A stretch of 63,571 bases of DNA, filler included, from Stramenopiles sp. TOSAG23-3 (Eukaryota): NCBI GenBank assembly GCA_900128585.1. It is 6 parts of 6 records of this genome, joined end to end, with 100 filler letters (N's around TTAATTAATTAA, not from the genome) between each part and the next. Parts side by side here need not be neighbours in the genome. Positions count along the whole stretch, not along the records: positions 24,771 to 37,039 come from LT642696.1; 5 more parts are not named here. The stretch is one strand, 5' to 3'. A model generated the notes under the pieces. That model was not told the origin of the DNA and ran no database searches. It was given only the letters and a program-made list of their open reading frames with translations. A program made the position numbers and the translations under genes. Each line of letters begins with the position of its first letter. Position 1 is the stretch's first letter. Of the stretch, positions 1 through 63,571 are shown piece after piece.

Positions 1-547
1 TTTTTTAGTTTTATTATTATTTTTATTCTTTAATTTGAAAAATAGAATTTAATTCAATAACTGATTAAGTTAAGGTTAACTTTATATATTTCAATACCAT
101 TGTTATCCTATTTATATATTAACTATTATATATAAACATTAACACTATGTTTCATTTCCTTATTATTAATTTGGTTTTAAATTTATTATTAGAGAATGTC
201 AAAATAGTTTTATTACTTATAATAATAGAACACATAATAATAAAAACACCACAGAGCATGCATTAAAATAACAAAAGTTGTTATTTTAGAGAGAGAGGCC
301 TCCTCTGCTTCTTTCTTCTTGCTTCTTGCTTCTTGCTTCGTAGTTGTTTATTTTATTTACACAATATAATACATAAGTAACAGATTTCAATGAATTAACA
401 AATTCAGTTTACTGATATCTACATATTGCATTTAATTTTCTTCAGTTTGCCTTCCCTGCATACATTTTGTAGATAGCTTGGCTTTTCATTGTTCGTGTCA
501 ATACTATTTTTCTATTTTCTTCGTTTCAACGAACCCTTTCCAACAAT

Positions 548-1810
548 ATGTCGTTCCGTGAACTGCGTAATTTCACGGAGATGATGCGTGCCCTGGGGTA
601 CCCAAGGCTGGTGTCCGTGGACAATTTTCGTAAGCCCCACTTCGCACTTGTGGCGGACATTTTGTACTGGATGGCAATACGGTACGATCCAAACGCCCAT
701 ATCCCAGACGATATCGATACGGAGAACGAACGGGTGAATTTTGTGATGAAGGTGGCCGAACTCTTTGCGACCAAAGCAGGGATCAAGCTGAAGACGAGAC
801 GGCTGTACGCCGCCGACGGGAAGGCCGTCAAGGAGCTCTTGAAGATTTCCACACTCTTGTACTCTGCTCTGCGATCGAACTCCTCGACGACGTCAAGTGC
901 CGAGGCCGAGGACCCCGCTGGGGCCCACGATATCCTGAACAGCAAAGTCACGAACCTGAAAGGGACCAGGGCCCTTGGGAGTGAAATTACGGAGAAAGGA
1001 GCCAACCTGTACGACCTCCTGCTCCAGGAGAAGAACCTGCGGGAGGCGAGGGACAAGGCGCTCACCCTGCTGAACTCCTTGTCCAACAACGACGACGCCA
1101 ACGCCCAGGTCAAGAAGAAGCTGAAGGAGCAGGTGAAGGTTGGCAACGACAACTTGCTCGCGCTGGAGAAACAGGTCAAGGACTTGGATTCGGACACGAA
1201 AAGTTTGGAGAGGAAAATAAAAAAGAGACGGAACGACCTGGAGCGGAACAAGAAGCGCTTGAAAAGCTTGCAAACGGTGCGCCCAGCGTTTATGGACGAG
1301 TACGAAAAGCTCGAGCGCGAGCTGCAGAGGATGTACGAGGTGTACCTCGAACGGTTCCGTAACTTGGACTACATGGAACACCAGTTGGACGAGTACAGTC
1401 TCATGGAGAGCAAGCATCTCATGGCGGGGCAAAAGGAGCAACAAGGGCGCAGAAGACGCTTCGTAGACCAGGAGCGAGATCTTATTTACGGCGAAGTCGG
1501 CCACGATGACGACTTCAACCGTCCGGTGGAACGGCCGTCGGCGGCCCCCGGGCGGCGGGAAGGTAGGCTCAGCAGGGAAGATTTTGACCAGGGGAGGATG
1601 CGCGCGAAAGGGTCGATTGCCGACGGCAGTGACTCCGAGAGCGAACCTAGCGGGTTGAGCGATTCCGACTCCCGGTCGATGAGTGGGTCGGACAGCATGA
1701 GCGCAAGCTCCAATTTGATCGACGACGATGACGATAGTGCCGACGGGTTTTCCGGATCGGACAACGATAAAGGTAGTTTTCGAAGCACCGAATCTGACGA
1801 CGACTTTTAG
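548..1810 (+). CDS. CLUAP1: Clusterin-associated protein 1 / intraflagellar transport protein IFT38
   Basis: N-terminus MSFRELRNFTEMMRALGYPRLVSVDNFRKPHF, then RLYAADGKAVKELLK, KRLKSLQTVRPAFMDEYEKLE and an acidic tail ending DDDF; all typical of CLUAP1. Confidence 0.95.
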   Translation: MSFRELRNFTEMMRALGYPRLVSVDNFRKPHFALVADILYWMAIRYDPNAHIPDDIDTENERVNFVMKVAELFATKAGIKLKTRRLYAADGKAVKELLKISTLLYSALRSNSSTTSSAEAEDPAGAHDILNSKVTNLKGTRALGSEITEKGANLYDLLLQEKNLREARDKALTLLNSLSNNDDANAQVKKKLKEQVKVGNDNLLALEKQVKDLDSDTKSLERKIKKRRNDLERNKKRLKSLQTVRPAFMDEYEKLERELQRMYEVYLERFRNLDYMEHQLDEYSLMESKHLMAGQKEQQGRRRRFVDQERDLIYGEVGHDDDFNRPVERPSAAPGRREGRLSREDFDQGRMRAKGSIADGSDSESEPSGLSDSDSRSMSGSDSMSASSNLIDDDDDSADGFSGSDNDKGSFRSTESDDDF

Positions 1811-1948
1811 GCCCGCGGTAGTATGGTATTTACGGGGTGCCAAAGACAAATGACTGTTCTCTCATGAGTAAGTTTACTTGATATTATTCGCATACACTAA
1901 ATTCTTATATATTCATTTTCCTCTCCATGGCCCACGGCCATGCCTTCT

Positions 1949-4900
1949 TTACGGCGTCTCAAGCTTCTCCTCCTCTTTGTGCTCGTCATCACTATCGTCC
2001 TCCTCCGAGTCGCTGCTGTCTTCGCCTGCCACCGACGCGTTCACGGCCGCTTTCCGGTTCTTGTACTTGCGGCATAGTTGAACCGCGTACAAGATGCACA
2101 AGGTACCCAAGATCGCGCAATTTTGTGCCATCTCGTACTCCATCGTCAGCATATCTGCGCTGGACATGTCCCACGGTGGTTTGTACGGGCATGTGCCGGC
2201 GTCTTCGACGCACATTCCGCCGGCCTCGCCCTGGCTCAAGAGCCACGCGAAACCCTTCACCGTCTGCTTTTCCAGCTGCTTCTCATCTTGTTTCCCCAGG
2301 ACGTTGCACGTTTCTTGGCGTGTGACCGTGTTGCCGTCGATGTCTTTGAAAATGCGCCTGCAGCGGCCAAAGTGCCAGATGTAATCTCCATCGGGCACCT
2401 TGTCTTTCATAAAGTACTTCAATGGCTTACCGGCGTCCGAGAGCGGAACATGACGGAATGCCCACGGTTTCCCATCGACAGCGTTTCCCCCTCTCTCAAC
2501 CCAGTGCTTGCACCACTTTGGCCCGTCTGGGTGATCCTCCCCGAGTACGTTCCCTTTGTCGTCCGTTAAGTTCCAGAACCACATCAAGCGGCCCCCGACC
2601 TCCCCGCCAAACAGCTTCTTCTTCTTCTCTCGGTCCTCGTCTGGGAGCATGTAGTAGTCCCTGGAGCGTTGGTTGATACGATCCGCGTCGGGTTTCCGCG
2701 CCTTCAGCCCGGCAGGAAGGTACCAGTAGCATGTCCCCCAAGTATTTTCCAGGACAATACCCCACATGCACATACCGTAGGCCAGCGTTATCATTGGGTC
2801 CGAGCGGCTCCATGTGAAAGCGATAAGGACTAAGGCGACGAACGAAAGCGAGACGTTGGCCCACCCCTGTACCACCCAGCTCCCTACGTACACGAACGGT
2901 TCGGGTATGGTGGCGACGATGAAATGCGCCATCATAAGAATGCAAATGAAGGAAATCAGCCCAATGTACAACGATATAGGGATGTGAAACAGCCAAAACT
3001 CGAGGGACGATACATATTTATTTTTGCGGTTTAGCTGCCGGTACATCCGCTTCCACTTGATCTCGCGCCGGATGGGGTCCAGGTGAGCGTTTGTCAGCTC
3101 GAACTGCACCTTTTCCTTGTCAATGTCGTCCTTCGCAATTTCCGTCACGACATACGGAAAAGCCCCACTGTACTTATACAACTTAATCAGCGACCATAGC
3201 AGGAGGAAAACTGCAATCGTGGACACCCAGAAGAAGCGGAACAAGAACGATATCATAAAGGCTATGTTGTAAAAACACGCGTACATGAAATTGTTCCCGA
3301 TGCCCGTGATCCACCGCCTGTAAGCGATCGTGGTCAGCTGCCAGCGGTGGAACTTAGGGATTCCGAGGTAGTTCCTCACCCCAGGAATTATGCTGAAGGG
3401 GTTGGGAAAGACCATCCATTGCGTGGTGGGCCCCCGGATCAGCAGCACCTGCCCCAGCTCCCGATCCCGTTCTTGGTGGTACGACGAGGAGGGTAGCAGA
3501 GACTCATGGGGAAGCATCTGCAGAAGCACCCATATCCCCAGCCACGCGTAGATAACGAAAAAAGCCTTGAAGGTCACGTTGTGGGGCATGATGGTTACGG
3601 ACGCCGAGTACTTGTTAATGTCACCTTTCGGGGCGTCGACGTCGCGGGCCACGAGTCCGCACGTCCGGTGGTTGATCGGCGGTGTGCCCGGGAACCCGAG
3701 CAGCTTGTACCCCCACGACGACGCCAACAAATTTACGAGGACCATCGCAAAGAACGTCACTGCGTTGCCGAACTGCATCGACACCGTGAGGATAACTGTC
3801 AACCGGGTCCGCCAGCGCGGCTTGTACAACAGCCGGACCATCATCGACCCCAGGCTCGTCACGGCGGCGCACGTGACGATCAAGGCCAGCATTGCGCTGT
3901 AGATCATAAGCCAAAAACTGGACCCTAGCTTGCTCTGCTCGTTCATCACGCCCATGGAGCGGTATTCGTTCCACTGTGCGGACGCAAGTGTCGTAAGGCA
4001 GTAAGCCACCGTAAGTCCGGCGGCGGTGTCACTTCGCGTAACCACTAAGTGCATTGCCAGAAAAAAAAACAGAAAGATCATCACGAGGGCCCACTCAAAC
4101 TGCCAGCCAAAGCCGTTCCACTCCGCCGCCTTCAACGCAGTGGCGCAAACGATGATGGTATTGAAGCTCACCCACATGATCATGATGGACAAGGGGGTCC
4201 AAACGAACCACCGCTCGCGATAAGAGACACGGCCGGTCGACCGCAGGCCGACTTCCAGGCGCCAGTACAGGATGGACAGGCTAAGGAGGACCGCGAAAAT
4301 GAGCGGCACCGCCAGGAAGAAAGCTTCATTCTGAAACGCCACCAAAAAACCACCCAGAAACACCTGGTGAAGGGCAAACAACACGTCAAAAATGCCAAGG
4401 ATGCCGGACCGTGACTTTATTTCCCCCGGCAGGCTGATGGTAAGAACGATCAGGGCGTCCAGGGCGATGTAGGATCCCCAACTCGACAGGCCCTTGGCCG
4501 ACGGGGTGACGTATGTCGGGTACTTCCTGATCAGGTACCCGCACGTCTGCCCGCCAATTTGCCCACTCCGGGCACCGACTACGGTTATCAGAAGCGTCAG
4601 GAACGCGGCGATGTTGATCATTTGAAAAACCGTCCCCATCCACTTTCGCACCAAGAACCGCCTGGTGTCGGTGTGCTTGGGGAACCAATTGTGGACGCGG
4701 ACGAACCGGTTCAAGACCACGCTAACGTGGGTGCCCTGCGTCGCGTTGCTCAGCCGAATCAAATAAGGGGACACTTCGTCCATCTCGTCTTCGGGGTGCA
4801 CCCCCAAAAACATCCCGACCGTGTGTATCACCGTCTTGACACTGTCAACGGGTAGCTGGTCCACGTATTGCTTCCGCTTTGTGTACAGCATGTCCAAATG

Positions 4901-6190
4901 GTTCTCGATGATGTCTGGGGGTTCGGCGCACACGTAGTATATGTGCTCCAAATTATCGTAGTTTGTTACCTTTCCGTTCGTGTCGAATATGTGCGCCCAC
5001 AGTTTGTCTATGTCCGCCATTCCACGGCACCGGTGCCCCCGCAACCACATGCAGGCGGCGTTCACGCTCTCGTGAGTGGCCCTGATCAGCCCGCGGCGGC
5101 TGAAGCTGGACGCCACGTCGTTGTACACTATTATGTCGAAGTAGACGCCCGCTTCGAGCTGTTCCACCAGCACCCGGCACAAGTCACGGACGACGAACCG
5201 CATTCGGTCTATCACCTCGTTTTGCTCGGTCGTGAACGTGGCGTCCATGATGTATGTGTTCGGGATGATGAACAGGACGCGCTTCCCTTGCACCCGGCCA
5301 AACAGGGTCGACCGGGGGTACCCGGACATGGCCGCCAGGTGCTGCGCCGCCCGGTCGTAAACTTGCTCCCCCTGGTCGTAGAAGAAGGCGAGGTCCAGGA
5401 TCAGCCACCGGTTTTCCGTGTCGAGCATATAGTCTAAAATCTTCACCATGATCGTGAACCGCACGTGCACGTCGCTGATGGACTTCAGCAACATGGCTAT
5501 TTCCCGGGCGGTAAACCCGGTGACGTTGTGACGCAGGAAGTCCAGCATGGAAATGATCCTGTCCGTGTCGCCCTCTTTCACCCACTTCATCACCAGGGTA
5601 AATGTCTGACTGTGGTTCATCACCTCGGCGTGCAGGGTGACCGCCTTGGCGACCGCTTCCACCTGATCGGTACTGAACCTGGACTTGTGAAGGGTGGCGT
5701 CGATCTCTTCTATTTGGCGGACGTTCTTCGACTTGAAATTCCGCACCGTCAACGGGGGCAAGGGTTGCCCGTCCACGATCGGGTTCTTGATGAACGCCAT
5801 GTCCAGTAGGAACTGTTTGACGTACGGGCGAACGAGCACGTCAAAGTGGTCCAGGATCGTGTACTTATCCTCCATCCCCATTATTCTCAGCAAAAATATT
5901 TCCAGTACGTCGATTTTGTCGTTCTCGCTATCGCACAGTTTTAGCAAGGAGATGAAATTGGGCAGGGTGAACAACTTGTGCACTACCAAACTTCGCATCA
6001 CGGACCGGGACCTTCTGCGCCCCTTGATTTTCCGCAGTGTGTTCCATATGTGTTTTGCCTCGTCTGGTCCAACCACGGAATGGTGTCGGTTCGTGTCCTG
6101 GTTCACTACATCCATTTCCGTCGCCCGGACCAGCTTGCTCCATATTTCGACATGCCGCCGCTCGCTCTCTATCTCACTCTTAGTCGCCAT
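1949..6190 (-). CDS. 1413-aa membrane protein: DUF4476-like helical repeats, degenerate VWA domain, two TspO/DUF1774-like multi-TM modules
   Basis: Long ORF. Repeated FT/FSxxQ...LL...D..N...IL motifs; VWA3-like STLFGRVQGKRVLFII...FDIIVY...IHTVGM...LSNATQG; two hydrophobic modules with PTYVTP/VTIMP and WTPLSIMIMW/FHIPISLYIG motifs. Confidence 0.6.
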   Translation of the reverse strand: MATKSEIESERRHVEIWSKLVRATEMDVVNQDTNRHHSVVGPDEAKHIWNTLRKIKGRRRSRSVMRSLVVHKLFTLPNFISLLKLCDSENDKIDVLEIFLLRIMGMEDKYTILDHFDVLVRPYVKQFLLDMAFIKNPIVDGQPLPPLTVRNFKSKNVRQIEEIDATLHKSRFSTDQVEAVAKAVTLHAEVMNHSQTFTLVMKWVKEGDTDRIISMLDFLRHNVTGFTAREIAMLLKSISDVHVRFTIMVKILDYMLDTENRWLILDLAFFYDQGEQVYDRAAQHLAAMSGYPRSTLFGRVQGKRVLFIIPNTYIMDATFTTEQNEVIDRMRFVVRDLCRVLVEQLEAGVYFDIIVYNDVASSFSRRGLIRATHESVNAACMWLRGHRCRGMADIDKLWAHIFDTNGKVTNYDNLEHIYYVCAEPPDIIENHLDMLYTKRKQYVDQLPVDSVKTVIHTVGMFLGVHPEDEMDEVSPYLIRLSNATQGTHVSVVLNRFVRVHNWFPKHTDTRRFLVRKWMGTVFQMINIAAFLTLLITVVGARSGQIGGQTCGYLIRKYPTYVTPSAKGLSSWGSYIALDALIVLTISLPGEIKSRSGILGIFDVLFALHQVFLGGFLVAFQNEAFFLAVPLIFAVLLSLSILYWRLEVGLRSTGRVSYRERWFVWTPLSIMIMWVSFNTIIVCATALKAAEWNGFGWQFEWALVMIFLFFFLAMHLVVTRSDTAAGLTVAYCLTTLASAQWNEYRSMGVMNEQSKLGSSFWLMIYSAMLALIVTCAAVTSLGSMMVRLLYKPRWRTRLTVILTVSMQFGNAVTFFAMVLVNLLASSWGYKLLGFPGTPPINHRTCGLVARDVDAPKGDINKYSASVTIMPHNVTFKAFFVIYAWLGIWVLLQMLPHESLLPSSSYHQERDRELGQVLLIRGPTTQWMVFPNPFSIIPGVRNYLGIPKFHRWQLTTIAYRRWITGIGNNFMYACFYNIAFMISFLFRFFWVSTIAVFLLLWSLIKLYKYSGAFPYVVTEIAKDDIDKEKVQFELTNAHLDPIRREIKWKRMYRQLNRKNKYVSSLEFWLFHIPISLYIGLISFICILMMAHFIVATIPEPFVYVGSWVVQGWANVSLSFVALVLIAFTWSRSDPMITLAYGMCMWGIVLENTWGTCYWYLPAGLKARKPDADRINQRSRDYYMLPDEDREKKKKLFGGEVGGRLMWFWNLTDDKGNVLGEDHPDGPKWCKHWVERGGNAVDGKPWAFRHVPLSDAGKPLKYFMKDKVPDGDYIWHFGRCRRIFKDIDGNTVTRQETCNVLGKQDEKQLEKQTVKGFAWLLSQGEAGGMCVEDAGTCPYKPPWDMSSADMLTMEYEMAQNCAILGTLCILYAVQLCRKYKNRKAAVNASVAGEDSSDSEEDDSDDEHKEEEKLETP

Positions 6191-6710
6191 GCTGAACGAG
6201 CGAGCACTCGGGGCGGGGAAGAGGGAGGTGGATTGAGCGGGCGATGTGTTAAATTTTTAGGCGGGGGTGGCCGAGAATGGGGACAAGACGGCGACCTTAG
6301 AAATAAAAATGCGTGATCTTTACGATCGGTGGGTGGATGAGTGGATGTGTGACCGAAACGAGTTGTTGTTATTGTGTTCGTTAGTGTGTTGGATGATGAT
6401 GATTATAGAAGAGTGTAATTTTAGTCCAGCGGTTATATTTTTATCATTATAATTATATTAATAATTATTAACCATTTTTTTCTCATTTTTTTTTCCAATC
6501 GTCGTTTCTCATGAAGTTGTTGTACTTGTATATGTATAAAGTATTCTAATTTTATAATTGTATGTTATATAATATATAACCTACAAGTGAATTTCCTATC
6601 TATTTTTTCCTTTTTTTTGTTGTTCTTGTAGTTGAACTGTATTGTATATATCCTATCACTTTTAACAAGGAATACAAATAGCATTGCGACAAAAAGAAAG
6701 AAAGGTGGAG

Positions 6711-6773
6711 GAAGGAAGGAAGGAAGGAAGGAAGGAAGGAAGGAATGAAGGCAGGAAGGAAGGAAGGAAGGAA
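6711..6773. repeat. (GAAG)n microsatellite
   Basis: Tandem GAAG units read directly. Confidence 0.9.
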
Positions 6774-7685
6774 GAAAAGGGGCCCTATGCTATTCTGTGG
6801 TATTTTTACTATCTGTAAAAGATTTCAGAAATCTTCAAAGGAAATTGATCATAAAATGCCTATGTGTTTATACAATAACAATACAATAAAACTAAAAACA
6901 ATATTGCTTTAATACATTTATCCAACGTATAAGTACACTCAAAGATCGTACTTTTTATCTTCTATTTTAATGTTAAACCTATATTATTTAAAAATGGAAG
7001 ACAAACCTAATCTTTAGAAACTTTCATATTACCTATATATCAATGGTAAAAACAAGGTCGTCGTAGTGAAATGGAGAGTTTTTTATCATCTTTCTTCTTC
7101 TTCTTCGGGTAAAACAAAAAAATATACCTACACGTTTATATAACGTTAACTCTTTATAAAATGATTCTCATTTTAATTTCAATTATACGTATTTAATATT
7201 TACATTTATAATGGGTTTAAATAACTTTAATTTGTAACTTACATTCATGGAGGAATGGACTCGTTTCTGAAGAAAAAAAGATTAAAAATAAAATGCTATT
7301 ATTATTTTGGTTTTGGTAGTATAAGTTTAAAAGGGAAATACAATGAAGCAAACAAGAAAAAATGAGAGTGTGCCCAGGGGGGGGGTAGTAAAAAGTAAGT
7401 TCAGAAGCAAGTATATGTACATATGTAGCATAGTCTATACTGACCAACGAGAGAAGCATGTGCAAAAGAAAGAAAGCCATTTACACTGGAATACAGATGT
7501 TCGATTTAAAGAGATACGAAGAATGGAAGGAAGGTTCGTTTGTAATTAGAACAGACATTTCAAACAGAGGTTCCTATCCCATTCCATTAATTTGGTGCGT
7601 TAAACCCCATTATTGGAGTGTATACGGTTTTGTGGTGCGTCCAATATTGTTTGAACAACAAGCAAACAGGACACCAACGTCCAGC

Positions 7686-8778
7686 ATGGCGGCATTTCGT
7701 GCGATCCCACCGAGGGATGCCCCGTCATCGACATTTCTCACGCTGCGTGTTGGCAAGGTTCCCCCGACGAACCCGCGAACTCCCCGTGCCGTGGTGCCCA
7801 ACCAGCAGGAGGAGAAAGCGACGACCGTGTCCAGCCCGAAAATGTCGAAGCGGTACAAGAAGTCCGCGCGGAAGGGCACGCCCTCAAAAAAGTCGTCCGG
7901 CGTAAAGCGCTCCTTGTCCAAGACCGAGAGGAAGAAAACCAGCGGCAGTAACGGCGAGGGGGGCGACAGGAAAAAGGCATCGTCGGGGGGGCGGCAGTGG
8001 ACCATGGTCAAGGGCAAGGACGGGCGGCTCCACAAGCGGCAGCGGAGGGAAAAGTGGACGGACGCGGAGCACGATGCGTTTATCGAAGGGATGAAGCTTT
8101 TCAAGCGGGACTGGGAGCTGATTGCAGAGCACGTCAAGACGAAGAACGCCGTGCAGGTCCGCACGCACGCATATAGTCACTTCAACCGGAGGGTCCGTGG
8201 CAACCTTCCCGGCGTAGTCACTGCGATAGTCACGCGCGTGTGGAACAATGACATCGACGCCATCCCGCGGGACCCCTTTGAGATCCTTCGGCAGAACGAG
8301 TCCCTCGCGTCCCGCATCACCCCCTCCGCCGCGGCCGAAATCGCGGCCAAGATGGCCCTGAACGGTGGGCCAACCAATGTCTCCAGGGGGGGGGGGCACC
8401 CCTAGAAGCGAAGCCATCAAGACGGCGGCCGCCAGGCAGAATAGTCCATCCCACACGTTTTTAAAGGCCGCGGAACAGCTCAAGCAGCAGCAAGAGGCTG
8501 GCGCGGCGAAGAAGGCGAAGCCCACCCCAGCCAAGCAAACGGGCCCACTGCCGATGCTCCTTGACAACCTCGAGAAGACCGCGCTGAACAAGGCCCGTCT
8601 TGTTCGGTCAAAAGAGTGGTGCCATTCCCCGGGCTTTCCGCCACACCCAGTTGTTCCAGCACCACAAAAAACCATCTCCATGTCTTACAAATTTCGTTAC
8701 GCAAGTTCCCCCGTGCCGATATCGTTGTACGAGGGGACCGGGACGTACCCAGGCCCACCCTCACCCCTTAAAATATAA
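7686..8778 (+). CDS. Single-repeat Myb/SANT (SHAQKYF-class) transcription factor; apparent frameshift at G11 8386-8396
   Basis: REKWTDAEHDAFIEGMKLFKRDWELIAEHVKTKNAVQVRTHAYSHF is a Myb repeat. ATG at 7686 lies at the AT-to-GC transition. Coding-like GC-rich sequence continues in the +1 frame (ORF 8365-8778). Confidence 0.8.
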
Positions 8779-9679
8779 AACAAAACAAAACAACAACAAA
8801 ATGCGCACGCCTGAAGGATCCCCACGGCTTTTAGAACGCTCTCTAATTGGCAACCAGACTGGTGCGTATGCATGCAAATGCAGAATGCATTAAATTATTT
8901 AAAAATTAAATGAATTTATCTTTTCAACGAAACTGAAGAAAAGAAGTAGAAGGAACAACAACTTCGTTGTCATTCATATCATTCCTAATTTCTAATAGAA
9001 ACCAAAGAAGGTCACGGAATAGATAGTGTTTTACTCTTCTAGATTTATTATATTATGGTATAGGTATCGATTCCGTATTCTATACCAGTTCTATATGTAT
9101 ACAATATATTTATATTATTTTTATAATTCTGTCCTTTTTTGCCTTCTTTCTTCTTCTTCTCTTTCTTATTTTTCTTCTCTGTCTTCTTCTTCTTTCTTTT
9201 TGTTTTGTTTCATTTTGTTTTTTGTGTTTGTTTGTTGTGTTTTTTTTGATAATAATATTTATTATAATATATAGGTTTATTATTATTTATTATAGGTTTA
9301 TTAATATTATTAATATTGTTGATTCATTTTTTTTTGCATCTCTTTCTTCTTTTCTTCTTTTCTTCTCGTCTTCTTCTTATTATTCTTCTTCTTCTTCTTT
9401 TTTTAAAAATATATTACTTTTTTTTTATTATTATATTAATATAATACCTTGGTAATATAAAAATATTATAGATGGTATTGAAAAGTGTGTACAATTCATC
9501 GCATGATACCAATCTACTTTCTCTATGTTCAGTATCAATCCTTTTCTACTCCGTTGAATTGCATTTGTTCGCATATACATTCATACACGCCCAACTAATT
9601 CGTTGATTAGAGCGTACAACATAGAAGGAGGCCCTCCGTCCATCCAAGAAGAAAACACCACCACCAACAGTGAACTGCG

Positions 9680-10732
9680 ATGGCGGCACTGACGGAAAGG
9701 GAAGCCGCGGTGTATGACCGTCAAATACGACTATGGGGTGTGGAGGCGCAGAAACGATTGCAGAACTCGCGGGTTTTAATATGTGGGTTCAAAGGGTTGG
9801 GGGCGGAAGTCGCGAAGAATCTGTCGCTTGCTGGGTTCAGCATTAGTGTCCTAGACGCGGAGCAGGTCCAACCCGTCGACCTGGGGGCAAACTTCTTCCT
9901 CTCGTCGGACGATGTGGGGAAGAACCGGGCGGAGGCAGCGCTGCCAAGGCTGAAGGAGCTGAATCCGTTGGTGCAGATGGAGGCGCTGAGCTTAACTATC
10001 GCCCAGGTAACGGAGGCCGTGGTCCAACGGTTCAACTGCGTCCTGATCACTTCGAACGTCCCGATGGAGGAGCAGATACGCATCAACGAACTCTGCCGGA
10101 AGCACGGGGTGAACTTCTTTGCAGGGTCGACGTACGGCGGCGTGGGGGTCTTCTTCGCCGATCTTGGCGCGTCGTACACTTGCACCGTAAAACAGACGCA
10201 TCAAGAGCACGTCAGGGAAATCGAGCAAAGTGGGAGCGTGGAGACTGTGGAACAGGCTCTTGCAGAGCCGAAAATGCTCACAAAGACGCTGGCATTTCCA
10301 GACCTGAAAACGAGCAATTCGACGCCGTGGAAGGACCTGATGAACCGCCGGTTCGGGACGCCCTCCTTGTACTTTGGGGTCCAGATACTGTACCGGTTTC
10401 AAAAGGTCGTTGGGCGCCCCGCGGACTCGACGAAGGACGAGGACTGGAAGACTCTTTGCTATCTTGCGACCGACATGGCCGTGGAGCAGGGCGAAGCGGA
10501 CGCTGGGGCGTTTGTCTCGGAGCGCGTCCTCGACATGCTCTGGCGGACCATTGGCGCCGAGCTGAGCCCCGTCTGCGCCGTCCTTGGCGGTATTGTTGGT
10601 CAGGAAATTGTTAAAGTGATTGCTCGAAAAGGGGAGCCGCTGTGGGAATCGAAGGGTGGGAACTGGATATTTTTGGATACGATGGGCCAGACGGACCAGA
10701 AGGGAGGGGCCGTCGTAAAGTCTATCCCATGA
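9680..10732 (+). CDS. SAE1: SUMO-activating enzyme subunit 1 (Aos1)
   Basis: EAAVYDRQIRLWGVEAQKRL, GLGAEVAKNLSLAG, ELNPLV, ELSPVCAVLGGIVGQEIVK; 350 aa. Confidence 0.92.
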   Translation: MAALTEREAAVYDRQIRLWGVEAQKRLQNSRVLICGFKGLGAEVAKNLSLAGFSISVLDAEQVQPVDLGANFFLSSDDVGKNRAEAALPRLKELNPLVQMEALSLTIAQVTEAVVQRFNCVLITSNVPMEEQIRINELCRKHGVNFFAGSTYGGVGVFFADLGASYTCTVKQTHQEHVREIEQSGSVETVEQALAEPKMLTKTLAFPDLKTSNSTPWKDLMNRRFGTPSLYFGVQILYRFQKVVGRPADSTKDEDWKTLCYLATDMAVEQGEADAGAFVSERVLDMLWRTIGAELSPVCAVLGGIVGQEIVKVIARKGEPLWESKGGNWIFLDTMGQTDQKGGAVVKSIP

Positions 10733-10845
10733 CGATGTGAGTGTAGCCGGATATATTTTCCTGTTGGTGTGTGGTAAGCTTTAAATTTATCTCAATATAT
10801 AAACAAGTTTTAAGCGACAAGAAGTGAATTTGTAAATTTAATTTT

Positions 10846-11040
10846 TAAAACAAAAATTGGCTCGCGCTGCTATTTAAATAATTAAAATTTAGCTTTCTCA
10901 TGTACCTGTAAATTTAATTAATAATTGATACAAGAGTGTATTAAAAAAAAATTATAATAGTAGTATTATAATTTGTTTTTTTTTAGGTACGACGAAGCTA
11001 AATTTAATTACTTAAATAACAGCCAATTTTCTTGTTTTTA
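10846..11040. repeat. Imperfect inverted repeat of about 60 bp (MITE-like or hairpin); member of a dispersed family
   Basis: 10846-10907 is close to the reverse complement of 10985-11040. The 25 nt at 11006-11030 are identical to 59944-59968. Confidence 0.7.
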
Positions 11041-11256
11041 GACTTCTAGTTTGGTGCAAGTGCCCGGATTTCCATCTGATCGTCTATTATGGGCAATACA
11101 CAGTAAAGGCCGACGTGTACACGAGCTGATTTAAAACTTATTTCTTCGAGGTATACTATTAGATCTTTTCTTTTTTTTATAGGGGGTTCCGTTTTTTCCC
11201 CGCCACGTTTTTTTCTCTGCATTTTCTCAATTCCCGCGGCGGGAATTGAGTTAAAC

Positions 11257-11958
11257 CTACATTTTCAAGGCGTCCTCTTCGGGGTTGATTTGGTTGACCC
11301 CCTGGACTTCCGGGATATAATACATTAGCATCCTTTCCACCCCATTCTTCAGGGTAACGGATGAGCTCGGGCACCCCGTGCACGACCCGGCAAGTTGCAA
11401 GTTAACGATCCCCGATTCTTCGTCGAAACCTTTGAAGAGGATGTCCCCGCCATCGTCTTGGACGGAAGGGCGGATTCGGGTCTCGAGCAACTCCTTGATC
11501 ATCGCGACGATCTCGTCGTCGTCGTCCGTAATTGCCGTGTCGCTGGGGGCCGGCGCGTCCGACATCACTTCGTACCCATCTTCGGAAAAAAAGTCCATCA
11601 CTTCCGCAAACACCTGGGGCTTCACCACCGCCCACGATACGGCCGCTTCGTCAATGTTGACCGAAATAAACTCCTTCCCAAAGAACACAGTGTTCACCCC
11701 TTCTATACGAAACAGCTGCTTTGCCAACGGGGACGAGTGCGCCGTCATTGCACTCTCAAAGTTCACCCCAGAACCGTACTCTTCGTCCAGGACCGGTACT
11801 CCCGGCAAAAATTTCAGACTAGATGGGTTTGGCGTCTCCTCAACGTTTATGAACATTGTCCGAACGGTCTGTTGGAACAACGACGTCGCGGCCTTCCTGC
11901 TTCGAAAGGACGCACCCTGGCGTCCGGCGGCGGCACTCCACAACGCTCTGCTCAGCAT
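11257..11958 (-). CDS. NFU1: Mitochondrial Fe-S cluster carrier NFU1
   Basis: Transit-like MLSRALW... followed by MFINVEETPNPSSLKFLPG and IRPSVQDDGGD...GSCTGCPSSSVTLKNGVE (CxxC). Confidence 0.95.
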   Translation of the reverse strand: MLSRALWSAAAGRQGASFRSRKAATSLFQQTVRTMFINVEETPNPSSLKFLPGVPVLDEEYGSGVNFESAMTAHSSPLAKQLFRIEGVNTVFFGKEFISVNIDEAAVSWAVVKPQVFAEVMDFFSEDGYEVMSDAPAPSDTAITDDDDEIVAMIKELLETRIRPSVQDDGGDILFKGFDEESGIVNLQLAGSCTGCPSSSVTLKNGVERMLMYYIPEVQGVNQINPEEDALKM

Positions 11959-12214
11959 GATAATCAACAAACTACCTTTCCACAAACAAACAAAAAGTAA
12001 ACGAATAAACAAGAAGCAAATATGTTCAAAATGTTCGTGCCTGTCGCTCTGTTTACGTATAATCCCACACCCTGGCACACACACATATATATAAATATAT
12101 TGTATTGTTCATCAAGTAGGTAACAAAAGGTCGAGTGTCAATATATTATTATGGTAAGAGAGAGACTAAATATTATACTCCTCCTCTCTCTCTTCTTCTT
12201 GGTGGAGGAGGAGG

Positions 12215-12293
12215 AGAAGAAGAAAGAAGAAGAAAGAAGAAGAAGAAGAAGAAGAAGAAGAAGAAGAAGAAGAAGAAGAAGAAGAAGAAGAAG
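12215..12293. repeat. (GAA)n microsatellite at contig end
   Basis: Tandem GAA units running into the gap. Confidence 0.9.
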
Positions 12294-12393
12294 NNNNNNN
12301 NNNNNNNNNNNNNNNNNNNNNNNNNNNNNNNNNNNNNTTAATTAATTAANNNNNNNNNNNNNNNNNNNNNNNNNNNNNNNNNNNNNNNNNNNN
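12294..12393. other. Artificial contig linker (N44-TTAATTAATTAA-N44)
   Basis: 100-nt spacer containing stops in all six frames; identical at five positions. Confidence 0.97.
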
Positions 12394-12396
12394 GAA

Positions 12397-14634
12397 CTAA
12401 TCAAAACTCTTCGAATCCATTACAAACGCGAGGGTGTCCTCGTCGAGGGCCATCAACCCGTTGTTCGAATTTGCCTCAGCAGAACATTGGGACGAGGAGG
12501 CAGCTAGGGGGGCGGCCGTACATGTTCGGGTTAAGTACGCCAAACATGTATTTGCAATGGCGGGGGCATTGACGCTTGTATTGGCATTCTTGTACTCTTT
12601 TTTGCACCCTTTGGAGTAAAGGGGGTAGAAGGACAAGAACCCATCATGGTGCAACTCCAAACTCTTCCTGCAGAGCGCCAAAATTGCCTCTGGGCTCTTG
12701 TCGACCGGCTTAGAGATCAACGGCTTCGAATTCGTCCCGGACAAGCAATACTCCCCGTGCTGGCGCACGTGAAACTCTGAGGAACCTCCACCGTATTCCC
12801 GGTTGTTGAATTTCTTTAGGAACGCGATTGGGTCAAAAACACCGTGCAAGACGTGGTTCGAGAATTTCATTCTAGAAAAAAAGCCATCGGCGTTCGTTAT
12901 TAGGCCCTTGTATGGGGCTGCCCCTCCCCAAGCTTGGAACGGCCAATGGCCTTTGCACTTCGACGGTGTCGTTAAACACACGGGGTCCATAGCAATCCGG
13001 TTCAGTTTCCTGGACACAACATAGCTGTGGAAACTCACTTTTATCTTCCCCAGTAACGATGCTGTGGTTCTGCAAACTAACTTCGGCGATGTACGAACAG
13101 GTGCGATGCCGTCATTTCTTTCACTGCAGCCACTCCACGACCATTCATATCCAGACTTTTCTTTGAATATTTTACGCAAAGATGCTTTTATTCTCGTCCA
13201 GTCGTCTTCCGTTGAGATTTCTACCATAAATTTGATAGAAGACCGCATCACTCCTAAGTGCTTTGGGGTTACGCCAAAATTACCCCCCCACGTTAGCGCG
13301 CCAAACAGCGATCCTTCAACGACCCACCAAGGGGTGTGTGCGGCTTCGTTCAACCCCGCCCATGTACTTGAGAAGACTTCGTTGTAATGGCGAAACGAAG
13401 TCGTCATGCACTCCTCATCTGGGCATTGCCGCTTCAAAAATGCTTCGCACGTCTGCGCTTGGGGGACAGGGCGTGCAACGCTTCGGCCAGCGGCTTTGGA
13501 TTCATTTGCACACCCTTTTGAATGTAGGGGGTAAAACGAGGCGTACCCGTCGCGGTACAAATACATGCTCTTCTCGCACCTTTCCAGTATCGCGCTTGGG
13601 CTGTTGTCCGCGGGTACAGGAATAATGCGGGGGTTCCCTATCCCCGCTAAACAGTACTCGGTAGTTGGGGACGCGAGTTCCCTCTGGCGTTGCATCGGCC
13701 CGTTTTGGTTCCGGGTGCTATTCCATAATGTGATTATCGCGATGGGGTCATACACACAACGCAGGGTGTGGTCCCCGTACTTGACGATCGGGAACTGGCC
13801 GGCCTTGTTGGCAAAAAGGCCCAAATACGGGGCGTTGCCTCCCCAGGCTTGAAACGGATACTTTCCTTTGCACTTCGTACTGTTTCCAAAACAGACGGGG
13901 TCCATTGCAATTTGGTTCAATTTTGAAGAAACGACATAACTGCTAAAGGCCGCATTGACCACACCCCCCGGCACATTCGCCTCGGCGTCCCAGATGTAGC
14001 ACGTGAGTTTGGGAGACTTACGGGAGGGGGCGACGTTTGGGTTGCTTTCCTGGCACGTAGCCCAGGACCAACTTGGATGCGTTTTGGAAAGAATAAAGCG
14101 ACGCAGTGCGCTCTTTACCCTGTACCAATCGGCGTCATCATGGATTTCTAACATAAACTCCAAATCGACACCCGGAATTTGAACCCGGTTCGTGGAGTAC
14201 CCAAAATTGTCCCCAACCCGCAGCGCCCCGATTGCGGTGTTTCCTGTGACCCACCACGGCAAATGGGTGGCATTATCCAGTGCATCCACGACGTCTGCCA
14301 GGGCTTCGCGAAAAATTCGCTCTACGCCTAGTTCAAGGGAGGGCGCTGGGGAGGGCAGCCTGGCTGGTTTAGAGAGCTTGAGCTTCTTCGGCGTTGCTGC
14401 CGCTTTCTTCTTTCTGTGATGAAAGAGCTCCCTGGCTGGTTTAAACTCTTCCTTGGACTTATGCCCTGCTGCCGCGGTATCACTTTTGTGATGAGGGGAC
14501 GCCGGGGCTGGTTTATGATGTCTGTGAGACGGCTTGCGCTTTGTGCGATGGTGATTGCGACGATGGTACCCGTCCACGGGAAACAAAAACAACAGGAGGA
14601 CAAAGACGAACCCGAATCGAAAGGCAGCTTCCAT
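12397..14634 (-). CDS. Secretory-pathway protein with two tandem LicD/fukutin-like nucleotidyltransferase-fold domains
   Basis: Signal peptide, His/Lys-rich stalk and an internal duplication. WWVTGNTAIGALRVG and WWVVEGSLFGALTWGG resemble the LicD GTLLGAxR motif. Confidence 0.6.
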   Translation of the reverse strand: MEAAFRFGFVFVLLLFLFPVDGYHRRNHHRTKRKPSHRHHKPAPASPHHKSDTAAAGHKSKEEFKPARELFHHRKKKAAATPKKLKLSKPARLPSPAPSLELGVERIFREALADVVDALDNATHLPWWVTGNTAIGALRVGDNFGYSTNRVQIPGVDLEFMLEIHDDADWYRVKSALRRFILSKTHPSWSWATCQESNPNVAPSRKSPKLTCYIWDAEANVPGGVVNAAFSSYVVSSKLNQIAMDPVCFGNSTKCKGKYPFQAWGGNAPYLGLFANKAGQFPIVKYGDHTLRCVYDPIAIITLWNSTRNQNGPMQRQRELASPTTEYCLAGIGNPRIIPVPADNSPSAILERCEKSMYLYRDGYASFYPLHSKGCANESKAAGRSVARPVPQAQTCEAFLKRQCPDEECMTTSFRHYNEVFSSTWAGLNEAAHTPWWVVEGSLFGALTWGGNFGVTPKHLGVMRSSIKFMVEISTEDDWTRIKASLRKIFKEKSGYEWSWSGCSERNDGIAPVRTSPKLVCRTTASLLGKIKVSFHSYVVSRKLNRIAMDPVCLTTPSKCKGHWPFQAWGGAAPYKGLITNADGFFSRMKFSNHVLHGVFDPIAFLKKFNNREYGGGSSEFHVRQHGEYCLSGTNSKPLISKPVDKSPEAILALCRKSLELHHDGFLSFYPLYSKGCKKEYKNANTSVNAPAIANTCLAYLTRTCTAAPLAASSSQCSAEANSNNGLMALDEDTLAFVMDSKSFD

Positions 14635-15043
14635 TTATGGATATACGCCTCCAGGCACTTCAAACGTTTCTTCCTACACTCACAAAAATCGAAGAGGAAG
14701 GAATGCAACCAATTAGATCCTTTTCTTTGGTTTTATAAGGGAATATTTTAAATGTGAAGAAAGCAACAGATTATAATTTGGATGAGTTGCCGACTAGATT
14801 GTTTCACATATGACCAGGCCAAGCATTTATTTTGTTAAACAAAAACCAAACGACAAGAATCAGTTTTGTTGTGCATCGGCGGCGGTGGTACCGGTAGACT
14901 GCTCGAGAAAAAATATTCACCAGGAGGAACACAGCATAGAAATAGAAATATCATAGACCTATAGCTACTATACGACTATCCTGATGATGATGATTATTAT
15001 TACTTTCTTCAATAAATAATATATAAAATAAAATATAAAGTTT

Positions 15044-17299
15044 TTACGACGACGATGAGTTGTTGTTCCCTCCCACAAGCAGAACGATAACAAGGACAAA
15101 CGTCACAAAGGCAACACCGGCAACCACTGCGCCCAACAACAAAACTTTCTTTTCGCTTGACTCTTGCGTTTCTACCAATCGTTTAATTTTTACATCTAAA
15201 TCGTTGTCAAACTTCATTTGTCGCTTCAATATTTTCTCTGTGGTATCAGCCAGAGCACGATGCCGGTCTTCCATTAACTGCAAGACTTTTGCCGCGCTGC
15301 CACTTACGCTCGTGTTTATTTTATGGCGTCGTTTCGGGCTTGGGGACTCGGCCATTGGCGATGCCCTCGCTTTAACAGGTGATCGGCGCGGCTTAGGAGA
15401 CGTCACCTCTTGGGACATTGCCAATTCTTGCTCCGCTTCTTGAATTACATCCTCCGTGTGCTTTCTTTCTCCCGCTGTTTCAGGAGGCGTGTGCAGCCTT
15501 GCCGCGTTGGGGCGCGCATTTACTCCGGCAAGCCCGGCCTTTTCTAGCGTTCGTTCTTCGTCAACTTCTCCCAATTGCATGTACGCGCTCCGTTTAACGG
15601 GGATCATTGGGGGCATCTTCCATTTTCCTTGCGAGTATGCCACAAGTGCTTTACGAAATGCAGTCTGGATGGCATACCTTCTCACCCGCGGCTTAATCTT
15701 GGGCAGTTCATTTCTATCAAAAATCTCTTCCAAATCTCGTTTCGTTAGCGTGAAAACGTCGCAGTACGTAATGCTACGAACATTGTAGTCTCGTTTGGCA
15801 TTGTGCATGACGAAATCGTCGCCAATCAAGCGCCCGCTACTAATGATCTGCCCCTTCATCGCAACGACCCCGCGCTGGACCATGTACATTTTTTCGGTTG
15901 GCTCCCCCATCCGGATAATCAATTCTTGAGGTGCAAAAGCTTCCGGCAGCAGTTTCATGGACACCTCCACACAGAATGTCTTTGACTCTTCTTTGGTGAC
16001 ACCTGCCGGGTTGAAAAACGGAACTTTGTCGAGCCATGCGCTGTTGATGTAGGAGGCAACTTCACCGCGAAGTGTGGGAGACATTTCTACTAGCAGAGCC
16101 TGGTAATACTTTTGTCGGTTCATCTGCTTGCAGTAGTTAAAGTACTCTCTCAAACGTACCCTCATTTCGTTGGGCATCTGGTTCTCTTCCATGTACAGGT
16201 TCAGTTCGTCCATCTGCTGGTTAAACTTACTCGTGGCTTGGTCCATCAGCGCAATCACACCGCACACGGTCCCAATCACGTACGCATACGTGCTTGCACC
16301 CAAGAGCATTGCAATGACGCACAGAAATTGTTCGCCCACCGTGACAGGGACAATGTCCCCATAACCTATCGTAGTAACCGTCATGACAGCCCAGTACAAC
16401 CCAGCCAGATACACTTGGAAAGGGTCGTCTTTGAGCACCGCGAAAATCCCGCCCGGGATGCCATCGGCCCGATGCTCTGTTGCCCAATTTTTTGGTTCGC
16501 CGATGCGATCCCTGTGATCTTCAAGTCCTAAAATGATACCCCAGGCACAGGCAAGCCAGTGTGCCGCCGTGAGGATCATGACTATAAATTTTATCATTGT
16601 CTGCATACCGTAACTGATACCGATACGAGATTGAAGGCGCTTGATGATTCGACTTCCTTTAAATATTCGGAGTAGCTTTGCGAGACGGAGCAATCGAATG
16701 GCTCTCAAGATTTTCAGCTGTTGGATTGCTTCGTTCTGCATCACAGCGCCCAAGGTGTCAAAAGGCAAAATGGACACAAAATCGATGCTGAACCACCCCG
16801 TCAAGTAATGCTTTGCAATCCTTTTGTGGTTTATCACCCAGCCGCCAGTCTCGTTGCTATAAAACGGGGTGAAGAACTGCAAGAACAGATCGCACAAAAA
16901 GAGCACGTCTACGATTCGGTTTAGACCAAACAAAAAGTTAAACTTTGTCTCTACAAACCCGGTCTCGAATGGGGTCACAATTGCCGTATAAATCAGCAGT
17001 ACCATCATAAGCACGTCCCAGTTGATCTGGAACGAGCTCTTTGGATTTATGATATACTTCGCATCGCTGGGAATGCGGGCGCGGGACTTGTCGACAAATT
17101 GCCGAGTGGAACTCGAATTAACGTCCGGTTCTTCTTCGTCTGGATCAGTGGGGTCAGTACTCTGCATGTTTTCGTATTTGGAAATGATTGGAACATCGAA
17201 GTCTTCCTCATCCTCGTTTTTTTCCTTTTGATTCCCTTGATGGTTCAATTTATACGCGTTGCCTCGAGTGGCGTTGTTCCGATTCGTTGCATGCAACAT
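15044..17299 (-). CDS. 6-TM K+ channel with cyclic-nucleotide-binding domain (EAG/HCN/CNG superfamily)
   Basis: WFSIDFVSILPFD; S4 LKILRAIRLLRLAKLLRIFK; filter TTIGYGD; C-linker and cNMP-binding domain. Start codon uncertain (17299 or 17167). Confidence 0.9.
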   Translation of the reverse strand: MLHATNRNNATRGNAYKLNHQGNQKEKNEDEEDFDVPIISKYENMQSTDPTDPDEEEPDVNSSSTRQFVDKSRARIPSDAKYIINPKSSFQINWDVLMMVLLIYTAIVTPFETGFVETKFNFLFGLNRIVDVLFLCDLFLQFFTPFYSNETGGWVINHKRIAKHYLTGWFSIDFVSILPFDTLGAVMQNEAIQQLKILRAIRLLRLAKLLRIFKGSRIIKRLQSRIGISYGMQTMIKFIVMILTAAHWLACAWGIILGLEDHRDRIGEPKNWATEHRADGIPGGIFAVLKDDPFQVYLAGLYWAVMTVTTIGYGDIVPVTVGEQFLCVIAMLLGASTYAYVIGTVCGVIALMDQATSKFNQQMDELNLYMEENQMPNEMRVRLREYFNYCKQMNRQKYYQALLVEMSPTLRGEVASYINSAWLDKVPFFNPAGVTKEESKTFCVEVSMKLLPEAFAPQELIIRMGEPTEKMYMVQRGVVAMKGQIISSGRLIGDDFVMHNAKRDYNVRSITYCDVFTLTKRDLEEIFDRNELPKIKPRVRRYAIQTAFRKALVAYSQGKWKMPPMIPVKRSAYMQLGEVDEERTLEKAGLAGVNARPNAARLHTPPETAGERKHTEDVIQEAEQELAMSQEVTSPKPRRSPVKARASPMAESPSPKRRHKINTSVSGSAAKVLQLMEDRHRALADTTEKILKRQMKFDNDLDVKIKRLVETQESSEKKVLLLGAVVAGVAFVTFVLVIVLLVGGNNNSSSS

Positions 17300-17999
17300 A
17301 TTCCCGTTTGCCTCGTTCCTTTTCCCACCTTGCCGTGCGTTTATCAAAGTAACGTTTGCTAAACCTGCTGACGAACTTGTTTCACGGAATAGACTATTTC
17401 ATAAAATGAATCAAGGACATTGGTCAATCTAGAAAATGTTATCGATGAAAATTTCTACAGATATAATTGGAATTCTATTGACTATACGTAGCACGCTGGA
17501 CGCTGGAGGGGGGGGTACAATCCGCCTTCAGAGTTTATTAACGACGGATTCATATTTTTAAATATATAATTAAGGTAGTCAAGTACAATATGATCATACT
17601 AATGAATGTATTATTCATTAATCAGTATATAAACAAAATCGTGTTATATTATTACCTTAACAAGAAGCTAAACCACAACGGTAAAAAAACGAAACACAAA
17701 ATATAAAGTGAATACTACTACGATGATGTGTGTATGTTTATTATTTTTTTCTTCTCGATCTTTTATTCGAAAGCACGTCTTTGCTATATTTGATGGAGGA
17801 ACACAACAGAGAACCACACACCACACAGCAGGGCGTTCTTATGTTTTAGAAGAAGCGAAAGTAACCTTCGTTCTATTTTTGGTGGGATATAAATTAATTC
17901 TTAAAATAAGATCTTGAAAGATATTTTAGTCTATCTTTCACTAACTGTGTGTCTTATGCTTGTCGTGTCTACAAAACGACTCAGAGCAATTCGTATTAT

Positions 18000-20900
18000 T
18001 TATCCAAACAAGTAGTTGTCGAGACTTTCCCCTCCACTGAGGGACTCTAGCTCAGCCTTTACTTGGCGAGCAAGCTGTTCGACATCTTCGTTTTGATCCT
18101 CCAACAATTCTGCAAGGAACGAAATGGTCTCTGGTAACATAATGAGGTACTCTTCCCCAACTTCTTCGAAGCAGACTTTTATGGTCCGCAGGGAATGGTA
18201 GCGGACAATACTCTTCTCTTCGCGGGTTTTCAAGCATACTCTATGGTGAATGCCCTTCCACAATTCGTCGTTTCCGGCAGCCAAGGCGAAGTTTGCGATG
18301 CATGGAGTCACATGCTCTGACATCAGCATGCTGTAGTCACCCTCGTTTCGTTTTTTGTCAATCTCGTAGCACGACAAGAGCCCCACAAGGCCATCAACTG
18401 AGGCGTTGAATCGGGCTTGGGTGATGAATTTTTCATGCCCTTCCACCTGAACCGAAGAAGCTGCTGCATCGTAAAGAAAGCATTTCGTCAGAGTAGACAG
18501 GACGTATTTCAACGATTGCACGTGCCACTCCACCTCTTCTCTTGTTTTTTTCACGCTCTTGCGTTTCATGATGGTCTCGAACGACCTGAGCTCGTCCATG
18601 GCCATTTCAAACACATAGGACAAAAATGGTATAAAAATTGATTTCAGATGGTCTGCCAGTTTCTCGCACATGTGGAACAGAAGTACTATTCGAGAGCGCA
18701 TAATGCTTTCGTTGTTTTCGGCGGGGCCCTCATGCACAAACTCTTTGGTCTTGAAGAACAACGGTCGCGTTCGCTTTTCGTTCAATTTCAACACAAGATT
18801 TACAAACGAGGAGAGCAAGGATTCCCTGTACGCCACGGACTCCTCTGCCCCAAGCAGATCGTGGCTGGCGAAGGCTTGCAAATACAGCTTGAACACTTGC
18901 AAATGAAACTGTTTAATTTGCGGTTTCGACATAGTATTTACATGAAGGGCAAGCATGTCGAAGAAGCGGCACTCGTTCACGGGAAGTTTGAGCAAAGGAA
19001 AAACGTTGTAAAATTCCGGAAGCAAAATTCGAGGCTCGATCGACGTGGCGATGCTGTCGACAAGCTCGCCGCAGCATTCGGACAGCCCGGCCATTACTTC
19101 TACGCCACTCTCCTGGCGAGTTAACAGGAACGAGAGAGTTTTGCTAATATATGGAGAGATGAACTTTGGAAGGGTTTGAACCACCTTATTCAAAGCTTTC
19201 AATGAAATTTCAAGGGTGTCCCGCCTGGCGTCGGTCAGCCCAGCTATCTCGGGTCCCGACAGGCCTGTGAACGGCTCAATCGAGTCCAGCAGCGAATTCA
19301 TCAAAGGCGTAAGGATAGGAAGCATGGACACGCCGAACACTGTGCACATCTTCGCAAGGCTCAGTTGCACCCCACTCCGCAGCCCAGCCGTCCTTTTGCA
19401 GACTTTTGTTCCTAGCATATTTCCCAATAGGGCCGAAAAAGGTTTGAAGCTTTGCGGGTGCTTTTCTCCAAATGCGCCAACAAGAATATCGAGGGCGTAT
19501 ATGGAAATTTGAATGTCCTGAACTTCGAATTTGCTTTTTTCCTGCAAGTATTGTGGTATGTCTTCCAGCATGTCCAGAAACGCTAGCTCCTCGGACTCGT
19601 CAAACGAGTCCTGCTCGTCTTCAATTTTCTCCGCTAGCAGCGACAGCGCATTTCTTCGTATAAGCAACGCGTCGTGTCGAAGCAATGCTGTTATCACCGC
19701 CAAAAAGCTTGGCGTGGTCAGGGCCGCATTGATTTTTGCCAGAACGGCATATACGTCTGCACTCATGGCATCCCATGTTGATCCTTCCCCTTGGGTTTCA
19801 TTGTCGGACTTTTTGCACATGGACAGTTTGCGCATTAGCGTGATCAAATCTTGGCACGAGTTCATGAACGAGTCATCGATATGTTGTTCCACATTACCAC
19901 GCTTCTGTTTCGCGACTAGTCGGCGAAGGAATCCCTTCGAGGAAATGTGCCTTGACAAATACTGCAAGGCCATTTTAAAGTACGATCTAACAACGCGTAC
20001 ATCGTTTTCTGTCGTCGAGAGCGGGGGAAAGAAAATTGAGGCCGTCTCCTCGTCGTCTTCCTCGACTTCCATATGATCAGAGCCGTCGTCCAGCAGTTGC
20101 TCCCGAGTCAAACCATTGGTAAGTTGCGCTACCAGGGCAGTCTGCTCTTCTACAGAAAAGCGATTGGCAAGTTCAATCCCAAACTCAATCGGGTCAAAGT
20201 CAGCATTTTCACCATTTGCACTTGCTTCCGCTAGAAGCAACGAAATAGTTGTTGCCAAGGCACCGTTTTTCATGATGGACACAACCATATAAATAAGTCG
20301 CTGCCGACGGTGGGGGTGGATATCTTTGAGAGACTTCACAAACACCTTCAAGAGGCTTTGCAGCGTCAAATCATGCTCGTCCTGCACCTCTTTCACGGCA
20401 TTCACGACGCTTTGAACAATTTTTTGCACGACGTGAAAAGTGTAGTTATCGTCGTGTTTCACTGCAGATTCTCCCATGAACGTAAATACTGGCACCAGGG
20501 ATTTTAAGACGGCTTTGGGGGTCTCTTTTGCAACGTGTGCGAGCAACAGCAGGCCAGAGTTTCTTGTCTGGCTGCTACGTGTCTCTTGAATGCATCGAAC
20601 AATGGTTTGAACATCGCTTTCATCAAAATGTTGTTTGCCCTGAGACTTCGTTTTTCTTTTCTTCGTCCGAGAACCTTGCACCTTCGTCGATGGCACGTTG
20701 TTTTCCAGCAGCGCTCGTGCAGCCTCCATTATCATGTGCATGCTGTATTCGACTAGCGTGTACTGGTCGTCGGCGTCTTCGCTTTTCTGGGCCAAAAAGG
20801 TGCGTAGAATGTCCATGAAAAGAGAGGCAATTTCCCTGCTCGTTTCCAAATCGCTCTTTACGTGACAAATTTCCGCGGTTGTGGTTACATTGGCGACCCA

Positions 20901-23900
20901 CTCTTCGCTGTACAAATTTGCGGACAAATCTTCGGTCTTCGATATCTTTGCACGCTTTTTTCCTTTCTGCCTTCGTTCACCGCCAGCAGTTGGGAGCAAT
21001 GCCCTGATTTTCTCCACAATTGACTCAGGGTTAAACGGCAAGACTTTGAGGCATGCTTGGACATGGTCCCGCCGCAAACCTTTCGGGCCTGCAGCCAGGA
21101 TGCTGAAGATAATCTCAAAAACTTTATTTGCACCGTTTGAGGGCAAACCCTGGCAGAATGACGGCGTCACCAACGACAGAGCGTAATTCAACGGAATGCA
21201 CGGGGCGTCGTAAACCCCGGCTTTCAGAATTGAGCAGAATGCATCCATGTGATCGTTCGTAAATTCTTCTACGTCTGAAAATTTGAAAAAATGATCAGCG
21301 CAGATCTGAAAGGTCCGAATATGGTACTGGTTTTGGACTGCTTTCCCACTTCCATCTTTTGCCCCGAGCGAATCGATCAAATCTTCGAGCAATTTTGCCC
21401 CATATGTAATTACCAGAGACGACGGTGCTTTCTGTAGCGACAGTACCATCATCATCGCATTTCTAGGCTCTTTTTCCAGCATATTTTCTGCCACGTTGAT
21501 GCACCATTGGCAGATGTTCTGTTCTTGGCTGCTTCCTAGCTGGCCATAAAATAATCGTTGGAGGCAACGTTCAATTCCAGTGTACTCTTCACATATGTCA
21601 CTCTTTGCGTCTTCGATGGCCGCAGCAACAGTCTTCAACACGCCCGCGTTTAGTTTTATCTCTGGCATGTACAGAACGTTGCCTGATCCGTACATTTTTG
21701 ATTTTGCAGATACGTCGCTGAAGTGATCTACTAGAATTGCCTGGGCCAATGCGCGCACTTCTTTGCACTTTGATCGCATGAGCGCCAGCAAGGAGGGGAG
21801 CACTATCTGGAAGTCTACACTGGTCGGGCGCCTATTTCCCGGAGCAGCCTTCGTCGACTCCATGAACGAGTTTGCCAGCGACAAACACAAGCACCGGAGT
21901 CGGTCGTCGTACGTCGCACCCTCATTCTCTGTAGGTTGCGCCAAAAGCAGCAAAAATTCGAGAGGCGATGCCCCAAAATGGTTTTCCATCATCGACTCAA
22001 TGCATGCCCTTGCCTCTTCTTTCATAATATGCTCCTTTGACAGGGCAAACAAAAATACCGCCGTGACATAAATTTCATTGTTGTCGCTGAACTGGAGATC
22101 GCCTCGCGAAAACCGAAGTGCTGACGTGTGCAAATGCTCGGCAACTCCATGGTACCCCCCTTCGTCGAGTTCAAAGGCCGACAATGCTTCCGTCAGAAAC
22201 TCTAGTTCAAAATCTTTCGTGTCACCGCCTCTATTAATGATCATTCGCACCAAACAGCGCGCGACGGTCAATTTCGGCACCCCTTTAAGACTAGAAAGGA
22301 TCTCGTACACAAATACCTGCCCGTTCAGCGTCAGATCGAACGACTCGAACATTTGCAATGCCTTCAACAACTTTGTCGAGGTGGCTACAATATTTTTGGC
22401 AAGTGTGCTCTGAAACGATTTCACATCTTCTTCCGATGTAATACGTGCCAGCAAAGGTTTGGTATCCTGTTTTTCCCCTTTTCCTCTCTTTGTACCTGGA
22501 CTCCTGCCGTACCAAAATGAAGCATTTTGATAAACTTTGCTCTGTAGCGCGATCAGGGCATTCTGGCACACCGGTCCCTTGCTCGGCAACGCTTCGTTAT
22601 TTTCTAGTACGTTGTTCAATCCATGGATTGTCGGCAAAAAATTCAACAACATCCCAACGTGGCCACGCTCGTTTTTTGGCAGCGCGGCAATGAAGTCGCA
22701 CCCCAAACATGCTACCAATTCCTGCAACACGTCGATGTGCTGTTTGCTACTGTACCGTTCAATCCCCCTGCCCAGTTGGCCCAAAACCGTTGAGGCCATC
22801 GATTCGCTGTTGCAAGGGGCATCGATCGCTTGAAGCAGCTTCGCTGCTTGCTTGACGACCACCGGCGATTCATCCTGGCCAATCCTTCGCGCTACTGAGC
22901 TGTAGACAAACGCCGCCGCCTCTCCACTATTCCCATCCGGTGATTTCGAAATCGTTTCGAGGGCACCAATCGCGTTTAACCTTACCGACTGCAACGAGTG
23001 CTCCAGGGCCAAAAAGAGGGTGGTGTCGCCGTTTGCCTTTCCGCCGCCACCCTCGCCTGCCTCGGTGCGAATTGGTCGGTGGCGCGAGGACGAAAATGTC
23101 TTCATGACGAAGTCAAACACCGGCTTTCTCTTGGACTCTTCTACCCCAGATAGTTGCTCTTCCATGACTGCATCAAAAACGTCCGAGTACCGTTTCGCAA
23201 CAAAGGTGAGCGCTTTCTTCAAGTGCTCGTCGTTTTGAAACGACGGGGCCAGACCGGTTACCTGCTTGACTATTTGGCCGACGTGCTTTTCTGCCGGGAG
23301 TTCATTCACCAACGTGCACAACATTCGAAGTGCGTTGGTCGTATCGCCCGCCACTTGTGGGACCAGCCGATTCAAAAATGCCGAAAAGAACGCATCGCCG
23401 TTTACTCCCGACTCGATCACCACTTTCAGGACTTGCACCAATTTGATCTCCATGGCCCGAAGCTTGGAGTAGGCCTTAGCAGGCATGGGCACGTGCACGT
23501 TCTGGGCCGCGGCAGACTGGTAAATGTGCACCAGGCACCGCACGGCCGGCTCGGGCTTGTCTTGGGGGGCGTAGACGGAGATCGTGGACACAAAATAGCT
23601 ATACAGCTCTGGCGTCAGCCTCGTCCCGCTCTGGCAAAGCGATACAACTAGCATGTACCCCGCCATTTGAAAGTCCTGGACGGCATGGGATTTTAAGGCG
23701 GTGGTGATGTACGGAAGGACTCGGTTGAAAAAGCCTTTCAAAATGTCTGGGCTCCGTTTGCAGCGCTGCAACACCTCGATGAACAGGACCGTTGTAAACG
23801 TGACGACGGTCTGACAGCGGTGCTTTCCGTCCGCTACCGTTTGCGCCAGGTCGCAAAAGAAACTAACGAGCGAGAGATCGTCGCAGCAGCGGGTCACCAG

Positions 23901-24422
23901 CACGCTGCGCTCGATGAACGCGCCCGCCTGCTGCGCCCTCAGCAGGAACCTCCAGCGAGTGTCCTCGATCGCACATATCGCCAAGACGCGGGAAAATATT
24001 TTTGTCGAATGGAACGGGAGCACGCAGCCCATGAAATCGTCGACGTTGCGCTCGTGGATTTTAAACTGGCGAACAAGGTACTCGAACACTTTGTGGACCG
24101 GCTTCAGCAGGGCGAAGGGCGAGACCCGGGCCAGAAAGAGCCTTAGCGTTTTGTCCAAGTCCTCGTTGTATTCGTTCGTTTGAAGGTCCCGGTTGGTATT
24201 TTTTGCCGCTTTGCTGAAAAGCTTCGCCTCAAAGGTCGCCACCCTGGCGTCCAGGTCGCACAGCTCTTGGAAACCGTTCAGCCCCATCGTGTATATAGAA
24301 TCGGAGTCGATGTCGGCCGCATCGTCCGCAGAGAACAGAACGGACGCCCGCCCGCGCTTCACTTTATCCTTCGTCGATTCCCCCTTGCTCTGGAGAAGCT
24401 CAAGCTGTGCAAATATCGACAT
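18000..24422 (-). CDS. UTP10: U3 snoRNP protein UTP10 / HEATR1 (BAP28)
   Basis: RASVLFSADDAADID, FEYLVRQFKIHE...LPFHSTKIF, VFTFMGESAVKHDDNYTF, C-terminal LPETISFLAELLED; about 2140 aa. Confidence 0.95.
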   Translation of the reverse strand: MSIFAQLELLQSKGESTKDKVKRGRASVLFSADDAADIDSDSIYTMGLNGFQELCDLDARVATFEAKLFSKAAKNTNRDLQTNEYNEDLDKTLRLFLARVSPFALLKPVHKVFEYLVRQFKIHERNVDDFMGCVLPFHSTKIFSRVLAICAIEDTRWRFLLRAQQAGAFIERSVLVTRCCDDLSLVSFFCDLAQTVADGKHRCQTVVTFTTVLFIEVLQRCKRSPDILKGFFNRVLPYITTALKSHAVQDFQMAGYMLVVSLCQSGTRLTPELYSYFVSTISVYAPQDKPEPAVRCLVHIYQSAAAQNVHVPMPAKAYSKLRAMEIKLVQVLKVVIESGVNGDAFFSAFLNRLVPQVAGDTTNALRMLCTLVNELPAEKHVGQIVKQVTGLAPSFQNDEHLKKALTFVAKRYSDVFDAVMEEQLSGVEESKRKPVFDFVMKTFSSSRHRPIRTEAGEGGGGKANGDTTLFLALEHSLQSVRLNAIGALETISKSPDGNSGEAAAFVYSSVARRIGQDESPVVVKQAAKLLQAIDAPCNSESMASTVLGQLGRGIERYSSKQHIDVLQELVACLGCDFIAALPKNERGHVGMLLNFLPTIHGLNNVLENNEALPSKGPVCQNALIALQSKVYQNASFWYGRSPGTKRGKGEKQDTKPLLARITSEEDVKSFQSTLAKNIVATSTKLLKALQMFESFDLTLNGQVFVYEILSSLKGVPKLTVARCLVRMIINRGGDTKDFELEFLTEALSAFELDEGGYHGVAEHLHTSALRFSRGDLQFSDNNEIYVTAVFLFALSKEHIMKEEARACIESMMENHFGASPLEFLLLLAQPTENEGATYDDRLRCLCLSLANSFMESTKAAPGNRRPTSVDFQIVLPSLLALMRSKCKEVRALAQAILVDHFSDVSAKSKMYGSGNVLYMPEIKLNAGVLKTVAAAIEDAKSDICEEYTGIERCLQRLFYGQLGSSQEQNICQWCINVAENMLEKEPRNAMMMVLSLQKAPSSLVITYGAKLLEDLIDSLGAKDGSGKAVQNQYHIRTFQICADHFFKFSDVEEFTNDHMDAFCSILKAGVYDAPCIPLNYALSLVTPSFCQGLPSNGANKVFEIIFSILAAGPKGLRRDHVQACLKVLPFNPESIVEKIRALLPTAGGERRQKGKKRAKISKTEDLSANLYSEEWVANVTTTAEICHVKSDLETSREIASLFMDILRTFLAQKSEDADDQYTLVEYSMHMIMEAARALLENNVPSTKVQGSRTKKRKTKSQGKQHFDESDVQTIVRCIQETRSSQTRNSGLLLLAHVAKETPKAVLKSLVPVFTFMGESAVKHDDNYTFHVVQKIVQSVVNAVKEVQDEHDLTLQSLLKVFVKSLKDIHPHRRQRLIYMVVSIMKNGALATTISLLLAEASANGENADFDPIEFGIELANRFSVEEQTALVAQLTNGLTREQLLDDGSDHMEVEEDDEETASIFFPPLSTTENDVRVVRSYFKMALQYLSRHISSKGFLRRLVAKQKRGNVEQHIDDSFMNSCQDLITLMRKLSMCKKSDNETQGEGSTWDAMSADVYAVLAKINAALTTPSFLAVITALLRHDALLIRRNALSLLAEKIEDEQDSFDESEELAFLDMLEDIPQYLQEKSKFEVQDIQISIYALDILVGAFGEKHPQSFKPFSALLGNMLGTKVCKRTAGLRSGVQLSLAKMCTVFGVSMLPILTPLMNSLLDSIEPFTGLSGPEIAGLTDARRDTLEISLKALNKVVQTLPKFISPYISKTLSFLLTRQESGVEVMAGLSECCGELVDSIATSIEPRILLPEFYNVFPLLKLPVNECRFFDMLALHVNTMSKPQIKQFHLQVFKLYLQAFASHDLLGAEESVAYRESLLSSFVNLVLKLNEKRTRPLFFKTKEFVHEGPAENNESIMRSRIVLLFHMCEKLADHLKSIFIPFLSYVFEMAMDELRSFETIMKRKSVKKTREEVEWHVQSLKYVLSTLTKCFLYDAAASSVQVEGHEKFITQARFNASVDGLVGLLSCYEIDKKRNEGDYSMLMSEHVTPCIANFALAAGNDELWKGIHHRVCLKTREEKSIVRYHSLRTIKVCFEEVGEEYLIMLPETISFLAELLEDQNEDVEQLARQVKAELESLSGGESLDNYLFG

Positions 24423-24670
24423 TGTGGTGGTTGATGGCAATGCGTTGGTACAAACTTTTGCTTGTTTCACAGTGCAATGGACAAAACCTGTTATTGTTGT
24501 TGACCACCTCCTTTTGTTCTTCTTATAAGTGAATTAATCAATAGGTTCATAAATGAAGAAATAAAAACATACAAACCGTAATAGATGTTGGTTCAATCAA
24601 CAATATATAGAACGAAAGAAGAAGAGAAAAAAAGGAAAAAAGAAATGTGCGAAAAAAAAAAAAGTAACAA

Positions 24671-24770
24671 NNNNNNNNNNNNNNNNNNNNNNNNNNNNNN
24701 NNNNNNNNNNNNNNTTAATTAATTAANNNNNNNNNNNNNNNNNNNNNNNNNNNNNNNNNNNNNNNNNNNN
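24671..24770. other. Artificial contig linker
   Basis: N44-TTAATTAATTAA-N44. Confidence 0.97.
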
Positions 24771-24772
24771 CC

Positions 24773-27631
24773 AGCGATGCGAAAAAGGAAGTGGGGCGAT
24801 TGCAGGAAGCGCTGGAAAACCTGAAAACACTTCATGAGGACACAAAACACACCCATGCCGAAGTGATGTCGAAAATTGGGGGACACGGCCCAAAAGACTT
24901 GGGCGAGTTGGAAAACATATTCGCCGATATGGAAGAAAAAGTAGAAACATTAGAACAGGAAAATTTTGAAGCAAATCGCCAAGTATCTGACTTGAAGTCA
25001 CAGAATGAACTGTACGCCCAAACCGAAAATGACCTCCGCGGACAGCTTCAAACTGCGCAAGACAGAGCAAAAGCAGCATTGTCGGAACATGGTCAGACGC
25101 AAGCACAGCTCGACGAATTACGAAAGTTGTACGATGCCGAGCAGGCAGAGAGAACAGCTGACAAAGGAGAATCGTCCAAATTAAAAGAGAAAATGAAAAC
25201 TATTGTTGATCGCTTCAAGCTCCTTCAAACAAAACACAAGGCCGCCAAAGCGGAATCGCAAACGCTGAAAAGTGCATTAGGAGAAAAAGAAGAGCAATTG
25301 TTGCAACTTAATCAACAGGTAAAAGACCTACAGGAAAGTGGGAATAGTGAACAGAGCGAGCTTAAAGCAAGTCTAGACAAACTAACAGCAAAATTGGAAA
25401 CTGCAACGTCCGAAAAGGAAACTCTGCAAACGGAGATGGGCGCAGCAAGAGACGATGCAGCGTCAAATGTGAAAAAGCTGGAGCAGAAAAATACACAGCT
25501 GCAAGAAAAATTGAAGCGAGGGAACGAACGGTACAAGAAGCTCCAAAACCAGCACAGAGAAGCCAGGGGGAAAATGGAGGCGGAAATCGACAACATGAAA
25601 GCAAACGCGCAGGCTGCAGAGTCCATTATGTCAGAAGAAAACGCCGCAACCGCAGAAAAACTCAAAAATTCAATTGCAGAAGCCACATCAAAGGAAGAGA
25701 GCATCAGGGCAGAAACGGCAAGAGCAAACCAACTAAAAGTGGAGTTAGAAAAATGCAGAAAAGAACTTGGGGGTCATGAGACGAATCTTGGGGCGATACA
25801 GGCAGAAATGGACGCTTTACGAGGAGAGCAAGAAAATGCTGTCGCCGAAAAAGAAAACCACATCACTTATTTGGAAAAGGCGCTGAAAGAAGCCAACGAT
25901 AAGTTGGCAATTTATGAAGACGAGGCAATCCTTAAGCTTCAAAATAGTCGCTCTGGAAAAGTTGCAAGTGCCAGAAAGAAAACGACGCAAGAGACCAAAG
26001 AGGCTTTTGCGGCGATGCAGCAGTGCCTTCAAGGTCAATTATCGACGTTGAGCAATATGCTAGAGACTCCGTCGTTAGACTACTTTGAAGAGAGCAAAGC
26101 ACAAGAACAAAAGAAGGAAAAGAAAGAAGAGCTGGTCCACCGTTTTAGACATCTGTTGAATACAATTTCGGCTCTGCTACAAGGACCGATTGGGACAACG
26201 AAGCAGGGAGAGCTTGTTGTGGAGGTGAAGCGTGCATTTCTTCTGGCCCGTGAAGAAATCGTCAGAACTGCTCAAATGTTGAACGTTGATGTTGCGTTGA
26301 TGTTGCCAGACTCTCAAATCGCGCGCCGGGAGACGTTGTCCACAATTGCGGCGCTGGAACAGCGCAACCGAGAACTTCACGATGATTTGAGGCGCGCAGA
26401 CAGCCACGAAGTTTTGGTCCTGAAAGAAGCTGCGCAAGCCCAGGCAAATATGCGCAACGAGTACGAAGCCGAAATAGCGCGGTTGCACCAAAGCGTAAGT
26501 GGGGAATTGTCCAAGTCGGCAGATTGGACCAGGATGAACGACACAAATACGGGAAACCAGTACTACGTGAATCGCAACACGGGGCAGACCCAATGGGAGA
26601 TTCCGTCGGAATTGTTGGTGAACGTGGACCAAGGAGAGAGAAAGGTGCTAAGAGAGGAGAACGAAGCTTTGTCGAAAACAGTAAAGCAGCTCGAGAACGA
26701 ACTGTCGGGCGCAAGGCAGGATTACTCGTCTTCCTCGGGCGTGATCAATGATCTCGAACAAAAACTTTCTCGGTTAAGAAATGACGCGCTGCGTTCGAAG
26801 GGGCTAGAAAACGATTTGGAAACTATCCAATTCCAGCTGCACGTCACAGAGAGCAAGCTGAAAGATGCCGAGGGCGCTGCCGCTGACCTGCAGCTAAAGG
26901 TCGGTGGTCTACAGTCGGAGATAGGAAGATTGACTGCGGAGGTTGACCAGCAAGAAATAAAAAACGCAGTTGCTGTAAAAAATGCAGCAATGGAGGCCCG
27001 CAATTTTGCGCTGCAAGAAATGCAGGACGACGGGGAAGTCAGCAAGAAAATGGCAGCGGAACTCAAGAAGCTTGAATTAGAGTGTGAAAAATTGTCAGAA
27101 GAGAAAGTAATTGCGTTGGAAACAGCGGAGAGTAAGCACGCCATGGTGTTGGACCAATTGCGAACGAAGCACGTCCTTGAAGTTCAAGACTTGAAAGCGC
27201 AGGCCGCATCCGACATGGAGAGGTCTATGCGCCAGGCATCTTCAAATGCAGCAAATGCGAACATAGCCGAAAGAAGCGCCCCCGGCACCGATCATCCAAA
27301 GCCTAGCGATCGTCAGCCGCTTGAGACCCCCAAAGAAGGAAAACGTTCTGTCCCGCTGGAAACCCCGCGCCCTGTGGAAATACATGCCTCGTCGGCACTG
27401 CAACCGGCTGAGTCGTTAATCAATGACGTAACGCTGCAAGACCCCGACGATTCACTCGCTGCTTCCTCATTTGCTAGCTCCATCGGTTTTCAATCCAGAG
27501 TGTCGGTCACAATGACGCCGAAGATTGCACGAGAAAGGGCCCGACAACTTGCAGCGAAGCTCGCAGACAGCATGAAGAAGAGGAAGAAGACACGCTCGCG
27601 AAAAGGCATTCGAAGCCGAGGACTGAGGTAA
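24773..27631 (+). CDS. Long coiled-coil protein with one WW domain (5'-partial)
   Basis: Reading frame is open from the contig edge; heptad-rich E/K/L/Q sequence; WTRMNDTNTGNQYYVNRNTGQTQWEIP is a WW domain. Confidence 0.75.
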   Translation, partial: SDAKKEVGRLQEALENLKTLHEDTKHTHAEVMSKIGGHGPKDLGELENIFADMEEKVETLEQENFEANRQVSDLKSQNELYAQTENDLRGQLQTAQDRAKAALSEHGQTQAQLDELRKLYDAEQAERTADKGESSKLKEKMKTIVDRFKLLQTKHKAAKAESQTLKSALGEKEEQLLQLNQQVKDLQESGNSEQSELKASLDKLTAKLETATSEKETLQTEMGAARDDAASNVKKLEQKNTQLQEKLKRGNERYKKLQNQHREARGKMEAEIDNMKANAQAAESIMSEENAATAEKLKNSIAEATSKEESIRAETARANQLKVELEKCRKELGGHETNLGAIQAEMDALRGEQENAVAEKENHITYLEKALKEANDKLAIYEDEAILKLQNSRSGKVASARKKTTQETKEAFAAMQQCLQGQLSTLSNMLETPSLDYFEESKAQEQKKEKKEELVHRFRHLLNTISALLQGPIGTTKQGELVVEVKRAFLLAREEIVRTAQMLNVDVALMLPDSQIARRETLSTIAALEQRNRELHDDLRRADSHEVLVLKEAAQAQANMRNEYEAEIARLHQSVSGELSKSADWTRMNDTNTGNQYYVNRNTGQTQWEIPSELLVNVDQGERKVLREENEALSKTVKQLENELSGARQDYSSSSGVINDLEQKLSRLRNDALRSKGLENDLETIQFQLHVTESKLKDAEGAAADLQLKVGGLQSEIGRLTAEVDQQEIKNAVAVKNAAMEARNFALQEMQDDGEVSKKMAAELKKLELECEKLSEEKVIALETAESKHAMVLDQLRTKHVLEVQDLKAQAASDMERSMRQASSNAANANIAERSAPGTDHPKPSDRQPLETPKEGKRSVPLETPRPVEIHASSALQPAESLINDVTLQDPDDSLAASSFASSIGFQSRVSVTMTPKIARERARQLAAKLADSMKKRKKTRSRKGIRSRGLR

Positions 27632-27832
27632 AGCGCTCTGCTTTCCAGGCGCGTAATTCAACACTTCCGCGCTCATTCACTTTTGTACTTCGTACATTTT
27701 ATTGAGTAAGGCACTCGTGTATTAAGATAACATCATAGTTATTTTGCTTTAATTTAACCCCGTTTTTGTACATTTTTATTTTAACACGACATCCTAACAT
27801 TCGTTAATGTTTCCCGCGCCAGTTGCTTGTGC

Positions 27833-29902
27833 TTAGTTTGTAAACATCATTTCCAAGTAGACGTTCACAATATGGTCGGAAAAATTCTGCCAGTTTGGCA
27901 CGGTTTTCTGGACATACCTAATCACAGCTTGCCGTGTGACACGATCGGTCGATGACAAGTTAGCCATTGCCTTCGCACCGATACGTTGAAGTTCTACCTC
28001 TGCCTCGGGAGTCAAAAAAGAGGCAAACACCTCCATACCACCCGCCTTCACTATGTCTCGTTTGTTCAACTCTTTCATTGCCAGCGAACCCAGAGCCTCT
28101 GCAGCAAACCGTTGGACAAAAGGGTCATCTGCCATCGCAAGTGCAACAATCACGGCAATGTGGGGGCGCAAAGCGTTGTCCGAGTCTCGAGCGGCGGAGA
28201 GACTGAGCCCTTTCGTGGCTGCCCTCTGTGCTTCCACAACTGGACTGCGGGCCAATGCCAACAGCCACTCTGTTGGGATAAGGGGTAGCTGCTTGTCGCC
28301 ACAAATCTCGCGCATTACTGCGACCGCATTTGTCCGTACCAGAGAATCCCGGGACATGCACAGCTGAGACAGCAACGCAAAAGGGGCCCGTTTGATTAGA
28401 AACTTCCTTCCCGAGTTGCTCGAACACAACTCTGCCATGCAACTCGCCACCGATTCGCTTGCCTTTCCCCCAGAATCGGTGGTTGCAACGACCCTTGCGA
28501 TAATTTGAAAGGCGTCTTCTCTCTGCTGCAGATGAATTATGAACCCCGACTGCGTTATGGCACGGTTCAGTAACTCGGCAATATAGACGTGCGCATCTTC
28601 TCTATCCGATTCAAGGAGCGTTTTTATCGTGCTCATCATCTGGTTCCACTGGCTTCCTTCGATACTGGCGAACTGCATCGACTCTTTCTTCCGCCTTGCC
28701 ATTTGTTCAGGGTCCCTGACCAACGCCCCGTCCTTCCTTCGGTGCACCGGCTGGCGTCCTTTCAGGTCTTCTTTGTTGGTCTTGAGCTGCAATTGCTCAG
28801 CCAACCGGTCCAGAATCATTAATCCCTCAGTTGCCATTTCTCTAGTATCGGCAGAATTAGTGTGGGCCGAGATCGCCATGCAGGCCTCTCGTCCCCTTGC
28901 CATGGCCACCCGCTTGCCCAACCCCGGGTACAAACTTGCGTTGTATATAAATGTGGCACACCCCTTGATCACCTCCTGGTGTTCGCGATCGGAAAACCTA
29001 GCCACACCGCAGACATTGCGAAGGGCGGCATCTGAAAGCTTTGGGGCTAACTGCTGGAAATCTGCAAAGGCCGAATACCTCCACAACGCTCGCCCTGCAC
29101 TTCTGCGTGTGAAGTCTATGGAGCACGTTATCAAATCGCACAGTAGAGGCAAAACTGCGTGAGCCTTTTCTCGGCTCATGTGGGCTTTGTCCGACGAAGC
29201 CTTCGATAGGAAATCAGCCGCGTGCGTTATCCACCCGTGGGTCTGGGTGCACACACGGGCGGGGTCCCACTTTTGCGATTCGACGTTCGCGGCATCGACG
29301 CCGGAAAAAGGTGCACCTTCCACGACGACGTGGACCTGCGCGTTCGGGGACAAGACGTCTTCCACCACTAGCGGATCTGGCAGCAAATAGGAACTTGGGT
29401 CTGCGAGGGCACGCACTGTCAAAGGGGGCGACTCAGGAAACAGCGACTTGAACTGCGCTTCAATTTTTTTCTTTAATTGAAATATAGACGATCGCGGATC
29501 TGCTGTAGTCATGAACTGAATGTCAATGTTTACCCCGTCGTTCCCATTTTGCCCACTATGCAGGATGTGGATGTGCAATCGTATCGGCTTTCTGCGCCTG
29601 GGCGGGGGGCGCGCCCGGTGCTTGAACGGGCCGTTGCCGGGAGGGTTCTGTACCTTTCCGTCCCCACCTTCCGCATTCTGCCCGTCGACGGACCCTCCCC
29701 CAGGCGTCGTGATGCCCTCGTTAAAATTTTCCTTCGGGTGTTCCTGTCTCTCCACATGCAAGTGTCCCGTATAAATGTCCTGGTCCTCTAAAACGTCTAC
29801 CTGAACGTGTTGGATGCCATCCGGGTGGTGGTGGTGGACTATATTTATGTTGGTAGGGGACGGTGGGCCCGGCAAAGGGGGCGGACGTGCATACATGGCC
29901 AC
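27833..29902 (-). CDS. Armadillo-repeat protein with an N-terminal ubiquitin-like (Net1/Dnt1 N-terminal-like) domain
   Basis: ARM-like repeats (VQRFAAEALGSLA, IVKAGGMEVF, LQRIGAKAMANLS); segment SSIFQLKKKIEAQFKSLFP...YLLPDPLVVEDVL. Confidence 0.65.
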   Translation of the reverse strand: MAMYARPPPLPGPPSPTNINIVHHHHPDGIQHVQVDVLEDQDIYTGHLHVERQEHPKENFNEGITTPGGGSVDGQNAEGGDGKVQNPPGNGPFKHRARPPPRRRKPIRLHIHILHSGQNGNDGVNIDIQFMTTADPRSSIFQLKKKIEAQFKSLFPESPPLTVRALADPSSYLLPDPLVVEDVLSPNAQVHVVVEGAPFSGVDAANVESQKWDPARVCTQTHGWITHAADFLSKASSDKAHMSREKAHAVLPLLCDLITCSIDFTRRSAGRALWRYSAFADFQQLAPKLSDAALRNVCGVARFSDREHQEVIKGCATFIYNASLYPGLGKRVAMARGREACMAISAHTNSADTREMATEGLMILDRLAEQLQLKTNKEDLKGRQPVHRRKDGALVRDPEQMARRKKESMQFASIEGSQWNQMMSTIKTLLESDREDAHVYIAELLNRAITQSGFIIHLQQREDAFQIIARVVATTDSGGKASESVASCMAELCSSNSGRKFLIKRAPFALLSQLCMSRDSLVRTNAVAVMREICGDKQLPLIPTEWLLALARSPVVEAQRAATKGLSLSAARDSDNALRPHIAVIVALAMADDPFVQRFAAEALGSLAMKELNKRDIVKAGGMEVFASFLTPEAEVELQRIGAKAMANLSSTDRVTRQAVIRYVQKTVPNWQNFSDHIVNVYLEMMFTN

Positions 29903-30109
29903 AACACAAGCTGGCTCCTACAATGAACTAACGGCGCTGCCAATCCAACAACACCCAACAAAACGAAAAACAACAACAGCAAATAATAGTTTATTCGAGC
30001 ACGAAAGAATAGAAAAGGAAGTGAACATACAAAAAAATAACCACCAACCAGTCTTTCAAAATGTTATTATGTGAGAAAAATGAATAAAATATTATATAAC
30101 TAACAACTA

Positions 30110-30176
30110 NNNNNNNNNNNNNNNNNNNNNNNNNNNNNNNNNNNNNNNNNNNNNNNNNNNNNNNNNNNNNNNNNNN
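30110..30176. other. Internal scaffold gap (67 N)
   Basis: N run without the stop linker. Confidence 0.95.
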
Positions 30177-30396
30177 CTATTATATACGCGTATAATTATA
30201 TTAAACAGGAAATAGATATACTTAAAAAGAAACATAACAATACAATAAAAAACAAAAAAGGCAGGCAAAATAATTGGTAACAAGTAATAAAACATGTACT
30301 CTTCTTCTTCATTCAGTCTTTTCATATATACTACCAGCAGGGTTTTCCGAAGTGAAGTACGCTTATACTTCGTCGCGTCCGTAATATACGAATTAG

Positions 30397-31545
30397 CTAT
30401 TCTTTCCAGTCCTGGGCATCGATCAGCGAATCGCCGAAACCACTGGCATCACCACTCGATTGAAACGAGTACGCGGTGTCTGGGTGGTTTAAACCCATGT
30501 TATTATTTGAACGATGCTTGAATCCATTTCTCTGCATCGCTGTCAAGTTCTGTATCACCGCGGTTGTATACTCTGGCCCCATCCCAAACACCCCCGCCGC
30601 TAATTCTTCTGGCAAGTACTTTCCTAGCATGCTCTTCATCGATACGCGCTTAATGCCTCCTTTCATGTCTGCCTCCATTCTGTCCATCCTTGTCTTGCGT
30701 AAAGCTTTTTCGGCCATTTGGGCCCTAGTAAACCACGCCTCCCGGTGAAAGTAAGGTCTCTCACTCCGCCCGCTCACGTAAATTGCATCGTGAATACCAC
30801 TCTTCAGCAGCCTGAAAATTCTGGCATACCGTAGTTCTTTTTTGCTCAAAACATCTAATATTTCACAGCACGCGGCAGCAGACAAAGGGTTTGGAGAATT
30901 TTTGTGTGTTGTGATGCGATCCAACATACATGATGATTCGCAGTACGTTCGGACATAATGCCACAGGGCATCGCTTCCCTGGTCTAGCTTGTATGTCTCT
31001 GATAACCATTTGTCAAGAAAATCCCCCATAATTTCTGATCGCTCGTGTTCGTCTATTTTGTCAAAGGCCAAAAAATTTGTTAGTAGGTACATGTCGTTGG
31101 GGTTGGCAGTCCCGGAGAAGGGCTGCCTTGCCGTCGGCGACGGCAAGCCTTCCCCTTGCCGATTTATGAGTTGGCTCCCTTTTAAAGTTTTTATAAGCGC
31201 GGTCTCGTTCGTTTGCGCCTCTTTCCCCCTGCGTGTCTCTGCTAACAAAGAAGTCTGTTGCAGCTCTTTGCGCCGTACCACTCCCGCTTTTTTCAGCCTT
31301 TCAAGCGTTGCCGATAATTCTTCCGGTTGCTCTTGATGAATTCCATATGGGTTCTTCAAGACGGTCTTTCGTTTGGGGCTGTGCGGATAAACACGGATAA
31401 TTCTAGATTTATTCCCCTTATCTGGTCGCCTCGCCAATATCCTGTTTGGCCATATTGGCGATGCCTTGGGAGGCTGCTTCGGCCGGTACAGCGTCGAGCC
31501 TCCGCCTTTGTATCGTAGTTTGTAATCGCGGCTGTTTTGCGCCAT
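30397..31545 (-). CDS. Hypothetical protein (about 380 aa)
   Basis: Long ORF in a GC-richer island between AT-rich spacers; first ATG at 31545; no family recognised with confidence. Confidence 0.6.
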   Translation of the reverse strand: MAQNSRDYKLRYKGGGSTLYRPKQPPKASPIWPNRILARRPDKGNKSRIIRVYPHSPKRKTVLKNPYGIHQEQPEELSATLERLKKAGVVRRKELQQTSLLAETRRGKEAQTNETALIKTLKGSQLINRQGEGLPSPTARQPFSGTANPNDMYLLTNFLAFDKIDEHERSEIMGDFLDKWLSETYKLDQGSDALWHYVRTYCESSCMLDRITTHKNSPNPLSAAACCEILDVLSKKELRYARIFRLLKSGIHDAIYVSGRSERPYFHREAWFTRAQMAEKALRKTRMDRMEADMKGGIKRVSMKSMLGKYLPEELAAGVFGMGPEYTTAVIQNLTAMQRNGFKHRSNNNMGLNHPDTAYSFQSSGDASGFGDSLIDAQDWKE

Positions 31546-32698
31546 TCCGTGTGTCTTCTCGTTTTCTGCCACAGCACTTCAATTTTAACTTTCAAGAGCA
31601 CACGCAGAGTATTCTCGGGAGCGACGTATGTATCTAGTTTACAAATCTTGGGTGGGGGGCAGTTCTACTGTACTGAACTTACCATCGGGGCAAAAAATGC
31701 GCGTCAAAGCACTACCTTGGTACCACCACAGCAGAAGAAGAAGAAGAAGCAAGCAGTCACACACACTCGATCGATCGATATTTAATCCTCCTCCGTCGTC
31801 GTGCTCTGCGGTAGGATCGGTAACAGGTATTTAGCAGCAACACAATGAGCTAGGGGGGGGGGGGGGTTTTTTACATAAATATATCATTAAATATCATCAA
31901 CAGAGCATTGTGTACCCAAATGTATTAATAATAATAAACACTGTGTATATGTTATATGTTATGATGTCATTATAAATGTACTTAATTTTAAAATGTATTT
32001 GTTCTATTTAATTAAATAGCTTTTATAAGAAGGCAAGTATACTAATCCTGCCGTTTCATTCTCACTATCTCCATGTTATTCTACCTATATACCCTCCCAT
32101 ACTGTCCTTATACTTATTATTCTGTTAATCCTTCCTTGTCCGTTATATTGCAACAAATAATAACATTAGACAGCATTGTAATAAAATAAACCGACAAACA
32201 AAACCAGATGAAAATGATAAATAAGGAAATAGTTATTAAATAATTATATATAGACTATTATTATTATAATATATATTTATATGATGTATTTATATACTTA
32301 ATATATAGAGAGGTTTAGAAAGGATAAAAAGAAGAAAAGAAAAGAAAAAAAAGGAAAAAGGAAAAAAGTGCTTTTTTTTTTTTTTTGGATCGCTCTTTCT
32401 TCCTTTGTTGTTGGTGGTGGACGGTGGCGTTAATAAATAATAATATTATTATTATTATTATACAACCAAAAACAAAATAATAACAGTTGATTGGGTATTG
32501 TAATGGAAGCGTATTATGGATATGTATTCTGGGAAAAGAAATACAAGATAGAAAGTAAAATCAACTGTTTAATTGTTTACGTTGTGTTTGTTTGGTAAAA
32601 TATTTTTTGTTTCGTAAGAACATCAAACCAAAGGATTTTTGATAGTTAGAAACAAAGGAAGGCCTTAGAACCAGCATCGGTATTGTAAGCAAGCGACC

Positions 32699-35600
32699 AT
32701 GGCGGCAATAGAAGTCCGCCGCGCAGAACTAGACGACCAGGAAGGTATCGTTTCCTTGGTTAACGCGACTCCGGGTGGCCGAGGGCGTCTGGAAGACCGT
32801 TTTGGAGAGTTTGTAATCTCCGAGCTAATTTATTCTTCGTACTTATCGATTACTGCGACAGATGATCAAGGGGCGGTGATAGGGTTCGCTGCCTTTTCAG
32901 CGACACCAACTGTCGTGCCGCACGTCGAGGACGTCGAGGCTTGGCTGTCGTGGGTTTCCTCTGGGGACGGGAACACGCTCAACTCCAATGTATCCAACAC
33001 GTTATGGCTGCGTTTTTGCGTCGCGGTGGAAGGCTCAGAGGCGGACGCGATGACGAACATTCTGAGGACAGCATTCTCCACCCTTCCTGAGGTCGACATG
33101 GCAGCGTACACGCTGCCCCTGGCGATCGGTGCCTTCCCGGACGTCACCACCTTCGAGCAGAGGCAGCTCCCGGATCCCCCCGCGGAGGCCGTTGGGGAAG
33201 ATGTTGACTTTGACGATATTCCAGCGGAGTACGCGTGCAAACTATTGGTTAGCGGACGAGACAAGTACATCCCGCCACTCTTTGTTAGGGACGCACTCGT
33301 GGAAGACTACGACGATCTCGTGGCAGTGTTTGAAACCCATAGTAAGTCTTTGAAAGAACAGTACGGTGAGTTTTTCTTGGCCGAGCTGATTGAATCGCAG
33401 GACGAACGGAACAAGGCGATCGTCGGCCAAGTAGATGGCCGCGCGGTTGGCCTCATGAGCCTTACGTGCGAGGTCGACTTGACGGCCCTGCAACAGTGTT
33501 TTGAGCTGCAACCCTACAACAACCTGGAAACGGGCATATCGGAGGAGCAGCTGAAAGCCTACAACGATGCACTCGCAGCGAAAGCGGCGGAAGAGGCTAG
33601 GCTGGTTGCGCTGGAGAAGAAAAACCGCGCCCTGGCGGGTATGGGCCCGCGCGTTCTGGTGTTGGGCTTGCCTGGATCTGGAAAAACAGAACTGGCGAAG
33701 GCGTTGGTTGGGGAGAAAGAGCTCGTTCACGTCAACTTCGAATCCTTCAAAAAGGATATTCCCGAAGGCGCCGACGAGCTGGCGGCCGTTATCGAACGGC
33801 TTTTCCAGGAAGACTGCCAAACGAGTGGTTGGGCTCTCGAAGGGTTTCCCCGCAACCCGGTTGAATTGGAAGGTATGAGCAACGCAGGTTTTGTGCCAAA
33901 AAAATGCCTCTCGCTTGCTGTCGCAGAAGAGATTGCGATGGGGCGTGTGATGGACCGCCGCGTTGACCCAGAGACTGGGGACCTGTACAATTTGTCGTCC
34001 AACCCTCCCACCGAGCCAGAAGTGGAAGAAAGGTTGCAAATGATCAACGAGGATGATACCGAGGACGGCTTCAAAGCCAAAGTTGCAATTGCACAACCGG
34101 CAATCACTGCGATCGTTGAATCGTTGGAAAATGTTTGCCCAGTCGAAGAGATAATAGCTGCAGACAGCACGGAAGACATGGCAAAGGCTAGCGTTAAATT
34201 TATTGATCGCCCCCAAACGAGGCCCCCGTCGGCGACGGGAAGCCAAGAAGGCAGCGAAGGCAACGCCCAGGAGGAGGCTGTGGTCGACAACCGTTCCATT
34301 GAGGAACGGCTTGGTATTGTAGATATTTTGGGCATCGACCCAGACGAGGTTAAACCGGCCGCGTTTGCAGTGACGCTGTTCTGTTTGGACGACCTCTACG
34401 AATCTCGCGCCCGTGAATTTCTTCGAAAAGCGTTCATGATGTTTCCAGAGCGGGAATATTGCGTTGTAACCCTCCCTCACACTTCGGCAGAATCGGCGCT
34501 GCTTTCTAATTTTACCATGGTGTCGCCTCGCCCAACGTCTACGTTTTCGCACGTGCTCTACTTGCTTCACCGCGACGGTCTGCTAGCGTCCGAAGTCCGC
34601 GTATCGAGGGCGTTGGAGACCCACCTTGGCCAACTTGAGCCCATGCTGGCAGCATTGCCCAACGGGAGCGAAGTGGCCGAGGCGGTGGTCGCAGCATTGG
34701 ACAAATCGAGCACGCCGCTGGCCAAAAACCCTCAGATGGCGGCCTTCGTTGCCACCTGCCGAGAGCAAGTCTTGGGGGTGATCGTGCTCACACGAAAAGG
34801 GTGCGACCAATCTGGGGTACGCTGGATGAAGAGCGGGTACCGCTTAGAAGACTATGTCGTGTACTCCCAGCACGATCACGTTGAGCAGGCGCACATCACG
34901 CATTACGTGATAAACCCAATATTTTCTAGGTGCACACGGTTCGTTCTCCGCGAAACGATGCGTTTGTACAACAAAACGTGCCTGTACTATCGTGTGTATC
35001 CCGGCCAAATCATTGCTCCGCTGCTTCCGGACATGGTCCAAGCCCCACCTCGCAACAGGCCAATGCTGCGCGCAAATGAAGTCCGAGGACAGGCTGCCCC
35101 AGGCGACGAAAACGAAATGACACGAAAAAGTGGGCCCCACCCAGAGGACGTGGCAGAATCAAAAGGCGAAGACAGTTTCTCTCTTCACTTCTTGACCCAC
35201 AAGCTGCTTAGTGAGCCAAAAATCGTGTCGCACGCAAGAATAGTTGTTGTTGGAGCCTCCGATTGTGGCTTATCTGCTTTGGAATCACTGATCCTCATGC
35301 CTTACATGCAATTTACGCGTTTGACGCTGATTGCACCAGGGGACATTCCAGCCCTGCAAGATTCCCAAAACCCAAAGAATTTCATTGCCAACGTTGCTGG
35401 GGGGCCCACCGGGTACAACAAGAGGGAAACTCAGCAGTTGAGCTTCGGCAGCCTTGTTCGCGTGATTGATAACCGCGTGGTAGACATTGACCGTGAAGGT
35501 TCGGCCGTGCAACTGGAAGATGGTTCGATCGTTCCCTACGACTTCTTGCTGATCTGCACGGGGCTGCAAGAAAGCACGAAGAGCAAACTGATGCAAAACA

Positions 35601-36967
35601 CCACATCGGAGAGCGACGACCCAAGGCTTCACTTCATTGACTCGCTGGCGTCCGCGACCAGATTGGGGAGTAACATTGAATCGTTGATGGCTGGCGCTGG
35701 GTTTCAAAAGGTGGCCGTTTACGGCAACTCCCTCAACTCGTACGCCGCTATCCAAGGCCTACTAGCGCACAACATCCCAGCAACAAGCATTCGGCTGTTT
35801 CTCCCGACCGCGGCTGACGATAATGGTCACGCCCCGTTTGCCGATGTTTTCGTGCGCGACAAAGTGATGGCCACGCTGGGGGAGCTAGGGGTCGAAATTT
35901 CTCGTGGGAGTGTGCTTGAAGATGTTCTGGCAGATGCGGACGGTAACTTGTGTGGTGGGGTGTTTAACACCAGTGGGGAAAAGGACGAAGCTGAATTTCA
36001 AGTGCTTGTGTGCTGTGCAAAGGTTGACGTTGACCAAGATGTATTTGCAGCAATCAACGAAAGTGGACTGGTCTATGACGGGCGCCTCGTTGTCGATGGC
36101 CGTTTCCGCACCGCTGACCCAGCCATTTATGCGGCAGGAACGCTTACCAAGCACAGCCGTCGGTTTGGTAGAAACCGTCGCTGCCACGACGAGTACAACT
36201 CGAGAGAAGTTGGACAGGCGTTGGCAAAAGCGTTGGTGGAAGAAGTTGACCCTCTTGCGTTCCCAGTGCCCGTCAATGAAAATACCGGAGAAGCAATCCC
36301 ACCCAATTTTTCCAACCCGATCGGCGTTACGGCGTGCTTGCCCGGGGAAATGTACTACACCCATATCAAATGCCCCCCAATTATTGGCTCGGGCAGCAAC
36401 GAACCCCCTTTCGAGTTCGGCAGAGAGTGTGTGACCAATCCCAAAGATGCGCTTGCAAAAGTAGGGGGTGGGCGTGGAATCGGACTTCGGTACTGCCGTG
36501 TGGTTCTTGATGTCCACCGCCGTGTCGCATCCATTACATATTTAGGAGCCCAGCCCATAGAAGATCGTAACCTGGCCGGCCTCGTGGGCCTCCAAGAGTC
36601 TTACTTGAATTCATTAGAACATTTTTATGACAAAGGAACCATTCCCGACCTGGTGAAATTTCTTCGGAGCGATTGGGCTGTCGCTGTTTACCACGATAGA
36701 TTCCGCGCCCTCTGCCAAGTTCTCTCGGAGAAGCTGGATGGCGTCGAAGAAGTGCAGAAGTTGTTGAAAGAGGTCAAGGACGCAATCTCCTCAGGGAACA
36801 CAAAGTTGAGCGAGTCCAATTTGTTGCGAAAGAGCCTTATCGGCACAGGGGGCGAAAAAATGTCTTACAAAACGAAGAAAAGCATTGAAACTGAGTTGCT
36901 AAGATTCCTTCGTGACAACAGGGCCCTCCTACCGTTTTTCTGTATGCCTGACGGTAGCAATGAGTAA
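32699..36967 (+). CDS. CFAP61: Cilia- and flagella-associated protein 61 with an inserted adenylate-kinase-like domain
   Basis: CFAP61 motifs VRDALVEDYDDL...YGEFFLAELIESQ, FPEREYCVVTLPH and RIVVVGASDCGLSALE, plus LVYDGRLVVD in the FAD/NAD-binding fold. AK motifs GLPGSGKT, GWALEGFPRN and RRVDPETG. Confidence 0.9.
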   Translation: MAAIEVRRAELDDQEGIVSLVNATPGGRGRLEDRFGEFVISELIYSSYLSITATDDQGAVIGFAAFSATPTVVPHVEDVEAWLSWVSSGDGNTLNSNVSNTLWLRFCVAVEGSEADAMTNILRTAFSTLPEVDMAAYTLPLAIGAFPDVTTFEQRQLPDPPAEAVGEDVDFDDIPAEYACKLLVSGRDKYIPPLFVRDALVEDYDDLVAVFETHSKSLKEQYGEFFLAELIESQDERNKAIVGQVDGRAVGLMSLTCEVDLTALQQCFELQPYNNLETGISEEQLKAYNDALAAKAAEEARLVALEKKNRALAGMGPRVLVLGLPGSGKTELAKALVGEKELVHVNFESFKKDIPEGADELAAVIERLFQEDCQTSGWALEGFPRNPVELEGMSNAGFVPKKCLSLAVAEEIAMGRVMDRRVDPETGDLYNLSSNPPTEPEVEERLQMINEDDTEDGFKAKVAIAQPAITAIVESLENVCPVEEIIAADSTEDMAKASVKFIDRPQTRPPSATGSQEGSEGNAQEEAVVDNRSIEERLGIVDILGIDPDEVKPAAFAVTLFCLDDLYESRAREFLRKAFMMFPEREYCVVTLPHTSAESALLSNFTMVSPRPTSTFSHVLYLLHRDGLLASEVRVSRALETHLGQLEPMLAALPNGSEVAEAVVAALDKSSTPLAKNPQMAAFVATCREQVLGVIVLTRKGCDQSGVRWMKSGYRLEDYVVYSQHDHVEQAHITHYVINPIFSRCTRFVLRETMRLYNKTCLYYRVYPGQIIAPLLPDMVQAPPRNRPMLRANEVRGQAAPGDENEMTRKSGPHPEDVAESKGEDSFSLHFLTHKLLSEPKIVSHARIVVVGASDCGLSALESLILMPYMQFTRLTLIAPGDIPALQDSQNPKNFIANVAGGPTGYNKRETQQLSFGSLVRVIDNRVVDIDREGSAVQLEDGSIVPYDFLLICTGLQESTKSKLMQNTTSESDDPRLHFIDSLASATRLGSNIESLMAGAGFQKVAVYGNSLNSYAAIQGLLAHNIPATSIRLFLPTAADDNGHAPFADVFVRDKVMATLGELGVEISRGSVLEDVLADADGNLCGGVFNTSGEKDEAEFQVLVCCAKVDVDQDVFAAINESGLVYDGRLVVDGRFRTADPAIYAAGTLTKHSRRFGRNRRCHDEYNSREVGQALAKALVEEVDPLAFPVPVNENTGEAIPPNFSNPIGVTACLPGEMYYTHIKCPPIIGSGSNEPPFEFGRECVTNPKDALAKVGGGRGIGLRYCRVVLDVHRRVASITYLGAQPIEDRNLAGLVGLQESYLNSLEHFYDKGTIPDLVKFLRSDWAVAVYHDRFRALCQVLSEKLDGVEEVQKLLKEVKDAISSGNTKLSESNLLRKSLIGTGGEKMSYKTKKSIETELLRFLRDNRALLPFFCMPDGSNE

Positions 36968-37039
36968 GTTTTGTGTGTAATTAGCTTGATAATAATGAAA
37001 CACATTTATATATAATTTTGCAAAAACATGTTGTATGTA

Positions 37040-37139
37040 NNNNNNNNNNNNNNNNNNNNNNNNNNNNNNNNNNNNNNNNNNNNTTAATTAATTAANNNNN
37101 NNNNNNNNNNNNNNNNNNNNNNNNNNNNNNNNNNNNNNN
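37040..37139. other. Artificial contig linker
   Basis: N44-TTAATTAATTAA-N44. Confidence 0.97.
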
Positions 37140-37374
37140 GTTTCTGTGTTTCTGTGTTTCTGTCTGTCTGTTGTAATTAAAAGTCAAGGAATTATAATAT
37201 TTTTACATAGGACATAATAATAAAAGTATACTTTAATTCCTATAATATCTACAGTGTATAGAAGAAATGTGAAGGAGTTTATTCGTCCTCTTCTGGTTTT
37301 ATATCACTACGGTACTTCGTATTCTTCTCTCCTATTAAAATATTTTACTACCATTGCTATATATATAATTATTA

Positions 37375-40267
37375 TTATGGCTTCCAATTGTCAAGGACTT
37401 CTTTTTCCTTGTCCTCCAATTTCTTTCGCTCTATGGCGGCGTTTCGAACTTTCCGGTTGTTTTGAAGCTTGCGAGATATAGTAGCCGCCAAGTTCGATTT
37501 GATGCCAATCGAAAGTAGCTGAGCTTTGGTCACGGAGAGCAAATCGGCAATGCCGACGGGCTTGCAGGTCTCCATGAAGGCTTCGCCGAACCCCTTCTTC
37601 GGCAGCCCCACGCTGTACATCACCTTGAGTATGGACGCTACGCGTGCAGCTTCGACCTCTGCCAAACGCTTTCTCTCTTCTTCTTTGGCAATTCGAAGGG
37701 CCACCTCCCTTTCCTTCGAGTATATCATCCATTCTGCAAAGTCAATGAGTTCCCTGGACATGACCAGGTTCAACCCCGCACACATGACTCCATCGCCCCC
37801 CATTTCCGCGACTTTGGCAGCGTTGGACAGCACGAACTTTCCCGTTCGCATGACTTGTCTGGACGGGTCCCACCCTGCACTAATGAGAGCGCCCACGATG
37901 TTCCGCCTCTTCCGAAACGCTGCAGTGTGCAGCGCCGAAAACCCGTTCTCTTCCGTGAATGAGGGGTCGTAATCAATGATGGGCCGGACCGGGCGGCACT
38001 TCATGATTCCCTTGTCGTAGTGCAGTTGGTACCCGTGGAGCACCGCCGCCAACAGGCAATTCCCAAGCCACTGCCGTCTGCGCTGCCGTTTGGCGCACTG
38101 GTCTTCGTACGCGTGCGGCCCCTCGTGGGCTGGGAGCACGAACGGGTTGTCCTCCAGCATTTTTTCCCATGCCTCCTTTTCCGCTATTAACCGGTTCTCC
38201 TCTTCTTCTTTTGCCGCAAGGTTAGAGAACGCCACGGGCGCCTCCTCTGTCTCGGGCGGCACGTACTTGTCAAAGCAGCGGTCATCGTCCTCTTCGCCGC
38301 CGGTCCAACCACGAGCACACCAGCACAGAAACAAATTCTCCTCCGCCGTTGCAGCCCTAGAGCTGGTTACGAAGTCTCGCAGCTGCCCCTGCTTCGATTT
38401 CCACACCACCGATTTGTGCCCGTGCGGCATGAGGGTATGAAGGATCACCGCGACCTTTCCCGATTTGTTCCTTTCCGCCAAATCGACGGGGCTAAACCCG
38501 TCCCCGCTGTTGCTAAATTTGCAGGGGTCCCACCCCCCGTTCACCAGGGTTCGGCAGACGTTCATTGCCGTGTTGTTGGTCGTTTCGTCGAATGGGCCTT
38601 TTCGCGTGCACATCCCATGCAAGGCAGTCCACCCACGACCGTTGCACCACTTTCTGTCGTAATGAATGGGATTTAATCGTTTCCTTTTCTGCCAGTGCCC
38701 CCACGCCGAGTTCAAGTAAAAAAGTTCCACGCCATCTTCCACGGCAGCGGAAACCAGATCTTCCCGCAGGCCGTACGCTACCCAGTACAATGCCAAGTTC
38801 TGGTCCTCGGTTGCGGGGACACTGTCCTCCAGCTTATAATTTATCGTGGGCCCTTTCTTCTTCTTCTTCTTTTTTTCCTTGGCTTTTCTCCCCTTCTTTT
38901 TCTTGGAAGGGGTTTCGTTGGGACGTTCGCTGCCATCTTCCCCGTCTGCCTTTCCCTCGGTGGCAGCACCGGGGGGGGGGGTCATCACCCCTATCGTCGA
39001 CAACCAACAAACTCTTTCTCGCCTGTTCTGCTGCCCCGGGTTCCTCGGGGGGCTTATCTATTGCTGGCGGGGCACCCATCGCTGCGCCGGCGAGGGTTAA
39101 ATCCGTTGTCGGCGGCGGTGCTTCGAGCCCAGCGGCCTCCGCCGTAGTATTGATTGCGGGAGGTGGTGCCTCGACCCCTGGGTCGAGCGTATTTACAAGC
39201 CCGTCACTCTCTGCGACCGTGGCACCGTCTACGGTTCCTCCTTCCTCTTCCACCGCCACTTCTTCCGTTTCTCCAGCACTGCCCTCAACCTGCTCTTCTT
39301 CGCTTTCAGGGTCGCTGAGTATGTCGTTGCCCCCCCCGATTCTCTCCAGGAGCAACTGCCAGGCAGACGCGGAGTACCGCACCGGGCGATGGCGCGGCCT
39401 CTGGTCTTTTCCACAGCATATTTCTATTGATGGGACTTCGTCGCTGGACCGCGCGGCCCACAGCATTTCGGCAATTCTTGGGTTCCCCCCCTCCTTGCTG
39501 GCCACGTCCACGGGGGTCTGGCCGCTGCTGTCCATCGACGACGGATCCCAGCCGCACCGTATGAGGTGTTTGCACACGTGGAAGTGGGCCACCTGCCCGC
39601 ACTTTGCGGCAACGTGTAGGGCCGTGCGCCCCGATCCTGTCTCTCTCCATTCTACGTCGTAAAGGCTCACTTTCTTTCTCTCTACTTTTTGCAAAAGCCG
39701 AAACGGCGACGACGACGACAACGCCGACTTGTCCGAGGGCTCTTCGCTACCGTCCACTACGTCGTAGTCTTGGTTCTGTATGGACATGCTGTGCAGCCTC
39801 CGCACCACGGACCCGTCCCTCTCGTACGACGCGGTCGTTTTGTACAACCCCGTCTTTTTTTCCAGCTCGGCGATACGAGGGCGGCCGTACGCATCTACCA
39901 CAATTTCGCGGCCCTCGTAAATTGCCTCTCGAACTACCCAAACGATGCCCTGCTCACAGGCTAAATACAGCGACACGTTCGGCGCTCCATACAACCTGTA
40001 TAGCCTGGTGATTCCTTCGAGTGCCTGCTCTTTGAAATTGTCTTGCAGCGTCGTCTTCACTTTTATCGCGTGCTCGAACCCTTTAATTACCTCCCGTTTC
40101 GCTTTTGCGTCAACGTTGGACGCCAACATATGTATGGTGTGCTTCGCCCATAGCCGATACTCATACTCTTGGCGCTTGAACTCTGACGTAAACGCGTACA
40201 CGTCCTCCCCCCGTGCGCCGGAGAATAATGGCAATGGAGGCCGATCCAAGTCCCACGTAAACGCCAT
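37375..40267 (-). CDS. Ankyrin-repeat protein with C-terminal SAM-like domain; split by an apparent frameshift at the 11-nt homopolymer 38971-38981
   Basis: GRTALH, GWTALH and GFSALH...GWDP modules occur in both overlapping ORFs (38834-40267 and 37375-39003). Removing one base fuses them as RGDDPPPGAATEG. Tail DLLSVTKAQLLSIGIK is SAM-like. Confidence 0.7.
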
Positions 40268-41118
40268 GAGATCCCTTTACGGTTTGTTTTGTTTCCTCGG
40301 GTTTCCAAACGCACCCGATTCCTTCTCCCATGTTCTCTTTCCCCCATCCATTCAAACTACCAATCCTTTCCGTGAACGAATAGCAATCGCTACCGTTACA
40401 ATCAATCAAATTAAAATTTTCAAATCATAATATAAATTAAAATAATAATTCTTCTTCTTTGTTGTTGGTGCTATAGCTATATAATAATAATAAGAACAAC
40501 AAAAGTTGGTGTCTAAAATAATAAACATGGTGGTTTCTTTCTTCTTTCTTTCTTTCTTTTTTTATTTATTTTTATTCATTTATTCAAATTATTTATTATT
40601 GTACCCTAATATTAAAATGTAACTTATGCTATTTCTATATTGTACCGATCAATTTACATTGCATACCATCATTAACTAGAAAACGAAAGAAGAAGGAAGA
40701 AAGAGAAAAAGGATGAAGAAAGCAAAACATGAAAAAAGGGGGGCTTCGGTTTAGTTCATATTATGTATGATACATTTATAATCAAACACATTTAATATAT
40801 GAATAGTATATATTTATTATTTAGATTATATATGTATATGACAACATAATAAAACTTTGGATCAATACCAATTCTGCATGAACCGACCAATACATAAGCA
40901 CACCATCAAGGAAAGAAGTGTTCAGAGAGAAAGAGAAACAGTTAAACATTTTAGCATTTTAGCATTTGATTCCCGAGTATGAAATGGTAGAGGGGAAAAA
41001 CTGGGAAAGATTAGGATGTGGGGGGAAGGAAACAGGCGAAACGGTAAGGAAGAATTTATATATATATTTATATTATATTGCGTGCCTTCTTTTGCGACTA
41101 TAATTTAAAGAAACGACC

Positions 41119-41673
41119 ATGCTGAGATCCTATTCAGTAGCACTGTTAGTAGTATTATGCGCTTTCCTTGCGACGACCAACTCGTCGAGGTTGGGACGTT
41201 CGAACACTGCTGCAGAAAACTTGTTAGAGACGATGGAACGAGAGGCCGAGGCTCCCCTTCCGGCAGTTCCTGCGGGAAATGCGCTTCAGCGTTGCCGCTT
41301 TAAGTGTGACAACCATGCCTTTTTGCCAAAAGATATGGCGGCGAACATCTCGTCGGAGCACTGCTACCTAGGATGTATGTGGTTCCAGGAGTTAGGCTGT
41401 GACCCCGCCCCCCCGCAGGTGCCACACATTAACCAACCTAAGTTGGACATGATCCCACCAAAACCAGTGGTATCGGCGACCACCGGCTCCACGGGAAGCA
41501 CGGGCGCAACGGGCGCCGCAGCAACCGGCCCCGTGGCCGACGCAAACGCAATTTTGAAGAAAGCCACCGCCAGTGCCACCGGGGCAACCAACCGGGCGCA
41601 GAAGGCAATAGGGAAGAAGCCCAAGCTAGATGGCAAGGGGTCTTCAAGAGGGCAGCAATTAAAAAAAAACTAA
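41119..41673 (+). CDS. Small secreted protein with a Cys-rich segment and Ser/Thr/Gly/Ala-rich tail
   Basis: Signal peptide MLRSYSVALLVVLCAFLA; CRFKC...CYLGC...GC; STGSTGATGAAATG repeats. Confidence 0.7.
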   Translation: MLRSYSVALLVVLCAFLATTNSSRLGRSNTAAENLLETMEREAEAPLPAVPAGNALQRCRFKCDNHAFLPKDMAANISSEHCYLGCMWFQELGCDPAPPQVPHINQPKLDMIPPKPVVSATTGSTGSTGATGAAATGPVADANAILKKATASATGATNRAQKAIGKKPKLDGKGSSRGQQLKKN

Positions 41674-41732
41674 ATATACGAAATAACCTTGTTTATAAAA
41701 TAAGTGCATCGTAAAGGAACCCCGAGCGTGGC

Positions 41733-44309
41733 TTAAGGTGTTGCTGGCTCGTCTCCACGGCGCCAGGTGTCCCCAAGGACGGCGGGCGTCGTCACCAGCC
41801 GGTGATTCTCTGGCTTCTTGTTCCTTGCTGTATAGTACAAAAACTCCACCCAGTCGTTTACGACATTCTCGTTCTCAAACATCCTCCCAGGGACCCGCCG
41901 CACCAGCTCGTCGCTGATTTGTTGCCGGTAAGCCGGGTCCACCCCGAACCGCACGACCTTGTCGACGTACCCGTCGAGGGTGTGGGCGACGCAGCACGAT
42001 TCGTTGATCCCCAATTCACGCACGTAACCCTTTTCGATGCGCATGGTCATTCCGAGCGATAGACCCTCGTACACTACAAACGGGGTGCCGACGGACAGCG
42101 CTTCCATCACCGTCACGCCGCTGGCCGACGGGAAGGTGAACATAATCACCGCACCGAGCTTCAAAAATGCTAAATAACGATCCAGGTGCATTTGGTTCAC
42201 CCAAACAATTCTATCCACCACGCTGTCGGGCATCGATCGCCGGAACCGTTCCGTCAAAAAAACTCTTGAGGAGTCTAGCTTCCCCTTCACCAGGATCAGC
42301 AAACCGTGCGGGTCCTTCGTGAGAACCTTTCGTATTGCTTCGTCCATGAACGGATTCAGCTTGTACAAGGACGTTGGAATCATGTAAAGGTGCGGCTTCA
42401 CGCCGTCGCCAAAGTACCCCATCGGTATTCCAAAATCGTGCCCCTCCAAGTTCGGCGCGGGCAAGATGGGGGGCAAAAAATAGGTGCAAATGCTGGGCAT
42501 CAAGTACAAACGTTCGGTATAGTGCGCCTGCGCCTCCTGCGTCTCCATCTTCGCCGAGGAGACGAAGTAGTCCATCTCCGGCAATCCAGTCGTGATTCCG
42601 TGTCCCCAAAACACCACTTGGCGGTGCGCCAGGCGCGAAAACCCAGTCAAATACACGCTGCTTGCCATCCCAATCTCCCCAAACACCAATACGTCCAGGT
42701 TCAGCTGGCCAATGGTTTCCCGCAACACCGTGTAGCTGTCGGTGTCGATGCGAACAAAGCGGTCCGCGCTTTCCTCGATTTCGGTAGTAAACGAGTCTTC
42801 GTTAATGCTTGGCACGATGGCAACCACCTCAAACACAGGAAGCTTCGCCAGTTCCCGAATTACCCCTCGCAGAAGTTTCCCCACCGAATGCTCCCGAAAG
42901 AACGACGAGAAAAATCCCACTCGCAGCTTGTTGCCTGGCGACAGGTCTGGCCGGTTCAGGAATCGGTTGAACAGGACGTCTTCCCCCTTCGCCGCGGCAA
43001 TGTGGGGGGCCGTATACTCCAAGTACGGCGCGGAGAGCCGCAAGACCTCCGCCATTTGTGCCCGGGACACGTGCTCGTGAAACCCGAGTGACACGAAGTG
43101 AAAACCGAGGTCCGTGAACGCTTCCTCTGGTTTCGCGATGAACAGCTGGCCCTTCCTAGCCCGCTGGAGCAGGCTTTCCAGCTGCCCAAAAAACCGAAAC
43201 TTCATTCGCACGATGTCCTCCGCAGATTTGTAGAGCGGCGGTATGAACGTGCTCCACTTTATCCTCGCAGCATTGGCCCGCGCCTTGTCATTGCTCGCCG
43301 CGGCCGCGCGCTCCGCCCGTTTAAGCATGTCCACCGCGCCTTCCAAGTCGTTCTCGGCGACCAGTTTGTTGCCCAAGGAATCCAGGGCGGGGACCATGTT
43401 CGGGTCTATCGCAATTGCTTTCTGCCACATTTCCATCGCCAGCGATCGGTTCCCATTTTCTACCTTGTCGATCGCCGAGCCCACGTTGTTGTACAACCCA
43501 GCCTTCAGCTGCAGCGAATCGGGGTCTGTTTTGGTTTCTAAGAGGTCCAGTATCTCCATTTGCGCAGTGATGGACCCCTCCCTGTTGCCGAGGTGCCCCA
43601 GCAGCAGCGCGTAGTTAACGCTGGCTTTTAGGTTCCCGGCGCTGATGGCCTGCTTGTAGTGCGCCACGGCTTCGTCCAACCTGCCAATCTCGGCCAGCAG
43701 CAGCGCAACGTCGTTCCGGACCCCGTCGTCCTCCGGTCGCGCGTCCAGGTAGAGCATGTACTGCTCTGCTGCACGGGCGCTGACTTCTGTCAACGCCTCC
43801 GGGTAAACCCCTTTGGCCTTTGAATCGGGGTGAACGTAATACTGCAAAAGCTTCCCGTACTCCAAGTGAGCGTACGGGTCCGCGGCGACTCCTTCCTTTT
43901 TTCCCAGGGAGATGGCGCTTCGCATGTGCTCCTCCGCCAACGAAATTTCCCCAAACATCCTCGCAGTTTGTCCGGCAAGAGTGTGGAATACTGGCCGGTT
44001 CGGTTCAATCGTTATAGCGTGCGAAACGCTGGCGTAGGCGTCTTGGAACCGCTCGCTCTCTTTGTAGGTGTGGGCCAGTATATTCCAAGCGTCCGCGCTC
44101 TGCGGTTCGCCCTGAATAATTTGTCCAAGAATAGACTCTGCCGTACCATATTCTTTCTTGTAGAAGGCATCGAGGGCAAGCTTGAGCGCGGCCTCAACCG
44201 AAAACTGCCCCCCGCCCGCTCCAACCTCTCCCTCCGATAGCGTCTGCGGCAGCGCGCAAAGCAGCCCGAGAAGGCAGAAGGCAGAGCACAGAACGCCCTG
44301 CCCCCTCAT
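41733..44309 (-). CDS. TPR-containing GT41 glycosyltransferase (OGT/SPINDLY/HMW1C family) with signal peptide
   Basis: TPR repeats; RVGFFSSFFREHSVGK, WGHGITTGLPEMDYFVS, YTERL, SLYKLNP, FP...TVMEALSVGTP; hydrophobic N-terminal leader. Confidence 0.85.
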   Translation of the reverse strand: MRGQGVLCSAFCLLGLLCALPQTLSEGEVGAGGGQFSVEAALKLALDAFYKKEYGTAESILGQIIQGEPQSADAWNILAHTYKESERFQDAYASVSHAITIEPNRPVFHTLAGQTARMFGEISLAEEHMRSAISLGKKEGVAADPYAHLEYGKLLQYYVHPDSKAKGVYPEALTEVSARAAEQYMLYLDARPEDDGVRNDVALLLAEIGRLDEAVAHYKQAISAGNLKASVNYALLLGHLGNREGSITAQMEILDLLETKTDPDSLQLKAGLYNNVGSAIDKVENGNRSLAMEMWQKAIAIDPNMVPALDSLGNKLVAENDLEGAVDMLKRAERAAAASNDKARANAARIKWSTFIPPLYKSAEDIVRMKFRFFGQLESLLQRARKGQLFIAKPEEAFTDLGFHFVSLGFHEHVSRAQMAEVLRLSAPYLEYTAPHIAAAKGEDVLFNRFLNRPDLSPGNKLRVGFFSSFFREHSVGKLLRGVIRELAKLPVFEVVAIVPSINEDSFTTEIEESADRFVRIDTDSYTVLRETIGQLNLDVLVFGEIGMASSVYLTGFSRLAHRQVVFWGHGITTGLPEMDYFVSSAKMETQEAQAHYTERLYLMPSICTYFLPPILPAPNLEGHDFGIPMGYFGDGVKPHLYMIPTSLYKLNPFMDEAIRKVLTKDPHGLLILVKGKLDSSRVFLTERFRRSMPDSVVDRIVWVNQMHLDRYLAFLKLGAVIMFTFPSASGVTVMEALSVGTPFVVYEGLSLGMTMRIEKGYVRELGINESCCVAHTLDGYVDKVVRFGVDPAYRQQISDELVRRVPGRMFENENVVNDWVEFLYYTARNKKPENHRLVTTPAVLGDTWRRGDEPATP

Positions 44310-44885
44310 TGTATACCGGAACGGGGAGAACGGCTACTACTACGACTACGACACGCCCGTGTGCAACGAAATTGGCAGTTCGATCGTGTTCAAAAATAAC
44401 ATTAACCAAGGCTGCTATAGCGTAATCATAATTTCACAGCCTACTTATCAATTATATTAGGAAAGTCTATGAATGAAATTTATTTTTATATCATAACATT
44501 TCAATATGTAAACTGTACCATTATCTCAATCCACCAATGAACAAGAAGAAAGGAATTAAAAAAGTATGAGAAGATTATTATTGATTCGTCGTCCACCAAA
44601 ACAACAATAGTCTCTCTTAATTTAAATAATAATAAAATACCAAAAAAAAAAATATAAATCATTTTTTGATCTGTAAGTATTCTTTATTCCCTATCTAAAA
44701 TATTTATACTAAAATATACTTCAAACAAAAATCTTCATCGTCCTCCCGTTCCTCCCGCCGTCCTCCCACCATCCACAACAAGAAGAAGAAAAAAAGGTGG
44801 AAGGACTACTATATAATAATAGTGGTCTTATATTAATAATAATAATAAAAAAAGATTTTATTTTGGTGCATTTTCTTCTTCACAC

Positions 44886-46265
44886 TCAACACACCAATCC
44901 CAAGACCCCATTCAAAGCTGGGATAAGACGACCGAGGGCGCAATAGTTCCATGGAATTACCGGCTCTGAGGGCAAGGGGTACTTGATGTACACGTCCATG
45001 ATCATCAAGGCCAAGTCCAACCTTGGAACACTTTCCAGCGTCGACCCTTTGGCCAGTTTGCCCTTTGCAATCAAGTCTGCCAAAAATTTCTCCAAAATAC
45101 CGTCCAAACTCATCCGTCCGTCTTCCCCATCTTTGCCGTGCAAGGTTTTGCGATACGACTCCAGCTCCGCGTCGTTTGCAAAGCAGCGCGCGCGGTACAC
45201 AATACTTATGCGCAGATCGTCAAACGAGTAATTTCGAAGCACGCCGTCCCGTTCGTTGGTCAGCGTCCACCTGTCGTTCTCCCCGCTTTCTTTCTTGAGC
45301 CAGTGGACGATGGATTTGTCGATGAGGGGAATATCGTCTTCCATGCGGTACACCGACGCAGCGTGCACCACCTTCGACCCGTCCACTACACTGCCACTCA
45401 ACGGGTGCGGGAGCACGCGGTTTGGCTTAGGGTCGTTGTTGTTCCAGTAAATAAATGACCCGAAGTTGTCGTGGTCGACGCTGGTGTCTACTGCCTCCGT
45501 CGGCTCCCAGCGGTGCAGGTAGCCAACCACTTGCACCTGGTCGACGAACTTTTCGTCCCACATTCCCGAAAACTTCATCGCCGCCAACAGCCACTGGGGA
45601 AATTGAAATCGCGACGCTCCCTTAAAGTACACGCCGTCGATGTGCGTCGCGACTGTTTGCCCTGGAATTTGAATTATGAAGTTGAATTGAAAGGGGTCCA
45701 AGTGCTGCTTGTCTGCCGGGCAAACCATTTTTGCGGTGCCCAGGAACTTTTCGTCTGCAAAGAGTCGAGAAATTGCCGGGTAGGCGTTTAGGTCAAAGTG
45801 GTAGGCCCCAAAGGATTGTACGCGGGAAATGATTTTTTCGTATTTTTCCCGCAAGCCGCGGGCCCCGCCCGTCAGGATAAGGTGCCTCCCGATGTCCATT
45901 CTGCCCGCTAGAAGGCACTGCTTTCGATCCATCGACGGTATCAGAAACGGGTTGTCGCAAAGCACCCTCCCGTCCGGCATTACTTTGGCTGCGGTCGCTT
46001 CCCCGACGTGTTCGTGCTCGGTGTGGTAAAAGTTTACGTCCGCAGTGTTCGTAGGGTACCCCTTGTTCAACCCAATGGCGTCGACCAGCTCCACCAGCTC
46101 CTCGCCAACTGTTGGCGTTATCAGATCCTTCTTCACGTAAATCGGATGGCCCAGCAAATGCTTCGGCAGGGCGTTTCGCGGTACCACCGCATTGTTCAGC
46201 AACAGCAACCGCGCGACCACGGCGAAAAGCACTGGGGCCAAATACCAGTACGAAGCGCTTCCCAT
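44886..46265 (-). CDS. 2-oxoglutarate/Fe(II)-dependent dioxygenase-like protein with N-terminal signal or anchor
   Basis: PGQTVATHIDG (HxD), VVDGSKVVHA (distal His), RISIVYR (2OG-binding Arg). Confidence 0.7.
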   Translation of the reverse strand: MGSASYWYLAPVLFAVVARLLLLNNAVVPRNALPKHLLGHPIYVKKDLITPTVGEELVELVDAIGLNKGYPTNTADVNFYHTEHEHVGEATAAKVMPDGRVLCDNPFLIPSMDRKQCLLAGRMDIGRHLILTGGARGLREKYEKIISRVQSFGAYHFDLNAYPAISRLFADEKFLGTAKMVCPADKQHLDPFQFNFIIQIPGQTVATHIDGVYFKGASRFQFPQWLLAAMKFSGMWDEKFVDQVQVVGYLHRWEPTEAVDTSVDHDNFGSFIYWNNNDPKPNRVLPHPLSGSVVDGSKVVHAASVYRMEDDIPLIDKSIVHWLKKESGENDRWTLTNERDGVLRNYSFDDLRISIVYRARCFANDAELESYRKTLHGKDGEDGRMSLDGILEKFLADLIAKGKLAKGSTLESVPRLDLALMIMDVYIKYPLPSEPVIPWNYCALGRLIPALNGVLGLVC

Positions 46266-46782
46266 CTCTTTTTTTGTTGTTGCTTTTGGTTCTATCTTTT
46301 TTCGTGAATACTGTGCAATTTCTATCTCCCGTTCTTTTGATGTACTTATTTGGTGATTACATTTTAATTTTAAAATTATTGTATTGAAAGGGCGAACTCT
46401 TGTGTTTTTAATAAGTTACGATAAAAATTAAAACTATTAACTCTAACTTGAAGTTAGAATGACTACTATATATTATTATTTTTTTTCTTTTTTTTTTCAA
46501 CAACAAAAAAAAACAACAACAAAAAGAAAAGAGAAGAAGAAGAAGAGAAGAAGAAAGAAGAAGAACAACAAGAAGAAGAAGAAGAAGATAAAAAGAAGAA
46601 GATAGAAGAAGATAAAAGAAGAAGAAAAGAAGAAAGAAGAAGAAGAAAAAGAAGAAAAAGAAGAAAAAGAAGAAAAAGAAAAGAAAGAGGAGGAGTGCCA
46701 GTGTGGTGGTGTGGTGGAGGTTGAAAAAAAAAAAAATTTCTTCTATCTTGTTCTTTAATTTCCTCGTTTCGTATTTCTTTCA

Positions 46783-48228
46783 TCAGGGTGGCGGTGGCCT
46801 CGCTTTCACTGGAATTTCAAACGCCATGCATTGCCCTCCCCTCCCCTCCACTGTTGCGTGCTCCTGTTTTCCGGCTGCAATCAAGAACACCGTTGCTTGA
46901 TCGTGTTTTGACAATTTGCCTTGTTGTCCATTCAATGGGGGCAACGCATATGGCGCGTAGATAAGGTCTACTGCCATCACGGAGCCTTGGGAAACGTATT
47001 CCATCACAGGCTTGTCCCCCTCTGCAATGTGGAACAGGAGAACGTTTGGTTCACTTGCATGGATACTGTTTCCCCATGTGCCTAAAGCGGTGTACCCTAA
47101 ATGCATCGCCATGACTGGAAAATTTTCCAGCCCGTTCCCTTTCTTTGACGTCCAGCTGACAAACACCTTTCCAGTTAGCATGGAGAAAACTTCTAGCTTT
47201 GCAACGCCCTGGTTGGCCCCAAGCCCAAGCCACCCGATTGCCGCAATGCATCCGCCTGCATTTTTTCCCTCTCCATTTACACTTGTGGTGTGGGAAACGG
47301 CGACCCAGGTGTTTGGGGGACCCAGAGGGGTTTGTGGCTGGAAGGGCGTTATTTCGAACTCTCCTGAGGTAGAGTTCCAACGACGTACGACGGAGCCATC
47401 GTTCACTGCATACAGAAGAAACACACCCATCGGGCAGATATGAACATCGGAAACCATTTGTCGGCTCAACGCTTTCGTCCTCAACTTCCCAGTCGACTTT
47501 TCAAGCACATACACCATCAATCCATTGCTGTAGGCAATGTGGTCTCCGCCGCGAGACATTGACACGCTGTTCGTTCCTGGCGGCTCGTTTTCCAACCGGA
47601 AGACGAACATCAGCGCCCCAGTTTGCCCGTTGATACAGTGAAGCTCAGGAACACCCGTTTGCGTCTTTGGATCAGAAACCTTCACCGCAAACACAACCGT
47701 GGACCCGTCATCGCTCACTTTCAACGTGGGCTTGGAATCGCCTTCCAAAGTCAGGTCTACCGAACAGTTCCCCGTAACATTGTACCGCCACATTTGCTTT
47801 GCCGCGCTGCTTTTGCTGCTAAAACCAAGCAAAAAGCATGACCTCTCTCCCTGGTCCTGAAACTGATTCGCCACCACCAGGTCAACCGGCCCCGAACTGC
47901 TAAGGTCAATGTGCCGAGCAGTTGCGACTGCAAGCGTGGACGGAGTGTCTTTGAAATTGTCCGGCTCGTAACTCCAATCCACAGTGCCATTCTGTGAGTC
48001 TGGGGAAAACACTTCCATGAGTTTAGGGTCATTCAACCACGATGCGGCGGCAAACCTTACACCTGATCCTACCCCATTCTTTAAACTGGGAGAGCCAACA
48101 ACCCCAACGCTGGAATACATCGATGCGTCCAGAGTCTGCTCCCAAATTGGATTGACTTCCGCACTGCTGGCTCGATTGAACAGCGCCAACGCCAAGAGGA
48201 GGCTGCACTTCAATACACAAACGAACAT
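46783..48228 (-). CDS. Secreted beta-propeller-like protein
   Basis: Signal peptide; blade-like motifs KVSDDGSTVVFA, SMSRGGDHIAYS, GQTGAL, KSTGKL, MLTGKV. Confidence 0.6.
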   Translation of the reverse strand: MFVCVLKCSLLLALALFNRASSAEVNPIWEQTLDASMYSSVGVVGSPSLKNGVGSGVRFAAASWLNDPKLMEVFSPDSQNGTVDWSYEPDNFKDTPSTLAVATARHIDLSSSGPVDLVVANQFQDQGERSCFLLGFSSKSSAAKQMWRYNVTGNCSVDLTLEGDSKPTLKVSDDGSTVVFAVKVSDPKTQTGVPELHCINGQTGALMFVFRLENEPPGTNSVSMSRGGDHIAYSNGLMVYVLEKSTGKLRTKALSRQMVSDVHICPMGVFLLYAVNDGSVVRRWNSTSGEFEITPFQPQTPLGPPNTWVAVSHTTSVNGEGKNAGGCIAAIGWLGLGANQGVAKLEVFSMLTGKVFVSWTSKKGNGLENFPVMAMHLGYTALGTWGNSIHASEPNVLLFHIAEGDKPVMEYVSQGSVMAVDLIYAPYALPPLNGQQGKLSKHDQATVFLIAAGKQEHATVEGRGGQCMAFEIPVKARPPPP

Positions 48229-49092
48229 TTTCCTGCTAAACAAGTCTCGCCTTCCTTTCCCTTACTATAACCAAATCTTTTGAAGTTTACCTCGTGTATA
48301 ATTTCAAACGGCATACGAATTTCTTACTGGTCTATTTAAGAATTTATGAAACATTTACTCTAAAGATATAATAAACATTTATTATTAGTAAAAATATTAT
48401 TTTAAAAGAATTATTATTATTTTTTTTATAATAATATAATAATAATAATTATTATATTTTAGATGATGATTATTATTAATACCAAAAAAAATTCAACTTC
48501 TTCTTCTTACTACTACTCTTCTTACTCTACTAATAATAAAAACACTTCTTTCTTCTTCCTCCTATAATACCTTCGTTCCTCTTCTTTCTTCTTCTCCAAA
48601 ATAATATCCTCCCTTCGTGTAGTCCTGTAGTAAATAATAATTTCAGCGCGAATATTTAATATAAAAATAAATCTTATTTTAATATTATTATAGCTATTCT
48701 ATCTCTAATATATATATGCTGTGTAATGATGTAATGAAGGAGAGGAGGATGATGATGGGGTGGTGGACCAACAACACTATTATCGATAAGTAATACTCAT
48801 AAATAAAATATCTTTTTATTCTTATTTCTATACTATCTCTTTTCTTCTTCTTCTTTCTTTTTCTTTTTTTTTCTTCGTAAAAAAATTTAAATGATGATGA
48901 TGTGAAAAAACAATTAATAACTTTTTTTAATTACGATTTTTTAAACAGACGGTAGATTATATAAGGGTCACATTTTGTGAACTCATTTAATAAGAAAGAA
49001 TTATTAAACGAGCAGGCCTTGATAAACATTTATAATCGATCAACAGATGATCAGAGAGTAATACAGTTTCTTTCTTTTTTTTCCCTGCCATA

Positions 49093-49394
49093 ATGAAGAC
49101 TTCTTCCAAAGCGGTCGCTGCGTTGTTTGTCCTTGGCCTGGCAGCCTTTGGGACGACGGTGGTAACAGGCTACAAGGCCGGTACGCCCTTTCAAGTGCTA
49201 CCGTGCAACACCTCAAATCCCCGACAATTGTATTCGATTGAAAACGAAGGGACTTTTTCGGAGATCCGTATTGGCCGAGGAAAAGACCCAGATCCAACGG
49301 ACGTGATCGACTCTGCGGGCGGTGGGGCCGGAACCACGCCTCACGTCTGGTCGCTTGACAAAACACAGATAAATCAACACTGGCTGGTCGAGAG
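49093..49394 (+). CDS. Secreted protein with ricin-B (QxW) lectin-like start; 3'-truncated at contig end
   Basis: Signal peptide; VLPCNTSNPRQLY and HVWSLD...NQHW resemble beta-trefoil repeats. Confidence 0.55.
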
Positions 49395-49494
49395 NNNNNN
49401 NNNNNNNNNNNNNNNNNNNNNNNNNNNNNNNNNNNNNNTTAATTAATTAANNNNNNNNNNNNNNNNNNNNNNNNNNNNNNNNNNNNNNNNNNNN
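49395..49494. other. Artificial contig linker
   Basis: N44-TTAATTAATTAA-N44, followed by a low-quality A/C homopolymer edge to about 49576. Confidence 0.97.
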
Positions 49495-49555
<61 letters not shown>

Positions 49556-49812
49556 CCCCCCCCCCCCCCCCCCCCCAAAAATATAAAAATGAAAACAACT
49601 ATATTTTTAAAAATACAACGAAACAAATTGATTAACATTTGGCGATGAATTATTTAGGAAAGGCTCCAATTTAATGTAGCATTTCGGAAAGTGTGGTGAG
49701 GAGAACATTATGTCAAGATATTGATGTTTAGTTAGGGCGTGCTTGTGTCACGATACATATACATAGCGTGCAGAGTTTAGCGTCTTGCAGAACGTGCACT
49801 CCCTTGCAAAGT

Positions 49813-51177
49813 ATGGCCACCGTCGGAGTGGAAGGGGGGGTGTCTGCTACGGAGGCGGTGCCTGGTGCCACCCCAGTTGTCCAGGCGCATGACAATTCCA
49901 GGGTGGACAGTGAGAATTCGTTGCCGTCAAACAGTTCGGTGAACCATACAACTCTGGTAGAAGAGTGGAAGAGGAATATATCAAAGGATTTACAGGTTCG
50001 TGTCGCGCCGACGAAGGACCAGGCAGCTGCGCGCATACAAAATTTGTACCGGTGCAGGAAACGACGCCTCACATTTAAGACAATAAAGAGGGTGCTGACC
50101 CATGCAGAGGAGAGTATTACGCGGAGGGTCTTGAAGCAGATCAACCCGAGCGAGGCGCACCTGTTAAACGACCCATCTCTTCGCTCTAGAGTCAGATTTC
50201 GGCTGGGCGGGACAACGTGGCCGCCCATGATCTTGTACAAAATATATACGAACGCGACGGTTCGGTACATCGACGGGCGCGTGGTGACGGATCACATTCA
50301 CGGGAAACTGGACAAGCGGGGGGTGTACTCTCGCAGGGACTACCAGAAATTTATATCATGGTTGGACAGAAAGCCTGTGAACGCGGGGGGGAGGGGAAAC
50401 GTGTGGCGGCCGCTCTTCTACACAAAGACCGTCGATGGTAGGCTGGCGTTGCCGAACCCTAACACCCCGCCGAGACGGAGCAGGCGCCGCAAAGAAAACG
50501 ATAATATGGCGCGCAGCCTGCCGTCGCTGGGCATCTCTGGCATTCGCAGTGGCGCGGGGGGCGGGGTTTCGGGGTCAAAACATTTGCGGTTCTCGTCGTC
50601 CCGCTCCCTTTCGCGCTCAATGAGCGAAATGGAGCTCACGCGCAAAGGCGAACAGGCACAGTTTCAGCGATGGGAAAGTAGTTCCATCCGTAGGCGTCCG
50701 GGAACCACCACAGAAGCAGGGCGAAAAGCGGGTCGTGACAAATATAGAAACGCAAGACCACAGAGTGCTTCTATGGCCAAACGGCGGGAGGGGAGCCGGA
50801 AAAGTGCCCGGAGGCGCAGGCCGCGGTCTGCAGGGCGTCAGCGTCGGACACGTAACAAAATCGGTGCTGTGGGGAAAATGTCCTTGAAAGGTAAAGAAAT
50901 GAATACGATGGGCCAAACAGTGGTCCATTCAGTGGGTCCGGGGAAAGTCTTGACCCCGATCCAACACCGACAGCGCAGGCTGCGGGCCTTGCCTTTGCAC
51001 AACCAGTCGCCTGTACCAAAATCACGGGCGCTTAAGAGTCGAAGCCCGAAACGATTTTCAATGAAGAGCGTGACTAGTTGGGAGACGGTTCCAGATGCCG
51101 AGGCGAACGAACTATACGCATGGAGCAATGCTCTGAACGTCGATGACCTCGACTGGGTGAAAACGAGCCCCAGCTAA
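49813..51177 (+). CDS. MFI / C11orf65-like IQ-motif protein
   Basis: AAARIQNLYR (IQ), LKQINPSEAHLL...VRFRLGGTTWPPMILYKIYT, and C-terminal ELYAWSNALNVDD match recalled C11orf65 motifs. Confidence 0.75.
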   Translation: MATVGVEGGVSATEAVPGATPVVQAHDNSRVDSENSLPSNSSVNHTTLVEEWKRNISKDLQVRVAPTKDQAAARIQNLYRCRKRRLTFKTIKRVLTHAEESITRRVLKQINPSEAHLLNDPSLRSRVRFRLGGTTWPPMILYKIYTNATVRYIDGRVVTDHIHGKLDKRGVYSRRDYQKFISWLDRKPVNAGGRGNVWRPLFYTKTVDGRLALPNPNTPPRRSRRRKENDNMARSLPSLGISGIRSGAGGGVSGSKHLRFSSSRSLSRSMSEMELTRKGEQAQFQRWESSSIRRRPGTTTEAGRKAGRDKYRNARPQSASMAKRREGSRKSARRRRPRSAGRQRRTRNKIGAVGKMSLKGKEMNTMGQTVVHSVGPGKVLTPIQHRQRRLRALPLHNQSPVPKSRALKSRSPKRFSMKSVTSWETVPDAEANELYAWSNALNVDDLDWVKTSPS

Positions 51178-51374
51178 GCCAAAGCATTGGGGGAGCGTGT
51201 GGTAGAATTATTCGTAAGAGAGTAAGAATTTTGCTAATTTAGAATTGGTGGGGGGGGGGGGCGGGGGCAGCTCCTCGTCAAAATTTGCTCGAGAGTGAGT
51301 TCGCACGTATATAATATAAAGTATTTCGTGAGTATATAATTTGTTTTTTCGTGGGTATTTAATTGTAATTAAAA

Positions 51375-51540
51375 TTAATGTACTGCGAACTGAACTCTAG
51401 ATTTAGACATTCGAGGTTTACAATCCTTCATGTACTGCGAACTTATCTTTGCTCTTTGGTAAGCCTCTGTTATTTAAGAAATTCTTACGAAGTAGATTGA
51501 TTTTAAAAACAAACTACTTCGTAATGGCTGTTATTTAGAG
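51375..51540. repeat. Dispersed repeat copy with a 40-nt near-palindrome
   Basis: 51375-51393 is the exact reverse complement of 59911-59929; palindrome at 51485-51524; GGCTGTTATTTA core shared with the 10846-11040 element. Confidence 0.6.
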
Positions 51541-51608
51541 GAGATATTGTCTAAAGTTATATCTTAACATACTATATATTTTGTTTTTTTTTCATAACAT
51601 AGATTTTA

Positions 51609-54035
51609 TCACTTCATTTTCGGCTTCTTTGCGGACGCGAGCACATCGCGCATATCGCGCAAGACCGAATCCAGAGAAGAAAGAAACTTCTCCGAGTCAC
51701 TTTTTGGGGATGAGCGCTTGCTGCTAACGTGAAAAAATATTTTGTCCTCCCCTGCAAACATGTACGAAATACCATACCCGTCGTCGGCAACAGGGCCAAA
51801 CCCACCCCCGGGGCTAATACACACGTCATCGATTTCTTTCGGGACGATGTTCCAAATTGACGTCTGCCGTTGGGGCTGTTGGCTAGTTGACAGCCTCCAC
51901 GGAATTTTCAAGGCTTGCTGAAGGAACGGGGACTCGACATTCATCGCCATACTAACGACGTAAAGGGCGAATATGTGGCGCTCCACCCCCTGTCCGCAAA
52001 TGGCGTCTTTGCACAGTTTCGAATGTTGCTTGCACGCCAGCCGCAGGGCAGCCGCGCGTTGGTTCGACGAAGACTTTGGTTCAGTCATCGACTTGACAAA
52101 ATGGACGCTTTCAACCGACAATGACCGCACCGTTTCCGTTCGCCCTTTACGAAACATGCGGGTCATGCACGCTTCGTAGGTCAGCGCAAAATTTCCCGTC
52201 ACGCGGTAATAAGTCAGCTGCAGCGCCATCTGGATGAATGCGTCGGGGGAGACGCCATGCCTCTTCACAAACCCTTTCCCGTACTTGACATGCCCAAACA
52301 CCTCGAGCTGGAGGTCGCTGATGAGTCCTCTCGCGACTTTCATGGAAGCGTTAGTGGCCGCGATGGCCTCGTCGTCCAGGTAAAATCGAAGGAGCTGTAT
52401 TTTGCTGATGGAGGAGTGGTGGTCCTTTCGCGTCTTGGTCGAAGAGCTCGAGGGGGAAAAGTTTGCCGTATGGCCACTGGACTCGTAAGAGAATCTCCCC
52501 GCCTTTTCCACTTCATGACACAAGCAGTACTCCCACATGTGTGCGACCACGGGCGCGTCGGCCCACGAGTGCTCAGCGTTTAGGCCCGCGTACCCGTTCT
52601 CGAACACGACAAGCGAGAGGCTCTTGTCGAACCAACGGTCCGAGCCCCCACCGTGCAGGATCTTGCTGCTTCGCTCGCTCCAGGACGACGGAGAGTTGGT
52701 GTCCAAGCAGACGATGAAGAGGGCGGACTCGATCTCCACGAGGGAGGCCTTGTTGACGCCTTCGCTAAAATTATTTTCTCGCACTTCCGCCCACGCCGTC
52801 CGGTTTGCGGCCGTCAAGGCCGCCAGGTTCTTCCCGTTGGCCTCGGTAACCTCGCCGCGCTTGTGCATCCCATCCGCTATGTTCTTGATGTGCAAAAACT
52901 GCTCCTCCAACTCGTTCGGCTTCCAAACAATACCGTTCCACCGGATCACCTCTACTTTGAAATACACCCCACGGCGGATGACCACAATGTGCTTGGAGCC
53001 CTCACCACGATGCTGGAGTTCGTCCACCTCCTTCCCGGGCACCCGCGTTGTGCCAAACATTCGGTAGTACTGGCTCATGCAGAGTGGGCGGAGCCCGCGA
53101 AGGCGCACCGGCTCCACGGACTCGCTCTTCAGCAGCCGGTGGAAATCGACCATGATGGCCGTCAACGTGGCCGCCCGCGCCTCCGAGATCCGGGACGGGG
53201 CAAAGTCGCAAAAGTCTAAAATATAATAGTTGGAATTGATGCAGAGGGGCCCGCGGGCCCTCAGCCAAACGTACTTTTCCCAAAAGTCCGAGACATAGTT
53301 GGTCGACCAAAAAAATGCCCGTAGCTTTAAGTACTGGTTCATCTTCTCCCCGTCGTTTACGCAAAATGTCTTCCCCAAGTCCTCCATCGTCAAATACTCG
53401 TCCTCGGACAAGATTGGCTTGACCGACCTCAAAAACTTTCTCACCGTGTCCCCGACGGCGGGGACGGGAAGCGTGGGCAATGACGTCTGAAAACTGTACG
53501 TCAGCCGCGGGCGCCGAAAGCCTGTCAGAACTTTTGTGGCCAGGACCCACAGGCGGACTGAAAAATCGTGTTTCCGCCTCCTATCTACCCAGCCGTTCCA
53601 GGACAAGACCCAGCGAAGCAGCCCTCGCTCCAGCGCCATGATGATGAAGACCACCCAAATGCTTCCCATGACTGCCAAATACCCCACCCTCCACTCTAAC
53701 GAAAAATGCTCGACTATTTGGCGTGGCCAAAACGGCTGGTTTGAATACTTTACTATCGACGCCAGCCAACCCGTCTTCCACCAGGAGGTCGGGCTGGAGT
53801 TCAACAAAATTATGACCGAGGCGGTGCAGGCCGCGAGCAGCGTTATGGGCGACGCTGGCCAAAGGCCGTACAGGATTACATTTCTCCACCGGTACATGGT
53901 TCGAAGCAGCGACCGGTGCCAAATGTACGGGTGCGGAATTTTCAGCGTGAGGGTGACCGTGCCATCGTCGGACAAAAAGAGGTCGAACCCACGCTTCTGT
54001 TTCACGTACTCTATCGCGTTCCTCGCCTCCGCCAT
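51609..54035 (-). CDS. CPT1: Carnitine O-palmitoyltransferase 1
   Basis: MAEA start, two N-terminal TM segments, NYVSDFWEKY, DRWFDK, catalytic EHSWADAP, YEACMTRMFRKGRTETVRS, GGGFGPVADDGYG. Confidence 0.93.
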   Translation of the reverse strand: MAEARNAIEYVKQKRGFDLFLSDDGTVTLTLKIPHPYIWHRSLLRTMYRWRNVILYGLWPASPITLLAACTASVIILLNSSPTSWWKTGWLASIVKYSNQPFWPRQIVEHFSLEWRVGYLAVMGSIWVVFIIMALERGLLRWVLSWNGWVDRRRKHDFSVRLWVLATKVLTGFRRPRLTYSFQTSLPTLPVPAVGDTVRKFLRSVKPILSEDEYLTMEDLGKTFCVNDGEKMNQYLKLRAFFWSTNYVSDFWEKYVWLRARGPLCINSNYYILDFCDFAPSRISEARAATLTAIMVDFHRLLKSESVEPVRLRGLRPLCMSQYYRMFGTTRVPGKEVDELQHRGEGSKHIVVIRRGVYFKVEVIRWNGIVWKPNELEEQFLHIKNIADGMHKRGEVTEANGKNLAALTAANRTAWAEVRENNFSEGVNKASLVEIESALFIVCLDTNSPSSWSERSSKILHGGGSDRWFDKSLSLVVFENGYAGLNAEHSWADAPVVAHMWEYCLCHEVEKAGRFSYESSGHTANFSPSSSSTKTRKDHHSSISKIQLLRFYLDDEAIAATNASMKVARGLISDLQLEVFGHVKYGKGFVKRHGVSPDAFIQMALQLTYYRVTGNFALTYEACMTRMFRKGRTETVRSLSVESVHFVKSMTEPKSSSNQRAAALRLACKQHSKLCKDAICGQGVERHIFALYVVSMAMNVESPFLQQALKIPWRLSTSQQPQRQTSIWNIVPKEIDDVCISPGGGFGPVADDGYGISYMFAGEDKIFFHVSSKRSSPKSDSEKFLSSLDSVLRDMRDVLASAKKPKMK

Positions 54036-54520
54036 TTTCTCCAACAACAACTTTCTACTATATCAGCACCACACAGGCCCCCGTGGCGTGCACTTCAACG
54101 TTGCGTGTGGGGTAGAGAAAAGGGTGGAATGGCAGAGTGATTGAACGATTCGCTCTGTTGCCTATATATGTGTGTACGTTTGTTTTGTTTTACAAACTAT
54201 ACTCTGTCTGTATATACATTTCGTTTCTGTATATAAGAGTTGAAGTAAAGAAAAGGAAAAAGTAATATTAATAATAATAATAATATAATTATTAGTTAAT
54301 AATAATAAAATAATAATAATAAAAAATATAAGGAAGAAGAAGTGGTGGTGTGCCGATATAGTACGGTACAGGTAGTGGTAATTGAACCGTACGTATACTT
54401 TTTATTAGAGTGCAAAAAATAGTAGAAACAAGAAGAAGTTGAATTATAACGTAATAGGTACAGTCGTTCTACTGAGGAAATAGGACTAACACAACAAAGA
54501 GAAAGTACAAGGAAGAAAGG

Positions 54521-54818
54521 AAGAGAAGAGAAGAGAAGAAAGAGAACAGAAGAGAAGAGAAGAGAAGAGAAGAGAAGAGAAGAGAAGAAAAGAGAAGAGA
54601 ACAGAAGAGAAGAGAAGAGAAGAGAAGAGAAGAGAAGAAAAGAGAAGAGAACAGAAGAGAAGAGAAGAGAAGAAAAGAGAAGAGAAGAAAGAGAAGAGAA
54701 GAAAAGAGAAGAGAAGAGAAGAAAAGAGAAGAGAACAGAAGAGAAGAGAAGAGAAGAGAAGAGAAGAGAAGAGAAGAGAAGAGAAGAAAAGAGAAGAGAA
54801 GAGAAGAAAAGAGAAGAG
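54521..54818. repeat. (AGAAG)n pentanucleotide microsatellite
   Basis: About 300 nt of tandem purine-rich units. Confidence 0.9.
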
Positions 54819-54986
54819 AGGAGGTTAACACTAAACCTATGGTAAACGTCTCCCTATAATTATTCATGCTTAGGATACCATTTTTCTTCGTAAGTACAAC
54901 CCCCCATCCCACCAGGTCCACAAATCGTCTCCGAAACGATGTTCGGAGAATTTAAATAGGACACAAAGTAAGTTTTATACAGATCG

Positions 54987-55052
54987 GGAAGGAAGGAAGG
55001 AAGGAAGGAAGGAAGGAAGGAAGGAAGGAAGGAAGGAAGGAAGGAAGGAAGG
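54987..55052. repeat. (GGAA)n microsatellite
   Basis: Tandem GGAA units. Confidence 0.9.
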
Positions 55053-56047
55053 AGGAACAAAAAAATTTAACTATTCTGACGACTATGAGGCTATGAGGAC
55101 TCAAATATAAATAATTTTAAGTGTATAATAATCTAATTGATTATAAGTATAATTATACAATATTTTATAAATAAGAATAAAATTGTTGAAACCAAAGTAT
55201 TTATTCTTTATATAAATATAATTATCTCCTTATCCTTAATTATATATAATATCGAAATAGACAGGGTCACCTCAATCAGACCTCTGAGCTTTCATTGTCG
55301 CAGATTCGTAGAACACGACTCGTTTTTTATCCGGTCCACTGTGGTGGTCCCGGTCCACTGGTTATAATACCAAAAAACACCTCGTATAATCCTCGTAAGG
55401 TATAAAATACCAGGTATTAATTCATACGAATACAACTCTTCTTCTAAAAGTTGTCTACTTCTGCCAAAATATAATTATCATCTTATTATTATTATTATTA
55501 TTAAACCCAGAAAAAAAGAAGAAGGAAGTCTTTTTCTTTTTTCTTCTTCTTTCTTCTTCTTTTCTTCTTTCTTCTTCTTTCTTCTCTTCTTGTTCTTCCT
55601 GTTGTTTTGTATAAATATAATAATAAAGAAGCTTGTAATAAAATAATATAATTATAATATTATTAGACGACGACACTATAAAAAAAATGCAATTGTTGGG
55701 CATAGTTGTGTAGAGAAGAGTCTTTCCTCGTACCGTAGTTTGTGTTACATGAATATATGTATCATTTTTGTTTTTTTGCCACTGGATTTGTTCATCAATC
55801 TCTGAAACATAAATAAACAGAACTATTTTCCATAAAACCATCGGAATACGTATAGTGTAATTCGTATACTTATATTACCCCGGAAAACAGGCCGAACTAT
55901 TTTACGTTCAGCCGGCTCCAGTAACCAAGCGTGATAGAGGCGAGGCACTAGCGAACGAACTTCTATTGCGTCAACAACAGTGCAAAGATTTCTTTCTCTG
56001 CTTCGGACCGGTTTGAAGACATCGACATCGGTGATAGAGATATAAGC

Positions 56048-59000
56048 ATGCCCCGAAACGATGAGCCACTTTTAGGTGGGAACGCTGCCGCACGGTACCA
56101 AGAGTTCACCGAGCCGACGACGGCGAGAGGAAGGGCGTATCAGTTCGTGGAAGCCAAAACGAAGGCAGGCTCCGTTTACGAGGCGTTTACCATGACCCTG
56201 ATCGTTCTGAATGTCCTCGGGTTCGTCGTCGGGACGCAGTTCGACGCGACGTACGTCCCGAACGCACCAAAATGTTCTTGGTGCGACGTATGGTTCATCG
56301 GGGACAATTCTTTCCCGGCAAAGTCCTCCATCCTGGAACTCTTTACCGTGGCCGTGTTCACGTTTGACTACTTCTTCAGGTTCTGGGCAATGCAAGAGGA
56401 AGAGCAATTCCAAGGGATGAAGGGGCACTTCAACTACATCGTCTCCTTCTTCTCGATCGTTGACTTGGTGTCCATCGTCCCGTTCTACATTGACTGGCTC
56501 GACACGTCCGACGATTTGCCCGCCTCTCAGTTTCTCAGGATGTTTCGCCTCTTCCGCATGATGCGCGTCGAGGGGAGGTACTTGGAAGCGTTCACGCTGT
56601 TTGACGACGTTATCGTGAACAACAAGCACGTGCTTGGCGTTGCCGGGTTTGTCGGTTTTGCAACATGGATAATTGTTGCGGCCCTTTATTACGTCGCGGA
56701 GCGCGAGAATAAGCTGATGATCTATTGCCCAGAAGCCTGCGACACGTTCGTTGCGGAAAATTGCAAGTTCGATGATTTCGGCCGCGTCGTAGCAAAAACT
56801 TGCGGGCCCACGTGCGAGAAGGACCAATGCTACAATCTGTTCCAGAGCATCCTGAGCTCCATGTACTTCACTTTGGTCAACCTCTTTGGGGAGTTTCCGC
56901 TGGCGGACAACCATCGGGGCTGGGGAAGAGTGGTCGCCTCGTTTACCGCCGTAATTGCCGTCGCGGTGTTCGCGATCCCTACCGGCATCATCGGCAACGG
57001 GTTTGACGAGCTCCTCAGCGAGCGCCGAGAAGAGCGGAAGAAGGAGGAAGCCAGGTCGAAGTTTCAGAACGCCCAACGACTGCTGGGCGCAGCGTCCGCG
57101 TTTGGGGGTGGGATGCGTTCCGTCAACAGCATGAGCATCGCGCCCAAAGAAGGAAAGCCGCGCGGCGAGAGGGAGACCACCGGTGAAAACACCTTTCGTG
57201 GGCGGCTGTTTAACTTGTTGCACGCAAAGAACTACGCTGGCGTCGTGTTTGAGTATTTCATATTCTTCCTGATCTTCTTGAACGTCCTTGGCTTCATGCT
57301 TGAAACCGTCGATTCCGTCGAAAACAGCTCGGGGGCAAAGTCTGCGTTTGCGGCGTTCGAAACGTTCAGTGTGATCGTGTTCACGATAGAGTATCTCCTT
57401 CGCATGTACGCCATCGGGGAAGTGGAAATGTACTCTAAAAAAGGCGAGTTCAACGGGCGCGTGTCCTATTTCTTTTCGTTCTACGCCATGGTAGATTTCA
57501 TCTCGATAGCGCCATGGTACGTGTCGCGCAGTGTGTCGTTTGGCAAAAAGGGCACGACGTTTGTCCGGTCCCTGAGACTGCTGCGCATGTTTAAAGCAGA
57601 GCAGTACGTCGAAGCGTTCACTGTTCTTGACGATGTCATTCGGCAACAAAGCGACGTTTTGGTCGTTACCGGCTTTACTGCTATGGTCTTCTGGATATTC
57701 TTCTCCACGGTGATGTACTACGCCGAGCGCGACAAGCGCGTACAGAAGGACCCGGAGATGAGGGCGTACTACTACTCTATCCCAGATGCTATGTGGATGA
57801 CCCTGTTGAACTTGTCCGGTGAGTCGCCCCTGTGCCATTACACCACTTGGGGGAAGATCACCACCGGTATCATTGGGATATTCGGCTGTGGGTTGTTCGG
57901 GATACCGATCGGCATTCTAGGTGCAGGTTTTGAAGATTGGGTCGCAGAAAAGGAAGAAAACGACGACGGGGAGGGCGGTGACAAGGATGGAGACAACGAC
58001 ACCATGCGAATCAACATGGACATGGACGAGGAGGGAGGGCCCCGCCGCCGGTCGTTTCGAAACCAGGTCTACCGCCTTGTCGAAGCAAAGAGCGAGATGG
58101 GGAAGTACTTCGAAGGTTTTATTTTCTTCCTTATTTTTGCGTCAATCGTCACAACGTCGATTCAATCGGTGGAAGAGCTCGGCTGCAGCCAAACGAGTGG
58201 GGGTTCCAGCGCAACGCTGTGCGAGTTCATGGATTCATTCGAGATTGTCGCTGTGATCATATTTACTGCCGAATACCTCATGCGGCTTTACTCCTTGCCT
58301 GAAGACCCAGAGTATGACGGGTACAGGTCCGGAGCAAGCAAGGTGTTTGGCTACATCTTTAGCTTCTACTCCGTCATCGATCTCTTGGCGATCGTACCGT
58401 TCTACATCAAGTACGCTGTCCCTTCGATGGACCAATACGACAACACGCTGCGATTGTTTAGGATTCTGCGTCTGTTCAAGCTGGACAAGTACGTTCCCTC
58501 AATATCGCTGCTCGACGACGTGGTGCGGGCAAAGAAAGAACCACTTATTGTAACAGGGTTCTGCGCCTTTGTCCTGACGGTTATTATGTCTGCGCTGTTG
58601 TACATGATCGAATCGGAGGACACCGAAAACGCGATTAATCCGATTCCATACGATGGGGGCTGCACTGAAAACTGTACCCAGGCGGACCGCTTTTCAAATG
58701 CGTTCGAGGCTGTTCCGATCGCTGTAATTCACCTCAGTGGGGACTTTCCTATCGTAAATTATACCACTTGGACGCGCGTACTTTGCTTCTTCGCCGTAAT
58801 TGCCGGCGTTGGGTTGGTGAGTATCCCTGCCGGTTTGATCGCTTCTGGCTTCTCAGAGGTCATTGAAGAGAGTCAATCGTCAGACACCAAGCACGAGAGT
58901 GACACGGAATACGTTTTACCGGACGAAAAACCGACGGTCCTGTTCGATGGTTTTGCCCAAGGCGTCAACGATTTCTTGAATGCCAAGCAAGGCGCCGGAA

Positions 59001-59731
59001 AACTGTTCGGGCACTTCGTGTTCGTCCTGATTCTTTTGAACGTCGTGGCGGTTGTCGTTGAAACGGTACCGGACGTTGGAGAATGGGGCCAAAAAAATGG
59101 AGAATTCTTTAATGTGTTCGAAGCGTTTTCGGTCGCTGTTTTTACGCTGGAATACATTATGAGAGTATTCAGCGTCGTGAAAGACCCTGAGCACTTTTAT
59201 TCGCGGTATTTCTACTGCACGACGTTCTTTGGCGTAGTCGATTTGATCGCTATCTTGCCATGGTACATTCAAGTGATCTGGTTTCCTCACGATGCAAACA
59301 TGGCCGTTATCTTCCGAATATTTCGTTTGTTTAGGGTACTTCAACTAGAGCACTTTTGCGAAGCGTTCACCCTCCTTGACGATGTGTACCGAGCGTCCGC
59401 CAACGTCTTAAAGGCCACCGGGTTGATGGCCTTAATCATTTGGCTGATCTCGGGCGTCTTGTTCTACTGGTTCGAGAAGGACAACCCGAACTGGACCGAA
59501 GGCGGGGTAAACCCTTCGTTTGGGGATATCCCGAGCGCCTTGTACTTTACTGCCATCTTTCTTGCGGGAGAGTGGGCAAAGACGGACTTTACCGTCCCGG
59601 GCAAACTCCTGTGCATTGTTTTGGTCATTGCAGGCATTGGAATTTATTCATTGCCGGTAGGTTCTCTCTTCGACAGTTTTGGAGAAATAATTGGCGGGGG
59701 TGGTGGCGATGACGATGAGGAAGAAGATTGA
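56048..59731 (+). CDS. Four-repeat (4 x 6TM) voltage-gated-like cation channel with Kv/KCNQ-like repeats and a non-GYG E/E/D/E pore
   Basis: Four repeats of about 300 aa, each with S2 (FTxE/DYxxR), S3 (DxxxIxPF/WY), an Arg-rich S4, a pore helix and S6 (I/LPxG...GF in I-III). Confidence 0.88.
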   Translation: MPRNDEPLLGGNAAARYQEFTEPTTARGRAYQFVEAKTKAGSVYEAFTMTLIVLNVLGFVVGTQFDATYVPNAPKCSWCDVWFIGDNSFPAKSSILELFTVAVFTFDYFFRFWAMQEEEQFQGMKGHFNYIVSFFSIVDLVSIVPFYIDWLDTSDDLPASQFLRMFRLFRMMRVEGRYLEAFTLFDDVIVNNKHVLGVAGFVGFATWIIVAALYYVAERENKLMIYCPEACDTFVAENCKFDDFGRVVAKTCGPTCEKDQCYNLFQSILSSMYFTLVNLFGEFPLADNHRGWGRVVASFTAVIAVAVFAIPTGIIGNGFDELLSERREERKKEEARSKFQNAQRLLGAASAFGGGMRSVNSMSIAPKEGKPRGERETTGENTFRGRLFNLLHAKNYAGVVFEYFIFFLIFLNVLGFMLETVDSVENSSGAKSAFAAFETFSVIVFTIEYLLRMYAIGEVEMYSKKGEFNGRVSYFFSFYAMVDFISIAPWYVSRSVSFGKKGTTFVRSLRLLRMFKAEQYVEAFTVLDDVIRQQSDVLVVTGFTAMVFWIFFSTVMYYAERDKRVQKDPEMRAYYYSIPDAMWMTLLNLSGESPLCHYTTWGKITTGIIGIFGCGLFGIPIGILGAGFEDWVAEKEENDDGEGGDKDGDNDTMRINMDMDEEGGPRRRSFRNQVYRLVEAKSEMGKYFEGFIFFLIFASIVTTSIQSVEELGCSQTSGGSSATLCEFMDSFEIVAVIIFTAEYLMRLYSLPEDPEYDGYRSGASKVFGYIFSFYSVIDLLAIVPFYIKYAVPSMDQYDNTLRLFRILRLFKLDKYVPSISLLDDVVRAKKEPLIVTGFCAFVLTVIMSALLYMIESEDTENAINPIPYDGGCTENCTQADRFSNAFEAVPIAVIHLSGDFPIVNYTTWTRVLCFFAVIAGVGLVSIPAGLIASGFSEVIEESQSSDTKHESDTEYVLPDEKPTVLFDGFAQGVNDFLNAKQGAGKLFGHFVFVLILLNVVAVVVETVPDVGEWGQKNGEFFNVFEAFSVAVFTLEYIMRVFSVVKDPEHFYSRYFYCTTFFGVVDLIAILPWYIQVIWFPHDANMAVIFRIFRLFRVLQLEHFCEAFTLLDDVYRASANVLKATGLMALIIWLISGVLFYWFEKDNPNWTEGGVNPSFGDIPSALYFTAIFLAGEWAKTDFTVPGKLLCIVLVIAGIGIYSLPVGSLFDSFGEIIGGGGGDDDEEED

Positions 59732-59910
59732 AGAAGTTCAGCGCGCACTGTCGACGAGAAATTTAAAAATTCAAATATTTAAGAGTTGTTAGAGTCTTAA
59801 AACATACTATATCATTAGTTTTTTTTTAAAGAGTTGTGTGTGTGTTTACATATGATAACAGAAGTTTAGTTTGTATTACATGTTTCGCTCGAAAAAATTA
59901 GTATTAAAAA

Positions 59911-59978
59911 TCAGTTCGCAGTACATTAAAGAAACAAATTATAAATTACTTAAATAACAGCCAATTTTTTTGTTTTTA
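59911..59978. repeat. Dispersed repeat copy between convergent genes
   Basis: Shares 25 nt with 11006-11030 and 19 nt (inverted) with 51375-51393. Confidence 0.65.
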
Positions 59979-60059
59979 TTTAATATTGCGTGTTACTGCG
60001 GATGAGTAATAATTGCGGTAAAAGTTTTTATGAATATTAAGGATCGCGCCCAAGTTATC

Positions 60060-61460
60060 TTACCTCCTGCGATTCTTGGGCGGGGGGCGCCGGGGGGCTT
60101 CGCTTTCCCTCTCTATTTTGCAACCGAGGAAGGAAAACTGAGTGACATTAGCAAGCTGATGGTTGACTCCAACCGCGCTGCTTGTTCGTGATAGACGAGC
60201 AGTGGAGTTTCGTTTCGTTTCTTTCTTGGTTTTCTCTTCGCTCTCTCGCCCCGGTATCCTAGGCTCGCACGGACCATTGTTCCAAATCAGGTCGAACCCG
60301 CCGACTCTGATCTCGTCTCCAGTCCGCTTCCCTTCAATGTCAATAATATTAACCATGTCGTCCAACATACCAAACTTTAGGGCATAGTCGTCCTCGTTAC
60401 TAGCCGTCAGTGCAGGGGACGCGTTGACTTCAATCAACCAAGTGTTCAACTCACTATCAAGCATCAAGTCGTACCCGTACAGTTCAAAACAATGTTTGTC
60501 TTGGATCATGGTCTTTTGCACGGCAAGGAGCGTTCGGACCATGGTCAGCTGCATTTCGTAAAATGCTTTCTCGACCTTTTCTTTCCCGTGGCGCGTCATC
60601 AAGTGCATTTTCAAGTTTCGAATTCCCCATTTCAGGTCGTTCCCTTTCTCGTAATCCCCTGCCGTCTTCTGGATCGAATGGTTCGTCAGGTGCATGTACA
60701 GGTTGTCAATATCTTTCGCAATGTCTTTGTTGAACTGGGTTGCTGAAAATCTACAAAACCCGCCGCGGTGCATCCACACTTTCAGCGGGGAAAAGGAGGT
60801 GACCAACATGTACAGGCGCATGTCGAACTTTTTGCCTCCAACCAGGTAAGGGCTTTCTATATACCGCTGCGCCACGTACGCTTCCGCCTGGGGTCCATCG
60901 GCCTTCCACTTGTGGTCTTTTTTCCAATCACTGATCTGGTTCAACTTGTTGAACAAGAAGATCCCTTTTCCCTGCGCCCGGCCGACGGGCTTCATAATCC
61001 ACGTGCTCCCTGGGGTTCGTTTAAACTCTTCTAAGAAAAGCCCGTACTCTGCTGGCAGTACAAACGTGGCGGGAAAAAAGTTGTACTTCGATGCCTCCGC
61101 GTGGGTGTCGGTCCGTTCTAACTGCCGCTTCATGCGTTTTAGATTCTTCACCATCAGATCTTTTCTGGTCAATTCGTAATGATTTCGAAAGTGGTTGACC
61201 CGTTGGTGGTCGTCCATGTGAATGTGGTCGAAGTAGTCGCGGATCCAGCCCACATCCGCCCAGTTGATGTCCCAGTCCGTATCACTGTCCGTCTCTTCCC
61301 ACCCCGGTTTTGAGCGCATTACATCGAAGATTGTATTGTGCAAAGACGTTCGAAAGATAACGACCGGTTGGGAAGAACCTTTCTTCGTCGGGGACTCTAT
61401 TTCACTGTCACTACTGTCAGTCCCCTGAGAGTTGGAACGGGAGTGTTTTCTTCGTGACAT
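60060..61460 (-). CDS. TTLL9: Tubulin polyglutamylase TTLL9-like
   Basis: NHFRNHYELTRKDLMVKNLKR, WIMKPVGRAQGKGIFLF, KKFDMRLY, HCFELYGYD, WLIEVNASP, RVGGFDLIW. Confidence 0.85.
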   Translation of the reverse strand: MSRRKHSRSNSQGTDSSDSEIESPTKKGSSQPVVIFRTSLHNTIFDVMRSKPGWEETDSDTDWDINWADVGWIRDYFDHIHMDDHQRVNHFRNHYELTRKDLMVKNLKRMKRQLERTDTHAEASKYNFFPATFVLPAEYGLFLEEFKRTPGSTWIMKPVGRAQGKGIFLFNKLNQISDWKKDHKWKADGPQAEAYVAQRYIESPYLVGGKKFDMRLYMLVTSFSPLKVWMHRGGFCRFSATQFNKDIAKDIDNLYMHLTNHSIQKTAGDYEKGNDLKWGIRNLKMHLMTRHGKEKVEKAFYEMQLTMVRTLLAVQKTMIQDKHCFELYGYDLMLDSELNTWLIEVNASPALTASNEDDYALKFGMLDDMVNIIDIEGKRTGDEIRVGGFDLIWNNGPCEPRIPGRESEEKTKKETKRNSTARLSRTSSAVGVNHQLANVTQFSFLGCKIERESEAPRRPPPKNRRR

Positions 61461-61734
61461 ATTTTCAACAACACAAAGAAACACTCCTTTTTCACGTTTG
61501 TTTCTGTATGTGTTTGAAAGCCTGAAAGCTCTTTTCTATCCAATCATCTTAAATCTAAAATGTATTATTTCATTTATATAGTATAGTCGTCTATTTGACT
61601 ATTGCTATACTCAAATCAAAATATTTAGTTAACAGCAACCAACACGCCGATGACTGAAGAAGAAGAAGAACAAGCGAATGAAACGAAACGCGGCGCACAG
61701 GGTGATATAAATATTATTATTATTAATATTATTA

Positions 61735-61834
61735 NNNNNNNNNNNNNNNNNNNNNNNNNNNNNNNNNNNNNNNNNNNNTTAATTAATTAANNNNNNNNNN
61801 NNNNNNNNNNNNNNNNNNNNNNNNNNNNNNNNNN
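61735..61834. other. Artificial contig linker
   Basis: N44-TTAATTAATTAA-N44. Confidence 0.97.
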
Positions 61835-62689
61835 CTGGATGTTTCTTTGCTCGCACTTAATGGATTCTTTTTTTCCCCTTCTCTTCCTTCTTAGTCGTCT
61901 GTTACTGAAGTCCATCGTCGGGTCGTAGAAAACGTCCCTATAATCTTCCATAAGGTCCATGGCTGGCGGCGGCGGTGGAGGTCCTGCTGGAGGTGGAGGA
62001 CTACACCTATCTCCACAGCACATGACCGCGTCCATCGTGCAGATTCCAGCATGATTGCAATGCTGGATGGTTTCTTGCCTGCAACTCGTATGTTTTTTGC
62101 GAAGTCGTCTGTTGGAGTTCAAAACCGTCCAAACGGCTGTCCTCCGCCCAAACAGTTGACGTGCGTCTGCGGAAGTGGCCTGCATATCGTCGTCGTCGCC
62201 GCCGTTTTGCTTGCCGCTGCCCACTGACTCCTCATCGGACCGCACCAAATCTTTTATCCCTTTGATTTTTTCTATGATGCCAGTGATTTTGTTGACGTCA
62301 AAGTCATCGTCATCTTGGCCACCAAATGGGGTACGGCTTCCCTCGCCCTTGCCCTGCATGTCGAACTGCCCTTCCATCTCGTCACGGGGTGCTTTGCTAA
62401 ACAGTTGGCCTGACACGTAGCCCCCAGGAGTATTCATGAGAATAGGCGGGCGAAGACTTGCCATGGGGTATCCACTGGTAACACAGTGGCCATTGCGATA
62501 ACCATCAGCAGGGTTATTTGTCATTGCACGCGCAGTAAATGCTTGCACGTTGAACTGGGTACACACCTTTAAACCATGGGAAACTGTTTTCTGGTACACT
62601 GGAACGTAAATTGGATGCGCTTGGGCATCGGCTGACATCGGCAGTGCGATGGCGGCAGCACTGGCACAGTAAATTAGCGCTCTTCTCAT
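61835..62689 (-). CDS. Secreted modular protein, candidate multi-peptide precursor (3'-truncated)
   Basis: Signal peptide MRRALIYCASAAAIALPMSADA; acidic spacers; NRRLR twice; 6-Cys module with a second copy beginning at the contig edge. Confidence 0.65.
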
Positions 62690-63524
62690 TGTTGTTGTTG
62701 TTGTTGTTGAAATATGGTTCGCTTGTGGTTGTTGATGTTTTTAAATGGTCTAAATTTTAATCAATATGTTTGATGTTATTTGTTTTTAAGTTGTTTTCTT
62801 TCTTTCAAAAATTAATTTAATGTGGTGCGTCTAAATGGTAAAGTACCGGTCGGTAGGTCTTGCTTCCTATTGAGACACCACTAACTTTGTCCGCCGGCGG
62901 CGAAGACAACCACACCACCACCGCCGCCGGTGGCATTATTGTAATTGTTGAAAAAAATGGATGATGAATTATTTAATATAAACACAGTATAGACTATCAA
63001 AATGAAAACATTGAAGAAGAAAGGAGAAAAAAAAAGATGAAAAACATTGAAGAAGAGGAGAAGAGAAGAAGAAGATATGATGAGGAGTACAAAAGCATTA
63101 CTTCAACAATATATTTTCATCTCTCCACATAATATATTAATATAGACACAGCATAATGAAAAAACTATTTCTTCTTCTTCTTTTTTTTTAGGTTAAGCTT
63201 TCGTATTATTAGCATAATCACAGCAATGTTTCTCGAATTCGCTCTTCAACATATTTTTTTTAAAAATAACCCCCTTTTTTACACCACCACCCTCCTCTTT
63301 CCTCCACCAAAAAAATAAAAAAACCGCATATTATAATACAGAGAAGTCTTCTCCGTGTCGACCGCAAATGCGTACAGAATATATAAAAGAAATACACACA
63401 ACTATAAAGAAAGAAAGAAAGAAAACAAACAATTAAAAATAAAACAGTTATAAAACTTAAACAGTTTAAATTTAAACACAACCACCCAGCCAAACAAACA
63501 ACAGCAGCAGCAAATACAACAACA

Positions 63525-63571
63525 ATGCGAAGAGCACTTTTTTACTCCGCCGCCGCTTGTGCACTCACAGC
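63525..63571 (+). CDS. Start of a divergently oriented paralogue of 61835-62689 (truncated by window end)
   Basis: MRRALFYSAAACALT versus MRRALIYCASAAAIAL; both ATGs are preceded by CAACAACA. Confidence 0.55.
   Translation, partial: MRRALFYSAAACALT

Follow-up and report, generated by a model that had tools for sequence, protein, structure and literature searches.

CFAP61 is a base protein of radial spoke 3 (RS3), and the head of this spoke carries the adenylate kinases (AKs) AK7 and AK9; knockout of FAP61 in Tetrahymena halved the AK activity of salt-extracted axonemes, according to a preprint (bioRxiv 10.1101/2025.05.19.654877). Four AKs were reported to co-precipitate with FAP251 (PMC4395127). 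AK8 was assigned to the necks of the spokes RS1 and RS2, and it was proposed that AKs are held near the dyneins by their tethering to spokes (PMC11779644; PMC12399478). AK domains are also found within CPC1/SPEF2 and FAP42, which are axonemal scaffolds of the central pair (PMC9113940). Because it is established for these two proteins, the principle of an AK inside an axonemal scaffold is not new. Ciliate FAP61 contains ~400 extra helical residues, and the published FAP61 alignment includes no stramenopile, as judged from the legend of its Fig. S1 (PMC4395127). In our own reading, the ciliate insert lies in the same loop as the AK insert described here.

The DNA analyzed here (the window; 63,571 nucleotides including filler) is from Stramenopiles sp. 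TOSAG23-3 (assembly GCA_900128585.1, here G000). The window joins several contigs, of which G000:C709 provides positions 1–12293, and the AK insert corresponds to G000:C711:8871-9446. An 866-aa open reading frame (ORF) with a hydrophobic N-terminus and TPR-like repeats is located at 41733–44333 (minus strand); its C-terminal region presumably resembles O-GlcNAc transferase-like proteins.

The CFAP61 gene occupies positions 32699–36967 of the plus strand, as do all its features given below. It is a single intronless ORF of 1422 aa plus stop, with one uninterrupted frame and no internal stop codon. Three Pfam domains were matched above their cut-offs and in canonical order: CFAP61_N (32714..33526, aa 6–276, E 1.6e-57), a pyridine nucleotide-disulphide oxidoreductase-like domain (Pyr_redox_2; 35237..36148, aa 847–1150, E 1.3e-11), and the CFAP61 dimerisation domain (CFAP61_dimer; 36302..36685, aa 1202–1329, E 1.1e-23). 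The same three domains in the same order make up the RS3 base protein CFAP61, also known as FAP61 or CaM-IP3 (C20orf26). The five best PDB sequence matches of the whole protein were all CFAP61 chains, with the human chain at E 7e-132. CFAP61_N represents the first of two N-terminal repeats; the second was located at 34349..35098 (aa 551–800) by profile match and structure alignment. Because the profile of aa 551–800 also matches aa 80–303 (125 bits), the 192-aa in-frame AK insert is sited between two homologous repeats. An earlier reading of the sequence without database searches (the sequence-only reading) had placed the insert between two halves of the CFAP61 N-terminal region. More precisely, the CFAP61_N model itself is not split, as the insert comes after it. 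The human, bovine, mouse, and Chlamydomonas CFAP61 chains match both sides of the insertion site. Unlike the window's protein, they have a loop of ~95–120 aa with no AK match inside it, in agreement with the sequence-only reading, in which canonical CFAP61 was not known to have an AK domain.

The insert (33641..34216, aa 315–506) is a degenerate AK domain of the short-lid AK8/plastid-like type, as indicated by Pfam, PDB matches, AlphaFold, and structure alignment. It contains the motifs GLPGSGKT, GWALEGFPRN, RRVDPETGDLYNL, and MINEDD, exactly as quoted in the sequence-only reading. It is preceded by a long helix that connects it to the first repeat (33542..33637, aa 282–313, AlphaFold secondary structure), and followed by a flexible linker (34217..34297, aa 507–533) with pLDDT below 50 at residues 511–525. 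When searched alone against Pfam, the insert matched ADK (E 4.1e-6, 27.4 bits, cut-off 26.8 bits) and AAA_17 (E 5.7e-7), with no match to ADK_lid. Of the three Pfam families named for a check in the sequence-only reading, CFAP61_N and ADK were thus recovered, but ADK_lid was not. The best PDB sequence matches of the insert were bovine AK8 (E 2.4e-32), 37ap, and maize 1zak (E 8e-18), with FAP42 also among the matches. The AlphaFold model of aa 1–814 was built from a 71-sequence alignment, as an earlier 7-sequence model was poor outside the AK domain. Its mean pLDDT was 90, with 87–95 per 10-residue block of the insert. Residues 316–507 of the model were aligned with AK crystal structures (Z ~23, rmsd 2.6, 190 residues), and the remainder of the model with mouse RS3 CFAP61 (9d2f_J; Z 27.9, rmsd 3.1, 493 residues). 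Therefore, the AK forms a domain of its own, connected through the long helix and the flexible linker, and the CFAP61 scaffold is predicted to keep its known fold around it. With its P-loop NMP-kinase core and its NMP-binding and lid subdomains, the modeled insert shows the fold by which the adenylate kinase family is recognized. Matches from the ESM Atlas were all below 0.9 and were taken as leads only. The Pfam score, the AK8 match, and the predicted fold confirm the original claim of an AK domain fused in frame to CFAP61.

The catalytic basic residues of E. coli AK are K13, R36, R88, R123, R156, and R167, and kcat was reported to fall from 330 to 0.3–2.4 per s on replacement of any of the five arginines in the active site (PMC11313852). 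The window's AK was aligned to E. coli AK residues 61–162 for residue assignment. At the sites of K13, R36, D84, R88, R123, R156, and R167 it has K, K, E, R, R, N, and K, so that only three of the six catalytic basic residues (K13, R88, and R123 equivalents) are kept. The labels T31, L58, V59, Q92, R119, R124, D158, and D159 are given in a numbering that we presume to be correct for the AK domain. The P-loop (33665..33688, aa 323–330) has a lysine that is invariant in all five close relatives, as are the R88 and R119 equivalents. The AMP-binding lid (33728..33796) is shortened, with the equivalents of T31/G32/D33/R36 and L58–V59 lost. The distance from the P-loop to GFP is 59 aa, compared to 79 aa in the intact fused AKs, which corresponds to a deletion of ~20 residues from the AMP lid and bears out the shortened NMP-binding subdomain noted earlier. 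In the EGFPR motif (33839..33853), the R88 equivalent is kept and the Mg-positioning D84 is replaced with Glu; two of the five close relatives have Asp here. The ATP lid (33944..34057, aa 416–453), delimited by alignment to E. coli AK, retains the R119, R123, and R124 equivalents. The R156 equivalent is Asn, and the R167 equivalent, just beyond this lid, is Lys.

The window's copy therefore has neither the complete AMP-binding lid nor the full set of catalytic basic residues that mark an active AK. Because ~20 AMP-lid residues and three of the six catalytic basic residues are missing, this domain is very probably a pseudo-enzyme, and AK catalysis by it is very unlikely; the suspicion of the sequence-only reading that the domain might be inactive is thus supported. 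Binding at the ATP site is possible. Among the five close relatives, invariant columns make up 24% of the insert compared to 45%–77% of the scaffold domains. The likely state of the domain in the window's lineage is a folded pseudo-enzyme heading to loss.

The distribution of the fusion was investigated by a phmmer search of 1.84 billion representatives. Among the best 150 of 2094 matches, an AK at the same CFAP61 site was found in Lagenidium, Saprolegnia, Plasmopara, Phytophthora infestans, Globisporangium, and an Albugo cluster. Removal of 40 near-duplicate cluster members from 179 junction-spanning CFAP61s left 139 proteins, 109 of which had linkers long enough to be scored with a profile for which 87 free AK domains were the only input. 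Linkers with at least 15 bits numbered 26 of 109, and eight exceeded 250 bits, compared to null maxima of 5.6 bits (1090 shuffles) and 2.9 bits (109 reversed linkers). The scores form a graded decay series. The last search was seeded with an intact fusion and yielded 57 new proteins, 40 of which were CFAP61. All 40 contained an AK in the loop, and in 39 of them at least one domain had K13, R36, D84, R88, R123, R156, and R167 all present. Many species of Phytophthora, Pythium, and Aphanomyces were represented, mostly with 2–4 AK domains. CFAP61 of two Triparma species contained one intact AK domain, and that of Tribonema a decayed one. Because the search queries contained an AK, these numbers overestimate the frequency of the fusion in stramenopiles. 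No AK-bearing CFAP61 appeared outside stramenopiles in these searches, although AK-containing queries would favour fusions from any lineage. The fusion is thus not specific to the source organism of the window but a widespread and probably ancestral stramenopile feature, of which the window's copy is a decayed member.

Several further CFAP61 loops and AK fusions were recorded. In P0007, P0008, and P0009, which form the sister clade of the window's CFAP61, an acidic Ala/Glu/Thr-rich low-complexity linker of 155–175 aa with no AK signal is found in place of the AK. The linkers of P0135, P0145, P0192, P0208, and P0217 show faint remnants at the GW...GFPR position, with profile scores at or near noise (0.8–7.5 bits or no match); these are possibly the last traces of the AK insert. 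In P0075, P0241, and P0282 (Lagenidium and Globisporangium), an N-terminal module consisting of a repeat, two AKs, and part of the next repeat is duplicated before a complete CFAP61, which results in four AK domains. This could be a real duplication or the product of merged gene models. The same AK type is fused to LrgA/LrgB-like domains in P0119. Further partners, which we take from their Pfam accession numbers to be nucleoside-diphosphate kinase domains (P0330 and P0332–P0334) and ankyrin repeats (P0326 and P0327), were also seen. Judged by these architectures, the short-lid AK type appears to be a promiscuous module.

We consider it likely that an AK was fused early to CFAP61, that it is active at the RS3 base where intact, and that it became a pseudo-enzyme in the window's lineage. 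A short-lid AK8/plastid-like AK gene would have been inserted once, early, into the length-variable CFAP61 loop between the N-terminal repeats. At the base of RS3, close to the inner-arm dyneins, the intact copies (oomycetes, Triparma, and several flagellates) would convert 2 ADP to ATP and AMP; in oomycete CFAP61 the AK domain is tandemly multiplied. Recycling of ADP to ATP at the RS3 base is the most likely activity of the intact fusion, given its residues, and orthology suggests that stramenopile CFAP61 sits there. In animals and ciliates, ATP is recycled by the separate spoke proteins AK7, AK8, and AK9, a job that the stramenopile fusion would do covalently. The window's domain still has the predicted AK fold, appears to be transcribed, and keeps its P-loop, but it has lost the AMP site and the lid arginines and evolves faster than the scaffold; it would now probably be a passive appendage or a docking surface. 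In the sister clade of the window's lineage, the AK was replaced by the acidic linker.

In the main rival reading, which was the idea of the sequence-only reading, the window's domain would be an ATP/ADP sensor that binds nucleotide at the ATP site without phosphate transfer, and the aa 282–313 helix would relay the nucleotide state to the base of RS3 and to dyneins close by. The equivalents of GxPGxGK, FPR (R88), and R119 are invariant in all five relatives, in inserts that are 38%–75% identical to the query, and this conservation exceeds what a pure relic needs. The losses are mainly on the AMP side and in the catalytic arginines of the lid, and the fold is confidently predicted, all of which would suit a sensor. 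However, the R123 equivalent and the lid DD are each kept in only three of the five close relatives, the P-loop lysine is gone in the other decayed copies P0010 and P0090, and the domain is entirely lost in the sister clade and in pelagophytes. This pattern looks more like decay that occurred repeatedly than like a single function newly conserved. A sensor is therefore unlikely, and the same holds for the broader proposal that an ATP-regenerating enzyme at the RS3 base was made into a non-catalytic ATP/ADP sensor for inner-arm dyneins in the window's lineage.

The origin of the fusion was investigated with a careful IQ-TREE analysis (LG+G4) of the CFAP61 core, from which the insert was excluded; 36 of 105 rows were selected for it, with 970 columns. 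All 15 AK-bearing rows were found inside one 23-row clade (support 99/98), and none of the 13 rows outside it carried an AK. This clade, which we infer to be the stramenopiles, also contains oomycetes, two pelagophytes without the insert (P0019 and P0094), and the MAST-labelled P0099, the source name of which we read as MAST-3. The window's CFAP61 grouped with P0004 and P0005 (100/100), with P0007 as sister. A quick tree of 58 rows agreed with the clade of AK-bearers (support 97). In a 105-row FastTree, more than 10 bits were scored by 24 of 40 rows inside the clade and one of 65 outside, at a node support of 0.44. The outlier, P0096, is a weak AK-bearer on a long branch and was placed inside the clade by IQ-TREE. 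The confinement of AK-bearing CFAP61s to one clade argues for a single gain in early stramenopiles. The simplest reading is one early gain, after which the domain repeatedly decayed or was lost and, in oomycetes, was duplicated in tandem; by these trees, the fusion probably arose once, early in stramenopiles.

Several independent entries of AKs into a permissive loop across stramenopile lineages were also considered. The loop is a hot spot for insertions (its length ranges from 0 to >1100 aa, including the ciliate-specific helical stretch reported in PMC4395127), the short-lid AK type is joined to many other proteins, and the fused domains were not one clade in the AK-domain-only trees (6 and 5 changes), where the decayed ones joined other long branches. 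With these long branches, the trees single out no AK donor. The intact fused domains grouped with tandem AKs of other protists and not with rows that were labelled AK8-like by length and motifs. A single origin was nevertheless not rejected (AU p 0.31), the position of the AK is constant just before the second repeat, and all carriers are in one clade, with none found in other eukaryotes despite searches that favoured them. We therefore consider repeated entry improbable.

A kinase that is still active, on AMP or some other small acceptor bound at a remodelled site, would fit the full AK fold, the P-loop, the acidic residue at the D84 position, and the R88 and R123 equivalents; moreover, two of the substitutions (R to K) are conservative. 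In the five close relatives, however, the R36, R156, and R167 equivalents are never arginine, 17–26 AMP-lid residues are deleted, and the remodelled region has no conserved replacement motif. The probability that the domain is active in this way is small, and loss of catalysis remains the preferred reading for the window's lineage.

The authenticity of the fusion was verified in sequencing runs and independent assemblies. Among the 24 runs listed, which cover 12 studies, 20 contain the stretch, with three rows that may be the source of this DNA. Junction coverage was checked in four runs from four other studies, and no joints were seen in these. DNA run X5 spans both AK junctions (records 32726–33733 and 33725–35429), RNA run X16 spans the 5' junction (33370–33713), and three RNA contigs extend beyond the AK end into the linker. 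RNA libraries can hold DNA, and the sole control here was the first upstream bin, which had DNA depth without RNA depth. The same architecture was found in independent assemblies (P0003–P0006 at 82%, 59%, 57%, and 56% identity) and in the relative P0287, labelled as a complete MMETSP transcript ORF; a precomputed ADK annotation was present in 6 of 18 matches of the relatives search. Although the assembly is fragmented (7088 contigs) and no single RNA contig of the runs examined extends from the AK into the second repeat, where two X15 records overlap by 20 bases, an assembly chimera, frameshift, or gene-model artefact can be dismissed, given the single open frame, the DNA and RNA contigs over the junctions, the independent assemblies, and P0287. 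The continuity of reads and transcripts that the sequence-only reading had proposed to check was thus confirmed by DNA at both junctions and by RNA at the 5' junction.

Two further sources of the insert were rejected. A recent foreign insert would be expected to show a compositional break, and none was found (GC 0.53 in the insert compared to 0.52–0.57 in the rest of the gene). A recent copy of an AK from the same genome was excluded, as all four AK loci detected in G000 are only distantly similar to the insert (best identity 29%).

Searches of G000 with AK8-like, multi-AK, AK9, Dpy-30, and AAA_17 queries returned no AK8 or AK9 orthologue, which in this fragmented assembly is a lower bound. 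CFAP91 was also not found, and both Pfam-based searches missed the AK insert itself. The lack of matches for AK8, AK9, and CFAP91 could reflect either an incomplete assembly or a reduced RS3. A second degenerate short-lid AK was observed in a 1095-aa ORF (L023:834-4121, minus strand, G000:C829), where it is followed by IQ motifs and EF-hands. The AMP lid of this AK is of intact length, and its R36 and R167 equivalents are lost. It is possibly a calmodulin- or calcium-linked pseudo-AK.

The intact forms suggest an ATP-recycling enzyme attached to the radial spoke base, and the fusion adds a lineage-wide architecture to the view that RS3 is a metabolic hub. An AK is thereby predicted near the inner-arm dyneins at the base of the spoke, whereas in solved mammalian spokes AKs are located at the neck and head. 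CFAP61s with one to four intact domains, decayed domains, and clean losses provide a natural series in which to ask whether ATP regeneration at this place matters for long-lasting swimming. The window's own copy belongs to the decayed, less informative end of this series. If the sensor reading were true, the series would begin with an enzyme, pass through a sensor, and end in loss, all at a single defined site of the axoneme.

The sequence-only reading had allowed that the insert might be a well-documented feature of stramenopile CFAP61. The fusion is indeed common in databases, but no description of it was found in the full-text literature searched, which mostly lacked subscription papers. 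The main text of Morris 2009 on oomycete domain fusions (PMC2705460) does not contain the term adenylate kinase, though its supplements could list the pair. The stramenopile CFAP61-AK fusion is thus apparently undescribed. The oomycete and Triparma fusions have no annotation other than "adenylate kinase," "hypothetical," or "CFAP61 N-terminal domain-containing," which suggests that many stramenopile "adenylate kinases" are in fact CFAP61. In a P. infestans flagellar survey, FAP61 (PITG_18373) and an adenylate kinase (PITG_18377) are given as separate genes, and PITG_18379 as a zoospore-high AK (PMC3471859). Their close gene numbers suggest that the three may be pieces of one locus, and in the newer P. 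infestans models P0081 and P0294 CFAP61 and AK are in one protein.

Compared to known systems, the fusion resembles AK7, AK8, and AK9 in that radial spokes bear AK domains by which ATP is regenerated locally, and some AK9 domains also appear blocked or held open, as described in bioRxiv 10.1101/2025.05.19.654877 and PMC11779644. In contrast to the fusion, which is covalent in the RS3 base scaffold, AK7, AK8, and AK9 are separate polypeptides docked by RIIa or DPY30 helices at the neck or head. AK8 is a free protein with two tandem AK domains behind RIIa; the window's single domain inside CFAP61 is therefore not an AK8 orthologue. CPC1 and FAP42 belong to the C1b projection, whereas the fusion with CFAP61 involves another scaffold, on the side of the doublets, and was found only in stramenopiles. 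The closest counterparts are the CFAP61-AK proteins of oomycetes and Triparma in the databases, which have the same architecture and insertion site as the window's protein but contain one to four AK domains, in which the catalytic residues are nearly always complete, instead of one decayed domain.
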